A stretch of 63,367 nucleotides of DNA, counting the filler. It is 5 parts of 5 records of this genome, joined end to end, with 100 filler letters (N's around TTAATTAATTAA, not from the genome) between each part and the next. Parts side by side here need not be neighbours in the genome. Positions count along the whole stretch, not along the records: positions 55,251 to 63,367 come from SRR2962707_3364; 4 more parts are not named here. The stretch is one strand, 5' to 3'. The position numbers and the translations under genes were made by a program. Numbering within the stretch: the stretch's first letter is position 1; each line of letters starts with the position of its first letter. This document shows positions 1-63,367 of the stretch, in pieces. A model generated the notes under the pieces. That model saw nothing but the letters and a program-made list of their open reading frames with translations. It was not told the origin of the DNA and ran no database searches.

Positions 1-1785
1 GAACGCCTTGTTGGTCAGCCGGCAAAACGTCAGGCTGTTACAAACCCTGAAAACACACTCTTCGCAGTTAAGCGTCTTATTGGTCGCCGTTTTGCAGACC
101 CGACAGTGAAAAAAGACCAGAAGATGGTTCCTTTCAACATTGTTGAAGGCACAAATGGCGATGCTTGGGTTGAGGCCGGTGGTGAAAAACATTCACCTGC
201 GCAGATTTCTGCGATGATCCTCAACAAAATGAAAGAAACAGCTGAAGCCTATCTTGGTGAAAAAGTTGAACAGGCCGTTATCACGGTTCCTGCTTACTTT
301 AACGATGCGCAGCGTCAGGCAACTAAAGATGCCGGTAAAATTTCGGGTCTTGAAGTTCTTCGTATCATCAACGAGCCGACAGCGGCTGCATTGGCATATG
401 GCCTAGATAAAACAGATGGCGGCGTGATTGCGGTTTATGACCTTGGTGGCGGTACATTCGACGTATCAATCCTTGAAATCGGCGATGGCGTTTTTGAAGT
501 TAAATCAACCAATGGTGATACATTCCTTGGTGGTGAAGACTTCGATATGCGTCTTGTTGATTACTTCGCAGAAGAATTCAAAAAAGATCAAGGCATCGAC
601 CTTAAAGGCGACAAGCTAGCACTACAGCGTCTGAAAGAAGCGGCCGAGAAAGCTAAAATCGAATTGTCATCAAGCGCGCAGACTGAAGTGAACTTGCCGT
701 TCATCACAGCTGATGCTTCTGGTCCAAAACACTTGACCATGAAGCTTACACGCTCAAAATTCGAAAGCATTGTTGACGATCTGATCAAACGCACAGTTGA
801 GCCAATGAAAGCAGCGCTTAAAGACGCAGGTCTTAAAGCAGGCGACATTGACGAAGTGGTTTTGGTTGGCGGCATGACCCGTATGCCAAAAGTGCAGGAA
901 ACTGTTAAAGCCTTCTTCGGCAAAGACCCACACAAAGGCGTGAACCCGGATGAAGTTGTTGCCATGGGCGCAGCTATACAGGGCGGCGTTCTTCAGGGTG
1001 ATGTTAAAGACGTTCTCTTGCTCGACGTGACACCATTGTCATTGGGTATTGAAACACTTGGCGGCGTGTTCACACGCTTGATCGACCGTAACACGACGAT
1101 CCCAACCAAGAAGTCTCAGACATTCTCAACCGCTGAAGACAATCAGTCTGCTGTGACCATTCGTGTTGCACAGGGTGAGCGCGAAATGGCTGCTGACAAC
1201 AAATTGCTTGGCCAGTTTGACCTTGTTGGTATTCCTTCAGCGCCGCGCGGTATTCCGCAGATCGAAGTAACATTCGACATCGATGCCAACGGTATCGTGA
1301 ATGTTAAAGCGACCGATAAAGGCACAGGCAAAGAGCACGAAATTCGTATCCAAGCCTCTGGTGGTCTAACCGATGCTGAAATCGAGCAGATGGTGAAAGA
1401 CGCTGAAGCCAATGCGGAAACAGATAAAAAACGCCGCGAAACTGTTGAAGCCAAAAACCAAGCTGAATCATTGATCGACTCAACTGAGAAATCTGTACGC
1501 GATCATGGTGATAAGATTGGCGAAGAAGACAAAACAGATATCGTAGACGCAATTGCAGATCTGAAAGCGGAAATCGCGAAAGATGATTTGGATGGCGACG
1601 CGATCACCGCGAAAACACAGACATTGGCTGAAGCTTCTATGAAGCTTGGTCAGGCGATCTATGAAGCAACGCAGGCTGAAGAAACAGCGTCTGCTGAAGC
1701 AGATGCCGCTGCCGATGCTGCTGACGATGTTGTGGATGCTGATTTTGAAGACATCAGCGATGATGACGATGTGAAATCTGCTTAA
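1..1785 (+). CDS. dnaK: Molecular chaperone DnaK (Hsp70), 5'-truncated by window edge
   Basis: Frame open from base 1 ([19 protein letters not shown]); [16 protein letters not shown] and GGEDFD motifs; acidic tail; TAA 1783-1785. Confidence 0.98.
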
Positions 1786-1808
1786 TCTATCAAGCAGTTG
1801 ACGATTTT

Positions 1809-1840
1809 AAACCCCGGCTGAAAAGTCGGGGTTTTTGTTT
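1809..1840 (+). terminator. Intrinsic terminator after dnaK
   Basis: AAACCCCGGC-tgaaaa-GTCGGGGTTT followed by TTGTTT. Confidence 0.85.
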
Positions 1841-1984
1841 GTGCTTTTTAATTTTTTAACACAGCGCTCTCAATGCCAATTACTAAATGACGCAAGGTTA
1901 TTTTAACGTATTTTTAGAAAGTCAGGGCTATCAGTGTTTTACGATGCGCCGAAAACTTAGGCGCAGCTTTTAAAAGGCAACATT

Positions 1985-3100
1985 ATGGCCGCAGCGTCTA
2001 CGACAAAGCCCAAACCGTCTACCTACCATAGCTTTGCCATTTGGCGGTTCTTGGCAGCGCTGATTATCATGGCCTACCATTTCATTTATAACACACAAAA
2101 TGGTGAAGCCCGCGCTTTGTGGCTGGAGCATATGCTGCCTTTGCTTGACATGTTTTTCATGATGTCGGGCTTTTTAATTTATGAAAACTATGCGGCCAAA
2201 ATCAGAGATGCAGGCTCCTATGGCAGCTTTATGCTCAAAAGAATGGCCCGCCTTTATCCCGTTCATTTTATCACATTGCTGTTCTTCATCGCTGTGGCGC
2301 TCGTCTCACCTCATGGCGGCACTGGCCTATATTCTTGGTCCGCATTGCCTGCCAACATATTCTTATTGCAGGCTTGGGGCGTGAACCATGAACTGAGTTT
2401 TAACTTTGTATCATGGTCTCTATCGGCTGAATTCTTCTGCTATCTTCTGATGCCTCTGGTTATCGTAATGGGCGCACGTCTGGGTATTTTAGGTCTGTTA
2501 GCGCTATCTACTGTGTCTTATTTAGGCACGCATTACGCAATCAGCCACGGCTGGGCAGACGGCGATGTTGTTGCTCAAACCAAAACATGGGGTGCTTATC
2601 GCGCGCTTGGCTCTTTCGCCATTGGCGCCGCCGCGGTGCAGGTGATGAACATGCGCCCGTTTCCCATCCGCTCTCATCTATGGGGGTGGGCAGCCATGAT
2701 TTCATCTATCTTTACGATGTTTGCAGAATGGAACTTCTATCTGATTCTCGCCATCATGGCTGTTGGCCTCGTGCTTTCTGCTAGCGCTGAGAAAGACAAC
2801 CCAAAAGGCATGGTTTGGACACGTCCAGTTATGCCGGTCATGGCCGTCTCTTTCGGCATTTATATGTGGCATCCTGTCGTTGAAAAGGTGATGGTGGGGC
2901 TTATCTGGCAGCGCTTCCTCATCAATTATGTAGATTTCCCGATCTCTTATTACCTATTTTTCTGCGGGTTCGTGGCGATTGTGGTGGCATTGCTCTCACA
3001 CAAATTATTCGAACAACCCGTTGGAAATTGGATAATTGGACGATTTACGCGGTGGCAGAAGTCAAAAATGCACACTTCTGTCCCGATTGCTGGTGAATGA
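1985..3100 (+). CDS. Acyltransferase family 3 (OafA/YrhL-like) membrane O-acyltransferase
   Basis: RFLAALIIMAYH, DMFFMMSGF, KRMARLYP, WSLSAEFFCY and SFGIYMWH motifs; many TM segments. Confidence 0.85.
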   Translation: MAAASTTKPKPSTYHSFAIWRFLAALIIMAYHFIYNTQNGEARALWLEHMLPLLDMFFMMSGFLIYENYAAKIRDAGSYGSFMLKRMARLYPVHFITLLFFIAVALVSPHGGTGLYSWSALPANIFLLQAWGVNHELSFNFVSWSLSAEFFCYLLMPLVIVMGARLGILGLLALSTVSYLGTHYAISHGWADGDVVAQTKTWGAYRALGSFAIGAAAVQVMNMRPFPIRSHLWGWAAMISSIFTMFAEWNFYLILAIMAVGLVLSASAEKDNPKGMVWTRPVMPVMAVSFGIYMWHPVVEKVMVGLIWQRFLINYVDFPISYYLFFCGFVAIVVALLSHKLFEQPVGNWIIGRFTRWQKSKMHTSVPIAGE

Positions 3101-3123
3101 CGCTAATCTTTTGTGTCTGCTCA

Positions 3124-3152
3124 CTGGAAAGATGAACCCACCACGACTATAT
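3124..3152 (+). promoter_or_regulatory. Putative RpoH (sigma32) promoter for dnaJ
   Basis: CTGGAA-N16-ACTATAT versus rhizobial RpoH consensus CTTGAA-N15/16-CCTATAT. Confidence 0.5.
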
Positions 3153-3275
3153 AGCCGGAGAACTGATCGCGTTTTTTGCGGCCATTTGGCGCGTTAAACG
3201 CGGTGAACCGAATTTAACTGGTGCAACTGACCGGTACAAATTTGCCGCTGCTAAAAGGGCATGGATAAACGCAAT

Positions 3276-4415
3276 ATGGCGAAAGCAGATTTTTACGAGA
3301 CATTAGGCGTTACTAAAAGCGCCGACGAAAAAGAGCTGAAAAGCGCTTACCGCAAAATGGCGATGAAATATCATCCCGACAAAAACCCCGGTGATGCGGC
3401 CGCTGAAGCCAAATTCAAAGAATGCAACGAAGCATATGAAATGCTCAAAGACCCGCAGAAGCGCGCGGCCTATGATCGTTTTGGCCATGCAGCTTTTGAA
3501 CAAGGTGGCATGGGCGGCGGTTCGCCCTTTGGCGGCGGTGGCGGCGCAGGCGGTTTCTCCGATATATTTGAAGACATCTTTGGCGAGATGATGGGCGGAC
3601 AACGCGGACGCCGCTCCAGCGATGGCCGAGAACGCGGCGCCGATATGCGCTACAATTTAGAAATCTCGCTTGAAGAAGCCTATGCCGGCAAAACCGCATC
3701 AATCCGTGTGCCAACATCGTCTAGCTGCGATGTTTGCTCAGGATCTGGCGCAAAGCCTGGCTCTTCGCCTAAAACATGCCCGACCTGTCAGGGCGTTGGC
3801 CGTGTGCGCGCAAGTCAGGGTTTCTTCTCTGTCGAACGCACTTGTCACACCTGTAGCGGTCGCGGCGAAGTGATCTCGGACCCATGCACGAAATGTCATG
3901 GCCAAGGTCGGATTAAAGAAGAGCGCACGCTCTCTGTGAACATTCCAGCCGGTATTGATGATGGAACACGCATTCGCGTTTCGGGCGAAGGTGAAGCCGG
4001 ATTGCGCGGCGGACCATCAGGCGACCTTTATATCTTTATCTCTGTGCGCCCCCACGAGTTCTTCCAGCGTGATGGCGCAGACCTTTATTGCAAAGTGCCA
4101 ATTTCAATGACCACAGCTGCGCTCGGCGGTCAGTTTGAAGTGGGTACATTGGACGCATCGCAAACCCGCGTGAAGGTGCCTGAAGGCACGCAGCCCGGCC
4201 GTCAGTTCCGTCTAAAAGGCAAGGGCATGCCGGTCATGCGCCAATCGGCAATTGGTGACCTTTACATTCAAATCGCCGTTGAAACACCGCAGAGCCTATC
4301 AAAACGCCAGCGCGAATTGTTGCAGGAGTTTGAGGAAATTTCAGCCAAAGAAAACAGCCCGCAATCATCAGGCTTCTTTACGCGCATGAAGGATTTCTTC
4401 GACCTTGGTGAGTAA
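3276..4415 (+). CDS. dnaJ: Chaperone DnaJ
   Basis: HPD J-domain, G/F region, four CxxCxGxG repeats; start taken at ATG 3276 (MAKADFYE). Confidence 0.97.
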
Positions 4416-5013
4416 GAGAAAGTCATCGTCATTGCAGCGTTCTGCATCCAAGATTATGGATCAGGTTCGCTTTATCGGCGCTTTGGCTAAATCGCCGCGC
4501 ACCGTGGGGGCAGTTGCGCCCACATCGCGCGAGACAGCCGATTTGATGGCTTCCAACATCACCTATCCGGTTCCGCTTCCCGTCTTAGAACTAGGGCCCG
4601 GCACCGGTGCGATTACAGCGGCAATTTTGCGCCGCGGCGTTGCCGAAAAGGACCTTTTTGCCGTTGAGTTCGATCCAAAGTTTTGCCGCGATTTACGCAC
4701 GCGCCTGCCGCACGCTAAAATCATTGAGGGCAATGCTTTTGAGTTGGACAGCGCTCTTGCCGATCACCAAGACCAAACCTTTGATTGCGTGATTTCGGGC
4801 TTGCCTCTGCTCAATTTTGAACCCGCATTGCGTCAGCAGTTTTTGCTCGGTGCTCTCAAACGCATTGCGCGCGGGCGCCCGCTCGTTCAGTTTTCTTATG
4901 GCATTCACGCACCCATCGTGCCTGAAGATCCGTCGATCCAAGTAACGAAAAGCCGCTGGGTCATTCGCAATCTTCCTCCTGCACGGGTTTGGACGTACCG
5001 TTATAGCACCTAG
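4405..5013 (+). CDS. pmtA: Phospholipid N-methyltransferase PmtA
   Basis: [23 protein letters not shown] motif, [15 protein letters not shown]; position after dnaJ as in Rhizobiales. Confidence 0.85.
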
Positions 5014-5037
5014 AAAAATTGCAAAAAGGAAATAGAC

Positions 5038-5622
5038 GTGGCCGCTAAAATTCTTGTTTTCTCAGGTTCAATCCGTACCGGATCGTTTAATACCAAATTA
5101 GCAAAAGCTGCGATCAAAGTGCTGGCCGAGCAGGGCGCTGAAGTGACTGAGATATCGCTTGTCGATTATCCATTGCCGATCATGGACGAAGACCTTGAAG
5201 CAGAAAAAGGCGTGCCCGAAAATGCCGTGAAATTAGCGCGGCTGTTCCAAGCTCATGATGGCTTGTTCATCGCTTGCCCAGAATATAATGCGTCAATTCC
5301 ACCGCTTTTGAAAAATACACTTGATTGGATCTCCCGCGTCAAATCAAGCAGCGATGGCGACATTAAACCTTACCCAGGTTTGCATGTTGGTCTTGGCGCT
5401 GCATCGCCGGGCGCGCTTGGCGGTATGCGCGGTCTCTATCATGTGCGCGCTGTGCTGATGACTGTAGGCACGCAAGTCGTGTCTGAGCAGGCGTCGATTT
5501 CAGCGGCCCATAACGCCTTTGGCGATGATGATATGCCGAAAGATGAGCGCCAGCTCAACGCGCTTAAAAGCACCTGCCGCTCGTTATTGCAACACGCCAC
5601 TGAAGGGCGTGGCCGCGCATAA
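5038..5622 (+). CDS. NADPH-dependent FMN reductase
   Basis: GSIRTGSFN, PEYNASIPPLLKNTLDW and ASPGALGG motifs. Confidence 0.9.
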   Translation: MAAKILVFSGSIRTGSFNTKLAKAAIKVLAEQGAEVTEISLVDYPLPIMDEDLEAEKGVPENAVKLARLFQAHDGLFIACPEYNASIPPLLKNTLDWISRVKSSSDGDIKPYPGLHVGLGAASPGALGGMRGLYHVRAVLMTVGTQVVSEQASISAAHNAFGDDDMPKDERQLNALKSTCRSLLQHATEGRGRA

Positions 5623-6225
5623 ATGCCAGTTGGGATTTACCTAACGCATCCTCAGGTGCACATCGATCCGTCGATTGACGTGCCGGACTGGTCTTTATCT
5701 CAGATTGGCCGTGAGCGGGCGTTAAGGGTCGCAAGCAACACTTGGGTCCAAACAGTAGGCACAATATTTTCCAGCACTGAGAAAAAGGCGACAGAAACTG
5801 CGCAAATATTTGCGCAGCAAGCCGGTCTAGAGTTTTCCGTTTTTGAGAACATGGGCGAAAATGACCGCTTAAGTACCGGTTTTTTACCGCTCGATAAATT
5901 TGAGCTGGCTGCTAATGCATTTATGAACAGGCCAAATGAGAGCTTTAAAGGCTGGGAGCGGGCGATAGATGCACAAGCGCGTATCGTAGATGCCGTTGAC
6001 CGCGCACTTGTCGCGACAGACCTTGAAAAAATCACGCTTTTTGTCGGCCATGGCGGCGTTGGCACATTGTTGAAGTGCCATCTCAGTTCACGCCAAATCG
6101 TGCGCAGTGAAGATCAACCCGCCAATGGAGGTGGTAATATCTTTGCTTTCGCGCTTGAGACCGGCCAATTGCTGTGCGATTGGGTGGCAATGGAAGAATT
6201 TAACGAAGGCATGTTGATAAGATGA
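5623..6225 (+). CDS. Histidine phosphatase (phosphoglycerate mutase-like) family protein
   Basis: YLTHP, SSTEKKA, ENDR and VGHGG motifs. Confidence 0.75.
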
Positions 6226-6926
6226 GCGTTTCACCCAAAGACCAATTAATCGTGGCGCTTGATGTGCCAACTGTTCTGGAAGCCTCCGGCATTATCGAAA
6301 ATTTAGGCGATGCTGTCAGCTTTTATAAAATCGGCTATCAGCTGGCTTTCGTTGGCGGACTAGACCTCGCACGCGAGCTTAAAAGCGCAGGCAAATCTGT
6401 CTTTTTAGATATGAAGCTGCTCGACATCGACAACACCATTGCCAAAGGCGTTGAAGGCGTGATGAAGCTTGGTGTTGATATGCTCACGCTGCATGCCTAC
6501 CCAAAAGCCATGGCCGCTGCCGTTGAAGCGGCAAAAGGATCGAACCTCTGCCTTCTTGGCGTTACCGTTTTGACATCGATGGATGGCCAAGACCTAACCG
6601 CCGCCGGTTATCACGATGCGCCTGCAACCCTCGTTCAAAAGCGGGCGCGCCAAGCTGCTGATATTGGCATGGGCGGTATTGTCTGCTCAGCGGCAGAAGC
6701 TGAAGCGGTGCGATTAATCGTCGGCCCAGATATGGCCGTTGTCACACCGGGCATTCGCCCCGCTGGCAGCGATGCCGGTGATCAAAAACGTGTCGTCACA
6801 CCGGCTGATGCCATTGAGATGGGCGCAAGTCATCTTGTCGTTGGCCGTCCAATCGTCGCCGCGCCAAATCGGCGTGCAGCCGCACTCGATATTTTAGAAC
6901 AAATCAAATCCGCACAACGCGCATAA
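6222..6926 (+). CDS. pyrF: Orotidine-5'-phosphate decarboxylase
   Basis: [24 protein letters not shown] and VVGRPI motifs. Confidence 0.96.
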
Positions 6927-6937
6927 GGGAGAATAAA

Positions 6938-7225
6938 ATGGCTAAGGGATATTGGATCGGACGCATCACCGTTCATGATGAAGAGCGCTATAAAGACTAT
7001 GTAGCCACTGCTTCGCCGGCCTATCAGGAATATGGCGCGAAGTTTCTCGTTCGGGGCGGCGCAATCCATGCGGAAGAGGGTGAATCCCGCGCGCGCAACG
7101 TTGTCATCGAATTTCCGTCAGTTGAAGCCGCACTAGACTGCTACAATTCTGAAACCTATGGCCGCGCTCGGGCCATTCGCCAAGAAGTATCAGATGGCGA
7201 ATTAATAGTCATCGAGGGCGCGTAA
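6938..7225 (+). CDS. DUF1330 family protein
   Basis: GAKFLVRGG, RNVVIEFPS and YNSETY motifs; 95 aa. Confidence 0.85.
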   Translation: MAKGYWIGRITVHDEERYKDYVATASPAYQEYGAKFLVRGGAIHAEEGESRARNVVIEFPSVEAALDCYNSETYGRARAIRQEVSDGELIVIEGA

Positions 7226-7235
7226 CAACAAAATA

Positions 7236-7265
7236 AGCGCGGCAAGCAAACCAGCTTGCCGCGCT
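7236..7265 (+). terminator. Hairpin after DUF1330 gene (probable terminator)
   Basis: AGCGCGGCAAGC-aaacca-GCTTGCCGCGCT; weak U-tract. Confidence 0.55.
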
Positions 7266-7285
7266 GTGCCACTTCTGTTCACAAT

Positions 7286-7301
7286 TTAACCATAATTTAA
7301 C
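7286..7301 (+). promoter_or_regulatory. CtrA box 1
   Basis: TTAA-CCATAAT-TTAAC, an exact TTAA-N7-TTAAC that also contains TTAACCAT. Confidence 0.7.
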
Positions 7302-7339
7302 TTGGTGAACCTTTCTGATTGCCTTTGCCGCCCACGATG

Positions 7340-7355
7340 GTTAACTTTTCGTTAA
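7340..7355 (-). promoter_or_regulatory. CtrA box 2
   Basis: GTTAA-CTTTTCG-TTAA, an exact consensus on the minus strand. Confidence 0.7.
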
Positions 7356-7383
7356 TTAAAGTGTTTTGAGTGGGTGTATCTTC

Positions 7384-7998
7384 ATGATGAAGAAAGTAGC
7401 AAAGGCAGGAATGATATCCTCTGCCGCCATGGTTGTTGGCTTTTTAGCCTCATCCGCGGGCGCGTCTTCCATGAAGACCGGCAAATTGACATCGCAGCCC
7501 ATCGGACATTTTGAATTTTGCTTGGCCTATAAAGAAGAATGCAAGCAGCTGCGCGGCGTCGACACAAATCCACTGATATTGACGAAGGAAATTTGGGCGA
7601 AAATCGTCAATACAAATTCCGCCATAAACATGGTGATTGAGCCAAAAAGCGATCTTGATATTTATGGCCGCGATGAAGTTTGGACATTTCCGGAAGTGGC
7701 TGGCGACTGCGAAGACTATGTTTTGCTCAAACGCCAAATGCTCATCAATGACGGCATATCGCCGTCTGATCTTCTAATCACCGTCGTGCGCAAACCAGAC
7801 GGTGAGGGACATGCCGTATTGACCGTGCGCACAGATCGCGGCGATTTCGTGCTCGATAATTTAACCAGCCAAGTCAGCGCTTGGGACCAAACGCCTTATA
7901 CTTTTTTAAAGCGGGTTTCCGAACTTCATGCAGGCCAATGGGTTGAAATCGAAGGCCAAGACATGACGGTTGTCGGTTCGGTCAAAAAGTCGAAATAG
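7384..7998 (+). CDS. Transglutaminase-like cysteine peptidase (BTLCP/LapG family), exported
   Basis: Signal peptide; PIGHFEFC, GDCEDY, GEGHAVL and VLDNL catalytic Cys-His-Asp motifs. Confidence 0.88.
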   Translation: MMKKVAKAGMISSAAMVVGFLASSAGASSMKTGKLTSQPIGHFEFCLAYKEECKQLRGVDTNPLILTKEIWAKIVNTNSAINMVIEPKSDLDIYGRDEVWTFPEVAGDCEDYVLLKRQMLINDGISPSDLLITVVRKPDGEGHAVLTVRTDRGDFVLDNLTSQVSAWDQTPYTFLKRVSELHAGQWVEIEGQDMTVVGSVKKSK

Positions 7999-8013
7999 GC
8001 GCTGCTAAGCCCC

Positions 8014-8997
8014 TCACGCATTACCAATTAACATACCTGCGGCAAACACCAATATGCCGCCCAGCGCCACCTGAAAAATAGCGCGATGCCAAGGTGTTTC
8101 CATATATTTGTGTTGGATCCATGTGATCGCCAATAGCTCCAAAGCAACAACGATAAAGGCGATAATCGTCGCTGTCCAAAAATGCGGAATGAGATAGGGC
8201 AATGCGTGGCCAAGCCCGCCAATCGTTGTCATAATGCCAGCGGCAAAGCCGCGCTTCATTGGTGAGCCGCGACCCGAGATGACGCCATCATCGGATGCCA
8301 CTTCCGTAAAGCCCATCGAAATGCCTGCGCCAACAGACGCTGCCAGACCCACGACAAATGTCGTCGCCGTGTTCTGTGTTGCAAAGGCAACGGCGAAAAT
8401 CGGGGCAAGCGTTGAAACCGATCCATCCATCAGGCCAGCAAGGCCAGGCTGCACAAATGTCAGAATGAACTGCTTGCGCTCAACTTCAGTTTCTTCGTCG
8501 CGCACATCAGAAGGGGTGTATTTCTTCTCTAACGCTTCGGCGGTTGCTTCATGCGCGCTTTCAGCCAGCGCTAAATCACCAAGTAATTTGCGTGTATCTG
8601 CATCTTCGGTCTGCTTGATAGCTTCGATGTAAAAACGGTGCGCTTGGGCTTCCATTTCAGCGGCCATGCCACGCACTTTTTCAACGCCGAGCGGGCGCAC
8701 AAGCCAATCAGGCTTGCGCTCATAATAACCCTTTACATGCTCACGGCGGATCAGCGGAATATTGTCGCCGAAGCGCTTTTTATGCAGCGCAATCAGCATG
8801 GCGCGATGCTCATGCTCTTCTTCCGCCATTTCTTCAAATATCTTCGCAGAAGCTGGATAGTCTTCCCGCAAACCATCGGCATAAGCCAAATAGATCCGCG
8901 CATCGTCTTCCTCTGATGAAATCGCCAGAGCAATGATTTCCTGCTCGCTTAAAGTTTTGAAGTCACGGCGGCTGCTCGGCCAAAATCGAGAGAACAT
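8014..8997 (-). CDS. mbfA: Iron exporter MbfA (rubrerythrin/ferritin-like + VIT1/CCC1 domain)
   Basis: ALAISSEEDD and EEEHEH di-iron motifs plus QPGLAGLMDGSVSTLAP membrane domain. Confidence 0.92.
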   Translation of the reverse strand: MFSRFWPSSRRDFKTLSEQEIIALAISSEEDDARIYLAYADGLREDYPASAKIFEEMAEEEHEHRAMLIALHKKRFGDNIPLIRREHVKGYYERKPDWLVRPLGVEKVRGMAAEMEAQAHRFYIEAIKQTEDADTRKLLGDLALAESAHEATAEALEKKYTPSDVRDEETEVERKQFILTFVQPGLAGLMDGSVSTLAPIFAVAFATQNTATTFVVGLAASVGAGISMGFTEVASDDGVISGRGSPMKRGFAAGIMTTIGGLGHALPYLIPHFWTATIIAFIVVALELLAITWIQHKYMETPWHRAIFQVALGGILVFAAGMLIGNA

Positions 8998-9009
8998 GCG
9001 AAAATCCTT

Positions 9010-9026
9010 TTTAGAATGATTCTAAA
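9010..9026. promoter_or_regulatory. Iron control element (ICE, Irr binding site) upstream of mbfA
   Basis: Perfect TTTAGAA-N3-TTCTAAA palindrome 12 bp before the mbfA ATG. Confidence 0.9.
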
Positions 9027-9201
9027 TATATTGATGGATTATTTACGTCAAGCAAATCAAACCAAGATGACAGACAATCTTCGATAACGAAGGCTTGATT
9101 CCCGCGCCCTTGACCTTACTTTACGATTAGACCTATCCATTGGCGGCGACAGCAAGAACTATCTGCCACCTTTAGCAAATTGGTGCGCGAGGGAGTAAAA
9201 G

Positions 9202-10038
9202 GTGACACAACAAGCCGACGGCCTTTTTATCAGGTTGGGAAAGTTCATAACGTCAATTCTTGAGAAGGAATCTGCCGGTTATGAACCTTACACGCCATCG
9301 GACCCTGAAACGCTTTATCGCACATTGCAGCCCGGTGATATTTTGTTGGTTGAGGGCAACCGCAAAGTATCTGCTGCGATCAAATATCTCACGCAGTCCA
9401 CATGGAGCCACGCAGCGCTTTATGTCGGTGACGCTCTGGATACCAAAAGTATCAATGGGGAGCCTAACCGCCTGATTGAGGTCAATGCTGGTTCAGGTTG
9501 TACCGCAGAACCACTTGAAAAGTATCAGCGCTTCAACACCCGCATATGCCGCGCAGCAGGTTTGACGCCGAAAGACCGAGAGGTGATAATTTCGTTCATG
9601 GTGTCAAAGCTGGGCACACAATATGACACCCGCAATTTGATCGATCTGGCGCGATATCTATTGCCATTGCCGCCGGTTCCAGTGTCATGGCGTCGGCGCA
9701 TGATCCAGTTTGGTTCTGGCGATCCAACCCGCGCCATTTGCTCCACGCTCATCGCGCAGGCATTTCAAAAAATTCAATATCCTATACTGCCGGAAATTAC
9801 CGCTGCGCCAGGCCGTGCGCGCGCGACATCAGATTACTCACGCCGCGAAATTTTGCACATTCGCCACTATTCGCTTTATACGCCGCGCGATTTTGACCTT
9901 TCGCCCTATTTTAGTGTGGTCAAACCAACGCTGGAATTTGGTTTCGATTATAAAAGGCTCATTTGGAGCCATGATGAAGATGATGCGGATAACACGGACG
10001 CGCAAAGCACGGATGTGGCTGAAATGCCGCAGGCCTAG
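9202..10038 (+). CDS. Permuted papain-like amidase (YiiX/YebB-like NlpC/P60)
   Basis: LQPGDILL, WSHAALYVG (His) preceding ICSTLIAQAF (Cys), YTPRDF. Confidence 0.8.
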   Translation: MTQQADGLFIRLGKFITSILEKESAGYEPYTPSDPETLYRTLQPGDILLVEGNRKVSAAIKYLTQSTWSHAALYVGDALDTKSINGEPNRLIEVNAGSGCTAEPLEKYQRFNTRICRAAGLTPKDREVIISFMVSKLGTQYDTRNLIDLARYLLPLPPVPVSWRRRMIQFGSGDPTRAICSTLIAQAFQKIQYPILPEITAAPGRARATSDYSRREILHIRHYSLYTPRDFDLSPYFSVVKPTLEFGFDYKRLIWSHDEDDADNTDAQSTDVAEMPQA

Positions 10039-10046
10039 TAGCGCAA

Positions 10047-10062
10047 TGCGACAGTCTGCCAT
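10047..10062. promoter_or_regulatory. Possible RegA/ActR-type site upstream of cydA
   Basis: TGCGAC-AGTCT-GCCAT resembles GCGNC-N5-GNCGC; degenerate. Confidence 0.3.
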
Positions 10063-10118
10063 CTGAACGTGCTTATCTTGCTACTTTATGTTAAGAGAAA
10101 ATAGCAAGGATACATCCA

Positions 10119-11504
10119 ATGGACCCGCTAATTCTCTCGCGCATGCAATTTGGCGCAAACATTACGTTTCATATTCTCTTCCCAACCATCACAATTGCAC
10201 TCGGCTGGGTACTTTTATTTTTCAAATATAAATTCAATCGCACCGGCGATCAGAGCTGGATGGACGCCTATTTCTTCTGGGTGAAAGTCTTTGCCTTGTC
10301 CTTTGCTATGGGCGTTGTGTCCGGCATTACGATGAGTTTCCAGTTCGGCACCAATTGGCCCGGATTTATGAATACGGTCGGTAATATTGCTGGTCCGCTG
10401 CTTGCCTATGAAGTGCTCACCGCTTTCTTCCTTGAAGCGGTGTTCCTCGGCATCATGCTGTTTGGTTTCCGCCGTGTGTCCAACCGTGTACATACGACAG
10501 CGACTTTTCTGGTTGCCTTCGGAACCACCATGAGCGCGTTCTGGATTCTGGTTCTCAACACATGGATGCAAACGCCTGTTGGCTATGAAATGCGCGACGG
10601 CGTTGCCCATGCGACCGACTGGCTTGCGATCCTATTTAACGCCTCAGTTGGCTACCGCCTTGTGCATATGTTGATTGCTTCTGGGCTGACTGTTGCCTTC
10701 ATCGTCGCCGGTATTTCAGCGCTGCGCTATCTAGTCGGCGACCGTCACAAATCAATGTTTAAAGCTTTGCGCACGGGCGTGACCATGGCCGCAATCCTTA
10801 TTCCGATGCAGATTATTGTGGGCGATTTGCACGGTCTCAACACATTAGAACACCAGCCGCAAAAAATCGCGGCGATGGAAGCCAATTGGGAAAGAGGTCC
10901 AAATGTACCCCTAGTCCTCTTTGCGCTGCCGGACGAAAAGACCCGCTCCAACAAATATGCGGTAGAAATACCAAACGGTGCGAGCTTGATTTTGACGCAT
11001 AGTTTGAGCGGTGTTGTTCCTGGGCTCAATGATTTCGTTGCCGAGGATGGCACCGTGCTTCATCCACCGGTCACTCCATTATTCTTTGGTTTCCGCATCA
11101 TGGTTGGCCTTGGCTTTATGATGTTGTTCATCTCATGGATCGGCGTTTATTATCTTTGGCGCCGCAACACATTCCCAAAACCATTGGCCTATGCATTTGT
11201 GGCAATGACAATTTCGGGCTGGGTTGCAACAATTGCCGGATGGTATGTCACAGAAATTGGCCGACAGCCTTGGCTTGTTACCGGCGTTCTTAAAACTGCT
11301 GACGCAGTTGGCCCCTTGGCCGGCGGCATGGTTCTAACCACGTTCCTCGCCTATCTAGTCACCTATATTTTGCTGCTTAGCGCTTATTGTTTCGTCATTG
11401 TGCGCTTGGCGCTGAAAGCCGCCAAAGAAGGCGACCTTCAGCCGACACCGGGTGTTGCAAGCCCTAAAGCCTATCCAGGCGCAAAACCAGAAGCGGCGGA
11501 GTAA
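10119..11504 (+). CDS. cydA: Cytochrome bd ubiquinol oxidase subunit I (short Q-loop/CioA-like)
   Basis: FHILFP, FQFGTNW, AFFLEA, QPQKIAAMEA and EIGRQPW motifs. Confidence 0.95.
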   Translation: MDPLILSRMQFGANITFHILFPTITIALGWVLLFFKYKFNRTGDQSWMDAYFFWVKVFALSFAMGVVSGITMSFQFGTNWPGFMNTVGNIAGPLLAYEVLTAFFLEAVFLGIMLFGFRRVSNRVHTTATFLVAFGTTMSAFWILVLNTWMQTPVGYEMRDGVAHATDWLAILFNASVGYRLVHMLIASGLTVAFIVAGISALRYLVGDRHKSMFKALRTGVTMAAILIPMQIIVGDLHGLNTLEHQPQKIAAMEANWERGPNVPLVLFALPDEKTRSNKYAVEIPNGASLILTHSLSGVVPGLNDFVAEDGTVLHPPVTPLFFGFRIMVGLGFMMLFISWIGVYYLWRRNTFPKPLAYAFVAMTISGWVATIAGWYVTEIGRQPWLVTGVLKTADAVGPLAGGMVLTTFLAYLVTYILLLSAYCFVIVRLALKAAKEGDLQPTPGVASPKAYPGAKPEAAE

Positions 11505-11510
11505 GACATT

Positions 11511-12518
11511 ATGGACATTACAGTCATCTACCCGTATCTGCCGCAAGTTTTCGCCATTCTGCTCGGCGTTGCGATCATGGTCTATGTTGTGCTCGATGGG
11601 TTTGATTTGGGCGTGGGCATTTTGTTTGCTGCCGCACCGGTTAAAGACCGCGATATTATGATCGCGTCTATCGGCCCGTTCTGGGATGCCAACGAGACGT
11701 GGCTTGTGCTCTCCATCGGTATCCTGCTGGTCGCATTCCCCGCCGCCTATGGCGTGGTTCTGACAGCGCTCTATTTGCCGGTGACAATCATGCTGCTTGG
11801 CCTTGTGGCGCGCGGCGTGGCTTTTGAATTTAGGGCCAAAGCCCGCGATCAGGAAAAATGGCTTTGGAATGGCATTTTCTTTGGCGGTTCGCTCATCACA
11901 TCATTGAGCCAAGGTTATATGCTCGGTGCCTACACATTAGGCCTGAAGCCAGAATGGACAACCGTTCTCTTCGGTGTCCTGGTTGCTGTTTGCTTGGCAG
12001 CGACTTATGCTGCTGTCGGCGCTGCTTGGTTGATCTATAAAACAGAAGGCGAACTCCAACAACGCGCCATAGGTTGGATGAAGCGCGCACTCGTGCTCAC
12101 ATTGATTGGCATGGTGGTCATTTCATTTGCTTCACCCTTGGCCAGCACCCGCATTTTCGACAAATGGCTTGTCATGCCAGATATGTTCTATCTAGCGCCG
12201 TTGCCGATCATAACCGCCGGTCTATTCGCATTCCTGTTCTGGTTTCTTAAAGAACTGCCTGTGCATGAAGACCGCCATAGCTTGAAACCGCTTGGCGTGA
12301 TGGTAGCCATTATGTTGCTGGGTTTTGCAGGGCTTGCCTATTCGTTCTATCCCTATGTCGTGCCTGAACAGATCACAATTGCTGACTCTGCCTCAGCGCC
12401 GGAAAGCCTGTTTATCATCCTGATCGGCGTGTTAATCGTGTTGCCCGTTATTATCGGCTATTCGATTTTTGCCTACCGCGTGTTCGGCGGAAAAGCGACA
12501 GAACTTAGATATGATTGA
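11511..12518 (+). CDS. cydB: Cytochrome bd ubiquinol oxidase subunit II
   Basis: [20 protein letters not shown] and RGVAFEFR motifs. Confidence 0.95.
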
Positions 12519-12571
12519 ACAGCGATAAAATTGCCCTTCCAAGCGGTGAGATTGCACTCTATATGGGTGCT

Positions 12572-14380
12572 ATGACAAACACGCCCTTATCCAATATTCG
12601 CAATTTTTCCATCGTCGCTCACATCGACCACGGCAAGTCCACACTAGCGGACCGTCTCATCCAAGAGACGGGCACGCTGGCCAGCCGCGATATGCAAGAC
12701 CAAATCCTCGACTCAATGGATATTGAGCGCGAGCGCGGCATCACGATCAAAGCCAACACGGTGCGCCTTGAATATAATGCGCAAGATGGCCAGCATTATG
12801 TGCTGAACCTTATCGACACCCCGGGCCATGTGGACTTTGCCTATGAGGTATCGCGCTCACTGGCGGCCTGTGAAGGCTCGCTGCTGGTTGTGGATGCATC
12901 GCAAGGCGTGGAAGCCCAAACGCTTGCAAACGTCTATCAGGCGCTCGACAATGACCATGAGATCGTCACGATCCTCAATAAGATCGACCTGCCTGCGGCA
13001 GAGCCTGAGCGCATCAAACAACAGATCGAAGATGTGATCGGTCTTGATACGTCAGAAGCGGTGGAAATTTCTGCAAAGACCGGCTTTGGCATTCCTGACG
13101 TGCTTGAAGCGATTGTAAAGCAATTGCCTGCGCCAAAATCTGGCGACCGCGACGCACCGCTCAAAGCGCTGCTGGTCGATTCATGGTATGACACCTATCT
13201 CGGCGTTGTGGTTCTTGTGCGTATTCTCGACGGCGAAATGAAGCGCGGCCAAACCATCCGCATGATGGGCACCGACGCGAAATATCTCGTTGACCGTGTT
13301 GGCGTGATGACGCCGAAACTCGTGCCGATTGATAATCTAGGGCCGGGCGAAATTGGCGTCTTTACCGGTTCCATCAAAGAGGTGGCCGACACCCGCGTGG
13401 GTGACACGATCACCGAGGACAAACGCCCTTGCGCTGAAATGTTGCCAGGCTTTAAGCCCGCGCAGCCCGTTGTATTCTGCGGCCTGTTCCCAATCGATGC
13501 CGATGACTTTGAAGATTTGCGCGCTGCAATCGGTAAATTGCGCCTCAATGATGCGAGCTTCTCTTTTGAGATGGAAACGTCTGCAGCCCTTGGTTTTGGT
13601 TTCCGTTGCGGCTTCCTTGGCTTGCTTCATTTGGAAATTATCCAAGAGCGCCTCAGCCGTGAATTCGATTTGGATCTGATCGCGACTGCGCCGTCTGTGG
13701 TTTATAAAATGAACCTCACCGATGGCACACAGATCGAAATGCACAATCCGGCAGATATGCCCGATGTTGTGCGCATTTCGTCCATTGAAGAGCCATGGAT
13801 TAAAGCCAATATTTTGACACCAGATGAATATTTGGGTTCGATTTTGCAGCTTTGCCAAGAACGCCGCGGCATTCAGACCAATCTGTCTTATGTTGGTAAT
13901 CGTGCTTTGGTGACTTATGATTTGCCGCTCAACGAAGTTGTGTTCGACTTTTATGACCGCCTTAAATCAATCTCTAAAGGCTATGCATCCTTCGATTACA
14001 CGCTTGATGAATACCGCGAAGGCAACCTCGTGCGTCTAAGCGTGCTGGTCAATGATGAGCCTGTTGATGCGCTTTCCATGCTTGTTCACCGCACAGCGGC
14101 TGAACGGCGAGGACGCATCATGTGCGAAAAGCTAAAAGACCTTATCCCGCGCCACATGTTTAAAATCCCAATCCAAGCGGCCATTGGCGGCAAGGTGATT
14201 GCGCGCGAAACAATTTCTGCCATGCGTAAAGACGTAACAGCAAAATGTTACGGCGGCGATGTGAGTCGTAAGCGCAAGCTGCTTGATAAGCAGAAAGAGG
14301 GTAAGAAAAAAATGCGCCAGTTTGGCCGTGTGGAAATTCCGCAGGAAGCCTTTATTCAGGTGCTGAAGGTCGATAATTAG
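12572..14380 (+). CDS. lepA: Elongation factor 4 (LepA)
   Basis: [39 protein letters not shown]; start taken at ATG 12572. Confidence 0.98.
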
Positions 14381-14404
14381 AGCAAAAAATACCGAGTATT
14401 GACA

Positions 14405-14448
14405 ACTTCCGATTTTTCAACCACAAATGTGGGAGGAAAATCGGAAGT
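14405..14448. promoter_or_regulatory. 44-bp imperfect inverted repeat directly after TTGACA (14399-14404), covering the GGGAGG RBS
   Basis: ACTTCCGATTTT (14405-14416) / AAAATCGGAAGT (14437-14448) with inner CCACA/TGTGG. Confidence 0.7.
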
Positions 14449-15088
14449 GAGAATCAGTATGTCAGAACCGTGCAGAGTTTATGAAGGCGAGCTAGATCGC
14501 GCTGAAATACTACAAATGATGAATTTGGAGCTCAAGCCAATTCAAGAGACGCTAAAGCACATATTGCTCGCGATTAACTCACAAACAGAAGATCACCCAT
14601 CTTGGAGTACTGGAATATCTGTTGCGGGCGAGGCAGTTTATGCTTTGAGAAGTAATTTAAAGCCTTTTGGCTTCTATAGAGAAGAAGAAAAGGGTTTTGC
14701 ACTTACCGTTGAAAAGAATGGAAGCTATGCGATTAATGTAGCAAAGGGCAACGAGGGAGTGGGCGTTAATGGCGCATATCTTGAGACCGCTTCTGAAAAA
14801 GGTATATGCACTGAAGTGGCTCTCGAATCTAATCAGATGGAGTTTCCGCTGCCCATTCCCGACGATAATTTTAGCGCTATCGGTAGGCCAACATGGTATT
14901 TAGTATATTTGAAAAAAGTGGATGGTTTACACGCCGAATTGTCGCTCCCAATTGGTTGGTCAGATAACAAGAAAATATGCGCTTGGCGAGTTAGAATAAT
15001 CTTGCCAATCACAAAAGAAGATTCTGAACCGAGTTTAACCTCGGGTTTTGATGATGGGGGTTTTGAGGTTTCAATAAGTAGGAAATGA
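14447..15088 (+). CDS. Hypothetical protein, putative toxin of an XRE-peptidase (RosmerTA-like) pair
   Basis: Intact ORF (start GTG 14447 or ATG 14459); stop overlaps next start (ATGA); HP..G, KG..T..NQ and WYLV...AELSLP...W..RIIL pattern recalled from partners of XRE-ImmA genes. Confidence 0.6.
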   Translation: MRISMSEPCRVYEGELDRAEILQMMNLELKPIQETLKHILLAINSQTEDHPSWSTGISVAGEAVYALRSNLKPFGFYREEEKGFALTVEKNGSYAINVAKGNEGVGVNGAYLETASEKGICTEVALESNQMEFPLPIPDDNFSAIGRPTWYLVYLKKVDGLHAELSLPIGWSDNKKICAWRVRIILPITKEDSEPSLTSGFDDGGFEVSISRK

Positions 15089-16212
15089 TGATGGACTTTT
15101 TCCCCGAACGCTTGTCGTGGCTGAGAAAAAAAAGGGGGCTGACTAAATCCACATTAGCGAGAAATGTGGGTGTCGACCTCCGAACTATTTCTGCTTATGA
15201 AAACTCTGAGTTTGGACCAAGTGATGCGCAACTTGAAAAGTTATGCGCGGTACTACGGGTGAGCAGACTTTTCTTTATGGGAGGCGAAATTGAAGGCCCT
15301 TCGCCAGACCAAGTGAGCTTCCGGGCCCTTTCGAAGTTATCATCATCTAAGCGTGATATGGCACTAGGAAGCGCAGCTATAGCTTTCGAGTTTAATAGCT
15401 GGGTGGAATCAAAATTCAATCTTCCGGGCCTGTCACTCCCTGAATTGCAGGACATTCGCGAGCCCGAACAGGCAGCGTTTGAATTGCGCAATTTCTGGGG
15501 GCTCGGTGAGCGACCAGTTTCGAATATGATTCATTTGCTTGAGTCAAAAGGAATTCGAGTGTTTTCCTTGTCGTTGTCTATTGCGGAAGTAGATGCCTAT
15601 TGCACATGGCATAAGGGGAAACCATTCATATTTTTGAATACATTTAAATCCTCTGCTAGGAGCAGGTTTGATGCGGCGCATGAATTGGGCCACATCTTAC
15701 TCCATAGGCATGGGGACTACGATGGCAGAGCGACTGAAAAGGAAGCTGATGAGTTTGCATCAGCATTTCTTTTGCCTCGGGGAGGCGTCCAAGCTACCGC
15801 ACCGAGACTTCCAGATGTTCACAATTCTGTAATTGAAAAACAAAAGTGGGGTGTCTCGCTAGCAGCCTATATCTACAGGTTGCACAAATTAGATCTGATT
15901 TCAGATTGGCATTACCGTGAGCTGTTCAAAAAGATTTCGATGCGAGGATATAGAAAATCTGAGCCATTTGATCATCCACGAGAGCGATCAAAACTGATTG
16001 AAGTGATTTTAAGTGAATTGAAAGCTGATGGTATTGGCGCCGACGAAATAAGCAAAAGAATGGGTCTGCCTCTGGATGACGTTCAGGACCTGCTTTTTAA
16101 CGGTGTATTATTGCGCACTAACAATGATGTAGATGTTCCTTTGAATCGAAGGCCGAGTGGAGGTCTTCGCCTTGTAGTCGACAATGGTAATAAAAACTCT
16201 GATTTAGACTAA
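15085..16212 (+). CDS. XRE-family HTH + ImmA/IrrE (DUF955) Zn-metallopeptidase
   Basis: N-terminal HTH (LRKKRGLTKSTLARNVGVDLRTISAYEN), SFR motif, RFDAAHELGH (HExxH), EKEADEFASAFLLP. Confidence 0.92.
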   Translation: MMMDFFPERLSWLRKKRGLTKSTLARNVGVDLRTISAYENSEFGPSDAQLEKLCAVLRVSRLFFMGGEIEGPSPDQVSFRALSKLSSSKRDMALGSAAIAFEFNSWVESKFNLPGLSLPELQDIREPEQAAFELRNFWGLGERPVSNMIHLLESKGIRVFSLSLSIAEVDAYCTWHKGKPFIFLNTFKSSARSRFDAAHELGHILLHRHGDYDGRATEKEADEFASAFLLPRGGVQATAPRLPDVHNSVIEKQKWGVSLAAYIYRLHKLDLISDWHYRELFKKISMRGYRKSEPFDHPRERSKLIEVILSELKADGIGADEISKRMGLPLDDVQDLLFNGVLLRTNNDVDVPLNRRPSGGLRLVVDNGNKNSDLD

Positions 16213-16299
16213 ATTTAAAAACTTATCCAACACTCCTCACTCTCTCCTATAATAGACACGTCCTTTCATGAAGACCCCATATGCGCCTCATGATACACT

Positions 16300-16328
16300 G
16301 TCATCCTAGGCACAAGGCCTAGGATGAC
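16300..16328. repeat. REP-like palindrome
   Basis: GTCATCCTAGGC-acaag-GCCTAGGATGAC, a perfect 12-bp stem resembling GTCATCC...GGATGAC alphaproteobacterial intergenic repeats. Confidence 0.65.
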
Positions 16329-16461
16329 GACGGTGGTTTTGCGCCTGTCTAGCCAAAACCTGAAGTTCATTGCGCGATGACAACCACAAAAATATCACAC
16401 TTTGTATGAATGGTGTTTATGCTGCTTAAAACGAGCGATCAAACGCAAGGACCGAACTGAC

Positions 16462-17052
16462 TTGAAACTTATTTACTGGACATGGTTGGGACTTCTATTT
16501 CTCGCGGTACCTGTTCAAGCGGCAAGCTGGAAAGCTTCCGAAACCATCGAGTACTACGCCATTTCAGGTTCAACCGGCAGCGCGCTTTATAAATCCATTG
16601 GAGAAAACGGCCCCATCCTTAAAGGCAATCGGCGCACCATCGCCGTGACCAATTGGGATTTGCGGTGGCGGCGCAATTATCAGCCCAAGGGCGATGGCTG
16701 CACATTGGTTTCAGCGCTGCCCTTGGTGAAAATCACCTATACATTGCCCAAGCCAAGTCAAAAATTAAGCGGTGTCACGGCGCAAAGATGGGGCATTTTT
16801 GCCGAAGGTATCGCCGCTCATGAGCGTCATCATGGGGATCTTATCAAAGCGCTTGCCGGTAAAATAATCGACGAGACTGTTGGTTTGCATGTGCCAAATG
16901 ACAAGGGTTGCAAGAAAATAAGAACAGCCGTTTCTGATCGTGTTGCTGCCGCATTTGAACAATACAAGGCGGAAAATAGCGCGTTTGAAAAAAGTGAAAT
17001 GAGCACGGGCGGCAATATCAGGAAACTGGTGCACACCCTCATATTGCCATAG
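16462..17052 (+). CDS. DUF922 family secreted Zn-dependent protease
   Basis: Signal peptide from TTG 16462 (RBS AAGGA); YYAISGST, ITYTLPK, HERHH. Confidence 0.8.
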   Translation: MKLIYWTWLGLLFLAVPVQAASWKASETIEYYAISGSTGSALYKSIGENGPILKGNRRTIAVTNWDLRWRRNYQPKGDGCTLVSALPLVKITYTLPKPSQKLSGVTAQRWGIFAEGIAAHERHHGDLIKALAGKIIDETVGLHVPNDKGCKKIRTAVSDRVAAAFEQYKAENSAFEKSEMSTGGNIRKLVHTLILP

Positions 17053-17229
17053 GGGCAATTGCAATAATTTGTTCACCATAAAGACCGCAATTGGTGATTA
17101 ATAATTCAGAAACCATAACCCTTAAGTAGATGGAAACAGCCATGCGGTATTTTCTGCCTATCCGATCAGCAACCAACCAATAATTGGCTGACGGGGTGCT
17201 GTTAAAAATTTCGAGTAAGGAGCTCATTC

Positions 17230-17385
17230 ATGTTTACACGTTTTCTAAAAGACGAGTCTGGTGCAACTGCCATTGAATACGGCCTAATTGCTGCACTTAT
17301 CGCTGTTGCTATTATCGCTGGTGCAACTCAGCTTGGTACAACTTTGAACGGTAAGTTCGTGACAATTGCTACGACTATCCAATAA
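17230..17385 (+). CDS. pilA: Flp/PilA type IVc pilin (51 aa, absent from ORF track)
   Basis: MFTRFLKDESG^ATAIEYGLIAALIAVAIIAG...; AAGGAG RBS at 17217-17222; directly upstream of cpaA. Confidence 0.95.
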   Translation: MFTRFLKDESGATAIEYGLIAALIAVAIIAGATQLGTTLNGKFVTIATTIQ

Positions 17386-17412
17386 TAGACGGCTTCGTCC
17401 GTTCACAATTAA

Positions 17413-17447
17413 AAAACGGCCGCCATTCATTTGAATGCGGCCGTTTT
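17413..17447 (+). terminator. Terminator/stabilising hairpin after pilin
   Basis: AAAACGGCCGC(C)ATTC-attt-GAATGCGGCCGTTTT. Confidence 0.8.
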
Positions 17448-17531
17448 GTTCGTTTATTTTTATAAGCGGTTTATTCAAATTTAATCCCTCCATGCAAAAC
17501 TGATGATAGTTTTGAATTTTGGAAGATTACA

Positions 17532-18050
17532 ATGATAGCTGCCATCATCTTAGTCGTGTTTCCTTTTGCGATGATTTATTCGGCTTTGACCGATATTTTC
17601 ACCATGACAATTGCGAACCGCGTCTCCGCACTTTTGGTCATTAGCTTTCTGGCCATTGCGCCTTTTATTGGCCTGAGCTGGGCTGATTTTTCCTCGCACT
17701 TGCTTGCCTTCGGCGTTGTTCTTTGCGTCACATTTACGCTTTTTGCCACCGGCACTATGGGCGGCGGCGACGCGAAAATGTTGGCCGCAACAGCCCTGTG
17801 GATGGGCTTTTCTATCACTTTGGTGAACTATTTGCTGATTGCTGCGGTGGCCGGCGGCGTCTTAACGCTTGGTCTTTTGTTGCTGCGCAGTTCTTCGGTT
17901 TCTGTTCTCGTCGGTGAAGTGCCTATTCTGCGCCGCATGATTGATGAAAAAGACATCCCTTATGGGGTCGCGTTAGCCGTTGGTGGCCTCGCTGCCTTCC
18001 CTGCATCGCCAGCAATGGTTTTTGCGTTGAACTACCTAGCCGGTCGATAA
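17532..18050 (+). CDS. cpaA: Prepilin peptidase CpaA/TadV (A24)
   Basis: SALTD..TMTIAN, MGGGDAKML and IPYGVAL motifs. Confidence 0.92.
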   Translation: MIAAIILVVFPFAMIYSALTDIFTMTIANRVSALLVISFLAIAPFIGLSWADFSSHLLAFGVVLCVTFTLFATGTMGGGDAKMLAATALWMGFSITLVNYLLIAAVAGGVLTLGLLLLRSSSVSVLVGEVPILRRMIDEKDIPYGVALAVGGLAAFPASPAMVFALNYLAGR

Positions 18051-18206
18051 ATGCGATATTTGCGCCATTTGGCGCACCTGTGAAACCGCCGTTTAGTTTC
18101 TATTAATTATAAAACTTCGCATCTAGTTAACCATAATTACACCTTTGATGACGCATTGTAGTTCTGTCGCGGGAAATTTCCGCCCAGAAAAGTTGCAGGT
18201 GTTGGT

Positions 18207-19007
18207 ATGTCGAAGCGTGTAGTCATTCTCGGAGTAGCAGTTTTAGCCGCTGGCGCAGCGGGCTATTTAGCATTGAATATGCAGGCGCCGCAGCAGCAAA
18301 CACAGATAAGCGATGTGCCGCAAGCGCCCGTCGTCCAACTTGATGAAGTCCTGGTTGCCGATCAAAATATCCGAATCGGTGAGAAAATTACCGGCAGCTC
18401 ATTGCGCTGGCAGAAATGGCCTGTAGAGGCGATTGCAGCTGACTTTGTTACCCAGTCGGGCCGCCCTAGCGCAATTGCAGACCTTGAAGGCGCGATTGTC
18501 CGTTCTGCATTTACGCAAGGCGAACCCATCCGCCCAATTAAAATTCTTGGCGCTGACCAAAGCTTTATGTCTTCCATTTTGCCCTCTGGCAAACGCGCTG
18601 TCGCAACCAATATCGCCGCGGATACATCCGCAGGCGGTTTCATTCTGCCAGACGATTATGTTGACGTGATCATGACGACACGTGACCAAAAGTCAGGTCT
18701 TTTCAACACAGAGACAGTGCTCGCTAATATCCGCGTTTTGGCGATTGACCAAACGATCCGCGAAAATGAAAACGGCGAACGGGTGCAAGTCGGCCAAACA
18801 GCGACACTTGAGCTAACGCCTCAGCAAACGAAAATCATTTCTGCAGCGCAGCAGATGGCAGATCGCCTGACGCTTGCTTTGCGCTCTATCCGAGACATTG
18901 AATCTGGCCGTTCAGAGCCAAGCGCTGACTATCTTGTCAACGGCGGCAAAGGTTCTGGCGCAATCACCGTCATCAAAGATGGGCAAGTTTCCGAGGTCAC
19001 AAACTGA
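18207..19007 (+). CDS. cpaB: Flp pilus assembly protein CpaB/RcpC
   Basis: SAF domain, GKRAV, GGFILPDDYVDV, NIRVLAIDQ, TATLEL. Confidence 0.93.
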   Translation: MSKRVVILGVAVLAAGAAGYLALNMQAPQQQTQISDVPQAPVVQLDEVLVADQNIRIGEKITGSSLRWQKWPVEAIAADFVTQSGRPSAIADLEGAIVRSAFTQGEPIRPIKILGADQSFMSSILPSGKRAVATNIAADTSAGGFILPDDYVDVIMTTRDQKSGLFNTETVLANIRVLAIDQTIRENENGERVQVGQTATLELTPQQTKIISAAQQMADRLTLALRSIRDIESGRSEPSADYLVNGGKGSGAITVIKDGQVSEVTN

Positions 19008-20575
19008 TGACCAGCTTTAACGCAATACAGAAAAACGCAATTTCTATGAGTAATCCCAAAGGTGTGCCAATGGCGAGTTTCTTAAAATTTAAGCATACCC
19101 TTCTTAAAGGTGCAGCGCTTGCCGTGGTTTCCTGCGGTATCAGCGGCGCATTTGTGCTTGGCGATGTGCAATCTGCTAGCGCACAGAACATTGTGAAAGT
19201 TGGTCAGAACTCGCAAGGCACAGACCGCCTCATTCTTGGCCTCGATAAATCGCTTGTGATCGATTTGCCTGACGATGCACAGGATATTTTGGTTGCAAAC
19301 CCAGAAGTCGCCGATGCCGTTACGCGCACCGCGCGCCGCATCTATTTGTTCGGTAAGAAAGTCGGACAGACGAACATTTTCGTATTCGACAAAGCGGGCA
19401 ATCAGCTTGTCAGCCTGGATTTGCAGGTGGAACGCGACGTTTCTGGTCTTGATCGCTATTTGACGCGTTTCATTCCTGGTTCAGACATCAAAACTGAAAT
19501 CATCAACGATAACATCGTGCTTACCGGCACTGTGCAGACACCGCAGGATTCAGCGAAAGCCGCTAAACTGGCTGAAATCTTTGTCACTGGCGGCAATGCG
19601 TCAAACACAAGCGTTTTCTCATTCTTCACACGCAATACGAGCCAGATCGTCAATCTACTTGATATCGCGGGCGGCGACCAAGTTACGCTTAAAGTGGTTG
19701 TTGCGGAAATTCAGCGCTCGGTCATGAAGCAGCTTGGCATTAATCTGCTCGGTTCTGGAACCAGCGCCGGTGGCATTAGCTTTAGCGGCATATCTGAAGG
19801 CGCAGCCAGTGCGATTGGTAAGCCACTTAGCGCATCAGGCTTTTCGCTTGGCGGTGCATTGGGCAGCATGAATATTGATGCCTATTTCCGCGCGATGGAA
19901 GAGGCAGGCGTTATGAAAACGCTATCTTCGCCAACACTAACTGCAATCTCAGGCGAGCCTGCAAAATTCTTTGCAGGCGGTTCATATAATATGATTACCG
20001 GGTCTTCAGTCGATTCTGACTCCGGTGATGTTACGTATTCTTTTGAACAAGTTGAATATGGTGTCGGACTAGAGTTTACGCCGGTTGTGCTTTCACCTGG
20101 CCGGATCAGCTTAGCAATTAAAACGAAAGTTTCCGAGCCAACGACAGAAGGTGGCGTGAGCTTGAGCGTAGGTGGTACGCGTCAGTCAACCAACGCATTG
20201 TCTTTGCGCAAGCGCGAAGCAGAGACCACGGTTGAACTGCCTTCTGGTGGCTCAATGATGATCGCTGGTCTTATTCGTGATGATGTGCGCCAAGTTGTAA
20301 ACGGCTTTCCGGGCCTGTCAAAGCTTCCTATCTTAGGCTCTTTGTTCAGAAGCCGTGACTTCATTCACAACGAATCTGAGTTGGTGATTATGGTTACGCC
20401 ATATCTCGTGCGCCCCGTGGCCGCTTCAGAGATTTCTCTGCCAACAGACAATTTTGCACCACCGTCTGATGCTGCGGGTAATTTGCTTGGCCGTGTAAAT
20501 CGCATCTACGGCAGCGTTGACCAAAAAATGCCAGAAGGTCGCTACCACGGCGCCGTCGGCTTTATTTATAAGTAA
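19007..20575 (+). CDS. cpaC: Secretin CpaC/RcpA
   Basis: VANPEVAD N-domain, BON, QVTLKV, LPSGGSMMIAGL, LPILGSLFRS, ELVIMVTP. Confidence 0.93.
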   Translation: MTSFNAIQKNAISMSNPKGVPMASFLKFKHTLLKGAALAVVSCGISGAFVLGDVQSASAQNIVKVGQNSQGTDRLILGLDKSLVIDLPDDAQDILVANPEVADAVTRTARRIYLFGKKVGQTNIFVFDKAGNQLVSLDLQVERDVSGLDRYLTRFIPGSDIKTEIINDNIVLTGTVQTPQDSAKAAKLAEIFVTGGNASNTSVFSFFTRNTSQIVNLLDIAGGDQVTLKVVVAEIQRSVMKQLGINLLGSGTSAGGISFSGISEGAASAIGKPLSASGFSLGGALGSMNIDAYFRAMEEAGVMKTLSSPTLTAISGEPAKFFAGGSYNMITGSSVDSDSGDVTYSFEQVEYGVGLEFTPVVLSPGRISLAIKTKVSEPTTEGGVSLSVGGTRQSTNALSLRKREAETTVELPSGGSMMIAGLIRDDVRQVVNGFPGLSKLPILGSLFRSRDFIHNESELVIMVTPYLVRPVAASEISLPTDNFAPPSDAAGNLLGRVNRIYGSVDQKMPEGRYHGAVGFIYK

Positions 20576-20590
20576 TCGGAGTTCGCAAGA

Positions 20591-21232
20591 ATGTTTGCTG
20601 GAAAAAATCTTTATACGGCTTCCGCGCTAATCTGCATCACCCTGGTTGCAGGATGCGCTAAGCGCGATAATTTCACCGTTGGCAGCGTGCCGAGCGATTA
20701 CCGCACGGCACATCCCATCGTCGTTGCGGAAAAAGAACAGACATTGGATATCCCTGTTGCATCTGGCGCAAATACGCTCAGCACCGCGGCCATCAGCAAT
20801 GTGAAAGCCTTTACGAGCGGTTTTGCACGCACAGGGACGGGAACGATGGTTGTGCTCATGCCTGAGGGGTCACCAAACGCCTCAGCAGCGCAATATGTTC
20901 AAGGACAAGTTGTCGACGCAATCAAGGCTGACACTTCAGATCGTGTTAATGTTGTTGTGCAAACCTATAATGCAAGTCAGCCCGGTGCAGCAGCGCCAAT
21001 TCGTTTGTCCTATCGCGCGATCAAAGCATCCACAAATGAATGCGGCCAATGGACCGACGATTTAACGCATACTGCTGAAAACAAGAACTACGCCGATTTT
21101 GGTTGCTCAACGCAAAGCAATCTCGCAGCGCAAGTTGCAAATCCAGGTGATTTTCTTGGGCCTCGCGCAGAATCGCCAATCGATGCAGCCAACCGTAGTC
21201 AAGTTATAGAAGCCTATCAGACCAAAAAGTAA
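20591..21232 (+). CDS. cpaD: Pilus assembly lipoprotein CpaD
   Basis: Lipobox VAGC; DYRTAHPI, CGQW, FGCSTQSNLAAQVANPGD. Confidence 0.9.
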   Translation: MFAGKNLYTASALICITLVAGCAKRDNFTVGSVPSDYRTAHPIVVAEKEQTLDIPVASGANTLSTAAISNVKAFTSGFARTGTGTMVVLMPEGSPNASAAQYVQGQVVDAIKADTSDRVNVVVQTYNASQPGAAAPIRLSYRAIKASTNECGQWTDDLTHTAENKNYADFGCSTQSNLAAQVANPGDFLGPRAESPIDAANRSQVIEAYQTKK

Positions 21233-21282
21233 CAACGACCAAGTTTTACCGAGTTTAGTAAATTACCCCTAATGGTGGCAAA

Positions 21283-22566
21283 ATGTCAGACGTAGCATAT
21301 GATCAAGAACATGAATTTGCGGACAATTCCATTGATCCTGCAGAGCAGCAGGCATTGCAGGATGTTCGTCCGGTTCCACGCATAACGATTCAGGCATTCT
21401 GTGAAACACAGTCCGTGTCCAGCCCGATCGAAAGAATGTCTGAAGACCGCCGCATGGCAAAAGCCCAATCGCGCGTCTATATGGGCGGGCTTGGTGCTGC
21501 TGTAGAGTTTTACCAGACTGCGCCGACACCAAACCTCATCATTTTAGAATCTACGCTAAAGCCCAAAGATCTCTTGCCAAGTTTGGAAGATTTGGCCGAA
21601 GTGTGTGATCCTTCAACGCGGGTTGTTATCATTGGCCATTATAATGATGTGACGCTCTACCGTGAGCTGATTAAAAACGGCATTGCCGAATATTTGGTAG
21701 CACCGGTTACAATCTCCGATGTGATGTCTGTCGTCACACGCATTTTCGTCGATCCCGATGCGGCGCCACTTGGCCGTTCAATAGCATTCGTGGGCGCAAA
21801 GGGCGGTGTTGGCTCTTCTACGCTCGCCCATAATGTTGGATGGGCAATTTCGACGTTGTTTAAGAATGAAGTTGTCATTGCTGATATGGATTTGCCGTTC
21901 GGCACAGCGAGCATAAACTTTGACCGTGATCCGGCACAAGGCATCGCCGAAGCGGTATTTTCGCCTGAACGCATCGATGAAGTTTATCTTGATCGTTTGT
22001 TGTTTAGTTGTGCGGAAAATCTCTCATTGCTGGCCGCGCCTTCAATGCTTGATAAGACGTATGATTTTGATGCCGAGGCATTCTCAAATTTGATTGATAT
22101 TGCGCAACGCACGGCGCCTTCAGTTATTTTGGATGTGCCCCATATTTGGGATGCTTGGGCACGCACAACGCTGCAGCGTGCTGATGAGGTTGTTATTGTC
22201 GCAACGCCGGAATTGGCAAGTCTGCGCAACTCGAAAAACCTAATTGATACATTGCGCAGGCTGCGCCCGAATGATTTTGCGCCGCGCTTGGTGATTAATC
22301 AGGTGGGCATGCCTAAGCGACCAGAGATTTCCGTTGCTGATTTTGCAAGCTCACTGGAAGTTGAAACAGCTGCCGTTATCCCATTCGACCCTCAACTGTT
22401 TGGAACGGCTGCCAATAATGGACGCATGCTTGCAGAGTCAGACAGCGGGCATCCGGTAATTTCAACCATATCAAGTCTAGCGCATCTTGTTACAGGTCGT
22501 GCTTCAATCGCGACAAAAGCTCCCGGTGGACTGCGCGGACTAATGGCGAAACTGAAACACAAATAA
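21283..22566 (+). CDS. cpaE: Pilus assembly protein CpaE/TadZ (receiver-like + ParA/MinD-like ATPase)
   Basis: GAKGGVGSST deviant Walker A, DMDLPFGT. Confidence 0.92.
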   Translation: MSDVAYDQEHEFADNSIDPAEQQALQDVRPVPRITIQAFCETQSVSSPIERMSEDRRMAKAQSRVYMGGLGAAVEFYQTAPTPNLIILESTLKPKDLLPSLEDLAEVCDPSTRVVIIGHYNDVTLYRELIKNGIAEYLVAPVTISDVMSVVTRIFVDPDAAPLGRSIAFVGAKGGVGSSTLAHNVGWAISTLFKNEVVIADMDLPFGTASINFDRDPAQGIAEAVFSPERIDEVYLDRLLFSCAENLSLLAAPSMLDKTYDFDAEAFSNLIDIAQRTAPSVILDVPHIWDAWARTTLQRADEVVIVATPELASLRNSKNLIDTLRRLRPNDFAPRLVINQVGMPKRPEISVADFASSLEVETAAVIPFDPQLFGTAANNGRMLAESDSGHPVISTISSLAHLVTGRASIATKAPGGLRGLMAKLKHK

Positions 22567-22588
22567 CTCAGAGTGACGGGATAGACGA

Positions 22589-24085
22589 ATGTTTGGCAAA
22601 AAGGGTTCATCTGGATTAAAGTTTGCAGACGGCACGCTGTTAGAACCACAAGAAAAACCTTCTTCTGGTTCAAAGAACGCTGTTGTAGACGCGCCAGTAA
22701 AAGCACCTGCACCTTCGTCCGATGAGATAAATCAAGTAAGGCCTGAAAAAATTGAAGCGATGGTCCGCCCGCAGGCACCAACACCCAAGCTTCAACGTGA
22801 TCGTGATGAGAGCTATTACGACACCAAGTCTCAGGTTTTTGCAGCTTTGATCGAAACAATCGACTTGTCACAATTGGCAAGATTGGATGCTGAAAGCGCA
22901 CGTGAAGAAATTCGCGATATCGTCAATGATATCATTGCGATTAAAAACTTTGCGATGTCTATTTCGGAGCAGGAAAGCCTGCTTGAAGACATTTGTAACG
23001 ATGTACTTGGATTTGGTCCTTTAGAACCATTGCTCGCCCGTGACGACATCGCCGATATTATGATCAATGGTCCAGATTCGGCTTATATTGAGGTGAACGG
23101 CAAAATCATCGACGCAGGCATTCGCTTTCGCGATGGTCAACAATTGCTGTCTATTTGCCAACGTATCGTGAGCCAGGTTGGCCGCCGCGTGGATGAAAGC
23201 AGCCCTATATGTGACGCGCGTCTGATCGATGGTTCTCGTGTGAACGTTATTGCGCCACCGCTTGCGATTGACGGCGCCGCGCTGACCATTCGTAAGTTTA
23301 AAAAAGACAAGCTGACTATGAACCAGCTCGTGCGCTTCGGTTCGATTTCAGAACACGGCGCAACGCTTTTGCAAATTATCGGCCGTGTGCGTTGCAACGT
23401 CGTTATTTCCGGCGGTACTGGTTCTGGTAAAACCACATTGCTCAACTGTTTGACAAATTACATCGACAAAGATGAGCGCATTATCACCTGCGAAGACTCT
23501 GCCGAGCTTCAACTACAGCAGCCCCATGTTGTGCGCCTAGAAACACGCCCGCCAAACTTGGAAGGCGAAGGTCAGGTCACAATGACTGATCTTGTTAAGA
23601 ACTGTCTGCGTATGCGTCCAGAACGCATCATCGTGGGTGAGGTTCGTGGACCTGAAGTGTTCGACTTATTGCAGGCCATGAATACGGGCCATGATGGCTC
23701 AATGGGCACGATCCACTCCAACTCACCGCGCGAGTGTTTGAGCCGAATGGAATCCATGCTTGCGATGGGTGGTTTCAATTTGCCACAAAGAACCGTGCGC
23801 GAAATCATTTGTGGCTCGATCGACATTATTATTCAGGCTGCGCGCCTTCGCGATGGTTCACGCCGTATCACGCACATCACTGAAGTGATTGGCATGGAGG
23901 GTGACGTCATCATCACGCAAGACCTTATGCTTTATGACATCACAGGAGAGGACGCCGACGGTAAGTTCATCGGTAAGCACCGCTCCACAGGCGTTGGTCG
24001 TCCTCATATGTGGGAGCGCGCGCGCTACTATAATGAAGATCAGCGTTTGGCAGCAGCATTGGATGCCATGGAGGTTATCGAGTAA
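22589..24085 (+). CDS. cpaF: Pilus assembly ATPase CpaF/TadA
   Basis: GGTGSGKTT, LRMRPERIIVGE, AMNTGHDGSMGTIH. Confidence 0.96.
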   Translation: MFGKKGSSGLKFADGTLLEPQEKPSSGSKNAVVDAPVKAPAPSSDEINQVRPEKIEAMVRPQAPTPKLQRDRDESYYDTKSQVFAALIETIDLSQLARLDAESAREEIRDIVNDIIAIKNFAMSISEQESLLEDICNDVLGFGPLEPLLARDDIADIMINGPDSAYIEVNGKIIDAGIRFRDGQQLLSICQRIVSQVGRRVDESSPICDARLIDGSRVNVIAPPLAIDGAALTIRKFKKDKLTMNQLVRFGSISEHGATLLQIIGRVRCNVVISGGTGSGKTTLLNCLTNYIDKDERIITCEDSAELQLQQPHVVRLETRPPNLEGEGQVTMTDLVKNCLRMRPERIIVGEVRGPEVFDLLQAMNTGHDGSMGTIHSNSPRECLSRMESMLAMGGFNLPQRTVREIICGSIDIIIQAARLRDGSRRITHITEVIGMEGDVIITQDLMLYDITGEDADGKFIGKHRSTGVGRPHMWERARYYNEDQRLAAALDAMEVIE

Positions 24086-25098
24086 TGTTCGGCCTTCCGC
24101 TATCCGTTATTGGTTTGGTTGCGCTCGCGGGGTTTGCTGCGGCAGCGGTTCTCTATGCGCTTATGATGCCGTCATTTCAGGCGGACAAAGCGCGCAATAG
24201 ACGCTTTGCAAACCTACAGGCCCAAAAGACAGACACAGTTTCGCGCCGCGCCGATATGGACCGCGCTCAGGAAGGTCAAAAGCGCCGCAAGCAAATTACA
24301 GAATCGCTTTCTGAAATTGAAGAAAAAGCAAAGTTACAAGAGCGGGATATCAAAAAGCCGTCGCTTAAAGTGCAAATTGCACAGGCCGGTTTGAAGATCG
24401 ATGTTCGTACATTTTATATTTATTCGATTGCCTGTGGCGTAGGCGTATTTTTTCTGGCCTTTATTTTTCAGGTGCAAATTCTTTATTGTCTGGGAGCTGC
24501 CTTTGCGGCGGGCTTAGGACTGCCACGTTGGATTTTGTCTAGTCTGCGCAAGCGCCGCGTCAAGGCATTTCTTGCTGAGTTTCCAAATTCAATTGATATT
24601 ATCGTACGTGCGATTAGGTCCGGATTGCCACTTAATGACGGTTTGCGCCTGATTGCCACAGAGTCCCGCGAGCCTGTGCGCGCGGAGTTTCGCCGTATTG
24701 TAGAAGCCCAGCAAATGGGTATTTCCGTGGCTGATGCATGCTTGCGCATGTATAAAACAATGCCGTGCCCTGAGGCGAACTTTTTCGCAATTGTGATCCA
24801 GATTCAGGCTCAGGCTGGTGGCAACCTTTCTGAAGCGCTCGGCAATCTTTCAACAGTCTTGCGTTCGCGCGCACAGATGAAAGCAAAGGTCGCTGCGATG
24901 TCTATGGAGGCCAAAGCCTCTGCTGCCATTATCGCAGCTCTGCCGCCTATCGTTACCATCCTCGTTTACTTCTCAAGCCCAAGCTACATCATGCTGCTGT
25001 TCACGACTGACACCGGCTATATGATCTTGGGTGTGTCGGCAATTTGGATGGCCATCGGTGTTTTCGTGATGCGCCAAATGATCAATTTTGAAGTTTAG
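24085..25098 (+). CDS. tadB: Tad platform protein TadB
   Basis: T2SS F domain: FPNSIDIIVRAIRSG, GGNLSEAL. Confidence 0.92.
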   Translation: MFGLPLSVIGLVALAGFAAAAVLYALMMPSFQADKARNRRFANLQAQKTDTVSRRADMDRAQEGQKRRKQITESLSEIEEKAKLQERDIKKPSLKVQIAQAGLKIDVRTFYIYSIACGVGVFFLAFIFQVQILYCLGAAFAAGLGLPRWILSSLRKRRVKAFLAEFPNSIDIIVRAIRSGLPLNDGLRLIATESREPVRAEFRRIVEAQQMGISVADACLRMYKTMPCPEANFFAIVIQIQAQAGGNLSEALGNLSTVLRSRAQMKAKVAAMSMEAKASAAIIAALPPIVTILVYFSSPSYIMLLFTTDTGYMILGVSAIWMAIGVFVMRQMINFEV

Positions 25099-25108
25099 GA
25101 GCGTTTAG

Positions 25109-26110
25109 ATGTCACAAGAACTTATCGCTCAATTAGTGTCCGGTCGCTTCCTTATTGCAGCGCTCATTTCTATCAGCGTGTTCGCCACAATATTCACGCT
25201 CTTCGGTTCGATGATTGGCGGCAATGAACTTAAAAGCAGAATGAAGTCTGTTGCTTTGGAGCGCGATGAAATTCGTGCTCGTGAACGCGCGCGTTTGGCG
25301 ACAGAAAAGAAAAATGGCGCAAAAAGTCTGCGTGTTGATGGTAAAAACAACCGCGGCGTTCGCTCTATCGTTGAACGCCTAGACCTTAAAAAAATGCTTG
25401 CTGACGATAAGACGATGGCAAGCTTGCGCTCAGCTGGTTTTCGCGGCCAATCACCACTGAACATGTTTTTGTTTTTGCGTTTTACGCTGCCAATCGTTTT
25501 TCTTTTTGGTGCGCTCATCTACACATATGGTCTGGGCGGCTTTGCAGAATCCTCGGGCATGATGAAGATGCTTTATTGTATCGTCATTGCCTATGCGGGC
25601 TTTTACGCACCGATCATCTATGTGAACAACAAAGCGGCCAATCGCAAACAATCCATTCAAAAAGCGTGGCCAGATGCGCTGGATCTGCTGCTCATCTGCG
25701 TTGAATCAGGCATGGCTGTAGAAGCAGGGTTTCGCCGTGTTTCTCAGGAGATTGGCATTCAGTCGCCGCCGCTTGCCGAGGAAATGGTTTTGGTTGGCGC
25801 GGAGCTGTCCTATCTTTCTGAGCGTAAACAAGCCTATGAAAATATGCATCTGCGCACCGGTCTTGATGCCGTCAAAGGCGTAACGCAGGCGCTCATTCAG
25901 GCAGAAAAATATGGTACGCCTATCGGGCAGGCCTTGCGTGTTTTGGCACAGGAAAGCCGTCAGAACCGTCTTAATATTGCCGAGAAAAAAGCAGCAGCGT
26001 TGCCGCCAAAACTGACAGTGCCGATGATCCTATTCTTCTTGCCAGTTTTGTTTGGTGTTATCTTGGGACCTGCGGGCATCCAAATCTCAGCGCGCGGCGG
26101 CATTTTCTAA
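25109..26110 (+). CDS. tadC: Tad platform protein TadC
   Basis: WPDALDLLLICVESG, QAEKYGTP, AEKKAAALPPKLTVP. Confidence 0.93.
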   Translation: MSQELIAQLVSGRFLIAALISISVFATIFTLFGSMIGGNELKSRMKSVALERDEIRARERARLATEKKNGAKSLRVDGKNNRGVRSIVERLDLKKMLADDKTMASLRSAGFRGQSPLNMFLFLRFTLPIVFLFGALIYTYGLGGFAESSGMMKMLYCIVIAYAGFYAPIIYVNNKAANRKQSIQKAWPDALDLLLICVESGMAVEAGFRRVSQEIGIQSPPLAEEMVLVGAELSYLSERKQAYENMHLRTGLDAVKGVTQALIQAEKYGTPIGQALRVLAQESRQNRLNIAEKKAAALPPKLTVPMILFFLPVLFGVILGPAGIQISARGGIF

Positions 26111-26135
26111 TACGACCAAGGTTTATAGGCATTAA

Positions 26136-26170
26136 AAAACCCGCTTTGCATTAGCTGCAAAGCGGGTTTT
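26136..26170. terminator. Bidirectional terminator between tadC and tadD
   Basis: AAAACCCGCTTTGCA-ttagc-TGCAAAGCGGGTTTT. Confidence 0.88.
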
Positions 26171-26200
26171 GTTTTGTTTCAGCTCTTGATGAAAAGCGGT

Positions 26201-27031
26201 TTAGCTCTTCGGCGTTTGTGCTACGGACTGATCTTCTTTTTTAATCAAGCTCCACGCATTTTGCTGCGATAGAATTTCGCGTAAGTAATCCACATTAGCC
26301 TGAGCCTGCTGCGGTGAAAGTTCTTGCTTGGCGATAACCATCGCTTCATCAAACCGGCCCTGAAGACCGACAACCATCGCTAGGTTTTGGCGCACACGGC
26401 TGTCTGCACCTGGTTGCTGAACTGCGGTTCGCAAATAGCGCTCTGCTGTTACAAGATCATTGTCCAACACATGGCTCATCGCTAAGTTTGACAAAACAGA
26501 AGGTTCATTTGGACGAAGATCAAGTGCCTTGCGATAAAGATCGCGCGCTTGCTCTGAACGGCCAGTCTGATCGAATATCGCGCCTTCTGCAGAGATAAGA
26601 CGCCAATCTGGACGTGTCGGGTCTTGAGCGCGTTGAAGCGCATCTAGCGCAGCCGTAAATTGACCGGCACCTGCAAGGGCTTTGCCATAGGCTGCCAAAA
26701 CTTCTTTGTCGTTTGGATGAACAATTGCTGACTGGCGCATAACCGCAAGGGCCTGCTCATTCATATTATTGGCGCGTAAAATTGAAGCATAGGCCATCGC
26801 CACAGATTTATTCTTGCGATCACGCTCATAAAGGGCGCCATAGGTCGAAATAGAGCCCTGCAATTCAGTAGCATTCATTTGTTCAACCGGCTTATGTCGT
26901 CCGCCGATTGATCCTGTCGATGCGTGATCTTTTGCACAGCCCGCAAGCGTTGCAGCCATAAGGCCTGCCGTCAGCGCCACAAATAGCCGTGAACGCGAAT
27001 TGGACTTCTTATTATCGTGCATCATGATCAT
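26201..27031 (-). CDS. tadD: TPR lipoprotein TadD-like (pilotin)
   Basis: Lipobox LAGC, TPR repeats, RVRQNLAMVVGLQGRFDEA. Confidence 0.85.
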   Translation of the reverse strand: MIMMHDNKKSNSRSRLFVALTAGLMAATLAGCAKDHASTGSIGGRHKPVEQMNATELQGSISTYGALYERDRKNKSVAMAYASILRANNMNEQALAVMRQSAIVHPNDKEVLAAYGKALAGAGQFTAALDALQRAQDPTRPDWRLISAEGAIFDQTGRSEQARDLYRKALDLRPNEPSVLSNLAMSHVLDNDLVTAERYLRTAVQQPGADSRVRQNLAMVVGLQGRFDEAMVIAKQELSPQQAQANVDYLREILSQQNAWSLIKKEDQSVAQTPKS

Positions 27032-27094
27032 TCTCCGACTTGCCGCGACTCAGAATCGCTCTATGCTGCGGGCAGATAAATCTCGTTATAAAAA

Positions 27095-27127
27095 TCAATA
27101 TTCTGTTAACCCTAATGGAAAGTTAAC
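27095..27127. promoter_or_regulatory. Two tandem near-consensus CtrA boxes in the tadD/pepA divergent region
   Basis: TCAA-N7-TTAAC (27095-27110) and CTAA-N7-TTAAC (27112-27127). Confidence 0.55.
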
Positions 27128-27160
27128 GAGCGTCACGATCTGTTAAGAATTGAGTAAAAC

Positions 27161-28540
27161 ATGCTGAATAATTTCATTGCACCAAGCGATTCCAATGTTG
27201 AGAACGCGCTGCCGATCTATTGTGTGCAAAAGAGCGATCTGGATAAACTGCCTGAAAATCTGATGAGATGGGCAAAAGCGAACGGATTTGCTGCCAACGC
27301 TGGTGATGTCCTCACGGTTCCAGATACAGATGGCGCAATGACTGCCGCATTGCTTGGTATCGGTTCAGGCGACGACTCATTTGTGGCCGGTGCATTGGCA
27401 AAGGTCTTGCCAGATGCAGTTTGGCATTTCGCGCAACTAGGAAAGCTTGATCTGCGACTGGCAACAATTGGCTTTTTGCTCGGTGCTTATCGTTTCGAGA
27501 ATTTTAAATCAGATAAAAAACCGGACAGCGCGAAATTGCTTTTGGACCAAGCGCTAGATCGCGCGGACATTCTTCGCCAAGTGCAGGGCACTTATCTTGC
27601 GCGAGATCTCATTAATTTGCCGACCAATGAAATGGGGCCAGACAAAATAGAACAGGCCGCGCGCGATGTTGCAAAACACGCCGGCGCTTCGATTTCTGTT
27701 GTCGAAGGCGATGCGCTTTTGGCGCAAAACTTTCCGATGATACACGCGGTGGGTCGCGCGGGTGCCATCGCACCACGTCTGATCGATATGCAATGGGGCG
27801 ATGAAAATGCACCTAAACTTACACTTGTGGGCAAAGGGGTGGCGTTTGATACCGGTGGTCTCGACATCAAACCGGCCAGCGGCATGCGCAATATGAAGAA
27901 AGACATGGGTGGCTCGGCCAATGTGTTGGGCCTTGCGCAAATGTTGATGGATGCAAAAATCAATGTGCGTCTGCGCGTACTAATTCCAGCTGTTGAAAAT
28001 TCGATTGCGGGCAATGCGTTTCGCCCAGGCGATATTCTAACCAGCAGGCAGGGAACGACCGTCGAAATCGGAAACACCGATGCCGAAGGGCGTCTTGTTT
28101 TGGCAGATGCGTTGACGTTCGCCTGTGAAGAAGCGCCAGATTTGGTGATTGATATGGCGACACTCACCGGCGCTGCCCGTGTGGCGCTTGGTCCAGAATT
28201 ACCGCCTTTCTATACCGATAGCGATGAACTGGCTTCTGAGATCGAGATGTCTGCAACTGCTGAACGCGATCCGCTCTGGCGCATGCCGCTTTGGAAAAAC
28301 TACCACCAAGGGCTAGCTTCAACTGTCGCTGATCTGAACAATGTAACCACTGATGGGTTCGCCGGTTCGATAACAGCGGCACTGTTCTTACAACGCTTTG
28401 TAAAGCCAAGCATCAACTGGGCGCATTTTGACATTTTTGGCTGGTCGCCAACGCAAAAGCCACATGCACAAATTGGCGGTGAGGCCCAAGCAATTCGAGC
28501 GCTGTTTGCCACACTTGTGCGCCGCTACGGCGCAAATTGA
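27161..28540 (+). CDS. Leucyl aminopeptidase (M17)
   Basis: VGKGVAFDTGG, MKKDMGG, NTDAEGRL, ATLTGA. Confidence 0.95.
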   Translation: MLNNFIAPSDSNVENALPIYCVQKSDLDKLPENLMRWAKANGFAANAGDVLTVPDTDGAMTAALLGIGSGDDSFVAGALAKVLPDAVWHFAQLGKLDLRLATIGFLLGAYRFENFKSDKKPDSAKLLLDQALDRADILRQVQGTYLARDLINLPTNEMGPDKIEQAARDVAKHAGASISVVEGDALLAQNFPMIHAVGRAGAIAPRLIDMQWGDENAPKLTLVGKGVAFDTGGLDIKPASGMRNMKKDMGGSANVLGLAQMLMDAKINVRLRVLIPAVENSIAGNAFRPGDILTSRQGTTVEIGNTDAEGRLVLADALTFACEEAPDLVIDMATLTGAARVALGPELPPFYTDSDELASEIEMSATAERDPLWRMPLWKNYHQGLASTVADLNNVTTDGFAGSITAALFLQRFVKPSINWAHFDIFGWSPTQKPHAQIGGEAQAIRALFATLVRRYGAN

Positions 28541-28634
28541 TTTGGATTAATTATTCATCAGAAAAATCGACTTGCCTAAATTTTAAGAATTTGCGCATAT
28601 TAGTACGGAACCGAAACATTATCTGTACGAAATT

Positions 28635-28985
28635 ATGCCGATACAACTTAAACCCAGTCAGGCGCTTACGCTGTGGCATGCTGTCAATTTAGCAGAAGTG
28701 CGCGACGACGCGCCTGATTTGACAATGCGGCAGCTGACAATTCTGCTGACGATTTACCTTGATCCGCCGCCGCATACGGTGCGCGGTCTGGCTGCGCATC
28801 TCAATGTTTCTAAACCGGTGATTACGCGCGCGCTCGACACAATGGGCATGATGAAATTGGTGTCGCGCCACCGCGATCCACGCGATAAACGCAATGTTAT
28901 TATTTCGCGCACGATTGATGGCGCAAATTATCTCGAAAGATTTGCCGACAGCATCATTAGGAAAGCGATGGAGCTACCACGATGA
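28635..28985 (+). CDS. MarR-family transcriptional regulator
   Basis: DLTMRQ, TVRGLAAHLNVSKPVITRALD, DPRDKR winged HTH. Confidence 0.88.
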   Translation: MPIQLKPSQALTLWHAVNLAEVRDDAPDLTMRQLTILLTIYLDPPPHTVRGLAAHLNVSKPVITRALDTMGMMKLVSRHRDPRDKRNVIISRTIDGANYLERFADSIIRKAMELPR

Positions 28986-29854
28986 GCGATCAACTGGATC
29001 GGCGTGTTAATGCTTATCGCGATGATTTGGCCAGCAAAGCGCTGATGGGCAAGGTGCAAGCGGGCAAGTTTGTTGAAGGTGAGCGCCGCAACATCATTCA
29101 TCCCGTCGTGGATTTGCGCCCAGCGCCTGACAGCGCTATCGGCATTGATAGCCAACTGATCTTTGGTGATATCGTCCGTGTGTTTGAAGAGAAAGACGAC
29201 TGGGCTTGGGTTCAGTCGCTGCGCGATAATTATGTCGGCTACTTAGACAAAAATGCGCTGTCACCTAGTCAAAGCCAGATACCCAAAGCCACACATAGAA
29301 TCTGCTATCCGCGCAGTTTTGCCTATCGCCAGCCTGATATGAAAACACCCATAAGCCACGCGCTTTCGCTTGGGTCTGCGATCTGCGTTGTGGGCAAAGC
29401 TGAAACGCGCGGTACAAAATTTGTCGAAACCGCTGACGGGTTTTTCCTCATCGCGCGCCATCTAATCGGTATTGAAGAGACAGGCATTGATTATGTGTCC
29501 GTTGCCGAAACATTATTGCACGCGCCTTATCTTTGGGGCGGTGCCTCGGCCTTTGGCATAGATTGTTCGGGGCTTGTGCAAATATGCATGCTGATGGCCG
29601 GTGAAAAAGTCATGCGCGACACAGATATGCAAGCGCGCACTATTGGCACAGAGCTCGGCTTTGCAGCGATGGACGGCGGATTGAAACGCGGAGATCTGAT
29701 CTTTTGGAAAGGTCATGTTGGCATCATGTGCGATGGCCAAAAGATGATTCACGCTAATGGTCACACAATGACTGTAGCCAATGAACTGCTTGAAGATGCC
29801 GTTGAGCGCATTGGCTATCTTTATGGATTTCCAACGGCGATTAGGCGTCCCTAA
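28982..29854 (+). CDS. SH3 + NlpC/P60 (C40) peptidase
   Basis: PYLWGG, IDCSGLVQ, FWKGHVG, HAN. Confidence 0.92.
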   Translation: MSDQLDRRVNAYRDDLASKALMGKVQAGKFVEGERRNIIHPVVDLRPAPDSAIGIDSQLIFGDIVRVFEEKDDWAWVQSLRDNYVGYLDKNALSPSQSQIPKATHRICYPRSFAYRQPDMKTPISHALSLGSAICVVGKAETRGTKFVETADGFFLIARHLIGIEETGIDYVSVAETLLHAPYLWGGASAFGIDCSGLVQICMLMAGEKVMRDTDMQARTIGTELGFAAMDGGLKRGDLIFWKGHVGIMCDGQKMIHANGHTMTVANELLEDAVERIGYLYGFPTAIRRP

Positions 29855-30801
29855 TAGCCTGCATACCGGTCAACAAGGTTGCACAGTGGTTCGCCTTTTT
29901 CAAAAGCATCGATCTGCTTTAAAATTTCGGGTACCAAAGCGGTTGGATTTGATGCAGCCGCGACATGGGGCGTGATCGAAACGCTAGGGTGTGCCCATAG
30001 TGGACTATCTTCATTGAGTGGCTCGGTTTCAAATACGTCCAGCGATACTGCTTTTAGTGTTTGGTCTGAAACGGCGCTTAAAATATCCGCATCGCATTGC
30101 AGACCGCCACGCCCCGCATTGATTAAAACCGGACCGCCAAGCACGCCATTTTTCTTCAGCTTCCTGAAGAGTGGAGCCGAGAGTAGGCCTCTGGTTTCAT
30201 CGGTAAGCGGCAGCAGACAAACGAGGATATCTGTTTGGCTTAGCATAGCGTCTAAACCATCTATGCCATAATAAGTCGTCAGATTGTCTAATCGCTTCTC
30301 ACGGCGGCTCCAGCCAATCACGTGAAATCCAATATGTTGAAGCTTTTCGGCAGCATCTGTGCCCAGTACACCCAGCCCAAGAATGCCCACCGTGACGCTT
30401 CGCGCTGCTATTTGCGCGCGATCCTCGAGCCAAACGCGGTTGCTTTGTTGCATTCTATAGCGTGGCCCTTGGCGCAAATGGTCCAATGCCTGCCAAACGA
30501 CATATTCGCTCATCCGTGCAGTGAGATCACTGGCAACAATGCGAACAATCGGAACATCAGGAATGGTCGTATCACGCATAATATGGTCGACACCTGCGCC
30601 AGCTGATAAAATAAGCTTCAAATTGGGTAGGCTACTTAACAACCCTTCCGGTTGTTTCCAGACCACGGCATATTTGATGCTTGTATCGTTTGGTGCTGCT
30701 GGTTCCGTGACAATGCGGCGATTAGGTGCACAGCGTTTGAATTCGCTTAGCCACACATCATTACCAAACCCGCCAACTGATAATAGAATTTGATTACGCA
30801 T
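29851..30801 (-). CDS. ghrA: Glyoxylate/hydroxypyruvate reductase A-like 2-hydroxyacid dehydrogenase
   Basis: GAGVDH, GILGLGVLG, INAGRG, DVFETEPL, TPHVAA. Confidence 0.85.
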   Translation of the reverse strand: MRNQILLSVGGFGNDVWLSEFKRCAPNRRIVTEPAAPNDTSIKYAVVWKQPEGLLSSLPNLKLILSAGAGVDHIMRDTTIPDVPIVRIVASDLTARMSEYVVWQALDHLRQGPRYRMQQSNRVWLEDRAQIAARSVTVGILGLGVLGTDAAEKLQHIGFHVIGWSRREKRLDNLTTYYGIDGLDAMLSQTDILVCLLPLTDETRGLLSAPLFRKLKKNGVLGGPVLINAGRGGLQCDADILSAVSDQTLKAVSLDVFETEPLNEDSPLWAHPSVSITPHVAAASNPTALVPEILKQIDAFEKGEPLCNLVDRYAGY

Positions 30802-31133
30802 CAATCAGCCACGATACCCTCTGGTGATGCTTCAATATCAAAAGCCGCAGCCATCAGTGCTTTGGTATAATCAGTCTTGGGCGCATCGAAGATCTGTGTC
30901 GCGGGGCCATGTTCGACGACCTTACCGTTACGCATCACGATCACCTCATTGGCGAGCGCTCGCACGACTTTTAGATCGTGGCTGATAAACAAATATCCGA
31001 GATTATGTTTCTTTTGCAGGTCACGTAAGAGATCAACCACCTGCGCCTGAACGCTCATATCAAGCGCCGATGTTGGTTCATCAAGCATTATAAATTTCGG
31101 CGTCAGCACCATGGCGCGGGCAATGGCGATGCG
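30801..31133 (-). CDS. Peptide ABC transporter ATP-binding protein (YejF-like), C-terminal fragment
   Basis: RIAIARA...LDEPTSALD...FISHDL; truncated by contig end. Confidence 0.88.
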   Translation of the reverse strand, partial: RIAIARAMVLTPKFIMLDEPTSALDMSVQAQVVDLLRDLQKKHNLGYLFISHDLKVVRALANEVIVMRNGKVVEHGPATQIFDAPKTDYTKALMAAAFDIEASPEGIVAD

Positions 31134-31134
31134 C

Positions 31135-31234
31135 NNNNNNNNNNNNNNNNNNNNNNNNNNNNNNNNNNNNNNNNNNNNTTAATTAATTAANNNNNNNNNN
31201 NNNNNNNNNNNNNNNNNNNNNNNNNNNNNNNNNN
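31135..31234. other. Artificial contig spacer
   Basis: 100-nt N run with TTAATTAATTAA at 31179-31190. Confidence 0.99.
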
Positions 31235-31235
31235 G

Positions 31236-33158
31236 GTCATCATTGTTGAAAATGTCGATGAACGCCATTTGCCCACCGCAAGCTGGGCCTTTCCGCTTTA
31301 TTTGCTCGGTATGAACCTGTTTGTCCTGCCGATTGCCTTGGCGGGGCTTGGCGCCCTTCCGGCATGGTCGGACCCGGACTTTTTTGTCATATCCGTGCCG
31401 CTGTTTGAAGGCCAGTCGCTTCTGGCCCTTTTGGCCTATGTCGGCGGGTTGTCGGCGAGTACCAGCATGGTGATTGTTGCGACCATCGCGCTTTCGACCA
31501 TGGTGTGTAATGACCTGATCGTTCCGGCCTTGCTGCGCATTCGGCCATTTCGCATGACCGAACGCGATGATTTGACGGGGCTTTTGATTTTCATCCGGCG
31601 CGCCTCCATCGTCGTAGTCGTATTTTTGGGCTTTGCTTATTACCGGTCCGCCGGGGCCAGTGATGCCCTGGCTGAAATCGGGCTGATTTCCTTTGCGGCC
31701 ACGGCACAGTTCATCCCAATCATGATTGGCGGGCTGTATTGGAAAGGAGCGACCAAATCGGGCGCGCAGGTCGGACTTGTCGTCGGCTTCCTGATCTGGG
31801 GCTATACCCTTTTGCTGCCGTCGCTTGCCGATAGTGGCTGGATGAACCCGGACCTGATCCTGAATGGCGCATTCGGGCACCCCTGGCTGCGGCCCGAAAG
31901 CCTGTTTGGCCTGTCAGAGTTCGAACCGTTAACCCATGCGCTGATCTGGTCAATGTCGCTTAATACCGCATTTTACGTTCTGATCAGCCTGTTCACATCG
32001 CCAAGTGCGCTCGAACGCATTCAGGCAACCCTGTTTGTCGATGCCTTTTCACGCAAAGGACAGGATACCGTTATCTGGCGGTCATCGGCATCGGTCGATG
32101 ATCTTTATGAACTTGTCGAACGGTTTTTGGGCCGTGAACGCGCGTTTCATTCGTTCCGTGATTTTGGTTGGGAAAAAGACACCCCATGGCGCGGCAAGGG
32201 GGAAGCAAATGCCGATATGATTGCCTTTACCGAACGGCTTTTGGCCGGGTCGATCGGGGCCGCATCGGCACGTGTGATGGTCTCATCGGTGGCCAAGGGC
32301 GAAATGGTCAGCCTTGAGGAAGTATTGGAAATCCTTGAGGAAACATCGCACGTTATTGAATATTCCCAGCGCCTTGAACAAAAATCGGCGGAGCTTGAAA
32401 AGGCTGCTGCCGAGCTGCGCGCCGCCAATGACCGGCTCAAAGAACTCGACCGGCTTAAGGATGAATTCCTGACCATGGTCAGTCACGAATTCCGAACACC
32501 TTTGACCTCTATCCGGTCATTTTCCGAAATTCTGGTCGACACTCCGACCCTTGACCACGAACGGGCCGAACATTTCCTCAGCATCATTGTACGTGAAAGT
32601 GAACGCCTGACCCGCCTGATTGATGATCACCTTGATCTGGCCCGACTTGAAGCCGGTCATTCCGATTGGCGGGCGATTGATGTTGATCCGCGCACCGTGC
32701 TTGATGAAAGTGTCGATGCGGTCAAAGGGTTGCTGGATCGCAAGGGGGTTGCACTTACCACCGATCTCGCCGCACAGACCGTGATGCTGCATGTTGATCG
32801 GGACCGCCTGACACAAGTGTTCATCAACCTGTTGTCAAATGCGGCAAAGTTTTCGGATCCGGAATATCCCAGTGTTTCTGTCCGGGGCGAGGCCATGGAC
32901 GGTGGGTATCTGGTATCGATCACCGATAATGGCCGCGGCATTGCCCCCAACGAGCTTGAGATCATTTTTGATAAATTCTCACGCGGGGGAAAATATGCCG
33001 ATGATAAGCCCAAACCATCGGGATCGGGATTGGGCCTGGCGATTGCCAAACATGTTGTTGAACATTGTCAGGGCAAAATATGGGCCGAAAGCCCGCCGGG
33101 TAAAGGCGCGACGTTCCGTGTCTTTATCCCCGGTCATGTGTTTGCCCCAAGCACATAA
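31236..33158 (+). CDS. Sodium:solute symporter-fused sensor histidine kinase (CrbS/CbrA/PrlS-like), 5'-truncated
   Basis: SSS TM region (VENVDERHL..ASWAFPLYL), STAC-like LAGSIGAASAR, H-box VSHEFRTPLTSI, N/G boxes NLLSNAAKF, DNGRGI, GSGLGLAI. Confidence 0.9.
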   Translation, partial: VIIVENVDERHLPTASWAFPLYLLGMNLFVLPIALAGLGALPAWSDPDFFVISVPLFEGQSLLALLAYVGGLSASTSMVIVATIALSTMVCNDLIVPALLRIRPFRMTERDDLTGLLIFIRRASIVVVVFLGFAYYRSAGASDALAEIGLISFAATAQFIPIMIGGLYWKGATKSGAQVGLVVGFLIWGYTLLLPSLADSGWMNPDLILNGAFGHPWLRPESLFGLSEFEPLTHALIWSMSLNTAFYVLISLFTSPSALERIQATLFVDAFSRKGQDTVIWRSSASVDDLYELVERFLGRERAFHSFRDFGWEKDTPWRGKGEANADMIAFTERLLAGSIGAASARVMVSSVAKGEMVSLEEVLEILEETSHVIEYSQRLEQKSAELEKAAAELRAANDRLKELDRLKDEFLTMVSHEFRTPLTSIRSFSEILVDTPTLDHERAEHFLSIIVRESERLTRLIDDHLDLARLEAGHSDWRAIDVDPRTVLDESVDAVKGLLDRKGVALTTDLAAQTVMLHVDRDRLTQVFINLLSNAAKFSDPEYPSVSVRGEAMDGGYLVSITDNGRGIAPNELEIIFDKFSRGGKYADDKPKPSGSGLGLAIAKHVVEHCQGKIWAESPPGKGATFRVFIPGHVFAPST

Positions 33159-33429
33159 CGACCCTTCAGATCCCAATCATGAATCGGGACGATCACCTGT
33201 CAATGCGTCCGTCATTCTGCTGTGTCCCACCGCATCCTGACCACAGGCGCACGCTTTTTCGCGTACACTTTTGCCCACTCGGTCCCCAGCAGATATTTAT
33301 ATCAGTTTTTCAATATTCTATCGCAAATTTCACCCGTGCTTTCACCATAGGAACCCTATCCCATCAGGGATAATGGATAAATTTTAACTCGACTCACAGG
33401 ATCGGTTCGATTAACACTGACGCACTTGG

Positions 33430-33441
33430 TTAATCGTTTAA
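33430..33441. promoter_or_regulatory. Putative LacI-family operator
   Basis: TTAATCGTTTAA near-palindrome with central CG, upstream of the LacI gene. Confidence 0.5.
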
Positions 33442-33488
33442 TCACGTCATTTAACTTGAAACAGTTTCACGTTTCTGCGGAGGCCCCC

Positions 33489-34568
33489 TTGGCTGCATCG
33501 CGTATCGGACCGAACATGACCCAGATCGCCAAAGCAGTTGGCGTGTCGTCGGCGACTGTGTCCAACGCGCTTTCTGGCAAGGGTCGTGTATCGGCCGATC
33601 TGGTTGAAAAAATCCGCGCGACAGCCGCCGAACTTGGCTATGTCCCCAGCAATGCCGGGCGCGCGCTTCGCACGGGGCGATCCAATGTTTTGGGGCTGGT
33701 CCTGCCGGATATTTCCAATCCGCTTTTCCCGCAAATCGCACAGGCGATGGAAGTCGCCGCATCCAATGCCGGATACGGGGTTTTGATTGCCGATTCACGC
33801 GGTGACGTCACCACCCAGACACAGGCCATCGCACGGCTGATTGAACGCGGCGTTGATGGGCTGGTGGTTATTCCACGCCGCGGGACGCGCATCGGGTCGG
33901 TAAGCTGCCCGGTTGCCATGGTCGATACCCCGTCAACACCGGGCAACACCGTTTCAGCCGACCATTGGGAAGGCGGGGCCGAAATCACCCGCCACCTTCA
34001 GGACCTTGGCCATCGCAATTTCTTGTTTGTCGGCCATGATCAGGCATCAAACGTGCAAAATGACCGCATTGGCGGCATGAAAGCCGCCCTTGGTTCCGAT
34101 ACACGCCATCAGACGATCTGGATTGAAACGCTGCTCAACGCGCAGCCAGACCGCACGTCGCTTGGCCTGATGGATCATGTGAAATCCGGTGTTACAGCGA
34201 TAGCCGCGGTTTCGGACTTGCATGCCTTGCGCGTTCTGACCGAACTTCAAACAGCGGGCATCAAGGTTCCGCAACAGATCAGCGTTACCGGCTTTGATGA
34301 TCTGGTGTTTGCGCCGGTGGTTACCCCATCGCTTACCACTGTGCATATGAACATGACGCAGATCGCACAAATCGCGATTGCCGCCCTGATCACAGAAATC
34401 GAAATCCCCAAAACAATTGATCCCAATATTGAACACAAGAACGGTGCGGCGGTTTCACACACCGTCAAAGCCGATACGTCCAAGGTTTCCATGGAACTGA
34501 TGGTGCGCGCCTCAAGCGGCCCGGCAGTTTCACCCGCCACACCAAGCCCGAATGGAGAAATTCTATAA
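33489..34568 (+). CDS. LacI-family transcriptional regulator
   Basis: IAKAVGVSSATVSNAL HTH, YVPS, VTGFDD; start TTG 33489 after GGAGG. Confidence 0.93.
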   Translation: MAASRIGPNMTQIAKAVGVSSATVSNALSGKGRVSADLVEKIRATAAELGYVPSNAGRALRTGRSNVLGLVLPDISNPLFPQIAQAMEVAASNAGYGVLIADSRGDVTTQTQAIARLIERGVDGLVVIPRRGTRIGSVSCPVAMVDTPSTPGNTVSADHWEGGAEITRHLQDLGHRNFLFVGHDQASNVQNDRIGGMKAALGSDTRHQTIWIETLLNAQPDRTSLGLMDHVKSGVTAIAAVSDLHALRVLTELQTAGIKVPQQISVTGFDDLVFAPVVTPSLTTVHMNMTQIAQIAIAALITEIEIPKTIDPNIEHKNGAAVSHTVKADTSKVSMELMVRASSGPAVSPATPSPNGEIL

Positions 34569-35593
34569 TGGCGATTAAAAAGCTGATGATGGCATCTGCC
34601 GCGCTGATCCTAAGCGTCACCGCTGCCAAGGCCGAAGAAAAAACCCTGACCATTTCCGTTTATGGTTTTGCACAGGATGCCTTCAAGGAACACCTGTATG
34701 AGCCGTTCGAAGAAAAATGTGGCTGTGAACTGGTTGTTGAAACCGGAAACTCCGTCGAACGTCTGGCCAAAATCGAAGCCAACAAGGAAAACCCGGTCAT
34801 TGATCTGGCGGTGATTTCCATGCGCGATGCGCTTTCGGCGGCACGCAACGGCCTGACCGACAAAATCGACAACAGCAAACTTGCCAATTTTGACAAGCTT
34901 TATGACATTGCCAAAGACCCCAATGGCGATGGCATGAGCATCGGCTACACCTTCTATGCAAGTTCGATTGCCTATCGTTCTGACAAGGTCACCATCAACA
35001 GCTGGGCCGATCTTCTGTCTGACGATCTTGCCGGGCGCGTGGCATTGCCAAACGTCACCACGACGCAAGGCCCGCTGACCCTTTATATGCTGGGCAAGGC
35101 CCTGGGCGATGAAGACCCGTCGCTTAAAACTCCGATTGCCAAAGTTGGCGAGAAAAAAGACGACATCGTCACCTTCTATGTCCGGTCGTCCCAACTGGTT
35201 CAGTTGATGCAGCAAGAAGAAATCTGGGCCGCACCGATTGGCCGTTTCGCATGGGCCGGTTTTTCCAAAATGGACATGCCGATCAAATGGGCAACACCGA
35301 AGGAAGGTCAGTCTGGCGGCATGAACGTCATGGTCCTGACCAAAGGCAGCAAGAACCGCGATCTCGCACTTGAGTTCATGGATTTCTGGTTGTCGACCGA
35401 CATTCAGACCGCCCTGGCCGAGAACCTTGTCGACAGCCCGGCCAACAAGGATGTCGTGGTATCTGATGAGGTTGCCGACAACCTGACCTATGGCGCGGAA
35501 ACGGTTAAGAACCTCCATCTCATCCCGTCTGAAGTTGCCCTGGATAACCGTGAAAACTGGTTATCGCAATGGAACAACAAGGTCGGTCAATAA
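34568..35593 (+). CDS. ABC transporter substrate-binding protein (PotD/SBP_bac_8-like)
   Basis: Signal peptide; SWADL and PKEG motifs; first gene of ABC operon. Confidence 0.9.
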   Translation: MAIKKLMMASAALILSVTAAKAEEKTLTISVYGFAQDAFKEHLYEPFEEKCGCELVVETGNSVERLAKIEANKENPVIDLAVISMRDALSAARNGLTDKIDNSKLANFDKLYDIAKDPNGDGMSIGYTFYASSIAYRSDKVTINSWADLLSDDLAGRVALPNVTTTQGPLTLYMLGKALGDEDPSLKTPIAKVGEKKDDIVTFYVRSSQLVQLMQQEEIWAAPIGRFAWAGFSKMDMPIKWATPKEGQSGGMNVMVLTKGSKNRDLALEFMDFWLSTDIQTALAENLVDSPANKDVVVSDEVADNLTYGAETVKNLHLIPSEVALDNRENWLSQWNNKVGQ

Positions 35594-35609
35594 GATACCG
35601 GATCTGAAT

Positions 35610-35637
35610 TCGGGGCTGGTGACCGCACCGGCCCCGA
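35610..35637 (+). other. Intercistronic stem-loop after SBP gene
   Basis: TCGGGGCTGGTG-accg-CACCGGCCCCGA. Confidence 0.7.
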
Positions 35638-35722
35638 TGATCGATCCAAGACGCTAAACGCGACGCCCCACCTCCCCGTCGCGCCACCATTTACTTAACT
35701 TATCGACGACAAGGTTGCTGAG

Positions 35723-36550
35723 ATGTTTCAGAACCGGGCCGAGGCCTTTGCGCTGGTCCTGCCTGCCGCGATCTTTGCCGGTGCCATCTTTTTGGTGCCC
35801 GTGGTGATCCTTCTTTCCGAGGGATTCCGATCCGGTGATAGCTGGACAATACAAGCCTATATCGACTTTTTTGCGCAGCCGCTTAATCAGGCGGTGTTTG
35901 TGCGCACCCTGAAACTTGCTGCCATGGTCACAGCCGCCTCTGCGGTCATCGGTTATGCCGCAGCCTTCGCAATTGTCAATTTGCCCCCCAAGGGCAAAGG
36001 CCGCATTACCGGGCTTGTGGTCCTGCCGTTGATGATTTCGCCGGTTGCCCGGACATATGCATGGATCGTCATTCTGGGGCGTACCGGCATTGTCAACGAG
36101 GCCCTGGTTGCTGTGGGCTTAAGTGATGAGCCGATCCGCTTTCTGTTTACCGAAACCGCGGTGTTTATCGGGCTATTGCAACTGTTCTTGCCGTTGATGA
36201 TCATTTCACTGATCAGTGCGCTTGAGAACATGCCGCGCGATGCGGTCCCCGCCGCACGGGTTCTGGGTGCGAACTGGCTTCAGGTGTTCACCAAGGTCAT
36301 CCTGCCGCTGACCAAGGAAGGTCTGGTTATTGGCGGAACGCTTGTGTTTACCGGCTCCATGACCGCCTATATCACCCCGGCCATTCTGGGTGGGTCAAAA
36401 GTTCTGATGCTTGAAACGTTGCTGTATCAGCGTGTGACGATGGCCAATGATTTTGTCTCAGCCTCGGTCATTGCTTTGATCCTGATTGTGATGGCGTTTG
36501 CCGCCAACCTTCTGCTCAAACGACTGGCAACTGCGAGGAACAAGCGATGA
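35723..36550 (+). CDS. ABC transporter permease (PotB-like)
   Basis: RTYAWIVILG, AARVLGA EAA-like loop, TPAILGG. Confidence 0.9.
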   Translation: MFQNRAEAFALVLPAAIFAGAIFLVPVVILLSEGFRSGDSWTIQAYIDFFAQPLNQAVFVRTLKLAAMVTAASAVIGYAAAFAIVNLPPKGKGRITGLVVLPLMISPVARTYAWIVILGRTGIVNEALVAVGLSDEPIRFLFTETAVFIGLLQLFLPLMIISLISALENMPRDAVPAARVLGANWLQVFTKVILPLTKEGLVIGGTLVFTGSMTAYITPAILGGSKVLMLETLLYQRVTMANDFVSASVIALILIVMAFAANLLLKRLATARNKR

Positions 36551-37326
36551 GTAACAAGCTTTATGCCCCGATCATCCTGTTGCTGGTTCTGGCCTTTTTG
36601 ATTGGCCCATTCATCATCATCATTGCCGCGTCGCTGTCAGCCGGTGAAACGTTGTCCTTCCCGCCACAGGGATTGTCGCTGCGCTGGGTGATCAAGGTGT
36701 TTGAAGTCGAAAGTTTCCGGGCCAGTTTTGGCATTTCGATGTTTCTGGCGATTGGCGGTACGATTGCCGCCCTGATCCTTGGCATCCCGGCAAGCTATGC
36801 GCTATCGCGTTACAAGGTGCCGGGTGCCGAAACCATCCGCACCATCGTGTCATCGCCAATCATTGTGCCCGGTATCATCGTTGGCTTGGCTTTGCTGCGT
36901 TATTTCGTGGTGCCGTTTAATTTCGGCATTCTGTTTGCGCTGTTTCTGGCCCACACCGCGTTGATCCTGCCCTATGCCGTGCGGGTGGTATCGGCCAGCC
37001 TGACCAACCTGCGCTCCGACATCGAAGAAGCCGCTGTGCTGTTGGGTTGTTCGCGCGTTGGTGCCTTTTTCCGGGTGGTGATGCCCAATATCCGGGGTGG
37101 CATTCTGGCCGCCTTCATTCTGGGGTTTGTCACCAGTTTTAATCAGGTGCCCGTGTCGCTGTTTCTGTCTGGTCCGGGTGTGCGCACCCTGCCAATCGAC
37201 ATGCTCTCCTATATGGAGATCACCTATGACCCATCGGTCGCAGCCCTGTCTGCGCTGCTTGCTTTCATGTCGCTGGGCATTGTCTTTCTGGCCGAACGTT
37301 TCCTAGGATTTTCCCGCTATGTCTGA
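36547..37326 (+). CDS. ABC transporter permease (PotC-like)
   Basis: FPPQGLSLRW, IEEAAVLLG. Confidence 0.9.
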   Translation: MSNKLYAPIILLLVLAFLIGPFIIIIAASLSAGETLSFPPQGLSLRWVIKVFEVESFRASFGISMFLAIGGTIAALILGIPASYALSRYKVPGAETIRTIVSSPIIVPGIIVGLALLRYFVVPFNFGILFALFLAHTALILPYAVRVVSASLTNLRSDIEEAAVLLGCSRVGAFFRVVMPNIRGGILAAFILGFVTSFNQVPVSLFLSGPGVRTLPIDMLSYMEITYDPSVAALSALLAFMSLGIVFLAERFLGFSRYV

Positions 37327-38353
37327 TTCCCGTTTTCTGTCTCTTGAAAAACTGACCCTGTCCTATGGCAAAAACGTTGCCGTGCCGGAAATGGACCTTG
37401 ATATCGCCAAGGGCGAACTTGTCGCCCTGCTTGGGCCGTCGGGCTGTGGCAAAACCACAACCATGCGCGCCATTGCCGGGCTGATGGAACCGGCATCGGG
37501 CGCCATTGTTCTGGACGGTGCAAACATCACCCGCGTTCCAGCCAACAAACGCCCGGTCGGGCTGGTATTTCAATCCTATGCGCTTTTCCCGCATCTCAAC
37601 GTTTATGAAAACGTCGCCTTTGGCCTGAAACTGATGGGGGTTAAGGGCAAGGACCTTGAAACCCGTGTAAACGACGGCCTAAAAACCGTTGGCCTGTCGC
37701 AATATGCCACGCGCAAACCCGCCGAACTTTCCGGTGGCCAGCAACAGCGCGTGTCCCTTGCCCGGTCCATGGTGATGGAACCCAAGGTCTTGCTGCTTGA
37801 TGAGCCGCTTTCGAACCTTGATGCGCGCCTGCGACTTGAAATGCGCACCGAGCTACAGCGCGTGCAAAAAGAAAGCGGCGTGACGATGATTTTCGTCACC
37901 CATGATCAGGTCGAAGCCCTTGCCATGGCCGACCGCATCATTGTGATGCTGGATGGTCATATCGAACAGATCGGAACCCCAGAAGACATCTATAACAACC
38001 CGGCGTCCGATTTTGTGGCCGACTTTGTTGGTTTTGAAAACGTCTTTGAACGGGTCGGTGACACCATCAAAACCGCAAATGGCGACGTTGCCATTTCGGG
38101 CAACATTGATGATGCGACCAAGGGTCTTGCCTGGCGTCCGTCCATGGTGACCTTGGGCGAAGGCCCCTATGAGGGAACCGTGCGCGGCACATCCTTTGCC
38201 GGGGGCACGCGCGAATACCTGCTTGATACCCCGCTTGGACAGATCAAGGCCGAATGTGATGCCGCCCTTCCGGCACATGATTTTGGCGCAGTGCTTAAAT
38301 TCGATCTTCCGGTCGCCAAGGCTGCCCAGCTTGCCCGCACCGGGAGCCTGTAA
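37319..38353 (+). CDS. ABC transporter ATP-binding protein (PotA-like)
   Basis: GPSGCGKTT, LSGGQQQR, LLDEPLSNLD. Confidence 0.95.
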   Translation: MSDSRFLSLEKLTLSYGKNVAVPEMDLDIAKGELVALLGPSGCGKTTTMRAIAGLMEPASGAIVLDGANITRVPANKRPVGLVFQSYALFPHLNVYENVAFGLKLMGVKGKDLETRVNDGLKTVGLSQYATRKPAELSGGQQQRVSLARSMVMEPKVLLLDEPLSNLDARLRLEMRTELQRVQKESGVTMIFVTHDQVEALAMADRIIVMLDGHIEQIGTPEDIYNNPASDFVADFVGFENVFERVGDTIKTANGDVAISGNIDDATKGLAWRPSMVTLGEGPYEGTVRGTSFAGGTREYLLDTPLGQIKAECDAALPAHDFGAVLKFDLPVAKAAQLARTGSL

Positions 38354-39282
38354 TGGGACTTTGGATCGACACCGATATGGGGTTTGACGATCTGGCTTCT
38401 GTGCTGGTTCTAACCCATGCCGGACGCCAGATTGACGGCATGTCTTTGATTGCGGGCAACAGTCCGCTTGAAACCGTGCGCAGCAATGCGGCCAGTGCGG
38501 CAAAACTGTTTGGCTGGGATTTTCCGATCTTTACCGGACGTGAAAAGGCTGTTCTGGGGGGGCTTGAAACCGCACAGGCCATCCTTGGCCCACGCGGCAT
38601 GCAAAGTGCAGGCGCACATTTGCCTGAATGTCGCCCAGTGACTGAACGCTGTGCCTTTGGCGCCCTGTGCAAGTGGCTCGAACAGCCTGCCGCTGGGGAT
38701 GACAAGAAACATATTCTGGCCCTTGGCCCACTTGGCAACCTTGCCGCTTTGGCCTTGGCCCGTCCAGATTTGGCCCGCAAGATCGACCAAATTACCTGGA
38801 TGGGCGGTGCGGCGGGGCGCGGCAATCATACTGCCCTTGCCGAATATAATGCCTTTGCCGATCCCGAAGCGCTGGCAATTGTACTGGCCCATGAATTGCC
38901 TGTTCGCATGGTTGAACTTGATCTGTGCCGCAAGGTTATTGCGACCCCGGACGATGTCCATGCCATCCGCATTGCTGGTGGCCAGAATGCCAGCCTTTTG
39001 GCCGATCTGACCGACGGCTACATCAATATCGGGATTTCACGTGGACGCAGTGGTATGGCGATTTTTGATCCGGTTGCCGCAATTACACTCCTTGACCCTG
39101 ATGTTGTGCAATTTGCCAACACCCATGTCGCGGTTGACACCAGCCAAGGTGTCGCGCGGGGGCAAACCCATATTGACCCCACCGCAACCGCCAAATTCAA
39201 TGCGCAATATGGTGTCACGGTTGATGCTGATCGTGCACGCACCATGATCTTTGACGCGCTAAAGGCAGAAGCCGCAAAATGA
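38353..39282 (+). CDS. Nucleoside hydrolase (IUNH family)
   Basis: DTDMGFDD (DxDxxxDD), GPLGNLA, MGG, AEYNAFADPEA. Confidence 0.92.
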   Translation: MGLWIDTDMGFDDLASVLVLTHAGRQIDGMSLIAGNSPLETVRSNAASAAKLFGWDFPIFTGREKAVLGGLETAQAILGPRGMQSAGAHLPECRPVTERCAFGALCKWLEQPAAGDDKKHILALGPLGNLAALALARPDLARKIDQITWMGGAAGRGNHTALAEYNAFADPEALAIVLAHELPVRMVELDLCRKVIATPDDVHAIRIAGGQNASLLADLTDGYINIGISRGRSGMAIFDPVAAITLLDPDVVQFANTHVAVDTSQGVARGQTHIDPTATAKFNAQYGVTVDADRARTMIFDALKAEAAK

Positions 39283-41063
39283 CAGACAGAAATTCAGAAC
39301 CCCTTGACCTGCATGACGATGCCTTACGTGCGCGCGCGGTTGCTGCTGCCCGTGGCGATGCCCCGTTTGACGTGCTGATCGTCGGTGGGAAAATCGTTGA
39401 TATGGTCACCGACGAAATCCGCCTTGCCGATATCGGCATTGTTGGAAAAATGATCGCCAGCGTCCACGAACCTGCCACCCGAAGCGACACCCGCACCCTG
39501 ATCAGCGCACGGGGCAGGTTTATCAGTCCCGGCCTGATCGACACGCACATGCATGTCGAAAGCTCGATGACCACGCCGGCGACCTATGCCGCAACTGTCG
39601 TGCCACGCGGTGTCACCACCACGGTCTGGGACCCGCATGAATTTGGCAATGTGCTGGGGCTTGACGGGGTTCGATGGGCAACCGATGCGGTGCGTGATTT
39701 GCCGTTGCGCGTCCTTACCCTTGCGCCGTCCTGCGTTCCCGCCGCACCGGGGTATGAAGTATCAGGGGCTGATTTTGATGGCGATGCCATGACTGAAATG
39801 CTGTCATGGCCAGACATCCACGGCGTTGCCGAGGTCATGAACATGCGCGGTGTCATTGACCGTGACCCACGCATGAGCAGTATTGTCCAAGCGGGTCTGA
39901 CATCGCAAAAACTGGTGTGCGGCCATGCACGGGGACTGGAAAACAGCGACCTTGCCGCCTTTATCGCTGCAGGCATCGGATCCGACCATGAGTTGGTGTC
40001 AAACGACGATCTGATGGCAAAACTGCGTGCCGGGCTGACGATTGAGATGCGCGGATCGCATGACCATTTGCTGCCGGGGTTCGTGCAAACTCTCAATGAG
40101 CTTGGATTCCTGCCGCAAACCGTCACACTTTGCACAGATGATGTTTTCCCCGATGATCTGGCCAACGCAGGCGGGCTTGATGATGTTGTGCGGCGTTTGG
40201 TGCGTTATGGTATGAAACCCCAATGGGCCTTGCGCGCTGCAACGCTGAATGCCGCCACGCGTTTGGGGCGCAATGACTTAGGGCTCATTGCGGCCGGACG
40301 ACGGGCCGATATTGTCATTTTTGATGACCTTGAAGGCTTTGTCGCCCACACCGTTCTTGCCAATGGCAAAATGGTTGCAAAATCTGGCGAACTTCAAACA
40401 CAGCCCACGGCCCTTGACCCGGCCCCGCTGACCGACACCATGAAGATCGGCACACTGACAGTCGATGATTTCCGCATTGCTGCAACCGGTGACAAAGTCC
40501 GTATCGCCACCATTGATCGCCCCCGCTTCACCCGCTGGGGCGAGGTTGAGGCAGACGTCAAAGACGGTTTTGTCATCCCGCCCGATGGCACGACTTTGAT
40601 CGCGGTCGCCCATCGCCATGGCAAGGTTGATGGCATACCGCGTGTTGGCCTGTTGGAAAACTGGGGCACATGGCGCGGTGCGGTTTGCACCACTGTTTCA
40701 CACGACAGCCACAACCTGACTGTTTTTGGCGGCAACCCCAAAGACATGGCAATTGCCGCCAATGCGGTGATCAAGGCCGGTGGCGGAATGGCGGTTGCGT
40801 CAAACGGTAGACTTGATGCGATCTTGCCGCTGCCGCTGTGTGGGCTGGTGTCCGACGCCCCGATGGATCAAGTCGCCGAACAATTCTCCCACATCCGGGC
40901 GGCCACCGATGCCATCGTTGACTGGAACCCGCCGTATCTGGTGTTCAAGGCGCTGTTTGGCGCGACCCTTGCGTGCAACGCGGGGCCCCACCAAACGGAT
41001 CGCGGCATTGGCGATGTCGAAATCGGTAAACTTCTGGAAACGCCGGTGCTGGGTTCCCAGTAA
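39279..41063 (+). CDS. ade: Adenine deaminase
   Basis: DTHMHVESS, DPHE, GHA, DHE, CTDD, HRH, SHDSHN. Confidence 0.92.
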   Translation: MTDRNSEPLDLHDDALRARAVAAARGDAPFDVLIVGGKIVDMVTDEIRLADIGIVGKMIASVHEPATRSDTRTLISARGRFISPGLIDTHMHVESSMTTPATYAATVVPRGVTTTVWDPHEFGNVLGLDGVRWATDAVRDLPLRVLTLAPSCVPAAPGYEVSGADFDGDAMTEMLSWPDIHGVAEVMNMRGVIDRDPRMSSIVQAGLTSQKLVCGHARGLENSDLAAFIAAGIGSDHELVSNDDLMAKLRAGLTIEMRGSHDHLLPGFVQTLNELGFLPQTVTLCTDDVFPDDLANAGGLDDVVRRLVRYGMKPQWALRAATLNAATRLGRNDLGLIAAGRRADIVIFDDLEGFVAHTVLANGKMVAKSGELQTQPTALDPAPLTDTMKIGTLTVDDFRIAATGDKVRIATIDRPRFTRWGEVEADVKDGFVIPPDGTTLIAVAHRHGKVDGIPRVGLLENWGTWRGAVCTTVSHDSHNLTVFGGNPKDMAIAANAVIKAGGGMAVASNGRLDAILPLPLCGLVSDAPMDQVAEQFSHIRAATDAIVDWNPPYLVFKALFGATLACNAGPHQTDRGIGDVEIGKLLETPVLGSQ

Positions 41064-41080
41064 TCCGCAATGGTTCTCTC

Positions 41081-41118
41081 AAACAAAACGGGCGCAAGAT
41101 TTTGCGCCCGTTTTGTTT
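41081..41118. terminator. Bidirectional terminator between ade and nasS
   Basis: AAACAAAACGGGCGCAA-gatt-TTGCGCCCGTTTTGTTT. Confidence 0.9.
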
Positions 41119-41143
41119 TTGATGCCGAGAATCACCCGTTTAC

Positions 41144-42322
41144 TCACGTAAGATCAGGATCAAATACCGAGTTATCAAGGAAACTGTCCGGTCCGACAAA
41201 CGCGCGGTCCTCGGCACCGTTTGTGCCTTCTACACGCCAATCATGTGTCGGCACGGCAACATCAAGCCCCTTAACCGCCGTCCGATAAAGGTCTGGGCGA
41301 TAGACTTGCCGGATCACCTGATTAAGGTCGGTGTTGGCGGGCACCTGCCCCCATCGTTTCATCTGTGCGCCGACCCAGCTTGCCTGTGACAACCACGGGA
41401 AGGTCGCGGTATAGCGATAAAAAACATGCCGATCGGGCACCTCAATCGGGGCTTCGCCGGGGCGAAGTACCGGACGCCCGTCAAGTGACGCCTTAAGCAC
41501 ATCATAGGGTGCACCGACATTGGATTCTTCTGACAACATCTGGGCAAGTTCCGCGCGATTGCCCGGCTCATCGGCCCATTCCGCCGCCCGGACAAGGGCC
41601 CGAACAAGGGCCGACACCGTATCAGGATTTGAATCCACCCAGTCCTGACGCACACCAAGGACCTTTTCCGGACTACGCGACCAGATGTCGTCTTTCAACG
41701 CGACAATGACCCCATCACCATGGAAAACCGCCCGCTGGTTCCACGGCTCCCCGACGCAATAGCCATCCACCCAGCCATTGCGCAGACTGTCAAACATGCG
41801 TTGTGGCGCAATCACCCCGATGTTGACATCCTTGTCCGGGTCAATCCCGGCGGCAGCCATCCAGTAGCGCAGTTCGTAATTATGGCTTGAGAACGGGAAA
41901 ACAGTTGCAAACGACATGATCGGGCGGCCCGATGCCCGATCTTCGTCGATGACTTTTTTCAACGCGCGCGCCGATAAGCCACGTGGCCCATGCATCGCCG
42001 CAGGATCGGCCTCAAGCATCCGTTGATATAGCCGCGTGGACACCGTGATCGCATTACCACCCCGGCCAAGCGCCATCGGCACGACAAGATGCTGCACCGG
42101 AACGCCACCCAATCCAAGGCGCGCTGCAATCGGGATACCGGCCAAAAGGTGGGCGGCCTCATAAACGCCATATGACAGCTTGTCACGAATGGCCGCCCAC
42201 GACATTTCGCGTATCAGTTCAAGTTCGATGTTTTCCTGATCGGCAAATCCCATGGCGCGCGCAACAACCGGGATGGCGCAATCAACCAATGGCACGAAGC
42301 CCAGACGAACCTTGTTCCCCAT
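41144..42322 (-). CDS. nasS: Cytoplasmic nitrate sensor NasS (CmpA/NrtA family)
   Basis: LGFVPLVDCA, SWAAIRD, VFPFSSHNYELRYW, GYCVGEPW; no signal peptide; next to an ANTAR regulator. Confidence 0.85.
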   Translation of the reverse strand: MGNKVRLGFVPLVDCAIPVVARAMGFADQENIELELIREMSWAAIRDKLSYGVYEAAHLLAGIPIAARLGLGGVPVQHLVVPMALGRGGNAITVSTRLYQRMLEADPAAMHGPRGLSARALKKVIDEDRASGRPIMSFATVFPFSSHNYELRYWMAAAGIDPDKDVNIGVIAPQRMFDSLRNGWVDGYCVGEPWNQRAVFHGDGVIVALKDDIWSRSPEKVLGVRQDWVDSNPDTVSALVRALVRAAEWADEPGNRAELAQMLSEESNVGAPYDVLKASLDGRPVLRPGEAPIEVPDRHVFYRYTATFPWLSQASWVGAQMKRWGQVPANTDLNQVIRQVYRPDLYRTAVKGLDVAVPTHDWRVEGTNGAEDRAFVGPDSFLDNSVFDPDLT

Positions 42323-42325
42323 TCC

Positions 42326-42916
42326 CTAAAACTCCAACTGAAACGCAGTGATGACGCTTTGCGCGATCTCATAGATCTTGCGGTTCTGTTTCATGGCGTT
42401 CTTTCGAAGAAGGTTATAGGAATCTTCTTCTGTCAGACCCTTTTCCTTCATCAAAATACCTTTGGCCCGCTCAATCAGTTTGCGCTCATTGAGTTTGGCT
42501 TTTGCTTCGTCGCGTTCACGGCGCAACTGATCAAAAACATTAAACCGCGAAATTGCCATTTCAACAATTGGACGAATGCGGTCTTCGCGCAACCCGTCCA
42601 CCACATAGGCACTGACCCCGGCGGCAACCGCTTCGTGGATCATGCTTGAATCACTTTTATCAACGAACATGGCAATCGGGCGCGCAATGGCACGCGACAC
42701 CTGAAACATCTGTTCGAGCGTATCGCGATCCGGGTTTTCCAGATCAATAATGATGATATCGGGTGCCAGTGCCTGAATACGTTCGACCAGATTGTGAGAC
42801 GTCCCGATCCGGGCCACACGGGTATAGCCACTTTCAACCAGTCCGCGCTCGACAATCGCCGCACGGTCAGGATCTTCGTCAATCACCAGAATGTTGAAGT
42901 CTTCTGTCCTTACCAA
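42326..42916 (-). CDS. nasT: ANTAR antiterminator NasT
   Basis: Receiver-like N-terminus plus ERKLIERAKGILM...LRKNAM ANTAR domain. Confidence 0.9.
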   Translation of the reverse strand: MVRTEDFNILVIDEDPDRAAIVERGLVESGYTRVARIGTSHNLVERIQALAPDIIIIDLENPDRDTLEQMFQVSRAIARPIAMFVDKSDSSMIHEAVAAGVSAYVVDGLREDRIRPIVEMAISRFNVFDQLRRERDEAKAKLNERKLIERAKGILMKEKGLTEEDSYNLLRKNAMKQNRKIYEIAQSVITAFQLEF

Positions 42917-43042
42917 GTTATCCCAAACTCCCTGACGGCCGAGGCCTCTCTGTCTGTGTTATCTTCTCCGGCATTTTTTTTCGACCGGTTGAAGGACCGG
43001 GATGCGACACAGGCCGCATCCCGAAAAATCATTGTTGTGCGT

Positions 43043-44407
43043 TTATTCCGCAGGTACCGGCTGACCCGATCCAGAAGTGCCCATGCGTTCTGCATGCGCA
43101 CGATCAAACCGTTGCTGTTCTTCGGCCTGGGTTGCTGCCGAGAAACGGACAGCCAAGGCCGCAAAAGAGCACACAATCACGGCACAACCGAGATAAAAAA
43201 GCCCTTCCTGATAGGTAAGCGCCTCGGACTTGAACAAAAAGCCTGCGGCAACCGCACCGGCATTCCCACCGGCACCGACAATGCCCGCAACCGAGCCAAG
43301 TGCCTTGCGGTTAACGAACGGCACAATACCGAAAGTCGCACCTTCTGACATCTGAACAAACAGCGAGAAGACAATCATCACGGCAACGGCAATGACCAGC
43401 GCATCCATCATCGAGAAGGCAACAAGAGCGATGCCTTCGACAAACAATGCGAAAAACAGGAATTTGACCCGACCCGAAAGGCCGCCTTTGGCGGCAAACT
43501 TATCGGAAAACACGCCACCCAGCGTCCGGGCAAAGATGTTCATCAAACCAAACAGACCAGCAATCACACCCGCCGTGGCAAGGCTCAGATCAAAACGGTC
43601 AAAGAAGTAGATCGCCGCAATATTATTGATGGTCAGCTCAACGCCAAAGCACGCCCCATAAACAAGGAACAAGGCCCAAACGCGGTAATCAGACATCGCG
43701 GCCATCATGCCTTTGGTCGCCCCGGCATGATCATCATCGGCCGACAGCGCACCGCTTTTGCGCATTTCGGCATAGTTGCCTTCCGGGCAGTCGGTGGTAA
43801 AGACCCAGTAAAGTACCGCAACCACAAGCATGATCGCGCCCGGGAAGACCATCGCCAAACGCCAGCCCATGGTTTCGGAAAGCCCAAACCCAAGGATCAT
43901 GGCAAGGATCAGTGGCATGACCATCTGCGTCACACCACCGCCAAGGTTCCCCCAGCCTGCTGTCGTGGCATTGGCCGTACCGACAACATTGGGCGCAAAC
44001 ATGGTGGAGGTATGATACTGCGTGATCACAAAGGATGCGCCGATTGAACCAATCGCCAGACGCGCAAGCAGAAAGGTTTCATAGCTATCGGCAAGCCCGA
44101 TCAGCATCACCGGCAGCGACCCAAGCACCAGCAAGCCGGTGTAGGTTTTGCGCGGACCGATCTTGTCACACAGTGGGCCGATCAGAAGTCGCACAAGAAC
44201 CGTGATGGCAACCGATGCAATGATCGTACTGCCAATTTCACTTTTGCTTAAGCCAAGATCATCGCGGACCAGCGGCATCAGCGGTGCGATCCCGAACCAG
44301 CCGAAAAAACACAGGAAAAATGAAAGCCAGGTCAGGTGAAAAGTGCGCATCTGGACAGTCTTGAGACTGAACAGGTTTATGCGTGTAGCCTTGTTCTTGA
44401 TTTCCAT
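43043..44407 (-). CDS. NRT2/NarK-family MFS nitrate/nitrite transporter
   Basis: Nitrate signature FAPNVVGTANATTAGWGNLGGG, FGVELT, GIVGAGGNAG; start taken at ATG 44407. Confidence 0.92.
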   Translation of the reverse strand: MEIKNKATRINLFSLKTVQMRTFHLTWLSFFLCFFGWFGIAPLMPLVRDDLGLSKSEIGSTIIASVAITVLVRLLIGPLCDKIGPRKTYTGLLVLGSLPVMLIGLADSYETFLLARLAIGSIGASFVITQYHTSTMFAPNVVGTANATTAGWGNLGGGVTQMVMPLILAMILGFGLSETMGWRLAMVFPGAIMLVVAVLYWVFTTDCPEGNYAEMRKSGALSADDDHAGATKGMMAAMSDYRVWALFLVYGACFGVELTINNIAAIYFFDRFDLSLATAGVIAGLFGLMNIFARTLGGVFSDKFAAKGGLSGRVKFLFFALFVEGIALVAFSMMDALVIAVAVMIVFSLFVQMSEGATFGIVPFVNRKALGSVAGIVGAGGNAGAVAAGFLFKSEALTYQEGLFYLGCAVIVCSFAALAVRFSAATQAEEQQRFDRAHAERMGTSGSGQPVPAE

Positions 44408-44575
44408 AACGGTGAAGCCCTTCGTTTTGGCCGAACAGAGCATCTTGAGTGCCGTGAACAACCGACGGTTTTTGCTATGGGCCTTCATGCTTCATCAGAT
44501 GGATTCCGCAGGCGGCCCGTCATTCGGATCGAACGCGCTGCGCGGTCATCGCGCGGCAGTTCCAAACGTCTGATC

Positions 44576-44589
44576 GTCCGCCGTTGGAC
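44576..44589 (-). promoter_or_regulatory. ANTAR-target RNA hairpin in the transporter leader
   Basis: Minus strand GUCC-AACGGC-GGAC: hexaloop with A1/G4 closed by C-G; at contig edge. Confidence 0.6.
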
Positions 44590-44689
44590 NNNNNNNNNNN
44601 NNNNNNNNNNNNNNNNNNNNNNNNNNNNNNNNNTTAATTAATTAANNNNNNNNNNNNNNNNNNNNNNNNNNNNNNNNNNNNNNNNNNNN
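44590..44689. other. Artificial contig spacer
   Basis: N run with TTAATTAATTAA linker. Confidence 0.99.
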
Positions 44690-44940
44690 CCCCCCCCCCC
44701 CCCCCCCTCTCTGTTTTGGGCGCTTGGTTCTGTGGGTGCCGTGAGGGCGCCTTGCTTTTTTTTCTCTCTTTTTTCTTTCTTTGTCTGCTGGTGGTGGCGC
44801 GTGGTGGGCATTTTATTCGGGCGCATATTTGAGCTCGAGACTTTTGCGCTTGCTCCACTGGTTTGCTTTCATTTCGCTGACCAAGTTTATTCCGCCGTGC
44901 AGGCTGTGCTGCTTTTTGCCAAGAAAAAGTCCTCTCAAGC

Positions 44941-46275
44941 ATGAGCCACAAAATTGGACGTGATCGTCTGCGGGCTGCAGGAAACAATTCCATGAAGAAT
45001 CAATCTTCGACTGCCGAGTGCCTGACAGGCGACGTGAGGCCGCCAACGCCCCCTGAACTGCGGAAGTTCCGCAAGTCCGCCTTTAAGCCCGGAGAGCGGG
45101 TAATTCACCGTGGTCAAGCCGATGACTTGCAACGACAAATGGAGCAACGGTCGCGATTGCCCGCGTCTCAGCAAGCGTTTGGAAGCGCTGCAAAAGAAAG
45201 CACGCACGTGTCTGACGTGTTTGCGCACGGACCGCAAGATGAAGTGTCTGCCATCAAAAGCTCGCACGCTGAAGGCAACTTTCGCTTCACCAATGTGCCG
45301 ATCGGCAAGCCACGACCAACAGGCGTGCCGCTACCGGAAGAAGTCAAAAGTGGGAATTTCACCTTCGGCATTAAAGCCAATACCAGCGAGCCGGCGAAGG
45401 AGCTGCTGTTCCCGCAAGACAACGGCGAAGATTTGCACCCCGAGGTATACATCAAGAGCCACGGGAACTCCAAGCCTGGCGCGCAGACGAAGCGCAATTA
45501 CGATTGGTCGCACACCGGAATCGACCCACACGAACACACGTTTGGCAAGACTGAAGTGTTGGCAGGCGAGTCGGCTGCGGACTGCATCGCCCAGCCAAAG
45601 CGCAATACGATGCGAGTCGTCTCAAAAGCGCAGGTTGACTACATGACGGCCAAGGTTCGCACAATTGGCAAGCCTACAAGCTATGGAAACCATACGGACC
45701 CAGATCGTACGTTTGGACAACGTTCAGACGCAAAGTCCGCCCCAGGTGAATGGAACGCTGCTGATTGCATCCGTGGCAATTATGGTATGGACGATGACCC
45801 CAAGCTCGGAAAAAGTACGCGAAAAGGTATGCGCAACATCACGACTGAGACTCGCGCTTTCGGTTGCCCCACAATTCGTGATGATGTCGTGCCGCCGAAA
45901 AACCGTTCCGTTTCTGACAGCCAGAATTACGGAACGGATGCCAACGCGGCAGACTTGCTGTTCCCGTCCCAGTTCAGTGCCATTGGGGTCCACGACGAAG
46001 ACTTCACCAAGCAGCGACCTCCGTCTACAATTCGCAAAATCTTTGCGAATATTGGCCAGAAGTACACAGATGATGAGTTTGTTAGAGTGTGGTGGCGCGC
46101 CGCAACTGCTGGCGATATAAACGGGGACGGAATTGTCAGTGTCACTGAGTTTAGTAGGGCTGCAGACGAGTATGCGGACGCTCTTAAGGCTGGCGTACGC
46201 CCTACATGGTGGGACCTTGCCGGAGTTGAAGGCCCAGCGCAGCTCGCCAGCGACGTTGCAGACAGCCAAAGATGA
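44941..46275 (+). CDS. Eukaryotic EF-hand domain family member B (EFHB/CFAP21)-like axonemal protein
   Basis: PGAQTKRNYDW, AFGCPTIRDD..PPKNRSVSDSQNYG..A.DLLFP, C-terminal EF-hand DINGDGIVSVTEF. Confidence 0.75.
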   Translation: MSHKIGRDRLRAAGNNSMKNQSSTAECLTGDVRPPTPPELRKFRKSAFKPGERVIHRGQADDLQRQMEQRSRLPASQQAFGSAAKESTHVSDVFAHGPQDEVSAIKSSHAEGNFRFTNVPIGKPRPTGVPLPEEVKSGNFTFGIKANTSEPAKELLFPQDNGEDLHPEVYIKSHGNSKPGAQTKRNYDWSHTGIDPHEHTFGKTEVLAGESAADCIAQPKRNTMRVVSKAQVDYMTAKVRTIGKPTSYGNHTDPDRTFGQRSDAKSAPGEWNAADCIRGNYGMDDDPKLGKSTRKGMRNITTETRAFGCPTIRDDVVPPKNRSVSDSQNYGTDANAADLLFPSQFSAIGVHDEDFTKQRPPSTIRKIFANIGQKYTDDEFVRVWWRAATAGDINGDGIVSVTEFSRAADEYADALKAGVRPTWWDLAGVEGPAQLASDVADSQR

Positions 46276-46336
46276 AACCTGGCCATCACCGGGCTTTTCT
46301 TTTTACGAGCCCTGCGTGCATTGAGTGAGGGAGTGC

Positions 46337-46362
46337 TTGTGTGTGTGAGTGTGTGTGTGTGT
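46337..46362. repeat. Imperfect (GT)n microsatellite
   Basis: ttgtgtgtgtgagtgtgtgtgtgtgt between convergent eukaryotic genes. Confidence 0.8.
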
Positions 46363-46508
46363 GCGTTCTCCAACGTGTGAGGACGCTCCTCAAGTATTGC
46401 GGCCAGTGATAGTGATTTAGAGACGATAGGACGTGGTTGATTCAGTAACAATGAGTCGATCAGCAAAACTTTTAAATAAGAAGACAAAAACAGACACTCG
46501 CATGCAGC

Positions 46509-49255
46509 TCACAGAAGCAAGTCACTTTCACAAAACACAGTGCTGCAAAAAGGGCAGCAAATGCCTTCTGGCGTGGCAAGGGGATGACTCGCTTGTTTCA
46601 ACTCCTTTCGCGCTGCAGCAGCACTCACCGCCAAACCGCAACCACACGTCCATTGCGGCTGATCCACACGGAGGGGTTTGAATGTGAGAAGGCACCGTGA
46701 TTGCCTGGTCCCGAACTTTGACTGAACCTGCGGCGGCTCGCAAGGAATCGACACCAAGTTTGTCAGCAGCTCTACAGCTTGGCCTGTACCGGCAACCGCT
46801 TGCAGAACTCCCTTTGGTTCAATTCCATCTTGCGGGAGTTGATGCAAAATGCAACGGATCTCAGCTTGCTGTGACGTTGAGACAAGCCCTGACGTGCAAA
46901 GTCCGCTCAGAAAGTCACATACGGGCTGAGGATCGAAGGTGCTGGGGGGAATGGGGCCCTGCAGCGCGCCGACATCTTGCGACGTCACCTGTACTGAAGC
47001 TGCTGTTGAACCAGGAGCGGACAACACTGCCTTCAGCCAGGAGAAAGCGAGTTGTATTAACGACGCAGCGAACTGGGAATCGAACTCTGAGGAAATCCAC
47101 TGGAAGCGACAACGGTGTTCAGGCATAAGAGATGGAAATTGGCAGTGCAGGAACCACTGAACGTGCTCGAACCGTTGAACCCAAGCAAATTCCGATTCGG
47201 AGCTGGATGCGTCTTTGTTGCCACCCCCTTCAACGCCCTGCGCATGTACGGCCGACAAGTCCTGCTTTACGATCTCTAATAGGGTGAACAACTCAAACGT
47301 CAGGGGTGAATCATTGGGGGTACATCCACGCGGCGAAAACGAAGTCGTTCCCGCTGTGCTCTGTCTTCGACGCTGCTGACTGCCGAAACACGCCACCGAA
47401 AGACCGAAATCAGCATCCTCGTTCCTCAAGCGATCGTAAACACGTGCAAAAGCGAAAAGGCTGGCAGAATTGCACAAGGCAAAAGCGCTTTGAGAGCTTG
47501 ACTGTCGGAGCTTGGGCAGGGGCGCACTCGGAGAGCATAAATTCCGCAGCAACGCTCTGAGTCCTGCTATTGTATGTTGATACTTTTCAAACAGCTGAGG
47601 ATAGAGGGTCTGATTGCGAGTCGGAGCAGTCTGCCGAAACAGGTCAACGAAACGGCACCGTTTGGCAGGTCCGGATTCGTCGTTGATGACTGCTGTTCCA
47701 CCTTGATCAGCCTTCGGTTGTTCGGCAGAGTTCATCTGAAAGCCAATCTCGGCGATGTTGTAAACGTGAATTGCACTGTGCAGTGCTTTTCGCCATGGAT
47801 CAATGAGTGCTGTCCTCTTGTGCGCTTGGCGTTGACGGACCAATACGCCCAAAAAAGGCTTGGAGGGTCCTGTCGTGAACGCTGCCATCGCACCAAAAAT
47901 CGGGTTGCCCACATACAACGTTGCGATTGGGTACAACTGCGTAACCGGACTGCCTCCAGCTGCGCTTGATTTTTTTGCGCTGCACTTTCCACTCGATGCA
48001 GAAGCAGAAGTTGCACATTGCTTGACTCGCCAAAACTTGACATTGCCGTCAAGTGATGTTGTTACCAGCGCCATTGAAGTTCGAGCATTTCGATGCTCTG
48101 CCGCAGTTTTAGATTGCGTCGGGGAAAGACGCACCGTTTCAATTCCTGTGATCGGGGAGTTGTGAGCGTGGCAGGTCGCTTCGCGCGAGAGCATGACAAC
48201 TTCAGGCTGCACTTGTGTGTTCCAGGTGCTGAGATGCAGGTCACACCCAAAGCTATGAATGAGGTATTCAATCGTGTTTAGTTCGTTGTCTACTCCATCA
48301 ACGGATTGGCCCCTGGTAAGTGGTAGACTGGTCACCACGAGTTTCGTCGGTGGAGTCATGCCCAATGGGTCTAGCTGCTTTCTGGACATGGAGAACCATT
48401 TTTCTGTTGCCAAACGATGACCACTTTCAACGCTGGAATTTGGCACTGTCGACACAGCCCAACCACAAATATATTCCGCTGTTGAAGCAACAACAAAGGC
48501 ACTCGCCGTGTCATCTCCGCTGCTTCGTCCACGAACAAACTCAATGCAGCTAACGGGGCCTTCTTCAAAAGCACCAATAATACTGTGGCACTGGGCCAAG
48601 TGGTCTCCACTTGCAATTTTCGCTGCATGTGCGTTTGTTCCGGTGATAGACCGGGAGCTCGGACGTCTGTCATAGATGCGGAAGAACAATATATGTCCAT
48701 TTGCAGAAGCTGCTGTAATGATGGCGGATTTTAAATGGCCGGTGGAACCAAGGGCAAGCGGACACCAGCACATGCATGTCAACGCGAGTTCCTTTTCAGA
48801 AGACGAAAGTTTTGAGTTCGCAATCATGTCCCATTCGCGGCTCAGTACGTCAGTGGCGGGGGCGAACACTGCAAATGTGCCGTTCTGATGAAGAGTGGCA
48901 AGGGCGCACTGGGGCGCACCGTGTCAGCGAGTGCAAACATTGCAACAATCACGCGAAGCAACAGCGGTCAAATGGCTGGCTCTTCGAAGTTTGAGCACGC
49001 ATATCGAACAGTACAACCAAGTACAGTCTCCAGTATTTTCAAACACAAACCTCGCCAGGCACAAGTGCCGAGGCAGCACCCCAGCAAGCTTGGATGACGC
49101 CACCAGCATCCACGCTCGGAAGCGGCACCGTGCGACACATGTGCGGTAAAAGACCAAACGCAGGCATCACTGAGCAGTTGCTTTTGCTGTTTCGTTCAAA
49201 AGCTCGATGCATGCCCACAATGGCCACCCACCCCAGCTCAGACACTTGTAGCGAG
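46509..49255 (-). CDS. TFIIIC subunit 4 (GTF3C4/Tfc8)-like WD/beta-propeller protein with C-terminal Zn finger; spliced, start unresolved
   Basis: Intron 48909-49050 (GTTTGT...CTGAC...CAG) joins ACWGAASALVPGE to CALATLHQNG; WD-like TTSLDGNVKFW; C-terminal RCLLT...CGC...CPFC; possible first exon from ATG 49726. Confidence 0.6.
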
Positions 49256-49818
49256 CTGCACAGAAACAATACAATGTCAACACCAACGCCAAGATGAGAT
49301 GTACACAGGTCAAGTGGGACACACCAAATTTGCAAGGGCAATGCGCATCAGCAATTGCAAAAGATCATCGCGCTTGCCTCGGAAATTGGGGCACATTCCT
49401 TGCTGAGGTGCCCAAAACTCCAAGTGGCTGTCCAAAGAACGAACAAACGAAAATACGAAAGAAAGAACGAAAGAAAAAGAAAGAAACAAAGAAAGAAACA
49501 AAGGAAGAAGCAAACCAGGTCCAAAGAATACCACGAAACAGCAGACCAATCGTGAAAAAAAGGGCGCACGAGTTATCACTCAAAGCTCAAACAAATTGTC
49601 CCTGCTCAATTCTTGCGCACGAGCCTGTCGCTGGATGTTCACTACAGCATTAGGTGCTGTTGCATCGCCGTGGCTGCAAGGGGAAGAGTCAGCTGAACGT
49701 CTCTTAGCTCGCGACGGCTCCTCCATGTCCAAAAGTCGCCACGAAGGATGTGCGTCATACACAAACTGAACCCGCAACCCAAACAGCAGCAGCGGCAAAA
49801 ACAAGAAAAAAAAAAAAA

Positions 49819-49918
49819 NNNNNNNNNNNNNNNNNNNNNNNNNNNNNNNNNNNNNNNNNNNNTTAATTAATTAANNNNNNNNNNNNNNNNNNNNNNNNNN
49901 NNNNNNNNNNNNNNNNNN
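49819..49918. other. Artificial contig spacer
   Basis: N run with TTAATTAATTAA linker. Confidence 0.99.
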
Positions 49919-50011
49919 TCCTCCTCCTCTTCCTCCTCCTCCTCCTCTGACTGAAGGAGTACGCGTGTCTTGTGTCACGAACAACAACAGCAGCAACAAG
50001 ACGCGCTCACA

Positions 50012-53000
50012 ATGGCGGGCTCAACCAAGCAGTCAATGGACGCGGAGGCGTTCAACGACCTGGAGCGGAGCTTCACCGAGACTCTGAGCAAGATGTCCGG
50101 GGACGACACTCTGGAAAAGTTCAAGTTCGAGTACGAGAAGCTTTACGAGGCGTTCAAAAAGTCGCACAAAGGTGAGCAGCGCCTCATCACCCGCGTGCGG
50201 GAGCTCAGTGAAGAGATCGTCGAGAATGCCAAGAAAGTGCAGACCGCACTCAAGCTATCGGAGGACGACCAAGTCACGATTCTGGACCTGAAGGAAGAGA
50301 TCAAGAAGGCTTGGAACATGGTCGATGCTGCCCACGAAAAGGAGATGCGCGCCAAAGACACGATCAAGGAACTGCGGAAAGAGATCGACGAGATGACTGT
50401 CCTCATTGAGAAGGGCGCGGGCTTGACGGCAGACCACGAGCAGCAAGTGGAGGTACTCGAGACCAAGCACAGCGACTTGTTGCGCAAGCTGGAGGAGAAG
50501 CAGAAAGAGCTCGAGTCTCATCAAGACGCCATCCAAGGTTTGCACTCGAAGATCAACCGCAAACGTGCCAAGGCCAAGTCGCACAAGGAAACGATTTCCG
50601 AGCAGGCGGAGGTTCTTCGTGAGAAGGAAGCGGAACAACGACGCGAGGCACGCCGCAAGGAGCGTGTGAATCAAGAGCTCACGGAGCTCCGCGTGCGCCT
50701 GGACGAGGCACAGACCCGTGTAAAGCATCTCGAGTCCGTCAACAGCGAAGGCGACCTGTCACGCAAAAAGCTGGAGATCCAGGTCAAGGAGTCGCGTGGG
50801 CAGGTTGACAAGTTCGTCCGTGAGAACAAGATCCTGCTCGGGAAGATGGGGGAGCTGAGCTCGCAGGCGGAAGAGTTGATGCACCGCAATGAATCGCTTC
50901 AAAAAGATATGCTGAAATTGGACTCCGAAATTGTCAACCGTGATCGCACGATCGCACGGCAAAAAGAAGACATGGCTCGTGCCAAGCGCATGCTGGACTC
51001 CGAAAAGAAGCAGACGGGTCGCTTGCAGTCCAAACGTGCGGAAGAAAAGTCGGAGCGTGAGCAGCTCGTCTCGCAAATCAACATGCTCAGCAAGGATACT
51101 ATGCAAGTCCAGCGTGAGGCCGATGCCAAGGCCAAGAAAGTTTCTGAGCTGCAACGCGGCCAAGACATGACGCAGAAACAGGTGCGTGGATGATCAAGTA
51201 CCATGTGACAGGGCAGCAACAGCGATTGTCGCTTTACGTTTCCGTTTCTTCGTTTGTGAAAGCGCCCGGTCATGGTCTTGTGGTTTCGCTGAATGTCATT
51301 CTTCTGTTCGTTTTTTTTTTTTTGTGTAGCTGTTGAAAGAGAAAATGAGGGTCAAGAAGGAAGAAGAAAAAGTTGGGCTTGTCAAGCGCGAAATGGGTCA
51401 ACTCAACAGCGAACTTACAACGTTTGAGCAAGAGGCTCAGAAACAGCGCAAGTTAATCTACAAACTGGACAAGGCTCGTGAAAGGGCCGATGCGGAAGCG
51501 TCAGAGTTCCAAGGCAAATTCCAACAGGCATTGGAGCAGGTTAAATTGAAGGAACGAACTATCGACGAAATGCAGAAGCAGATTCAGGAGCTCACTGCTA
51601 AACTCAAGCAGCAAGAGAACTTGTAAGTGATTTTCTCCAAGACTGAACCCGGGTTCACCATGAAATTGAAATCAGATATTTTTTGCTCACTTGGGACGGA
51701 CGTGAACATCGCGTGACTGACATGCAGGTACGAGGCCGTGCGCTCTGACCGTAATCTGTACAGCAAGAACCTGATTGAGTCGCAAGACGAAATTGCGGAG
51801 ATGAAGCGAAAGTTCAAGATCATGAACCATCAAATCGAACAGCTGAAGGAGGAAATCACTGCGAAGGACCACGCGCTGGTGAAGGAGCATTTCGACCATC
51901 AGAAGGTGGAAAAGCAACGCGAGCAGCTCAAGAATGAGCTTGACAAACTGCGGAAGCTCAAAGGGAAGGCAGAGAGCACAATTGAGAAGCAGCATGCAGA
52001 ACTTGGCAAGCTCACAAGCATCATTCAGAAGTTGGAAAGTGACGCCATTCAACAGCACAAGGAATACGACCAAGTCATCAATGAGCGGGACATTTTGGGC
52101 ACACAACTCATCCGCCGCAATGACGAGCTCGCACTCTTGTGCGTTCCGCTTGTGGTTGCTCTGCGTGGATTGCCGGATCCTATGTTTGCTTCAAGTCGTG
52201 ATTCCCTCCCTTTCATAGCTTTTGCAAGTGCACGTTTTGCTGCTAACGACTGCACGCTGTGTCTGTTGGCGTAGGTACGAGAAGTTGAAGATTCAACAAT
52301 CTACCTTGAACAAAGGTGAGGTGCAGTACTCAAACCGCATCCAAGACATCCGGCTCATGCAACTGCAGGTGCAAGATTTGAGCCGCAAGCTCAAAATTTC
52401 CACAGAGATGGCTTCGCAAGTACCAGAGCTGAAGCGAGAAATCAAGACGAGGTTTGTTGTCTCACAAGTTGTTTGGCCAGTTCACTAAGCATTGCTCTTT
52501 CCTGCTGGCACTTACTCTACCTGGTTGTGTCCACGTTGTCTCTGAAGGTACAAGGAGCTAATTCGTGAGCGCAACAAGGTGACTCGCCTGTCGAACGAGC
52601 TGGAGAACCCAATGAATTTGCACCGATGGCGCCAGCTTGAAGGTTCAGATCCAGAAACACACGAGCTGCTTCAGCGCATCCGCACTCTACAAAAGCGCCT
52701 CATTAAAAAGACAGAGGAAGTGGTGGAGAAAGATTTCGTCATCCAAGAAAAAGAGAAGCTGTACACTGAGCTCAAGAACATTCTGGCTCGCCAACCAGGT
52801 CCCGAAGTCGCGGAGCAGTTGAGCGTGTACGTAGTCGCTTCCAAAAATTCATTCGCACAATTGTCGCCGATTGTCGAACGGTCCACTGCTTTCCACTCGA
52901 TTTGCACTGATGGCTGATGGTTGTGATGTATGCATGCTGTTGTAACGGGCATTTCGACTCAGCTACCAACAATCACTGAAAGACAAGACCCGGCAGATGA

Positions 53001-53287
53001 AGTCGATGGCATCTGAGCTGAACATGTATCAAGCACAAGCCAACGAATACAAATACGAGATTGAGCGCCTAATGCAAGAAGTGCAAGACGTGAAGCGGAA
53101 ATACTATGCTCAAAAGCGCGCCAACAAGCAGCAAAAATTTGCAGCAGGAGGCATGGGCGCACTTGGACTCTCGAGCAAGCGTGGGCCCGCCACTATCCAC
53201 GAGACCAATCAAGCCCAGCAGCAAAGACTTGCTGCGCAGCAAACCGCATCGAGAATGATTGGCGGCGGCTTCAATCTGACGCAGTAA
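50012..53287 (+). CDS. CFAP58: Cilia- and flagella-associated protein 58, 6 exons: 50012-51181, 51330-51622, 51728-52138, 52275-52451, 52548-52826, 52963-53287 (884 aa)
   Basis: Five GT-AG introns restore one frame: LYEAVRSDRNLYSKNL, ERDILGTQLIRRNDELALLYEK, NPMNLHRWRQLEGSDP, LARQPGPE, GGGFNL; exon sum 2655 nt. Confidence 0.9.
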
Positions 53288-53473
53288 TGGTGGGAATGGT
53301 CTTTGTTCGTTTCGCTGCATCTCATTCTATTTTTATCAATAAGTTAGGACCGTACTCTTTTTTCAAGTTTGTTTCAATGATCGGGCTTGCTAGTGCCGCC
53401 ACTCCTGGTGACTCAAAACTGTGACTGTAGGCAACACGAAACGACGATTGACGTGTTGGAAATCCCACGCGTT

Positions 53474-54727
53474 TTAAAAGTCCCAGTCGTCGTTGAAGTC
53501 GTAGTCATCCTCCTTCTCCTCATGAAAGTAAACGGAACCCCTTGGATGTTCATTCTGCAACTCACTGTCGATTTCTTCTTCGTCGTCTGACGCAGCAACG
53601 TCCTCTTCTTCAGAATCCACAGCTTCTTGCTGAAATCTTGACCTTGCCATGCGGTGCATCGGCAGACCGAAAGGATTACTTCGCTGCAAGTTGCGCATCG
53701 CTTGATACCTACCCAAAACGCGGAAAAATGCTTCATGTTGGCGTCTGCCCGAGATGTTCGAACAAATAAAAGAGCAAGGACGTTGGGTTAACAAGGAGTT
53801 GGTTCTACAAACTTTGCAATGCGCTGCAGAATCTGAAACTGTGCTTCTCGATGTGCAGCAACTCGGCGCTGATGAACTTTCCCTTGCACATGCTCAAGCA
53901 GCTGTGCTTCTCGCTTCGAGGCCGACCTCGCTGACGGAGTGTATGAGCAAAATTGACCTGCAGAACGCACAGCATTGCACGTGCAAATTCATCCACACAA
54001 TGGCATGCAGGTGCGCAAGAAGAGCCAACACGCAGTAAGATGGCGTACATGCATGGTGCTGCGGGAGTGTTGGAACTTTGAATCGCAATACGCGATGGGC
54101 AGCCTGAGCACGTCGGTAGGCTGCAGCAAGTCCTGCGTCATTCGCCACTGCAACGCACACGACTCTGTTCGAGCTGGTCGGCGCGGAGCGATGGTGCTGA
54201 GACACTTTTTTGCGGCGCGGTGGTGTCAGCGTATTGAGTCTTTCAGCACGAGCAATGCGTCGACTTCGCAAGTGCGCTTGATGTGATACTAACAGTTGTA
54301 GAACTCGATCGTTGTTGAGAAATACGTGAGCAAGATCTGGAAACGAGAGCGCCAATGTTCTTTGAATTGTTGACAGGCGTAGCGGGAGTGGTACGGATAC
54401 TCTCCGCAAGCCTGGGTACCCCGCAATTTCAAACTTGATTGGAGCTGTTTTGAGAGCCAAAGTTGTGACTTGATTTGGCGGCTCACAATGTCTGCGACTG
54501 TTGGATTGCATGCGTGGAGAAGCTGCTTCAATCTTTGTGCCGCCGTTTAAGAGTCCGTGCCCTCCGTTGCCATGGTGGGAGGCAATGCCGTCACCTTGGC
54601 TGCGCAGTTGCAACGGCCTCGCTTCACGCTCTGTGGCACAACACTCATGCTGCGTCGTTGGTGTGCCTCGAACTTCACTCACTCGCGCTCCATCAATCAC
54701 ATCATCATGCCCTCCAATTGCCGCCAT
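53474..54727 (-). CDS. Unknown eukaryotic protein: PB1-like domain, matrin-type Zn finger, acidic tail; 3 exons 54727-54049, 53957-53813, 53744-53474 (364 aa)
   Basis: Introns 53958-54048 (GTACGC..CAG) and 53745-53812 (GTTTGT..CAG) give one frame; splicing creates CQFC...QLLEHVQGKVH. Confidence 0.55.
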
Positions 54728-55116
54728 AGTAATACTCCTTCCACACTTCCTTCTGTCACTTTTCACGTGTGCCTGCCTGCACCAACGAGCGCCAGTATCG
54801 CAGGATGCCGCTAAAATGTTTGCAACACACACCCCCGACTCTTCTTCTCTCAAGAACCGTCTTTCTTTTTTCATTTTTTGGTGCCAATCCCAAAAAACAC
54901 CATGAAGCAACATGCTAGGACTTCATGCGAAGCGATGGCACTGCACAGGTAGGATGCCGCAGAAAACCGAGCGTGAGCTGGGGGTGGACCGCGAACACAC
55001 ACTTGCCCAGCACACACATCAAATCAGCTTCTAGACTTGACTGACCCGCTTCAAGATGAGGGTCAGCTGGAGTTGCTCTTGCGGAGCAAACTCGAATTCG
55101 TCGATGAGTTGAGGAC

Positions 55117-55150
55117 CCCACCCACCACCACCACCACCACCAGCAGCAGC
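55117..55150. repeat. (CCA)n/(CAG)n microsatellite at contig end
   Basis: cccacccaccaccaccaccaccaccagcagcagc. Confidence 0.75.
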
Positions 55151-55250
55151 NNNNNNNNNNNNNNNNNNNNNNNNNNNNNNNNNNNNNNNNNNNNTTAATT
55201 AATTAANNNNNNNNNNNNNNNNNNNNNNNNNNNNNNNNNNNNNNNNNNNN
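55151..55250. other. Artificial contig spacer
   Basis: N run with TTAATTAATTAA linker. Confidence 0.99.
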
Positions 55251-55436
55251 CTCGGCGGTGATCCAGCCCTGGCCCTTGCCTTTGAGGAAGCGCGGGACAC
55301 CGTCTTCCACGGAGGCGGTGCAGAGCACCTGGGTGTCACCGAACGCCACCAGGACGCTACCCTCGGCATGCTTGGTGTAATGGCGCGTAAAAGACACTTC
55401 ACGCATTTGGTCGGGCGCGCGGCCGGAGGGACGCAT
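55251..55436 (-). CDS. rph: Ribonuclease PH, N-terminal fragment
   Basis: [12 protein letters not shown]...[21 protein letters not shown]...GWITAE. Confidence 0.95.
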
Positions 55437-55709
55437 GGTAGCTCCTTAGGTTCTGATAATGGTATGGGAGGCCCCCATTGTAACGAACCCGCCGGACCCA
55501 TTGCGAGGCGTCACGGTCGATCGGCCCGGATCGCGCCGCGAGGGAGATCGCTACAAGGCCGCTGTGGGAGCCAGCCTTGCTGGCGAATCCCTGAGGGTGC
55601 AGTCCCTTTCGCCAGCGGGGCCGGCTCCTACAATAGCTTCGTCGCTGGCCCACAACTATCGAACACCAATGGTACACTGAGCGCACACGCAATGGCCGAG
55701 GACCCCGTA

Positions 55710-56573
55710 ATGATCCGCAGCATGACCGCTTTCGCCCGTACCGACGGGCACCTCGACGGCGTCGACCTCGCCTGGGAAATCCGCTCGGTGAACCACCGCT
55801 ACCTGGAAATCTCCCCACGCCTGCCCGAAGCCGTACGGACACTGGAGGGCATCGTCCGTGAGCGCTGCCGCAGCCGCCTGGCCCGAGGCAAGCTGGATTT
55901 GACCCTGCGCTATCAGGAAGACGAAGCGGATCCCAATCTGGAGCTCAACGAAGCGCTGGTGAAACGGATCTCCGAAGCAGCTCGCCGGGTGGGCGATCTG
56001 GTGATGCACCCCGGGCAGATCGACCCCTTGGAAGTGCTGCGCTTCCCAGGTGTGCTGAAAACCACCCGGGTGGACCCGGAAGCCCTGCAAAACAAAGCCG
56101 TGGAGCTGCTCGACGAAGCACTGGACAGCCTGTTGGCCACGCGCGAACGGGAGGGGGAACAATTGGCCAAACTGGTGCTGGACCGCCTGACCCTGATCGG
56201 CGAGCAAGTCGTCATCGTCCGCGCCGCCCTGCCCCGCATTCGCGACCACCTGCGCGAACGGCTGCGGCAGCGGGTCGAGGACGTGCTGGAAACCGCTGAC
56301 AACGACCGTCTGGAACAGGAAGTGGTGCTGGCCGCCCAGAAAATGGATGTGGACGAGGAACTGGATCGCCTGGAGGCCCATGTGAAGGAAGTCCGCCGGG
56401 TGGTGGAGAAGGGTGGCCAGGCGGGCCGCCGTCTGGATTTCCTGATGCAGGAACTCAACCGCGAAGCCAACACCCTGGCGTCAAAGTCCATCGACGCCGA
56501 AACCACCGCCGCCGCCGTCGAACTCAAGGTTCTGATCGAGCAGATGCGGGAGCAGATTCAGAATATCGAATAA
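55710..56573 (+). CDS. yicC: YicC/YloC family endoribonuclease
   Basis: MIRSMTAFAR, EIRSVNHRYL, GRRLDFLMQELNREANTLASK, EQMREQIQNIE; divergent from rph; start ATG 55710. Confidence 0.96.
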   Translation: MIRSMTAFARTDGHLDGVDLAWEIRSVNHRYLEISPRLPEAVRTLEGIVRERCRSRLARGKLDLTLRYQEDEADPNLELNEALVKRISEAARRVGDLVMHPGQIDPLEVLRFPGVLKTTRVDPEALQNKAVELLDEALDSLLATREREGEQLAKLVLDRLTLIGEQVVIVRAALPRIRDHLRERLRQRVEDVLETADNDRLEQEVVLAAQKMDVDEELDRLEAHVKEVRRVVEKGGQAGRRLDFLMQELNREANTLASKSIDAETTAAAVELKVLIEQMREQIQNIE

Positions 56574-56730
56574 GGTCCGCCAAGACCTCAATCGCCCTTA
56601 ACCTATTGATCTATATCGATTTTTAGAGCTCACCCGTTGCGTTATCATTGTCCCAGAATACCCTATGCCCACCAATTCTGGTGGGCATCCTGATGGTCAA
56701 GCTCGCAACACCCCCCCTTACCCAGCATGA
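56574..56730 (+). mobile_element. Probable left end (attL) of a yicC-integrated island with an integrase stub
   Basis: TAACCTATTGAT motif, palindrome ATGCCCACCA-attc-TGGTGGGCAT (56665-56688), ATG 56693 MVKLATPPLT resembling P4-type integrase N-termini; no gmk after yicC; composition shift. Confidence 0.45.
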
Positions 56731-57093
56731 ACCCTATAAACATATCGATGCAGTAGACTTTACTTCCGCGTTCCCAAGGCCTGCCTGTAGTGATTGCTTC
56801 TCTACGGTGGAGATCATAAGGTCATTCTTAGCTAGCCCCTCTTGCCAAGGCGCCTTCAAACCGAGACGATAAAAAAATCGCCACTCTGGGTCCGCTTTTG
56901 GAAAGCAAAAACAGGAAACGCACGAGAATCCAATATTGTTAGCCTTCAGTCAACTATCGGCAACTAATGGTGGCGCCACTTTGATTTTGGCTATGATAAG
57001 CGAACCAAGTCTTTTTACTGCTTAGGTATAACCTGTCAATTGTCATATTGTGTCTCATTTTCATTTTCTAAAAATCGAAATTAGTGAACATTG

Positions 57094-60000
57094 ATGACTT
57101 CAAATATTTCTTACCTTCCTGACTACGCTGCATTGAAGAAGCTCGCATCTGCACTTTGGCAGCAGGACAACTCTTATCATGGCGCAGCTGTTATGATAGG
57201 CGCAGGCTTCAGTAGAAGCGCTGCATCCACAGGTGACGCAAACAAAAAACTACCACTTTGGAATGACTTTTCAAATATTCTTGCAAAAGAACTAGGTTCA
57301 GACAGCACCGATCCACTGCGTTTAGCGGAAGAATACTGTGCATACTTTGGACGACAAGCACTCCATGACCTAATCAGAAAAAAGATAAATGATGCCGCTT
57401 GGGTGCCTGGCGAGCTATATAAATCCCTATTGGGACTACCCTGGTCAGAAGTCCTAACCACTAACTGGGATACCTTGCTTGAGCGATCGTCAATTGAGGT
57501 GCATCAGCCTATCTATAACATAGTTTCCAAACAGGCGGATCTTTCCAAAACAAGATCACCACGAATCGTTAAACTACATGGGACCATCGACGTAACTAAA
57601 GATTTAATTTTTACTCAAGAAGATTACCGAAAATATCCTCAAGATCATGCAGCATTTGTTAATTTCTCCCGCCAAGTATTCATAGAAAACGAACTCTGTT
57701 TGTTAGGCTTCTCTGGCGACGACCCCAACTTTTTGCAATGGACTGGATGGGTAAGAGATCACCTAGCAACTCATTCTAGACGCATCTACCTAGTTGGAGC
57801 TTTGGGTCTAAACTCCGCAAAGAGGAAATACCTCGAATCCATAAATGTCGCGCCAATCGACTTAGGAGATTTGGTCACTGACCATGACGAACCAGATACC
57901 AGACACTTCAAAGCAATAGAAATATTTCTTCAGTCCTTACAAGACCTTAAGCCCCAGCAAGACTGGGAATGGAATCCAACGCAACAACAGAGATCGGAAG
58001 AGATTCTCACCAATAAAGCCCGAAGTCCTCAAGATTTTGACTATGCCGCCAAACTACTGGAAGAAAAGCTTCCATTTCTGGAAAAAGACAGGACATCTTA
58101 TCCAGGCTGGTTAGTTTGCCCCTATCAAAAGCGATTCCAGCTGCAAAGTCAGATAAGTAACCCTTGGCCAAATCCAAAGAACTTGTCTGCAATGGAAGAA
58201 AATAATAGAGCTAAGCTCTTATATGAAATCTATTGGATTCACAGTTTAACTTTTGAGGTCATTCAGCCTTGGTTAATCCCGGAGCTTCTAGCAGTATGCA
58301 CTGCCGACAAGCCAAGTATACTAAACCAAAGGCAGCGTTTGGAAATCGCTCTTTTACTTCTGAAAAATACACGCTGGATCGATAGTCCAGAGGCGGAAAG
58401 CATTGCTCAGAAAGCAAGCGTCATATTAGATAAAGGCCAAAGGCACTGGCAAGAAATCAGTGATGAACTTGCCTATCATAATGCCATCTTGGCACGAGAC
58501 CGATTCGACTACGTAGAGGTAGAGAAAAATTTAGAAAAAATCATAAGCGATAAGCCAATTTGGAAATTGAAAAAAGCCTCTTTGCTTGCTGAACTTGGGC
58601 AATTCAAAAAAGGGGAGGTGTTAGTGTCTGAAGCGTATCGAAAGCTTCTTGCCCAATATCGTAATGATCGAAATTCAATTCATGTACTTTCAAATTTGGC
58701 CTGGGCACATTGGTTAATGCGCGGCATTGACTTTTCAGTATTTAGTAACGAATTGAGTGCTTTTCCATCCAACTACCGAGATCGCAGATGTGATCCATGG
58801 GATCACATCGAGAATGCCAGAGATCGTATCTCCAAACAGCTGGAAAAGCAGAAGAAACAACAAGCTATTGAACCCTCATTTAAACCAGGGCGCTATAAAG
58901 ACAACAGTAACACAGCAAGTTTTAGCAATGAATTGCATCCGTTGCTTCTTTTGGAAGGTATTTCCAATACCGTTGGGATGCCATTACGTTGGAATAACAT
59001 CAACTTTCTTGTCGACCATGCAGCTAGGCTTGCCGAACTGGACGACATCGACAACGCCCATCGTTTTGCATTGGCCATACGTTCAGCAAATAGCGATACA
59101 TCAGATGTCCTAAAAAAAGTATTCTCTAGAATTGGAATTGCATGTTTGCCAGAAAGTGATGTGGCTTTTTTGTTGAAGCAGTGCACGCAAGCGATCAACT
59201 ATTGGGTAGAAAAGCGAACAGAGAAATCAGGGGAGACCGGGCATTATGCAATTGATCGTCTGAGGGTTTTTATCGAAGTGCTTGCCCGCATATCTGTACG
59301 TGCAACACCAAAGCAAGCAAAAAACATATTTCGCCTATCCGTATCTCTTGGAAAGAATTCCAGACTACATCATGTTTGGCTGTTTTCTGCAATAAAAAAT
59401 ATGATGGATTTTTCAATAGAAAGCATTCCAGAATCACAACACCATGAAATATTACTAGAGGCATTGTCCTTTCCCCTTCAAACAGAAACCAGTATTGAAC
59501 ACCATGAAAGGTGGGCCAACCCAATTATAAGATTTCCCGGGGAAAGACGACAGAATGCGTCTCTCGATCATCGCATAGATGAAATAATAGATCGAATAAC
59601 GCCATGCTCACCTCAAAGCTCCCCCGCTCTTTTACGCCTTCTTCCTTTGATTGAGAAGGGTTTTCTGAACAAAACGGAAATGGAGAAGATTTCGGAGAAC
59701 GTATGGGGTCACAACCCAGATTTCAAAACTCTTCCCGAAACAGGTTTACTGAAACATGTGCTACTTGAGATCCCCGCACAAGACTCTAATGCTGTCAAAG
59801 TTCTTGTCAGGCATCACCTTTTTGAGGCAAAAGATTCAACATTATTTAACCGGGAAATCCTAGCAGCTATCGCAAATGCTGCACAAGTAGATAATATTAA
59901 GGAGTTTCCGTCAAATAATCAGTCCCTAAATTACTTTGAAAAACTGGTTGCTTGGAGGCCACCGGCAAATGATAAGAAGAGTATTATTTTTTCCATACAA

Positions 60001-60654
60001 GAAGAGCGACAGACAGCTGAATTAATCGGCGAGGTATTGGCCAGATCTGTTGTTCCTGCCATGCCCTCGGAGGCATTGACCGAAGAAAACTTCCAAAAAC
60101 TATGTACCTTCTATTCCGAAGTTGAAATTCCGGAAATTTTGATTGCATTTCCCTATTTCGCTTCTGAAAACAAGGCTTGTTTCGAACCAACGCAGAAATT
60201 GATTAGGCAAGGACTTCAATCGAATGATGCCAACAAATTAGCATATGCATCTTATGCCCTTTTAACATGGAGAACCTTAAAGGAGTCGCCTGTTATTGAA
60301 AATTTAGTATTAAGACTTATCTATCTAGTAGGATCAAATCGCATGGTAGGTTTGCCAGCTCTACTTTGGACTGCCAATCAGATGCATAACAGGCAGTACC
60401 TTACTTCTGAAAGTGTCGAGTCACTAATAGAAATTCTTCCTGTAATATTCGACAACACTGAATATAAGAATATCTCTCTGCTCAGCCGAGAGTCCATTAG
60501 CGTTTCATTCGTGCGCGCAGCGTGTGTCAGGCTAGCCAAAGATATAATGAGAAAGGGAAAAGATCAAAATAGTGAGTTAATTAGGATCTTAAAGGAGGCT
60601 AGGAAGGACACTCTTCCGGAAGTCAGATTCGCTGAGACACGCACGCCAGCCTAA
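57094..60654 (+). CDS. Large SIR2-domain (SIR2_2) protein with long helical C-terminus, DSR-like putative anti-phage NADase
   Basis: MIGAGFS, LTTNWD, IVKLHGT, FTQEDY and LGFSGDDPNF in the first ~280 aa; ~900 aa Leu/Glu-rich helical region; AT-richer than flanks. Confidence 0.85.
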   Translation: MTSNISYLPDYAALKKLASALWQQDNSYHGAAVMIGAGFSRSAASTGDANKKLPLWNDFSNILAKELGSDSTDPLRLAEEYCAYFGRQALHDLIRKKINDAAWVPGELYKSLLGLPWSEVLTTNWDTLLERSSIEVHQPIYNIVSKQADLSKTRSPRIVKLHGTIDVTKDLIFTQEDYRKYPQDHAAFVNFSRQVFIENELCLLGFSGDDPNFLQWTGWVRDHLATHSRRIYLVGALGLNSAKRKYLESINVAPIDLGDLVTDHDEPDTRHFKAIEIFLQSLQDLKPQQDWEWNPTQQQRSEEILTNKARSPQDFDYAAKLLEEKLPFLEKDRTSYPGWLVCPYQKRFQLQSQISNPWPNPKNLSAMEENNRAKLLYEIYWIHSLTFEVIQPWLIPELLAVCTADKPSILNQRQRLEIALLLLKNTRWIDSPEAESIAQKASVILDKGQRHWQEISDELAYHNAILARDRFDYVEVEKNLEKIISDKPIWKLKKASLLAELGQFKKGEVLVSEAYRKLLAQYRNDRNSIHVLSNLAWAHWLMRGIDFSVFSNELSAFPSNYRDRRCDPWDHIENARDRISKQLEKQKKQQAIEPSFKPGRYKDNSNTASFSNELHPLLLLEGISNTVGMPLRWNNINFLVDHAARLAELDDIDNAHRFALAIRSANSDTSDVLKKVFSRIGIACLPESDVAFLLKQCTQAINYWVEKRTEKSGETGHYAIDRLRVFIEVLARISVRATPKQAKNIFRLSVSLGKNSRLHHVWLFSAIKNMMDFSIESIPESQHHEILLEALSFPLQTETSIEHHERWANPIIRFPGERRQNASLDHRIDEIIDRITPCSPQSSPALLRLLPLIEKGFLNKTEMEKISENVWGHNPDFKTLPETGLLKHVLLEIPAQDSNAVKVLVRHHLFEAKDSTLFNREILAAIANAAQVDNIKEFPSNNQSLNYFEKLVAWRPPANDKKSIIFSIQEERQTAELIGEVLARSVVPAMPSEALTEENFQKLCTFYSEVEIPEILIAFPYFASENKACFEPTQKLIRQGLQSNDANKLAYASYALLTWRTLKESPVIENLVLRLIYLVGSNRMVGLPALLWTANQMHNRQYLTSESVESLIEILPVIFDNTEYKNISLLSRESISVSFVRAACVRLAKDIMRKGKDQNSELIRILKEARKDTLPEVRFAETRTPA

Positions 60655-60867
60655 CCATTATTAGCACCAGAAAAAATCCAGCAAAAACGTCATTTTTTAC
60701 ACGTAAATGCCCAAATTAATTTTCCAATATAGTTGCGCGCCAAGTTGACCCAAAGATCTTCTGATCATCCGACACGCATACTGCTATCGTATTCCGGAGT
60801 ATTAATAATTATTCGAGAGGTATAGCGCACTCCAAACGGCAGGATAAGTACGAGCAAGCCTGCCGCC

Positions 60868-62151
60868 CTATCGGCACATCTTGTTCTCTTCCCTTAAACC
60901 AGCAAGTTGGCGGGTAATCAATTCCACAACACGACGGCTCACCCCGAAGTCTCCAGCAACCGAAGCAAAGTCAGTAAGCACATCCACGATTTCGGCAATA
61001 TCCCGTCGCGCCTGCTCCCATTTGCCATAACCCGCACGCTCCGCCAGTGTCTGAATAGCTTTCAACGACGGAATTTTGCCGAAACCGGCATAGGCGGTGG
61101 CGTGCTCCTGGAACGGATGAGGACTAAAGGTCACGTCATAAAAAGGTGCCGGCACCCACTCGCCAGCATCGTCCTGAAGAAAAGCCCAGTTCTTGCTATG
61201 GTCATCCTGATTACAGGCGAACAGGTTGAACATGGCCCGGCGGAACTGAAGTTTACCCACCGCCGGCGACCGGCAAAGGTGACGACTGGCCTTGATCAGG
61301 TCTTCGTAATCCAGACTCGGTGTCCGGAAATCCGCGTCCAACAGGCCACAGGCACTGTGCATGTGAAGACGCCCCGCCTTTTGCGGGTGACTCACCCAGT
61401 CAAACCGTTTCATCCCAAGCCAGGCGCGGGCGCCGCTTTCCTCCGGCGCATCGAACAGCCGCCACTGCGGCGGCTGCAACCCCAGTTTTCCGGCAAGATG
61501 CAGATAGACGGCTTCACAAAGTCCTTCCTCATGACCCAATGGCAGATTCCGCGACGTGAACTTGACCAGCCAGGCCTCATCCCCGGGTTTTGCAACCGTG
61601 TGACAACGATCAGGCGCATCCGGGGACAGGAATAGCTGTGCCTTGGGCCTGGCACCGCCAGAACTGCCCGCTGCCACCAGATCCGCCAGCACGTCCTCCG
61701 TCTGGCCATCGAAAAGCGCCTGCGCCTCCACACCCAGAGCCGCCAGGTCAATATCCCCTGTCGATGCAACCTGATACTCCGAGGTCGGAGAATAGGACAG
61801 CCCCCCCATTCCGGAGGCACCGACAAAGGCCAGGCGATCCATGGCGCTGATCCGGGCAGGGAGAATCCCATGCTGGCGGAACACGCGATCCTGCAACAGA
61901 GAACCCCAGCCGTCGGGCAGGCTGTCCCCGAAAAGACCATGGAGTCCCCTATGCGGCTTTCCGGGGGCAAGCTGCAGCTCTGTGTTTGCCTTTAAACCAA
62001 ACGGTGACAGGTTACCGAACCGCGCCAGATAATCGGCATCGTACTGAAAGAACACGCCCTGTCGGTTCTGCGCCAGCACACCAACCGTAACCGCCTGCCC
62101 CGTTGTCAGCGTACGCGTTACCGTCAGCTTGCGAACTGGCTTAAAGCTCAC
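60868..62151 (-). CDS. hipA: HipA-family Ser/Thr kinase toxin
   Basis: HipA N-domain (VGVL...FQYD...FGDSLPDGWG), P-loop GSSGGARPK, KRFD, NQDDHSKN, PFYDV. Confidence 0.92.
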   Translation of the reverse strand: MSFKPVRKLTVTRTLTTGQAVTVGVLAQNRQGVFFQYDADYLARFGNLSPFGLKANTELQLAPGKPHRGLHGLFGDSLPDGWGSLLQDRVFRQHGILPARISAMDRLAFVGASGMGGLSYSPTSEYQVASTGDIDLAALGVEAQALFDGQTEDVLADLVAAGSSGGARPKAQLFLSPDAPDRCHTVAKPGDEAWLVKFTSRNLPLGHEEGLCEAVYLHLAGKLGLQPPQWRLFDAPEESGARAWLGMKRFDWVSHPQKAGRLHMHSACGLLDADFRTPSLDYEDLIKASRHLCRSPAVGKLQFRRAMFNLFACNQDDHSKNWAFLQDDAGEWVPAPFYDVTFSPHPFQEHATAYAGFGKIPSLKAIQTLAERAGYGKWEQARRDIAEIVDVLTDFASVAGDFGVSRRVVELITRQLAGLREENKMCR

Positions 62152-62428
62152 TGTTCAATACCTCATCAATGCTGGAGGGCATCTCAGCTTCCCCAGGGGA
62201 ATGACGGGTTAACGCATACAGACGGCGCAGATCATCCAGGCTCTGCCAGAGAAACAACAGTTGCCGGAACGAGATCTGTCCGGTGAGTTCAAACTTCTTG
62301 ATGGTGGATGCCGGCACCCCACTACGCTCGGCCAGGGCATCACGGGACAGCCTGGCCTGCTTGCGTAAACGCCGCAGATGAGCAGCAAACGCTTGCTGCA
62401 CATCAATGTCATCAAGAAGAGAGGTCAT
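62141..62428 (-). CDS. hipB: XRE/HipB-like antitoxin-regulator
   Basis: LRRLRKQARLSRDALAERSGVPASTIKKFE HTH; overlaps hipA start. Confidence 0.82.
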   Translation of the reverse strand: MTSLLDDIDVQQAFAAHLRRLRKQARLSRDALAERSGVPASTIKKFELTGQISFRQLLFLWQSLDDLRRLYALTRHSPGEAEMPSSIDEVLNSEL

Positions 62429-62440
62429 TTTACACCACAA

Positions 62441-62520
62441 TAGACACCATGATGTCTAATTATGACCAAAACAAGAACAAATAGATACCATAATAGCCAA
62501 AATAGACCTCATTGGACTGC
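62441..62520. promoter_or_regulatory. Putative HipB-like operator array
   Basis: TAGAC-N8-GTCTA palindrome 62441-62458; degenerate copies at 62482 and 62503. Confidence 0.55.
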
Positions 62521-62532
62521 GGACAATACCGC

Positions 62533-63367
62533 TCAACCAAACCTTTCAGGCAGGAACAGAATCAGATCCGGCACGCCCATCAACAGCAACAGCACCAGGG
62601 CGTCCATCATCAGGAACCAGAACACGCCCTTGAAGATGGCGCTGGTGGATACCAGGTCACCGACCACGCTCTTTATCACGAAGATGTTCATGCCCACCGG
62701 CGGCGTCACCATGCCCACTTCCAACAGCTTGGTCAGTACCACACCGAACCAGATCAGGCTGAGGCCGGCGCTGTCGATGATCGGCAGGACGATGGGCAGG
62801 GTCAGCAGCATGGCGCCGATGGGTTCCAGAAACATGCCCAGCAACAGATAAACGCAGACGATGATCAGCAAAATCGCCATGGTATCGGCGCCGGCGTCCA
62901 GTACCAGCGAGGACAGGTAATCACCAGCGCCGGATAAGGACAAGAAGCGCGTCAGCAAACTGGCGCCCATGGCGATGATCAGCAGGGTGCCGGTGGTCAG
63001 CAGGGTTTCCTGTATCGCCGCGCGAAACCGGCTCCAGGTCAGGGTGCGTTTGCACAGCGCCACAACACAGGACAGCGCGGCGCCTACCGCACCGGCCTCC
63101 GTGGGCGTGAACAATCCGGCGAACATGCCGCCGAAGATGCCCATCATGATCAGCAGGATCGGCCAGATATCCCACAGCGCCGCCACTTTCTCTTTCAGTG
63201 ACACGCGCGAATCGGTACGCGGCGCCAGCGACGGATCCAGCTTCACCCGTATCATCACCACCGCGATGTAACCCGCCACGGTAATCAGGCCGGCGGCGAT
63301 CCCGCCCAGAAACAGCTTGCTGATCGATTGCTGCGCGATGATGCCGTAAAGAATCATGATGATGGAC
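62533..63367 (-). CDS. dctM: TRAP transporter large permease DctM, 5'-truncated
   Basis: GLFTPTEAG, LGMFLEP, GMVTPPVGMN. Confidence 0.93.
   Translation of the reverse strand, partial: SIIMILYGIIAQQSISKLFLGGIAAGLITVAGYIAVVMIRVKLDPSLAPRTDSRVSLKEKVAALWDIWPILLIMMGIFGGMFAGLFTPTEAGAVGAALSCVVALCKRTLTWSRFRAAIQETLLTTGTLLIIAMGASLLTRFLSLSGAGDYLSSLVLDAGADTMAILLIIVCVYLLLGMFLEPIGAMLLTLPIVLPIIDSAGLSLIWFGVVLTKLLEVGMVTPPVGMNIFVIKSVVGDLVSTSAIFKGVFWFLMMDALVLLLLMGVPDLILFLPERFG

Follow-up and report, generated by a model that had tools for sequence, protein, structure and literature searches.

A probable DSR2-family defence-associated sirtuin, putatively a single-protein abortive-infection NADase, encoded in a low-GC insert beside yicC

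What is a 1186-aa SIR2 protein doing in low-GC DNA next to the core gene yicC of a gammaproteobacterium? A preliminary description of this locus had proposed a stand-alone anti-phage NADase, possibly of a new kind. The window (the whole stretch of 63,367 nt that was analysed) consists of five contigs joined by N44-TTAATTAATTAA-N44 linkers. The contig carrying the SIR2 gene spans only positions 55251-63367 (8.1 kb), so that "nearby" here means ~1.8 kb upstream and ~2.7 kb downstream of this gene. The contig features are as follows.

55151..55250, no strand: artificial N44-TTAATTAATTAA-N44 linker between contigs; the sequence on its left is not continuous with that of the SIR2 gene
55710..56573, plus strand: yicC (Pfam YicC-like_N, YicC-like_C), host-like core gene, left flank of the insert
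56574..57093, no strand: low-GC (0.45) intergenic stretch, left end of the insert by composition
57094..60654, plus strand: probable DSR2-family gene (ATG start; 1186 aa plus stop)
60655..60867, no strand: low-GC (0.42) spacer, by composition, between the convergent stops of the SIR2 gene and hipA
60868-62151, minus strand: hipA (Pfam HipA_C 3.2e-36, Couple_hipA 1e-11; GC3 0.64)
62141-62440, minus strand: hipB-like HTH gene (HTH_31 8e-9; GC3 0.59)
62533..63367, minus strand: dctM (TRAP transporter) fragment (Pfam DctM 2.3e-49), cut by the end of the stretch, right flank

The SIR2 gene is a single open frame on the plus strand, running from TTG 57091 or ATG 57094 to the stop at 60654. The TTG, one codon upstream of the ATG, is not a likely start; the ATG is favoured because the resulting 1186 aa fit the N-termini of the homologues and the database protein P0002 (1186 aa), which is identical to the gene product. 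The gene is intact, with an unbroken frame and conserved catalytic residues. In ATG numbering the protein is divided as follows.

57094..57963, plus strand: N-terminal SIR2 domain of the NADase type, residues 1-290 (Pfam SIR2_2, predicted structure)
57199..57213, plus strand: GAGFS motif, residues 36-40
57457..57471, plus strand: TTNWD motif, residues 122-126; N124 aligns with the catalytic N133 of Bacillus subtilis DSR2
57571..57582, plus strand: KLHG motif, residues 160-163; H162 aligns with the catalytic H171 of B. subtilis DSR2
57706..57729, plus strand: GFSGDDPN motif, residues 205-212
57964..58953, plus strand: TPR-like middle helical region, residues 291-620 (model 2), collinear with the MID domain of B. 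subtilis DSR2
58954..60651, plus strand: C-terminal alpha-solenoid (HEAT/ARM-like), residues 621-1186 (model 1, pLDDT mostly 80-95)

All four motifs of the SIR2 catalytic set named in the preliminary description were found, and in two sets of diverse homologues (n=59 and n=113) they are strongly conserved. By analogy, GAGFS would form the glycine-rich NAD-binding loop, in which G36 and G38 are invariant. Also invariant are T123, N124 and D126 of TTNWD, K160, L161 and G163 of KLHG, with H162 kept in at least 90% of the sequences, and, among the homologues, G205, F206, S207, D210 and N212 of GFSGDDPN. Mutation of N133 or H171 in B. subtilis DSR2 is described in the Garb preprint as having abolished defence. 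Within the family, conservation is highest in the SIR2 head, with a column value of 0.62 versus 0.36-0.37 elsewhere (0.36 in the C-terminal solenoid); the homologue alignment thus combines a conserved effector with a variable remainder.

The names given to homologues by NCBI, several of which are called deacylases, and a fold common to classical sirtuins (Z 12-14 in structure comparison) would suit a housekeeping NAD-dependent protein deacylase or regulatory sirtuin. We consider this highly improbable. The Pfam match lies on residues 120-256 and is to SIR2_2 (E 4.3e-21), the only SIR2 family listed at E<=1, with the classical SIR2 family absent among the matches. Cysteine pairs of the CxxC type bind zinc in the zinc ribbon of classical sirtuins; residues 1-300 of the 1186-aa protein contain no CxxC pair. 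Furthermore, the best structural relatives are the immune NADases DSR2, ThsA, KomC and Avs5, and the foreign composition, sparse distribution and defence-rich homologue neighbourhoods reported below all speak against a core function.

Family profiles assigned the protein almost from end to end. The PADLOC Dsr2 model (PDLC02184) matched with E 1.2e-141 and 472 bits, aligning residues 14-1184 to profile positions 12-1216 of 1222, and the NCBIfam model NF041819 (Dsr2) with E 6.6e-140 and 468.2 bits, aligning residues 15-1184 to positions 8-1212 of 1215. The protein belongs to the length class of these models (about 1190-1250 aa) and shares their layout, a SIR2 head with a long helical region after it, in a collinear match over the whole protein. 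A BLASTP comparison with the NCBI-annotated dsr2 product of Clostridium tyrobutyricum plasmid pCTK01 (WP_017895821.1, 1246 aa) was likewise collinear (E 2e-74, 1139 columns, query residues 15-1058), but this named example is only 25% identical. The score of 468.2 bits falls below the NCBIfam equivalog cut-off of 1400 bits, so that the NCBI rule would not name the protein Dsr2 and it is a family-level relative outside the narrow equivalog group. None of 40 diverse relatives reached this cut-off either (349-549 bits); the named equivalog group is therefore a narrow branch, and the 1186-aa protein stands in a much larger unnamed sister radiation. We conclude that the gene probably encodes a DSR2-family defence-associated sirtuin, a putative single-protein abortive-infection NADase that was horizontally acquired. 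Since it falls into the known DSR2 family, it is not a new system, and the full-length PADLOC match largely removes the novelty envisaged at the outset.

Two AlphaFold models were compared with known structures, model 1 covering the full-length protein and model 2 residues 1-620 (mean pLDDT 89.4, pTM 0.79). Between them, the two models show residues ~300-1186 as all-helical, in line with the ~900 aa of helical sequence noted earlier. In a Foldseek search with model 2 every listed row of ranks 1-41 was a B. subtilis DSR2 chain (E 1e-13 to 1e-11), the first other row, at rank 42, being ThsA. The VIA-align comparison of model 2 with DSR2 chain 8wyb_C gave Z 29.8 and rmsd 5.3 over 446 aligned residues, placing model residues 6-620 on chain residues 22-592; for 8z18_A, Z was 28.9 with 464 aligned. 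The head alone matched 8wyc_C, a SIR2-only chain of B. subtilis DSR2, with Z 29.8 and rmsd 2.5 over 264 residues, while the middle region by itself resembles TPR proteins (Z 9-11).

B. subtilis 29R DSR2 (1005 aa; PDB 8k98, 8wyb, 8z18, 8wy8 and others) is the mechanistically characterised DSR2, and it has a SIR2 head and a MID domain of the same fold and in the same order as the 1186-aa protein. The collinear alignment continues more weakly into the repeat domain. With the full-length model, 8k98_C scored Z 11.2 (rmsd 5.2, 388 aligned, model 451-896 on chain 381-874), a value around Z 11 being in the grey zone for helical repeats. Together, 8k98_C (Z 11.2) and 8ygk_A (Z 11.1), at rmsd ~5, placed model residues 429-897 on 408-874 in matching register, but they came at ranks 41-42, after generic solenoids. 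The two proteins differ in host phylum and in length, the 1186-aa protein being 181 residues longer. Its last ~290 residues (898-1186) have no aligned DSR2 counterpart and form an importin-beta-like ARM/HEAT solenoid (Z 15-16; importin-beta matched residues ~825-1187 of model 1 at Z 15.5-15.8). The C-terminal solenoid of B. subtilis DSR2 is described as HEAT-like in the text of PMC11850899. At the sequence level, phmmer matched the B. subtilis chains over residues 75-276 only (E 2.6e-6) and a 25-sequence profile over residues 75-222 only (E 2.8e-9); neither search detected similarity to the solved DSR2 beyond the SIR2 domain. The suggestion that the C-terminus is unlike DSR2 and may define a distinct subfamily therefore holds in part: the PADLOC Dsr2 profile aligns through residue 1184, but the protein scores 468 against 1400 bits, is 25% identical to the named Dsr2 and resembles the B. 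subtilis sequence in the SIR2 domain only.

Other SIR2-bearing defence proteins are related through the head. ThsA of Thoeris (PDB 7uxt, 8bto, 6lhx, 8wc0) has the SIR2 domain nearest in sequence (E 8.7e-11 to 6e-13), also of the NADase type, and a structure nearly as close as that of DSR2 (Z 26, 25% identity), but the similarity to 7uxt (Z 26.1) is confined to the SIR2 part of model 2, the PADLOC ThsA match is limited to residues 30-235, and in place of a ThsA-type C-terminal ligand-binding domain the 1186-aa protein has an alpha-solenoid. Membership in Thoeris was rejected, given this SIR2-only match and no ThsB (TIR) model in the five neighbouring ORFs. The SIR2-STAND proteins (Avs5; PDB 9jap, 9nc9) likewise join a SIR2 effector head to a large sensor region within a single polypeptide (Z 19-20). 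In view of the high rmsd (~24) this similarity is essentially limited to the head, and no NTPase domain was detected in the 1186-aa protein with Pfam, PADLOC or NCBIfam. Membership in DSR1 was rejected as well, as no family of that name was among the nine PADLOC families, or in NCBIfam, at E<=1.

The composition of the gene is foreign. Its GC content of 0.422 (GC3 0.388) confirms that it is AT-richer than the host-like yicC (GC 0.635, GC3 0.785) and dctM fragment (GC 0.60, GC3 0.825). The closest relatives of its product, at 68-72% identity, come from Halomonadaceae, Methylophilaceae, Alcaligenaceae, Rhodocyclaceae and Pseudomonas, whereas the nearest named relatives of YicC are from Alcanivoracaceae (<=77% identity). 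Within one family, 5 of 201 genomes carried the gene. On the basis of the GC3 contrast, the taxonomy of the relatives versus that of YicC's and this distribution, the SIR2 gene is of foreign origin and was horizontally acquired. Homologues are abundant but patchy in their distribution, and they have spread by horizontal transfer. GTDB species genomes gave at least 564 matching stretches, and in clusters formed at 50% identity 1374 representatives matched at E<=1e-30. The gene may accordingly be pictured as a self-contained module inserted between yicC and the hipBA/dctM segment of an Alcanivoracaceae-like gammaproteobacterium. The yicC-linked island of the preliminary description does exist as a low-GC insert, although on the 8.1-kb contig it consists of nothing more than the SIR2 gene and hipBA.

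No PADLOC model matched at E<=1e-10 in the five neighbouring ORFs (hipA, hipB, yicC, the dctM fragment and a 74-aa ORF), and hence no HerA, pAgo or ThsB model, which agrees with the earlier remark, for the 8.1-kb contig, that such partners are missing. The sole accessory neighbour on this contig is hipBA (60868..62440), a type II toxin-antitoxin pair of intermediate GC3 that lies immediately downstream of the SIR2 gene and is oriented towards it.

We further analysed the neighbourhoods of homologues in 20 of 80 fetched loci, drawn from the at least 564 matching stretches, with homologue counts tallied by hand. At E<=1e-50, PADLOC models matched 34 of 105 flanking ORFs, in 11 of the 20 loci, versus 3 of 119 ORFs and 2 of 20 loci in a matched control around yicC (Fisher p 5.8e-10 per ORF, 0.0057 per locus). 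These loci are not independent samples: one cassette is common to L001, L002 and L019, and one CRISPR context to L007 and L008. At the loose threshold of E<=1e-10 the yicC control was also matched often (21/119 ORFs, 14/20 loci), mostly by weak generic matches. With the excess at the stricter threshold, the Dsr2 profiles, the DSR2 structural matches and the conserved N and H, the initial prediction of a stand-alone defence sirtuin acting as a single-gene abortive-infection NADase is supported. The flanking genes differ from locus to locus: a type III RM-like cassette, type I-C cas genes, PifA, TerY-P, AbiU, TIR, or none. As judged from this variety in 20 loci and from cassette genes in 6 of 80 loci, the SIR2 gene has no fixed partner gene.

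The proximity of hipBA raises the question whether a DSR2-like sensor-NADase might here respond to a non-phage target such as a plasmid or another mobile element, or serve with the toxin-antitoxin pair as a module for addiction or stress death. The dsr2 of pCTK01, on a mobilizable plasmid, offers a parallel, for it is a single gene adjoining a RelE/ParE pair and recombinase genes. Yet HipA and HipB gave no tblastn match at E<=1e-10 in the 80 loci holding homologues, the neighbours elsewhere are classical anti-phage systems (CRISPR-Cas, RM, PifA, AbiU), and plasmids seldom carry full-length homologues (6 of 72,556 records with a place covering >=80% of the query). A non-phage target is therefore unlikely, and hipBA is regarded as context, not as part of the DSR2-like system.

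An equally unlikely alternative emerges from the homologues themselves, namely that the 1186-aa protein is an orphaned component of a multi-gene restriction-like system (SNF2 helicase, Mod methylase, PD-(D/E)xK-like protein and Res), maybe inactive or acting differently when alone. Inside such a cassette the SIR2 gene was found in 6 of 80 loci (L001, L002, L010, L012 in part, L019 and L022, in addition to a DrmD-like fragment in L013), its ends overlap those of its neighbours in L001 and L002, and four cassette-borne proteins are among the closest relatives (70-71% identity). In a quick tree, however, the cassette-embedded copies form a tight clade of their own (support 100), while the 1186-aa protein falls outside it with the stand-alone copies L003 and L005, and the association with the cassette has at least two origins. 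At most loci the gene has different neighbours or none at all, the frame and catalytic residues of the present gene are preserved, and the Garb preprint reports single-gene activity for DSR2.

For the probable DSR2-family sirtuin we propose the following course of action, modelled on B. subtilis DSR2. A single polypeptide would combine a SIR2 NAD+ glycohydrolase head (N124, H162), a TPR-like middle and a long HEAT/ARM-like solenoid, the latter presumed to be the sensor. The helical regions may keep the head switched off. Once the solenoid binds a phage protein produced in the course of infection, the activated head would hydrolyse cellular NAD+; as a consequence, the infected cell would stop growing or die before the phage cycle ends. 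The intact frame, the profile-level family membership, the fold, the conserved catalytic residues, the foreign base composition, the patchy occurrence and the defence-rich surroundings of homologues are shown here, and any NADase activity, phage protection, oligomerisation or particular trigger of the 1186-aa protein is inferred. In the literature consulted, only Bacillus DSR2 is known to be activated by the SPR tail tube protein, to be inhibited by DSAD1 and to form a tetramer, and the trigger of the 1186-aa protein need not be a tail tube protein.

We tentatively consider a further possibility, which we hold to be somewhat less probable than its opposite, that the ~1185-aa proteobacterial clade is a functionally distinct DSR2 branch. 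Its importin-beta-like solenoid, ~180 residues longer than that of B. subtilis DSR2 and unrelated in sequence, might sense a phage component other than the siphovirus tail tube protein, and in some lineages the protein might have been recruited to supply the NADase function of type III restriction-like cassettes and type I-C CRISPR-Cas loci. If true, a different trigger would widen the view of phage recognition by one-protein sirtuin sensors. We found no experimentally tested member of this clade in the literature searched.

The name DSR2 takes in at least two lineages that simple sequence searches fail to connect: the ~1200-aa group represented by the PADLOC and NCBIfam models, and the 1005-aa Bacillus protein, from which the mechanistic data come in the DSR2 literature consulted. 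Database names for the relatives are 'SIR2 family protein', 'deacylase' or 'SIR2 family NAD-dependent protein deacylase'; with clade genes labelled 'SIR2 family protein' or 'NAD-dependent protein deacylase', the SIR2 gene is better read as a DSR2-family defence candidate.

Regarding the flanks, a longer ORF from 55368 was rejected as yicC, the true gene being 55710-56573. The intergenic stretch 56574..57093 contained no sigma-70-like site on the plus strand and no Rfam match, and a terminator-like hairpin is located at 60861-60876.

The SIR2 gene is a single open frame on the + strand that extends from TTG 57091 or ATG 57094 to the stop at 60654. The ATG start yields 1186 residues, as in the identical database protein P0002, and agrees with the N-termini of the homologues; residues are numbered from it here. 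Pfam recognized SIR2_2 alone (residues 120–256, E 4.3e-21), and two AlphaFold models were helical throughout beyond about residue 300. The four motifs named in the preliminary description are all present:

GAGFS, residues 36–40, SIR2 motif
TTNWD, residues 122–126, SIR2 motif
KLHG, residues 160–163, SIR2 motif
GFSGDDPN, residues 205–212, SIR2 motif

The gene is of foreign origin, with GC/GC3 values of 0.422/0.388 compared to 0.635/0.785 for yicC and 0.60/0.825 for the dctM fragment. Since the frame, the motifs, the helical remainder of about 900 residues and the low GC content were all found, what had been observed in the sequence was confirmed.

The window consists of five contigs artificially joined by four linkers of the form N44-TTAATTAATTAA-N44 (31135–31234, 44590–44689, 49819–49918 and 55151–55250); hence, nothing can be read from the order of genes on either side of a linker. 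The GC contents of the five pieces are, in order, 0.496, 0.555, 0.527, 0.514 and 0.507. The SIR2 gene is located on the last piece (55251–63367, 8.1 kb), which carries the following features:

55710–56573, yicC (true extent)
520 bp of low-GC spacer between yicC and the SIR2 gene
57094–60654, + strand, SIR2 gene, from its ATG start
213 bp of spacer between the SIR2 gene and hipA
60868–62151, − strand, hipA, 427 aa, intact, with HipA_C and Couple_hipA domains, convergent with the SIR2 gene
62141–62440, − strand, hipB-like HTH gene, 99 aa, upstream of hipA and overlapping it
beyond hipBA, dctM, truncated

From this gene content, the proposed yicC-linked island is an accessory interval of about 6 kb between two host-like genes, holding nothing but the SIR2 gene and hipBA. 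The GC3 of hipBA (hipA 0.64, hipB-like gene 0.59) is intermediate, above that of the SIR2 gene and below those of the host-like flanks, and may point to an acquisition separate from that of the SIR2 gene. The interval thus comprises two modules of unlike composition. No PADLOC model matched the contig neighbours of the SIR2 gene at E ≤ 1e-10. There are no tRNA genes in the window, no integrase on the 8.1-kb contig and no Rfam match to this contig at E ≤ 0.1. A search for flanking direct repeats gave no convincing pair, just two-copy matches of 14–15 nt, and no promoter-like site was found upstream of the SIR2 gene on the + strand. The closest named relatives of YicC in the homologue search belong to the Alcanivoracaceae, with at most 77% identity. 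A metagenome scan for yicC loci recovered relatives of 43–56% identity only, and neither dctM nor a SIR2 gene was near yicC in any of them. In Luteibacter rhizovicinus (locus L053), yicC (16665–17525) is situated about 3 kb downstream of a distant SIR2 homologue; this second yicC-adjacent copy is possibly due to chance.

The PADLOC Dsr2 profile aligned with the window's protein from end to end (residues 14–1184 versus profile positions 12–1216 of 1222, E 1.2e-141, 472 bits), and the next PADLOC families, ThsA and LmuA, were both restricted to the SIR2 part. The NCBIfam Dsr2 equivalog model NF041819 was likewise matched end to end (15–1184 versus 8–1212 of 1215), with a score of 468 bits that falls short of the curated cut-off of 1400. 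None of 40 diverse relatives scanned with NF041819 reached this cut-off (349–549 bits); therefore, the named Dsr2 group is a narrow branch and the window's protein is part of a sister radiation that is larger. The protein named dsr2 by NCBI on plasmid pCTK01 of Clostridium tyrobutyricum (1246 aa; L081 5953–9693) is collinear with residues 15–1058 at 25% identity (E 2e-74).

The branch of the SIR2 gene is very large and proteobacterial. A word-index search matched 497 proteins, of which the best 120 were all about 1150–1220 aa long and 56–72% identical, with SIR2_2 as their sole Pfam domain. The profile search of cluster representatives returned 6205 proteins at E ≤ 1e-3 and 1374 at E ≤ 1e-30, the best 150 being mostly full length, and at least 564 of 600 candidate stretches were confirmed in the species-genome scan. 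Among 50,697 phage records a single one matched, limited to the SIR2 part. Judged by titles and abstracts, we found no experimentally tested proteobacterial DSR2 of about 1200 aa in the literature.

By sequence, the relation to CHARACTERISED Bacillus DSR2 was visible in the SIR2 domain only: the solved B. subtilis chains matched residues 75–276 by phmmer (E 2.6e-6) and residues 75–222 with a 25-sequence profile (E 2.8e-9). Bridging via the Clostridium Dsr2 and two Bacillus/Priestia plasmid SIR2 proteins of 1150–1250 aa gave no match to the DSR2 chains at E ≤ 0.01; both plasmid proteins matched ThsA-type chains. As the phmmer matches of the pCTK01 Dsr2 itself (E ≤ 0.01) were confined to chains of ThsA, KomC and other sirtuins, the name DSR2 covers lineages between which simple sequence searches find no link. 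Two further Bacillus plasmid matches were discarded as bridges because they are Thoeris ThsA-TIR pairs.

The likeness extends further in structure. A model of residues 1–620, built on 59 diverse homologues (pLDDT 89.4, pTM 0.79), has the fold and domain order of DSR2. Among the Foldseek matches listed for it, those at ranks 1–41 were all B. subtilis DSR2 chains (E 1e-13 to 1e-11), and ThsA followed at rank 42 as the first other protein. Structural alignment gave the following values:

VIA-align matches of the residue 1–620 model
8wyb_C (DSR2): Z 29.8, rmsd 5.3, 446 aligned, model 6–620, chain 22–592
8z18_A (DSR2): Z 28.9, rmsd 5.8, 464 aligned, model 6–620, chain 23–592
8wyc_C (DSR2, SIR2-only chain): Z 29.8, rmsd 2.5, 264 aligned, model 6–287, chain 22–298
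7uxt_A (ThsA): Z 26.1, rmsd 2.5, 252 aligned, model 7–286, chain 2–279

The suggestion of an unrecognised subfamily has to be dropped, since the PADLOC Dsr2 profile covered the protein from end to end and DSR2 chains led the structural matches. The full-length model, from a shallow alignment of 25 close sequences (pLDDT 72.7), was poor in the SIR2 head (pLDDT <50 over much of residues 1–300) and confident over residues 310–1187. Its Foldseek and VIA second-look lists contained only generic solenoids, with no DSR2 chain among the rows shown. A DSR2 match to its C-terminal region was seen only in the wide VIA search, where 8k98_C (451–896 to 381–874, Z 11.2, rmsd 5.2) and 8ygk_A (429–897 to 408–874, Z 11.1, rmsd 4.8) ranked 41–42, a Z of 11 being in the grey zone for helical repeats. 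The offsets of the 8ygk_A and residue 1–620 alignments agree, with chain numbers 21–28 below model numbers at 429, 620 and 897, which supports a predicted collinear homology with DSR2 to about residue 897. Over its final ~290 residues the model is similar to importin-beta and other ARM/HEAT solenoids (Z 15–16), and no residues of the B. subtilis protein were aligned with this stretch.

In the printed phmmer alignment, the catalytic residues N124 and H162 pair with N133 and H171 of DSR2, whose mutation abolished defence according to the preprint by Garb et al. (10.1101/2021.12.14.472415). Mean column conservation across 112 homologues was 0.62 in the SIR2 head (residues 1–290) versus 0.36–0.37 in the rest, as would be anticipated where an effector stays constant and the sensor fused to it diversifies. 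A one-protein abortive-infection system is the most likely reading, and we consider it probable; the core of the preliminary interpretation, a DSR-like single-gene NADase, stands at that strength. The helical middle region (~291–620) and C-terminal solenoid (~621–1186) would keep the SIR2 head from acting as long as no phage protein is bound; once one binds, hydrolysis of NAD+ by the head would arrest the infected cell. To judge by the literature consulted (PMC11850899 among it), B. subtilis DSR2 is the only protein for which this mechanism was demonstrated; it assembles as a tetramer, is activated by a tail tube protein and is inhibited by DSAD1. What the window's protein does, how it oligomerises and what triggers it are inferred. 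Its trigger may well differ from that of Bacillus DSR2, because the sensor regions have no detectable shared sequence and its solenoid is longer.

In the gene tree, obtained by a quick IQ-TREE search, bacterial families were intermixed, and the window's protein fell into a well-supported 7-member clade with proteins of Vreelandella, a Pseudomonas MAG, Halomonas, Methylobacillus, Mesopusillimonas and a Rhodocyclaceae MAG. Of 201 species genomes sampled within a single bacterial family, 5 had a match at E ≤ 1e-50. A housekeeping deacylase appears very improbable beside this distribution.

The company of the homologues was analysed in the 20 closest genome loci of 80, with three ORFs on each side (105 ORFs). 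These neighbours include:

L001, L002, L010, L012, L019: type III restriction-like cassette enclosing the gene (DrmD-like SNF2 helicase, Mod, PDC-S02 or PDC-S05, Res)
L007 7699–17079 and L008 7679–17007 (Pasteurellaceae, two genera): type I-C cas3 on one side, cas5c-cas8c-cas7c on the other
L009: ThsB-like TIR protein
L011: PifA
L013: AbiU, ATPase, methylase
L015: TerY-PP2C-kinase triad
L020: Ppl-like, LmuA-like and E1-E2/JAB proteins

In these loci, strong defence matches were commoner beside the homologues than in the control. PADLOC matches at E ≤ 1e-50 were tallied by hand for 34 of the 105 flanking ORFs (11/20 loci), compared to 3 of 119 (2/20 loci) in a control of yicC in 20 metagenome loci with the same ORF caller and design; Fisher's p was 5.8e-10 per ORF and 0.0057 per locus, the homologue loci not being independent. 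At E ≤ 1e-10 the yicC control was not clean (21/119 ORFs, 14/20 loci), most of its matches being weak, with SpoT-like ORFs (so judged from their size and position) matching PDC-S33 and kinases matching PD-T4-6. A cruder control, which took 39 ORFs from the other bacterial contigs of the window, had four matches at E ≤ 1e-10, two of which are a genuine Rosmerta pair.

The SIR2 gene has no fixed partner: cassette genes were near SIR2 homologues in 6 of 80 loci, and HipA and HipB had no match in these 80. That the gene is an orphaned component of a type III-like cassette is improbable, and we give the same low weight to a sensor-NADase that would serve as an addiction module or be directed against mobile elements other than phages. 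What still deserves attention is the identity of the trigger, along with the repeated occurrence of close relatives inside restriction-like cassettes and CRISPR-Cas loci.

The cassette is conserved and occurs in L001 (6065–19250), L002, L019 and L022, and in a variant form in L010 and L012; it is common to bacteria of different families. It contains PDC-S02, the DrmD-like SNF2 helicase, the SIR2 gene, type III Mod, PDC-S05 or PDC-S02, and type III Res. The embedded SIR2 genes are close relatives (57–71% identity), with overlapping gene ends in L001 and L002, and the cassette may constitute a composite system in which a DSR2-like NADase forms one arm.

Two other contigs of the window carry eukaryote-type cilia genes:

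44941–46275, + strand, EFHB C-terminal EF-hand (1.1e-18) and CFAP77 matches, contig 44690–49818
51333–51626 and 51738–52274, + strand, CFAP58 coiled coil matches (1.2e-46 and 2.6e-11), contig 49919–55150

The ESM Atlas cluster nearest to them is eukaryotic, its commonest phylum being Ciliophora (score 0.94), and genetic code table 6 did not lengthen these ORFs. The N linkers place them on contigs other than that of the SIR2 gene, and they were rejected as part of its island. They look like protist contigs inside a bacterial assembly or bin rather than gene transfer beside the SIR2 gene.

On the first contig, PADLOC marked an overlapping pair on the + strand, RmrT (14399–15088, 3.3e-38) and RmrA (15085–16212, 1.8e-130), within a local GC dip (0.456 at 14–16 kb). 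With this putative Rosmerta system, the window holds a further defence candidate besides the SIR2 gene, located on a different contig.
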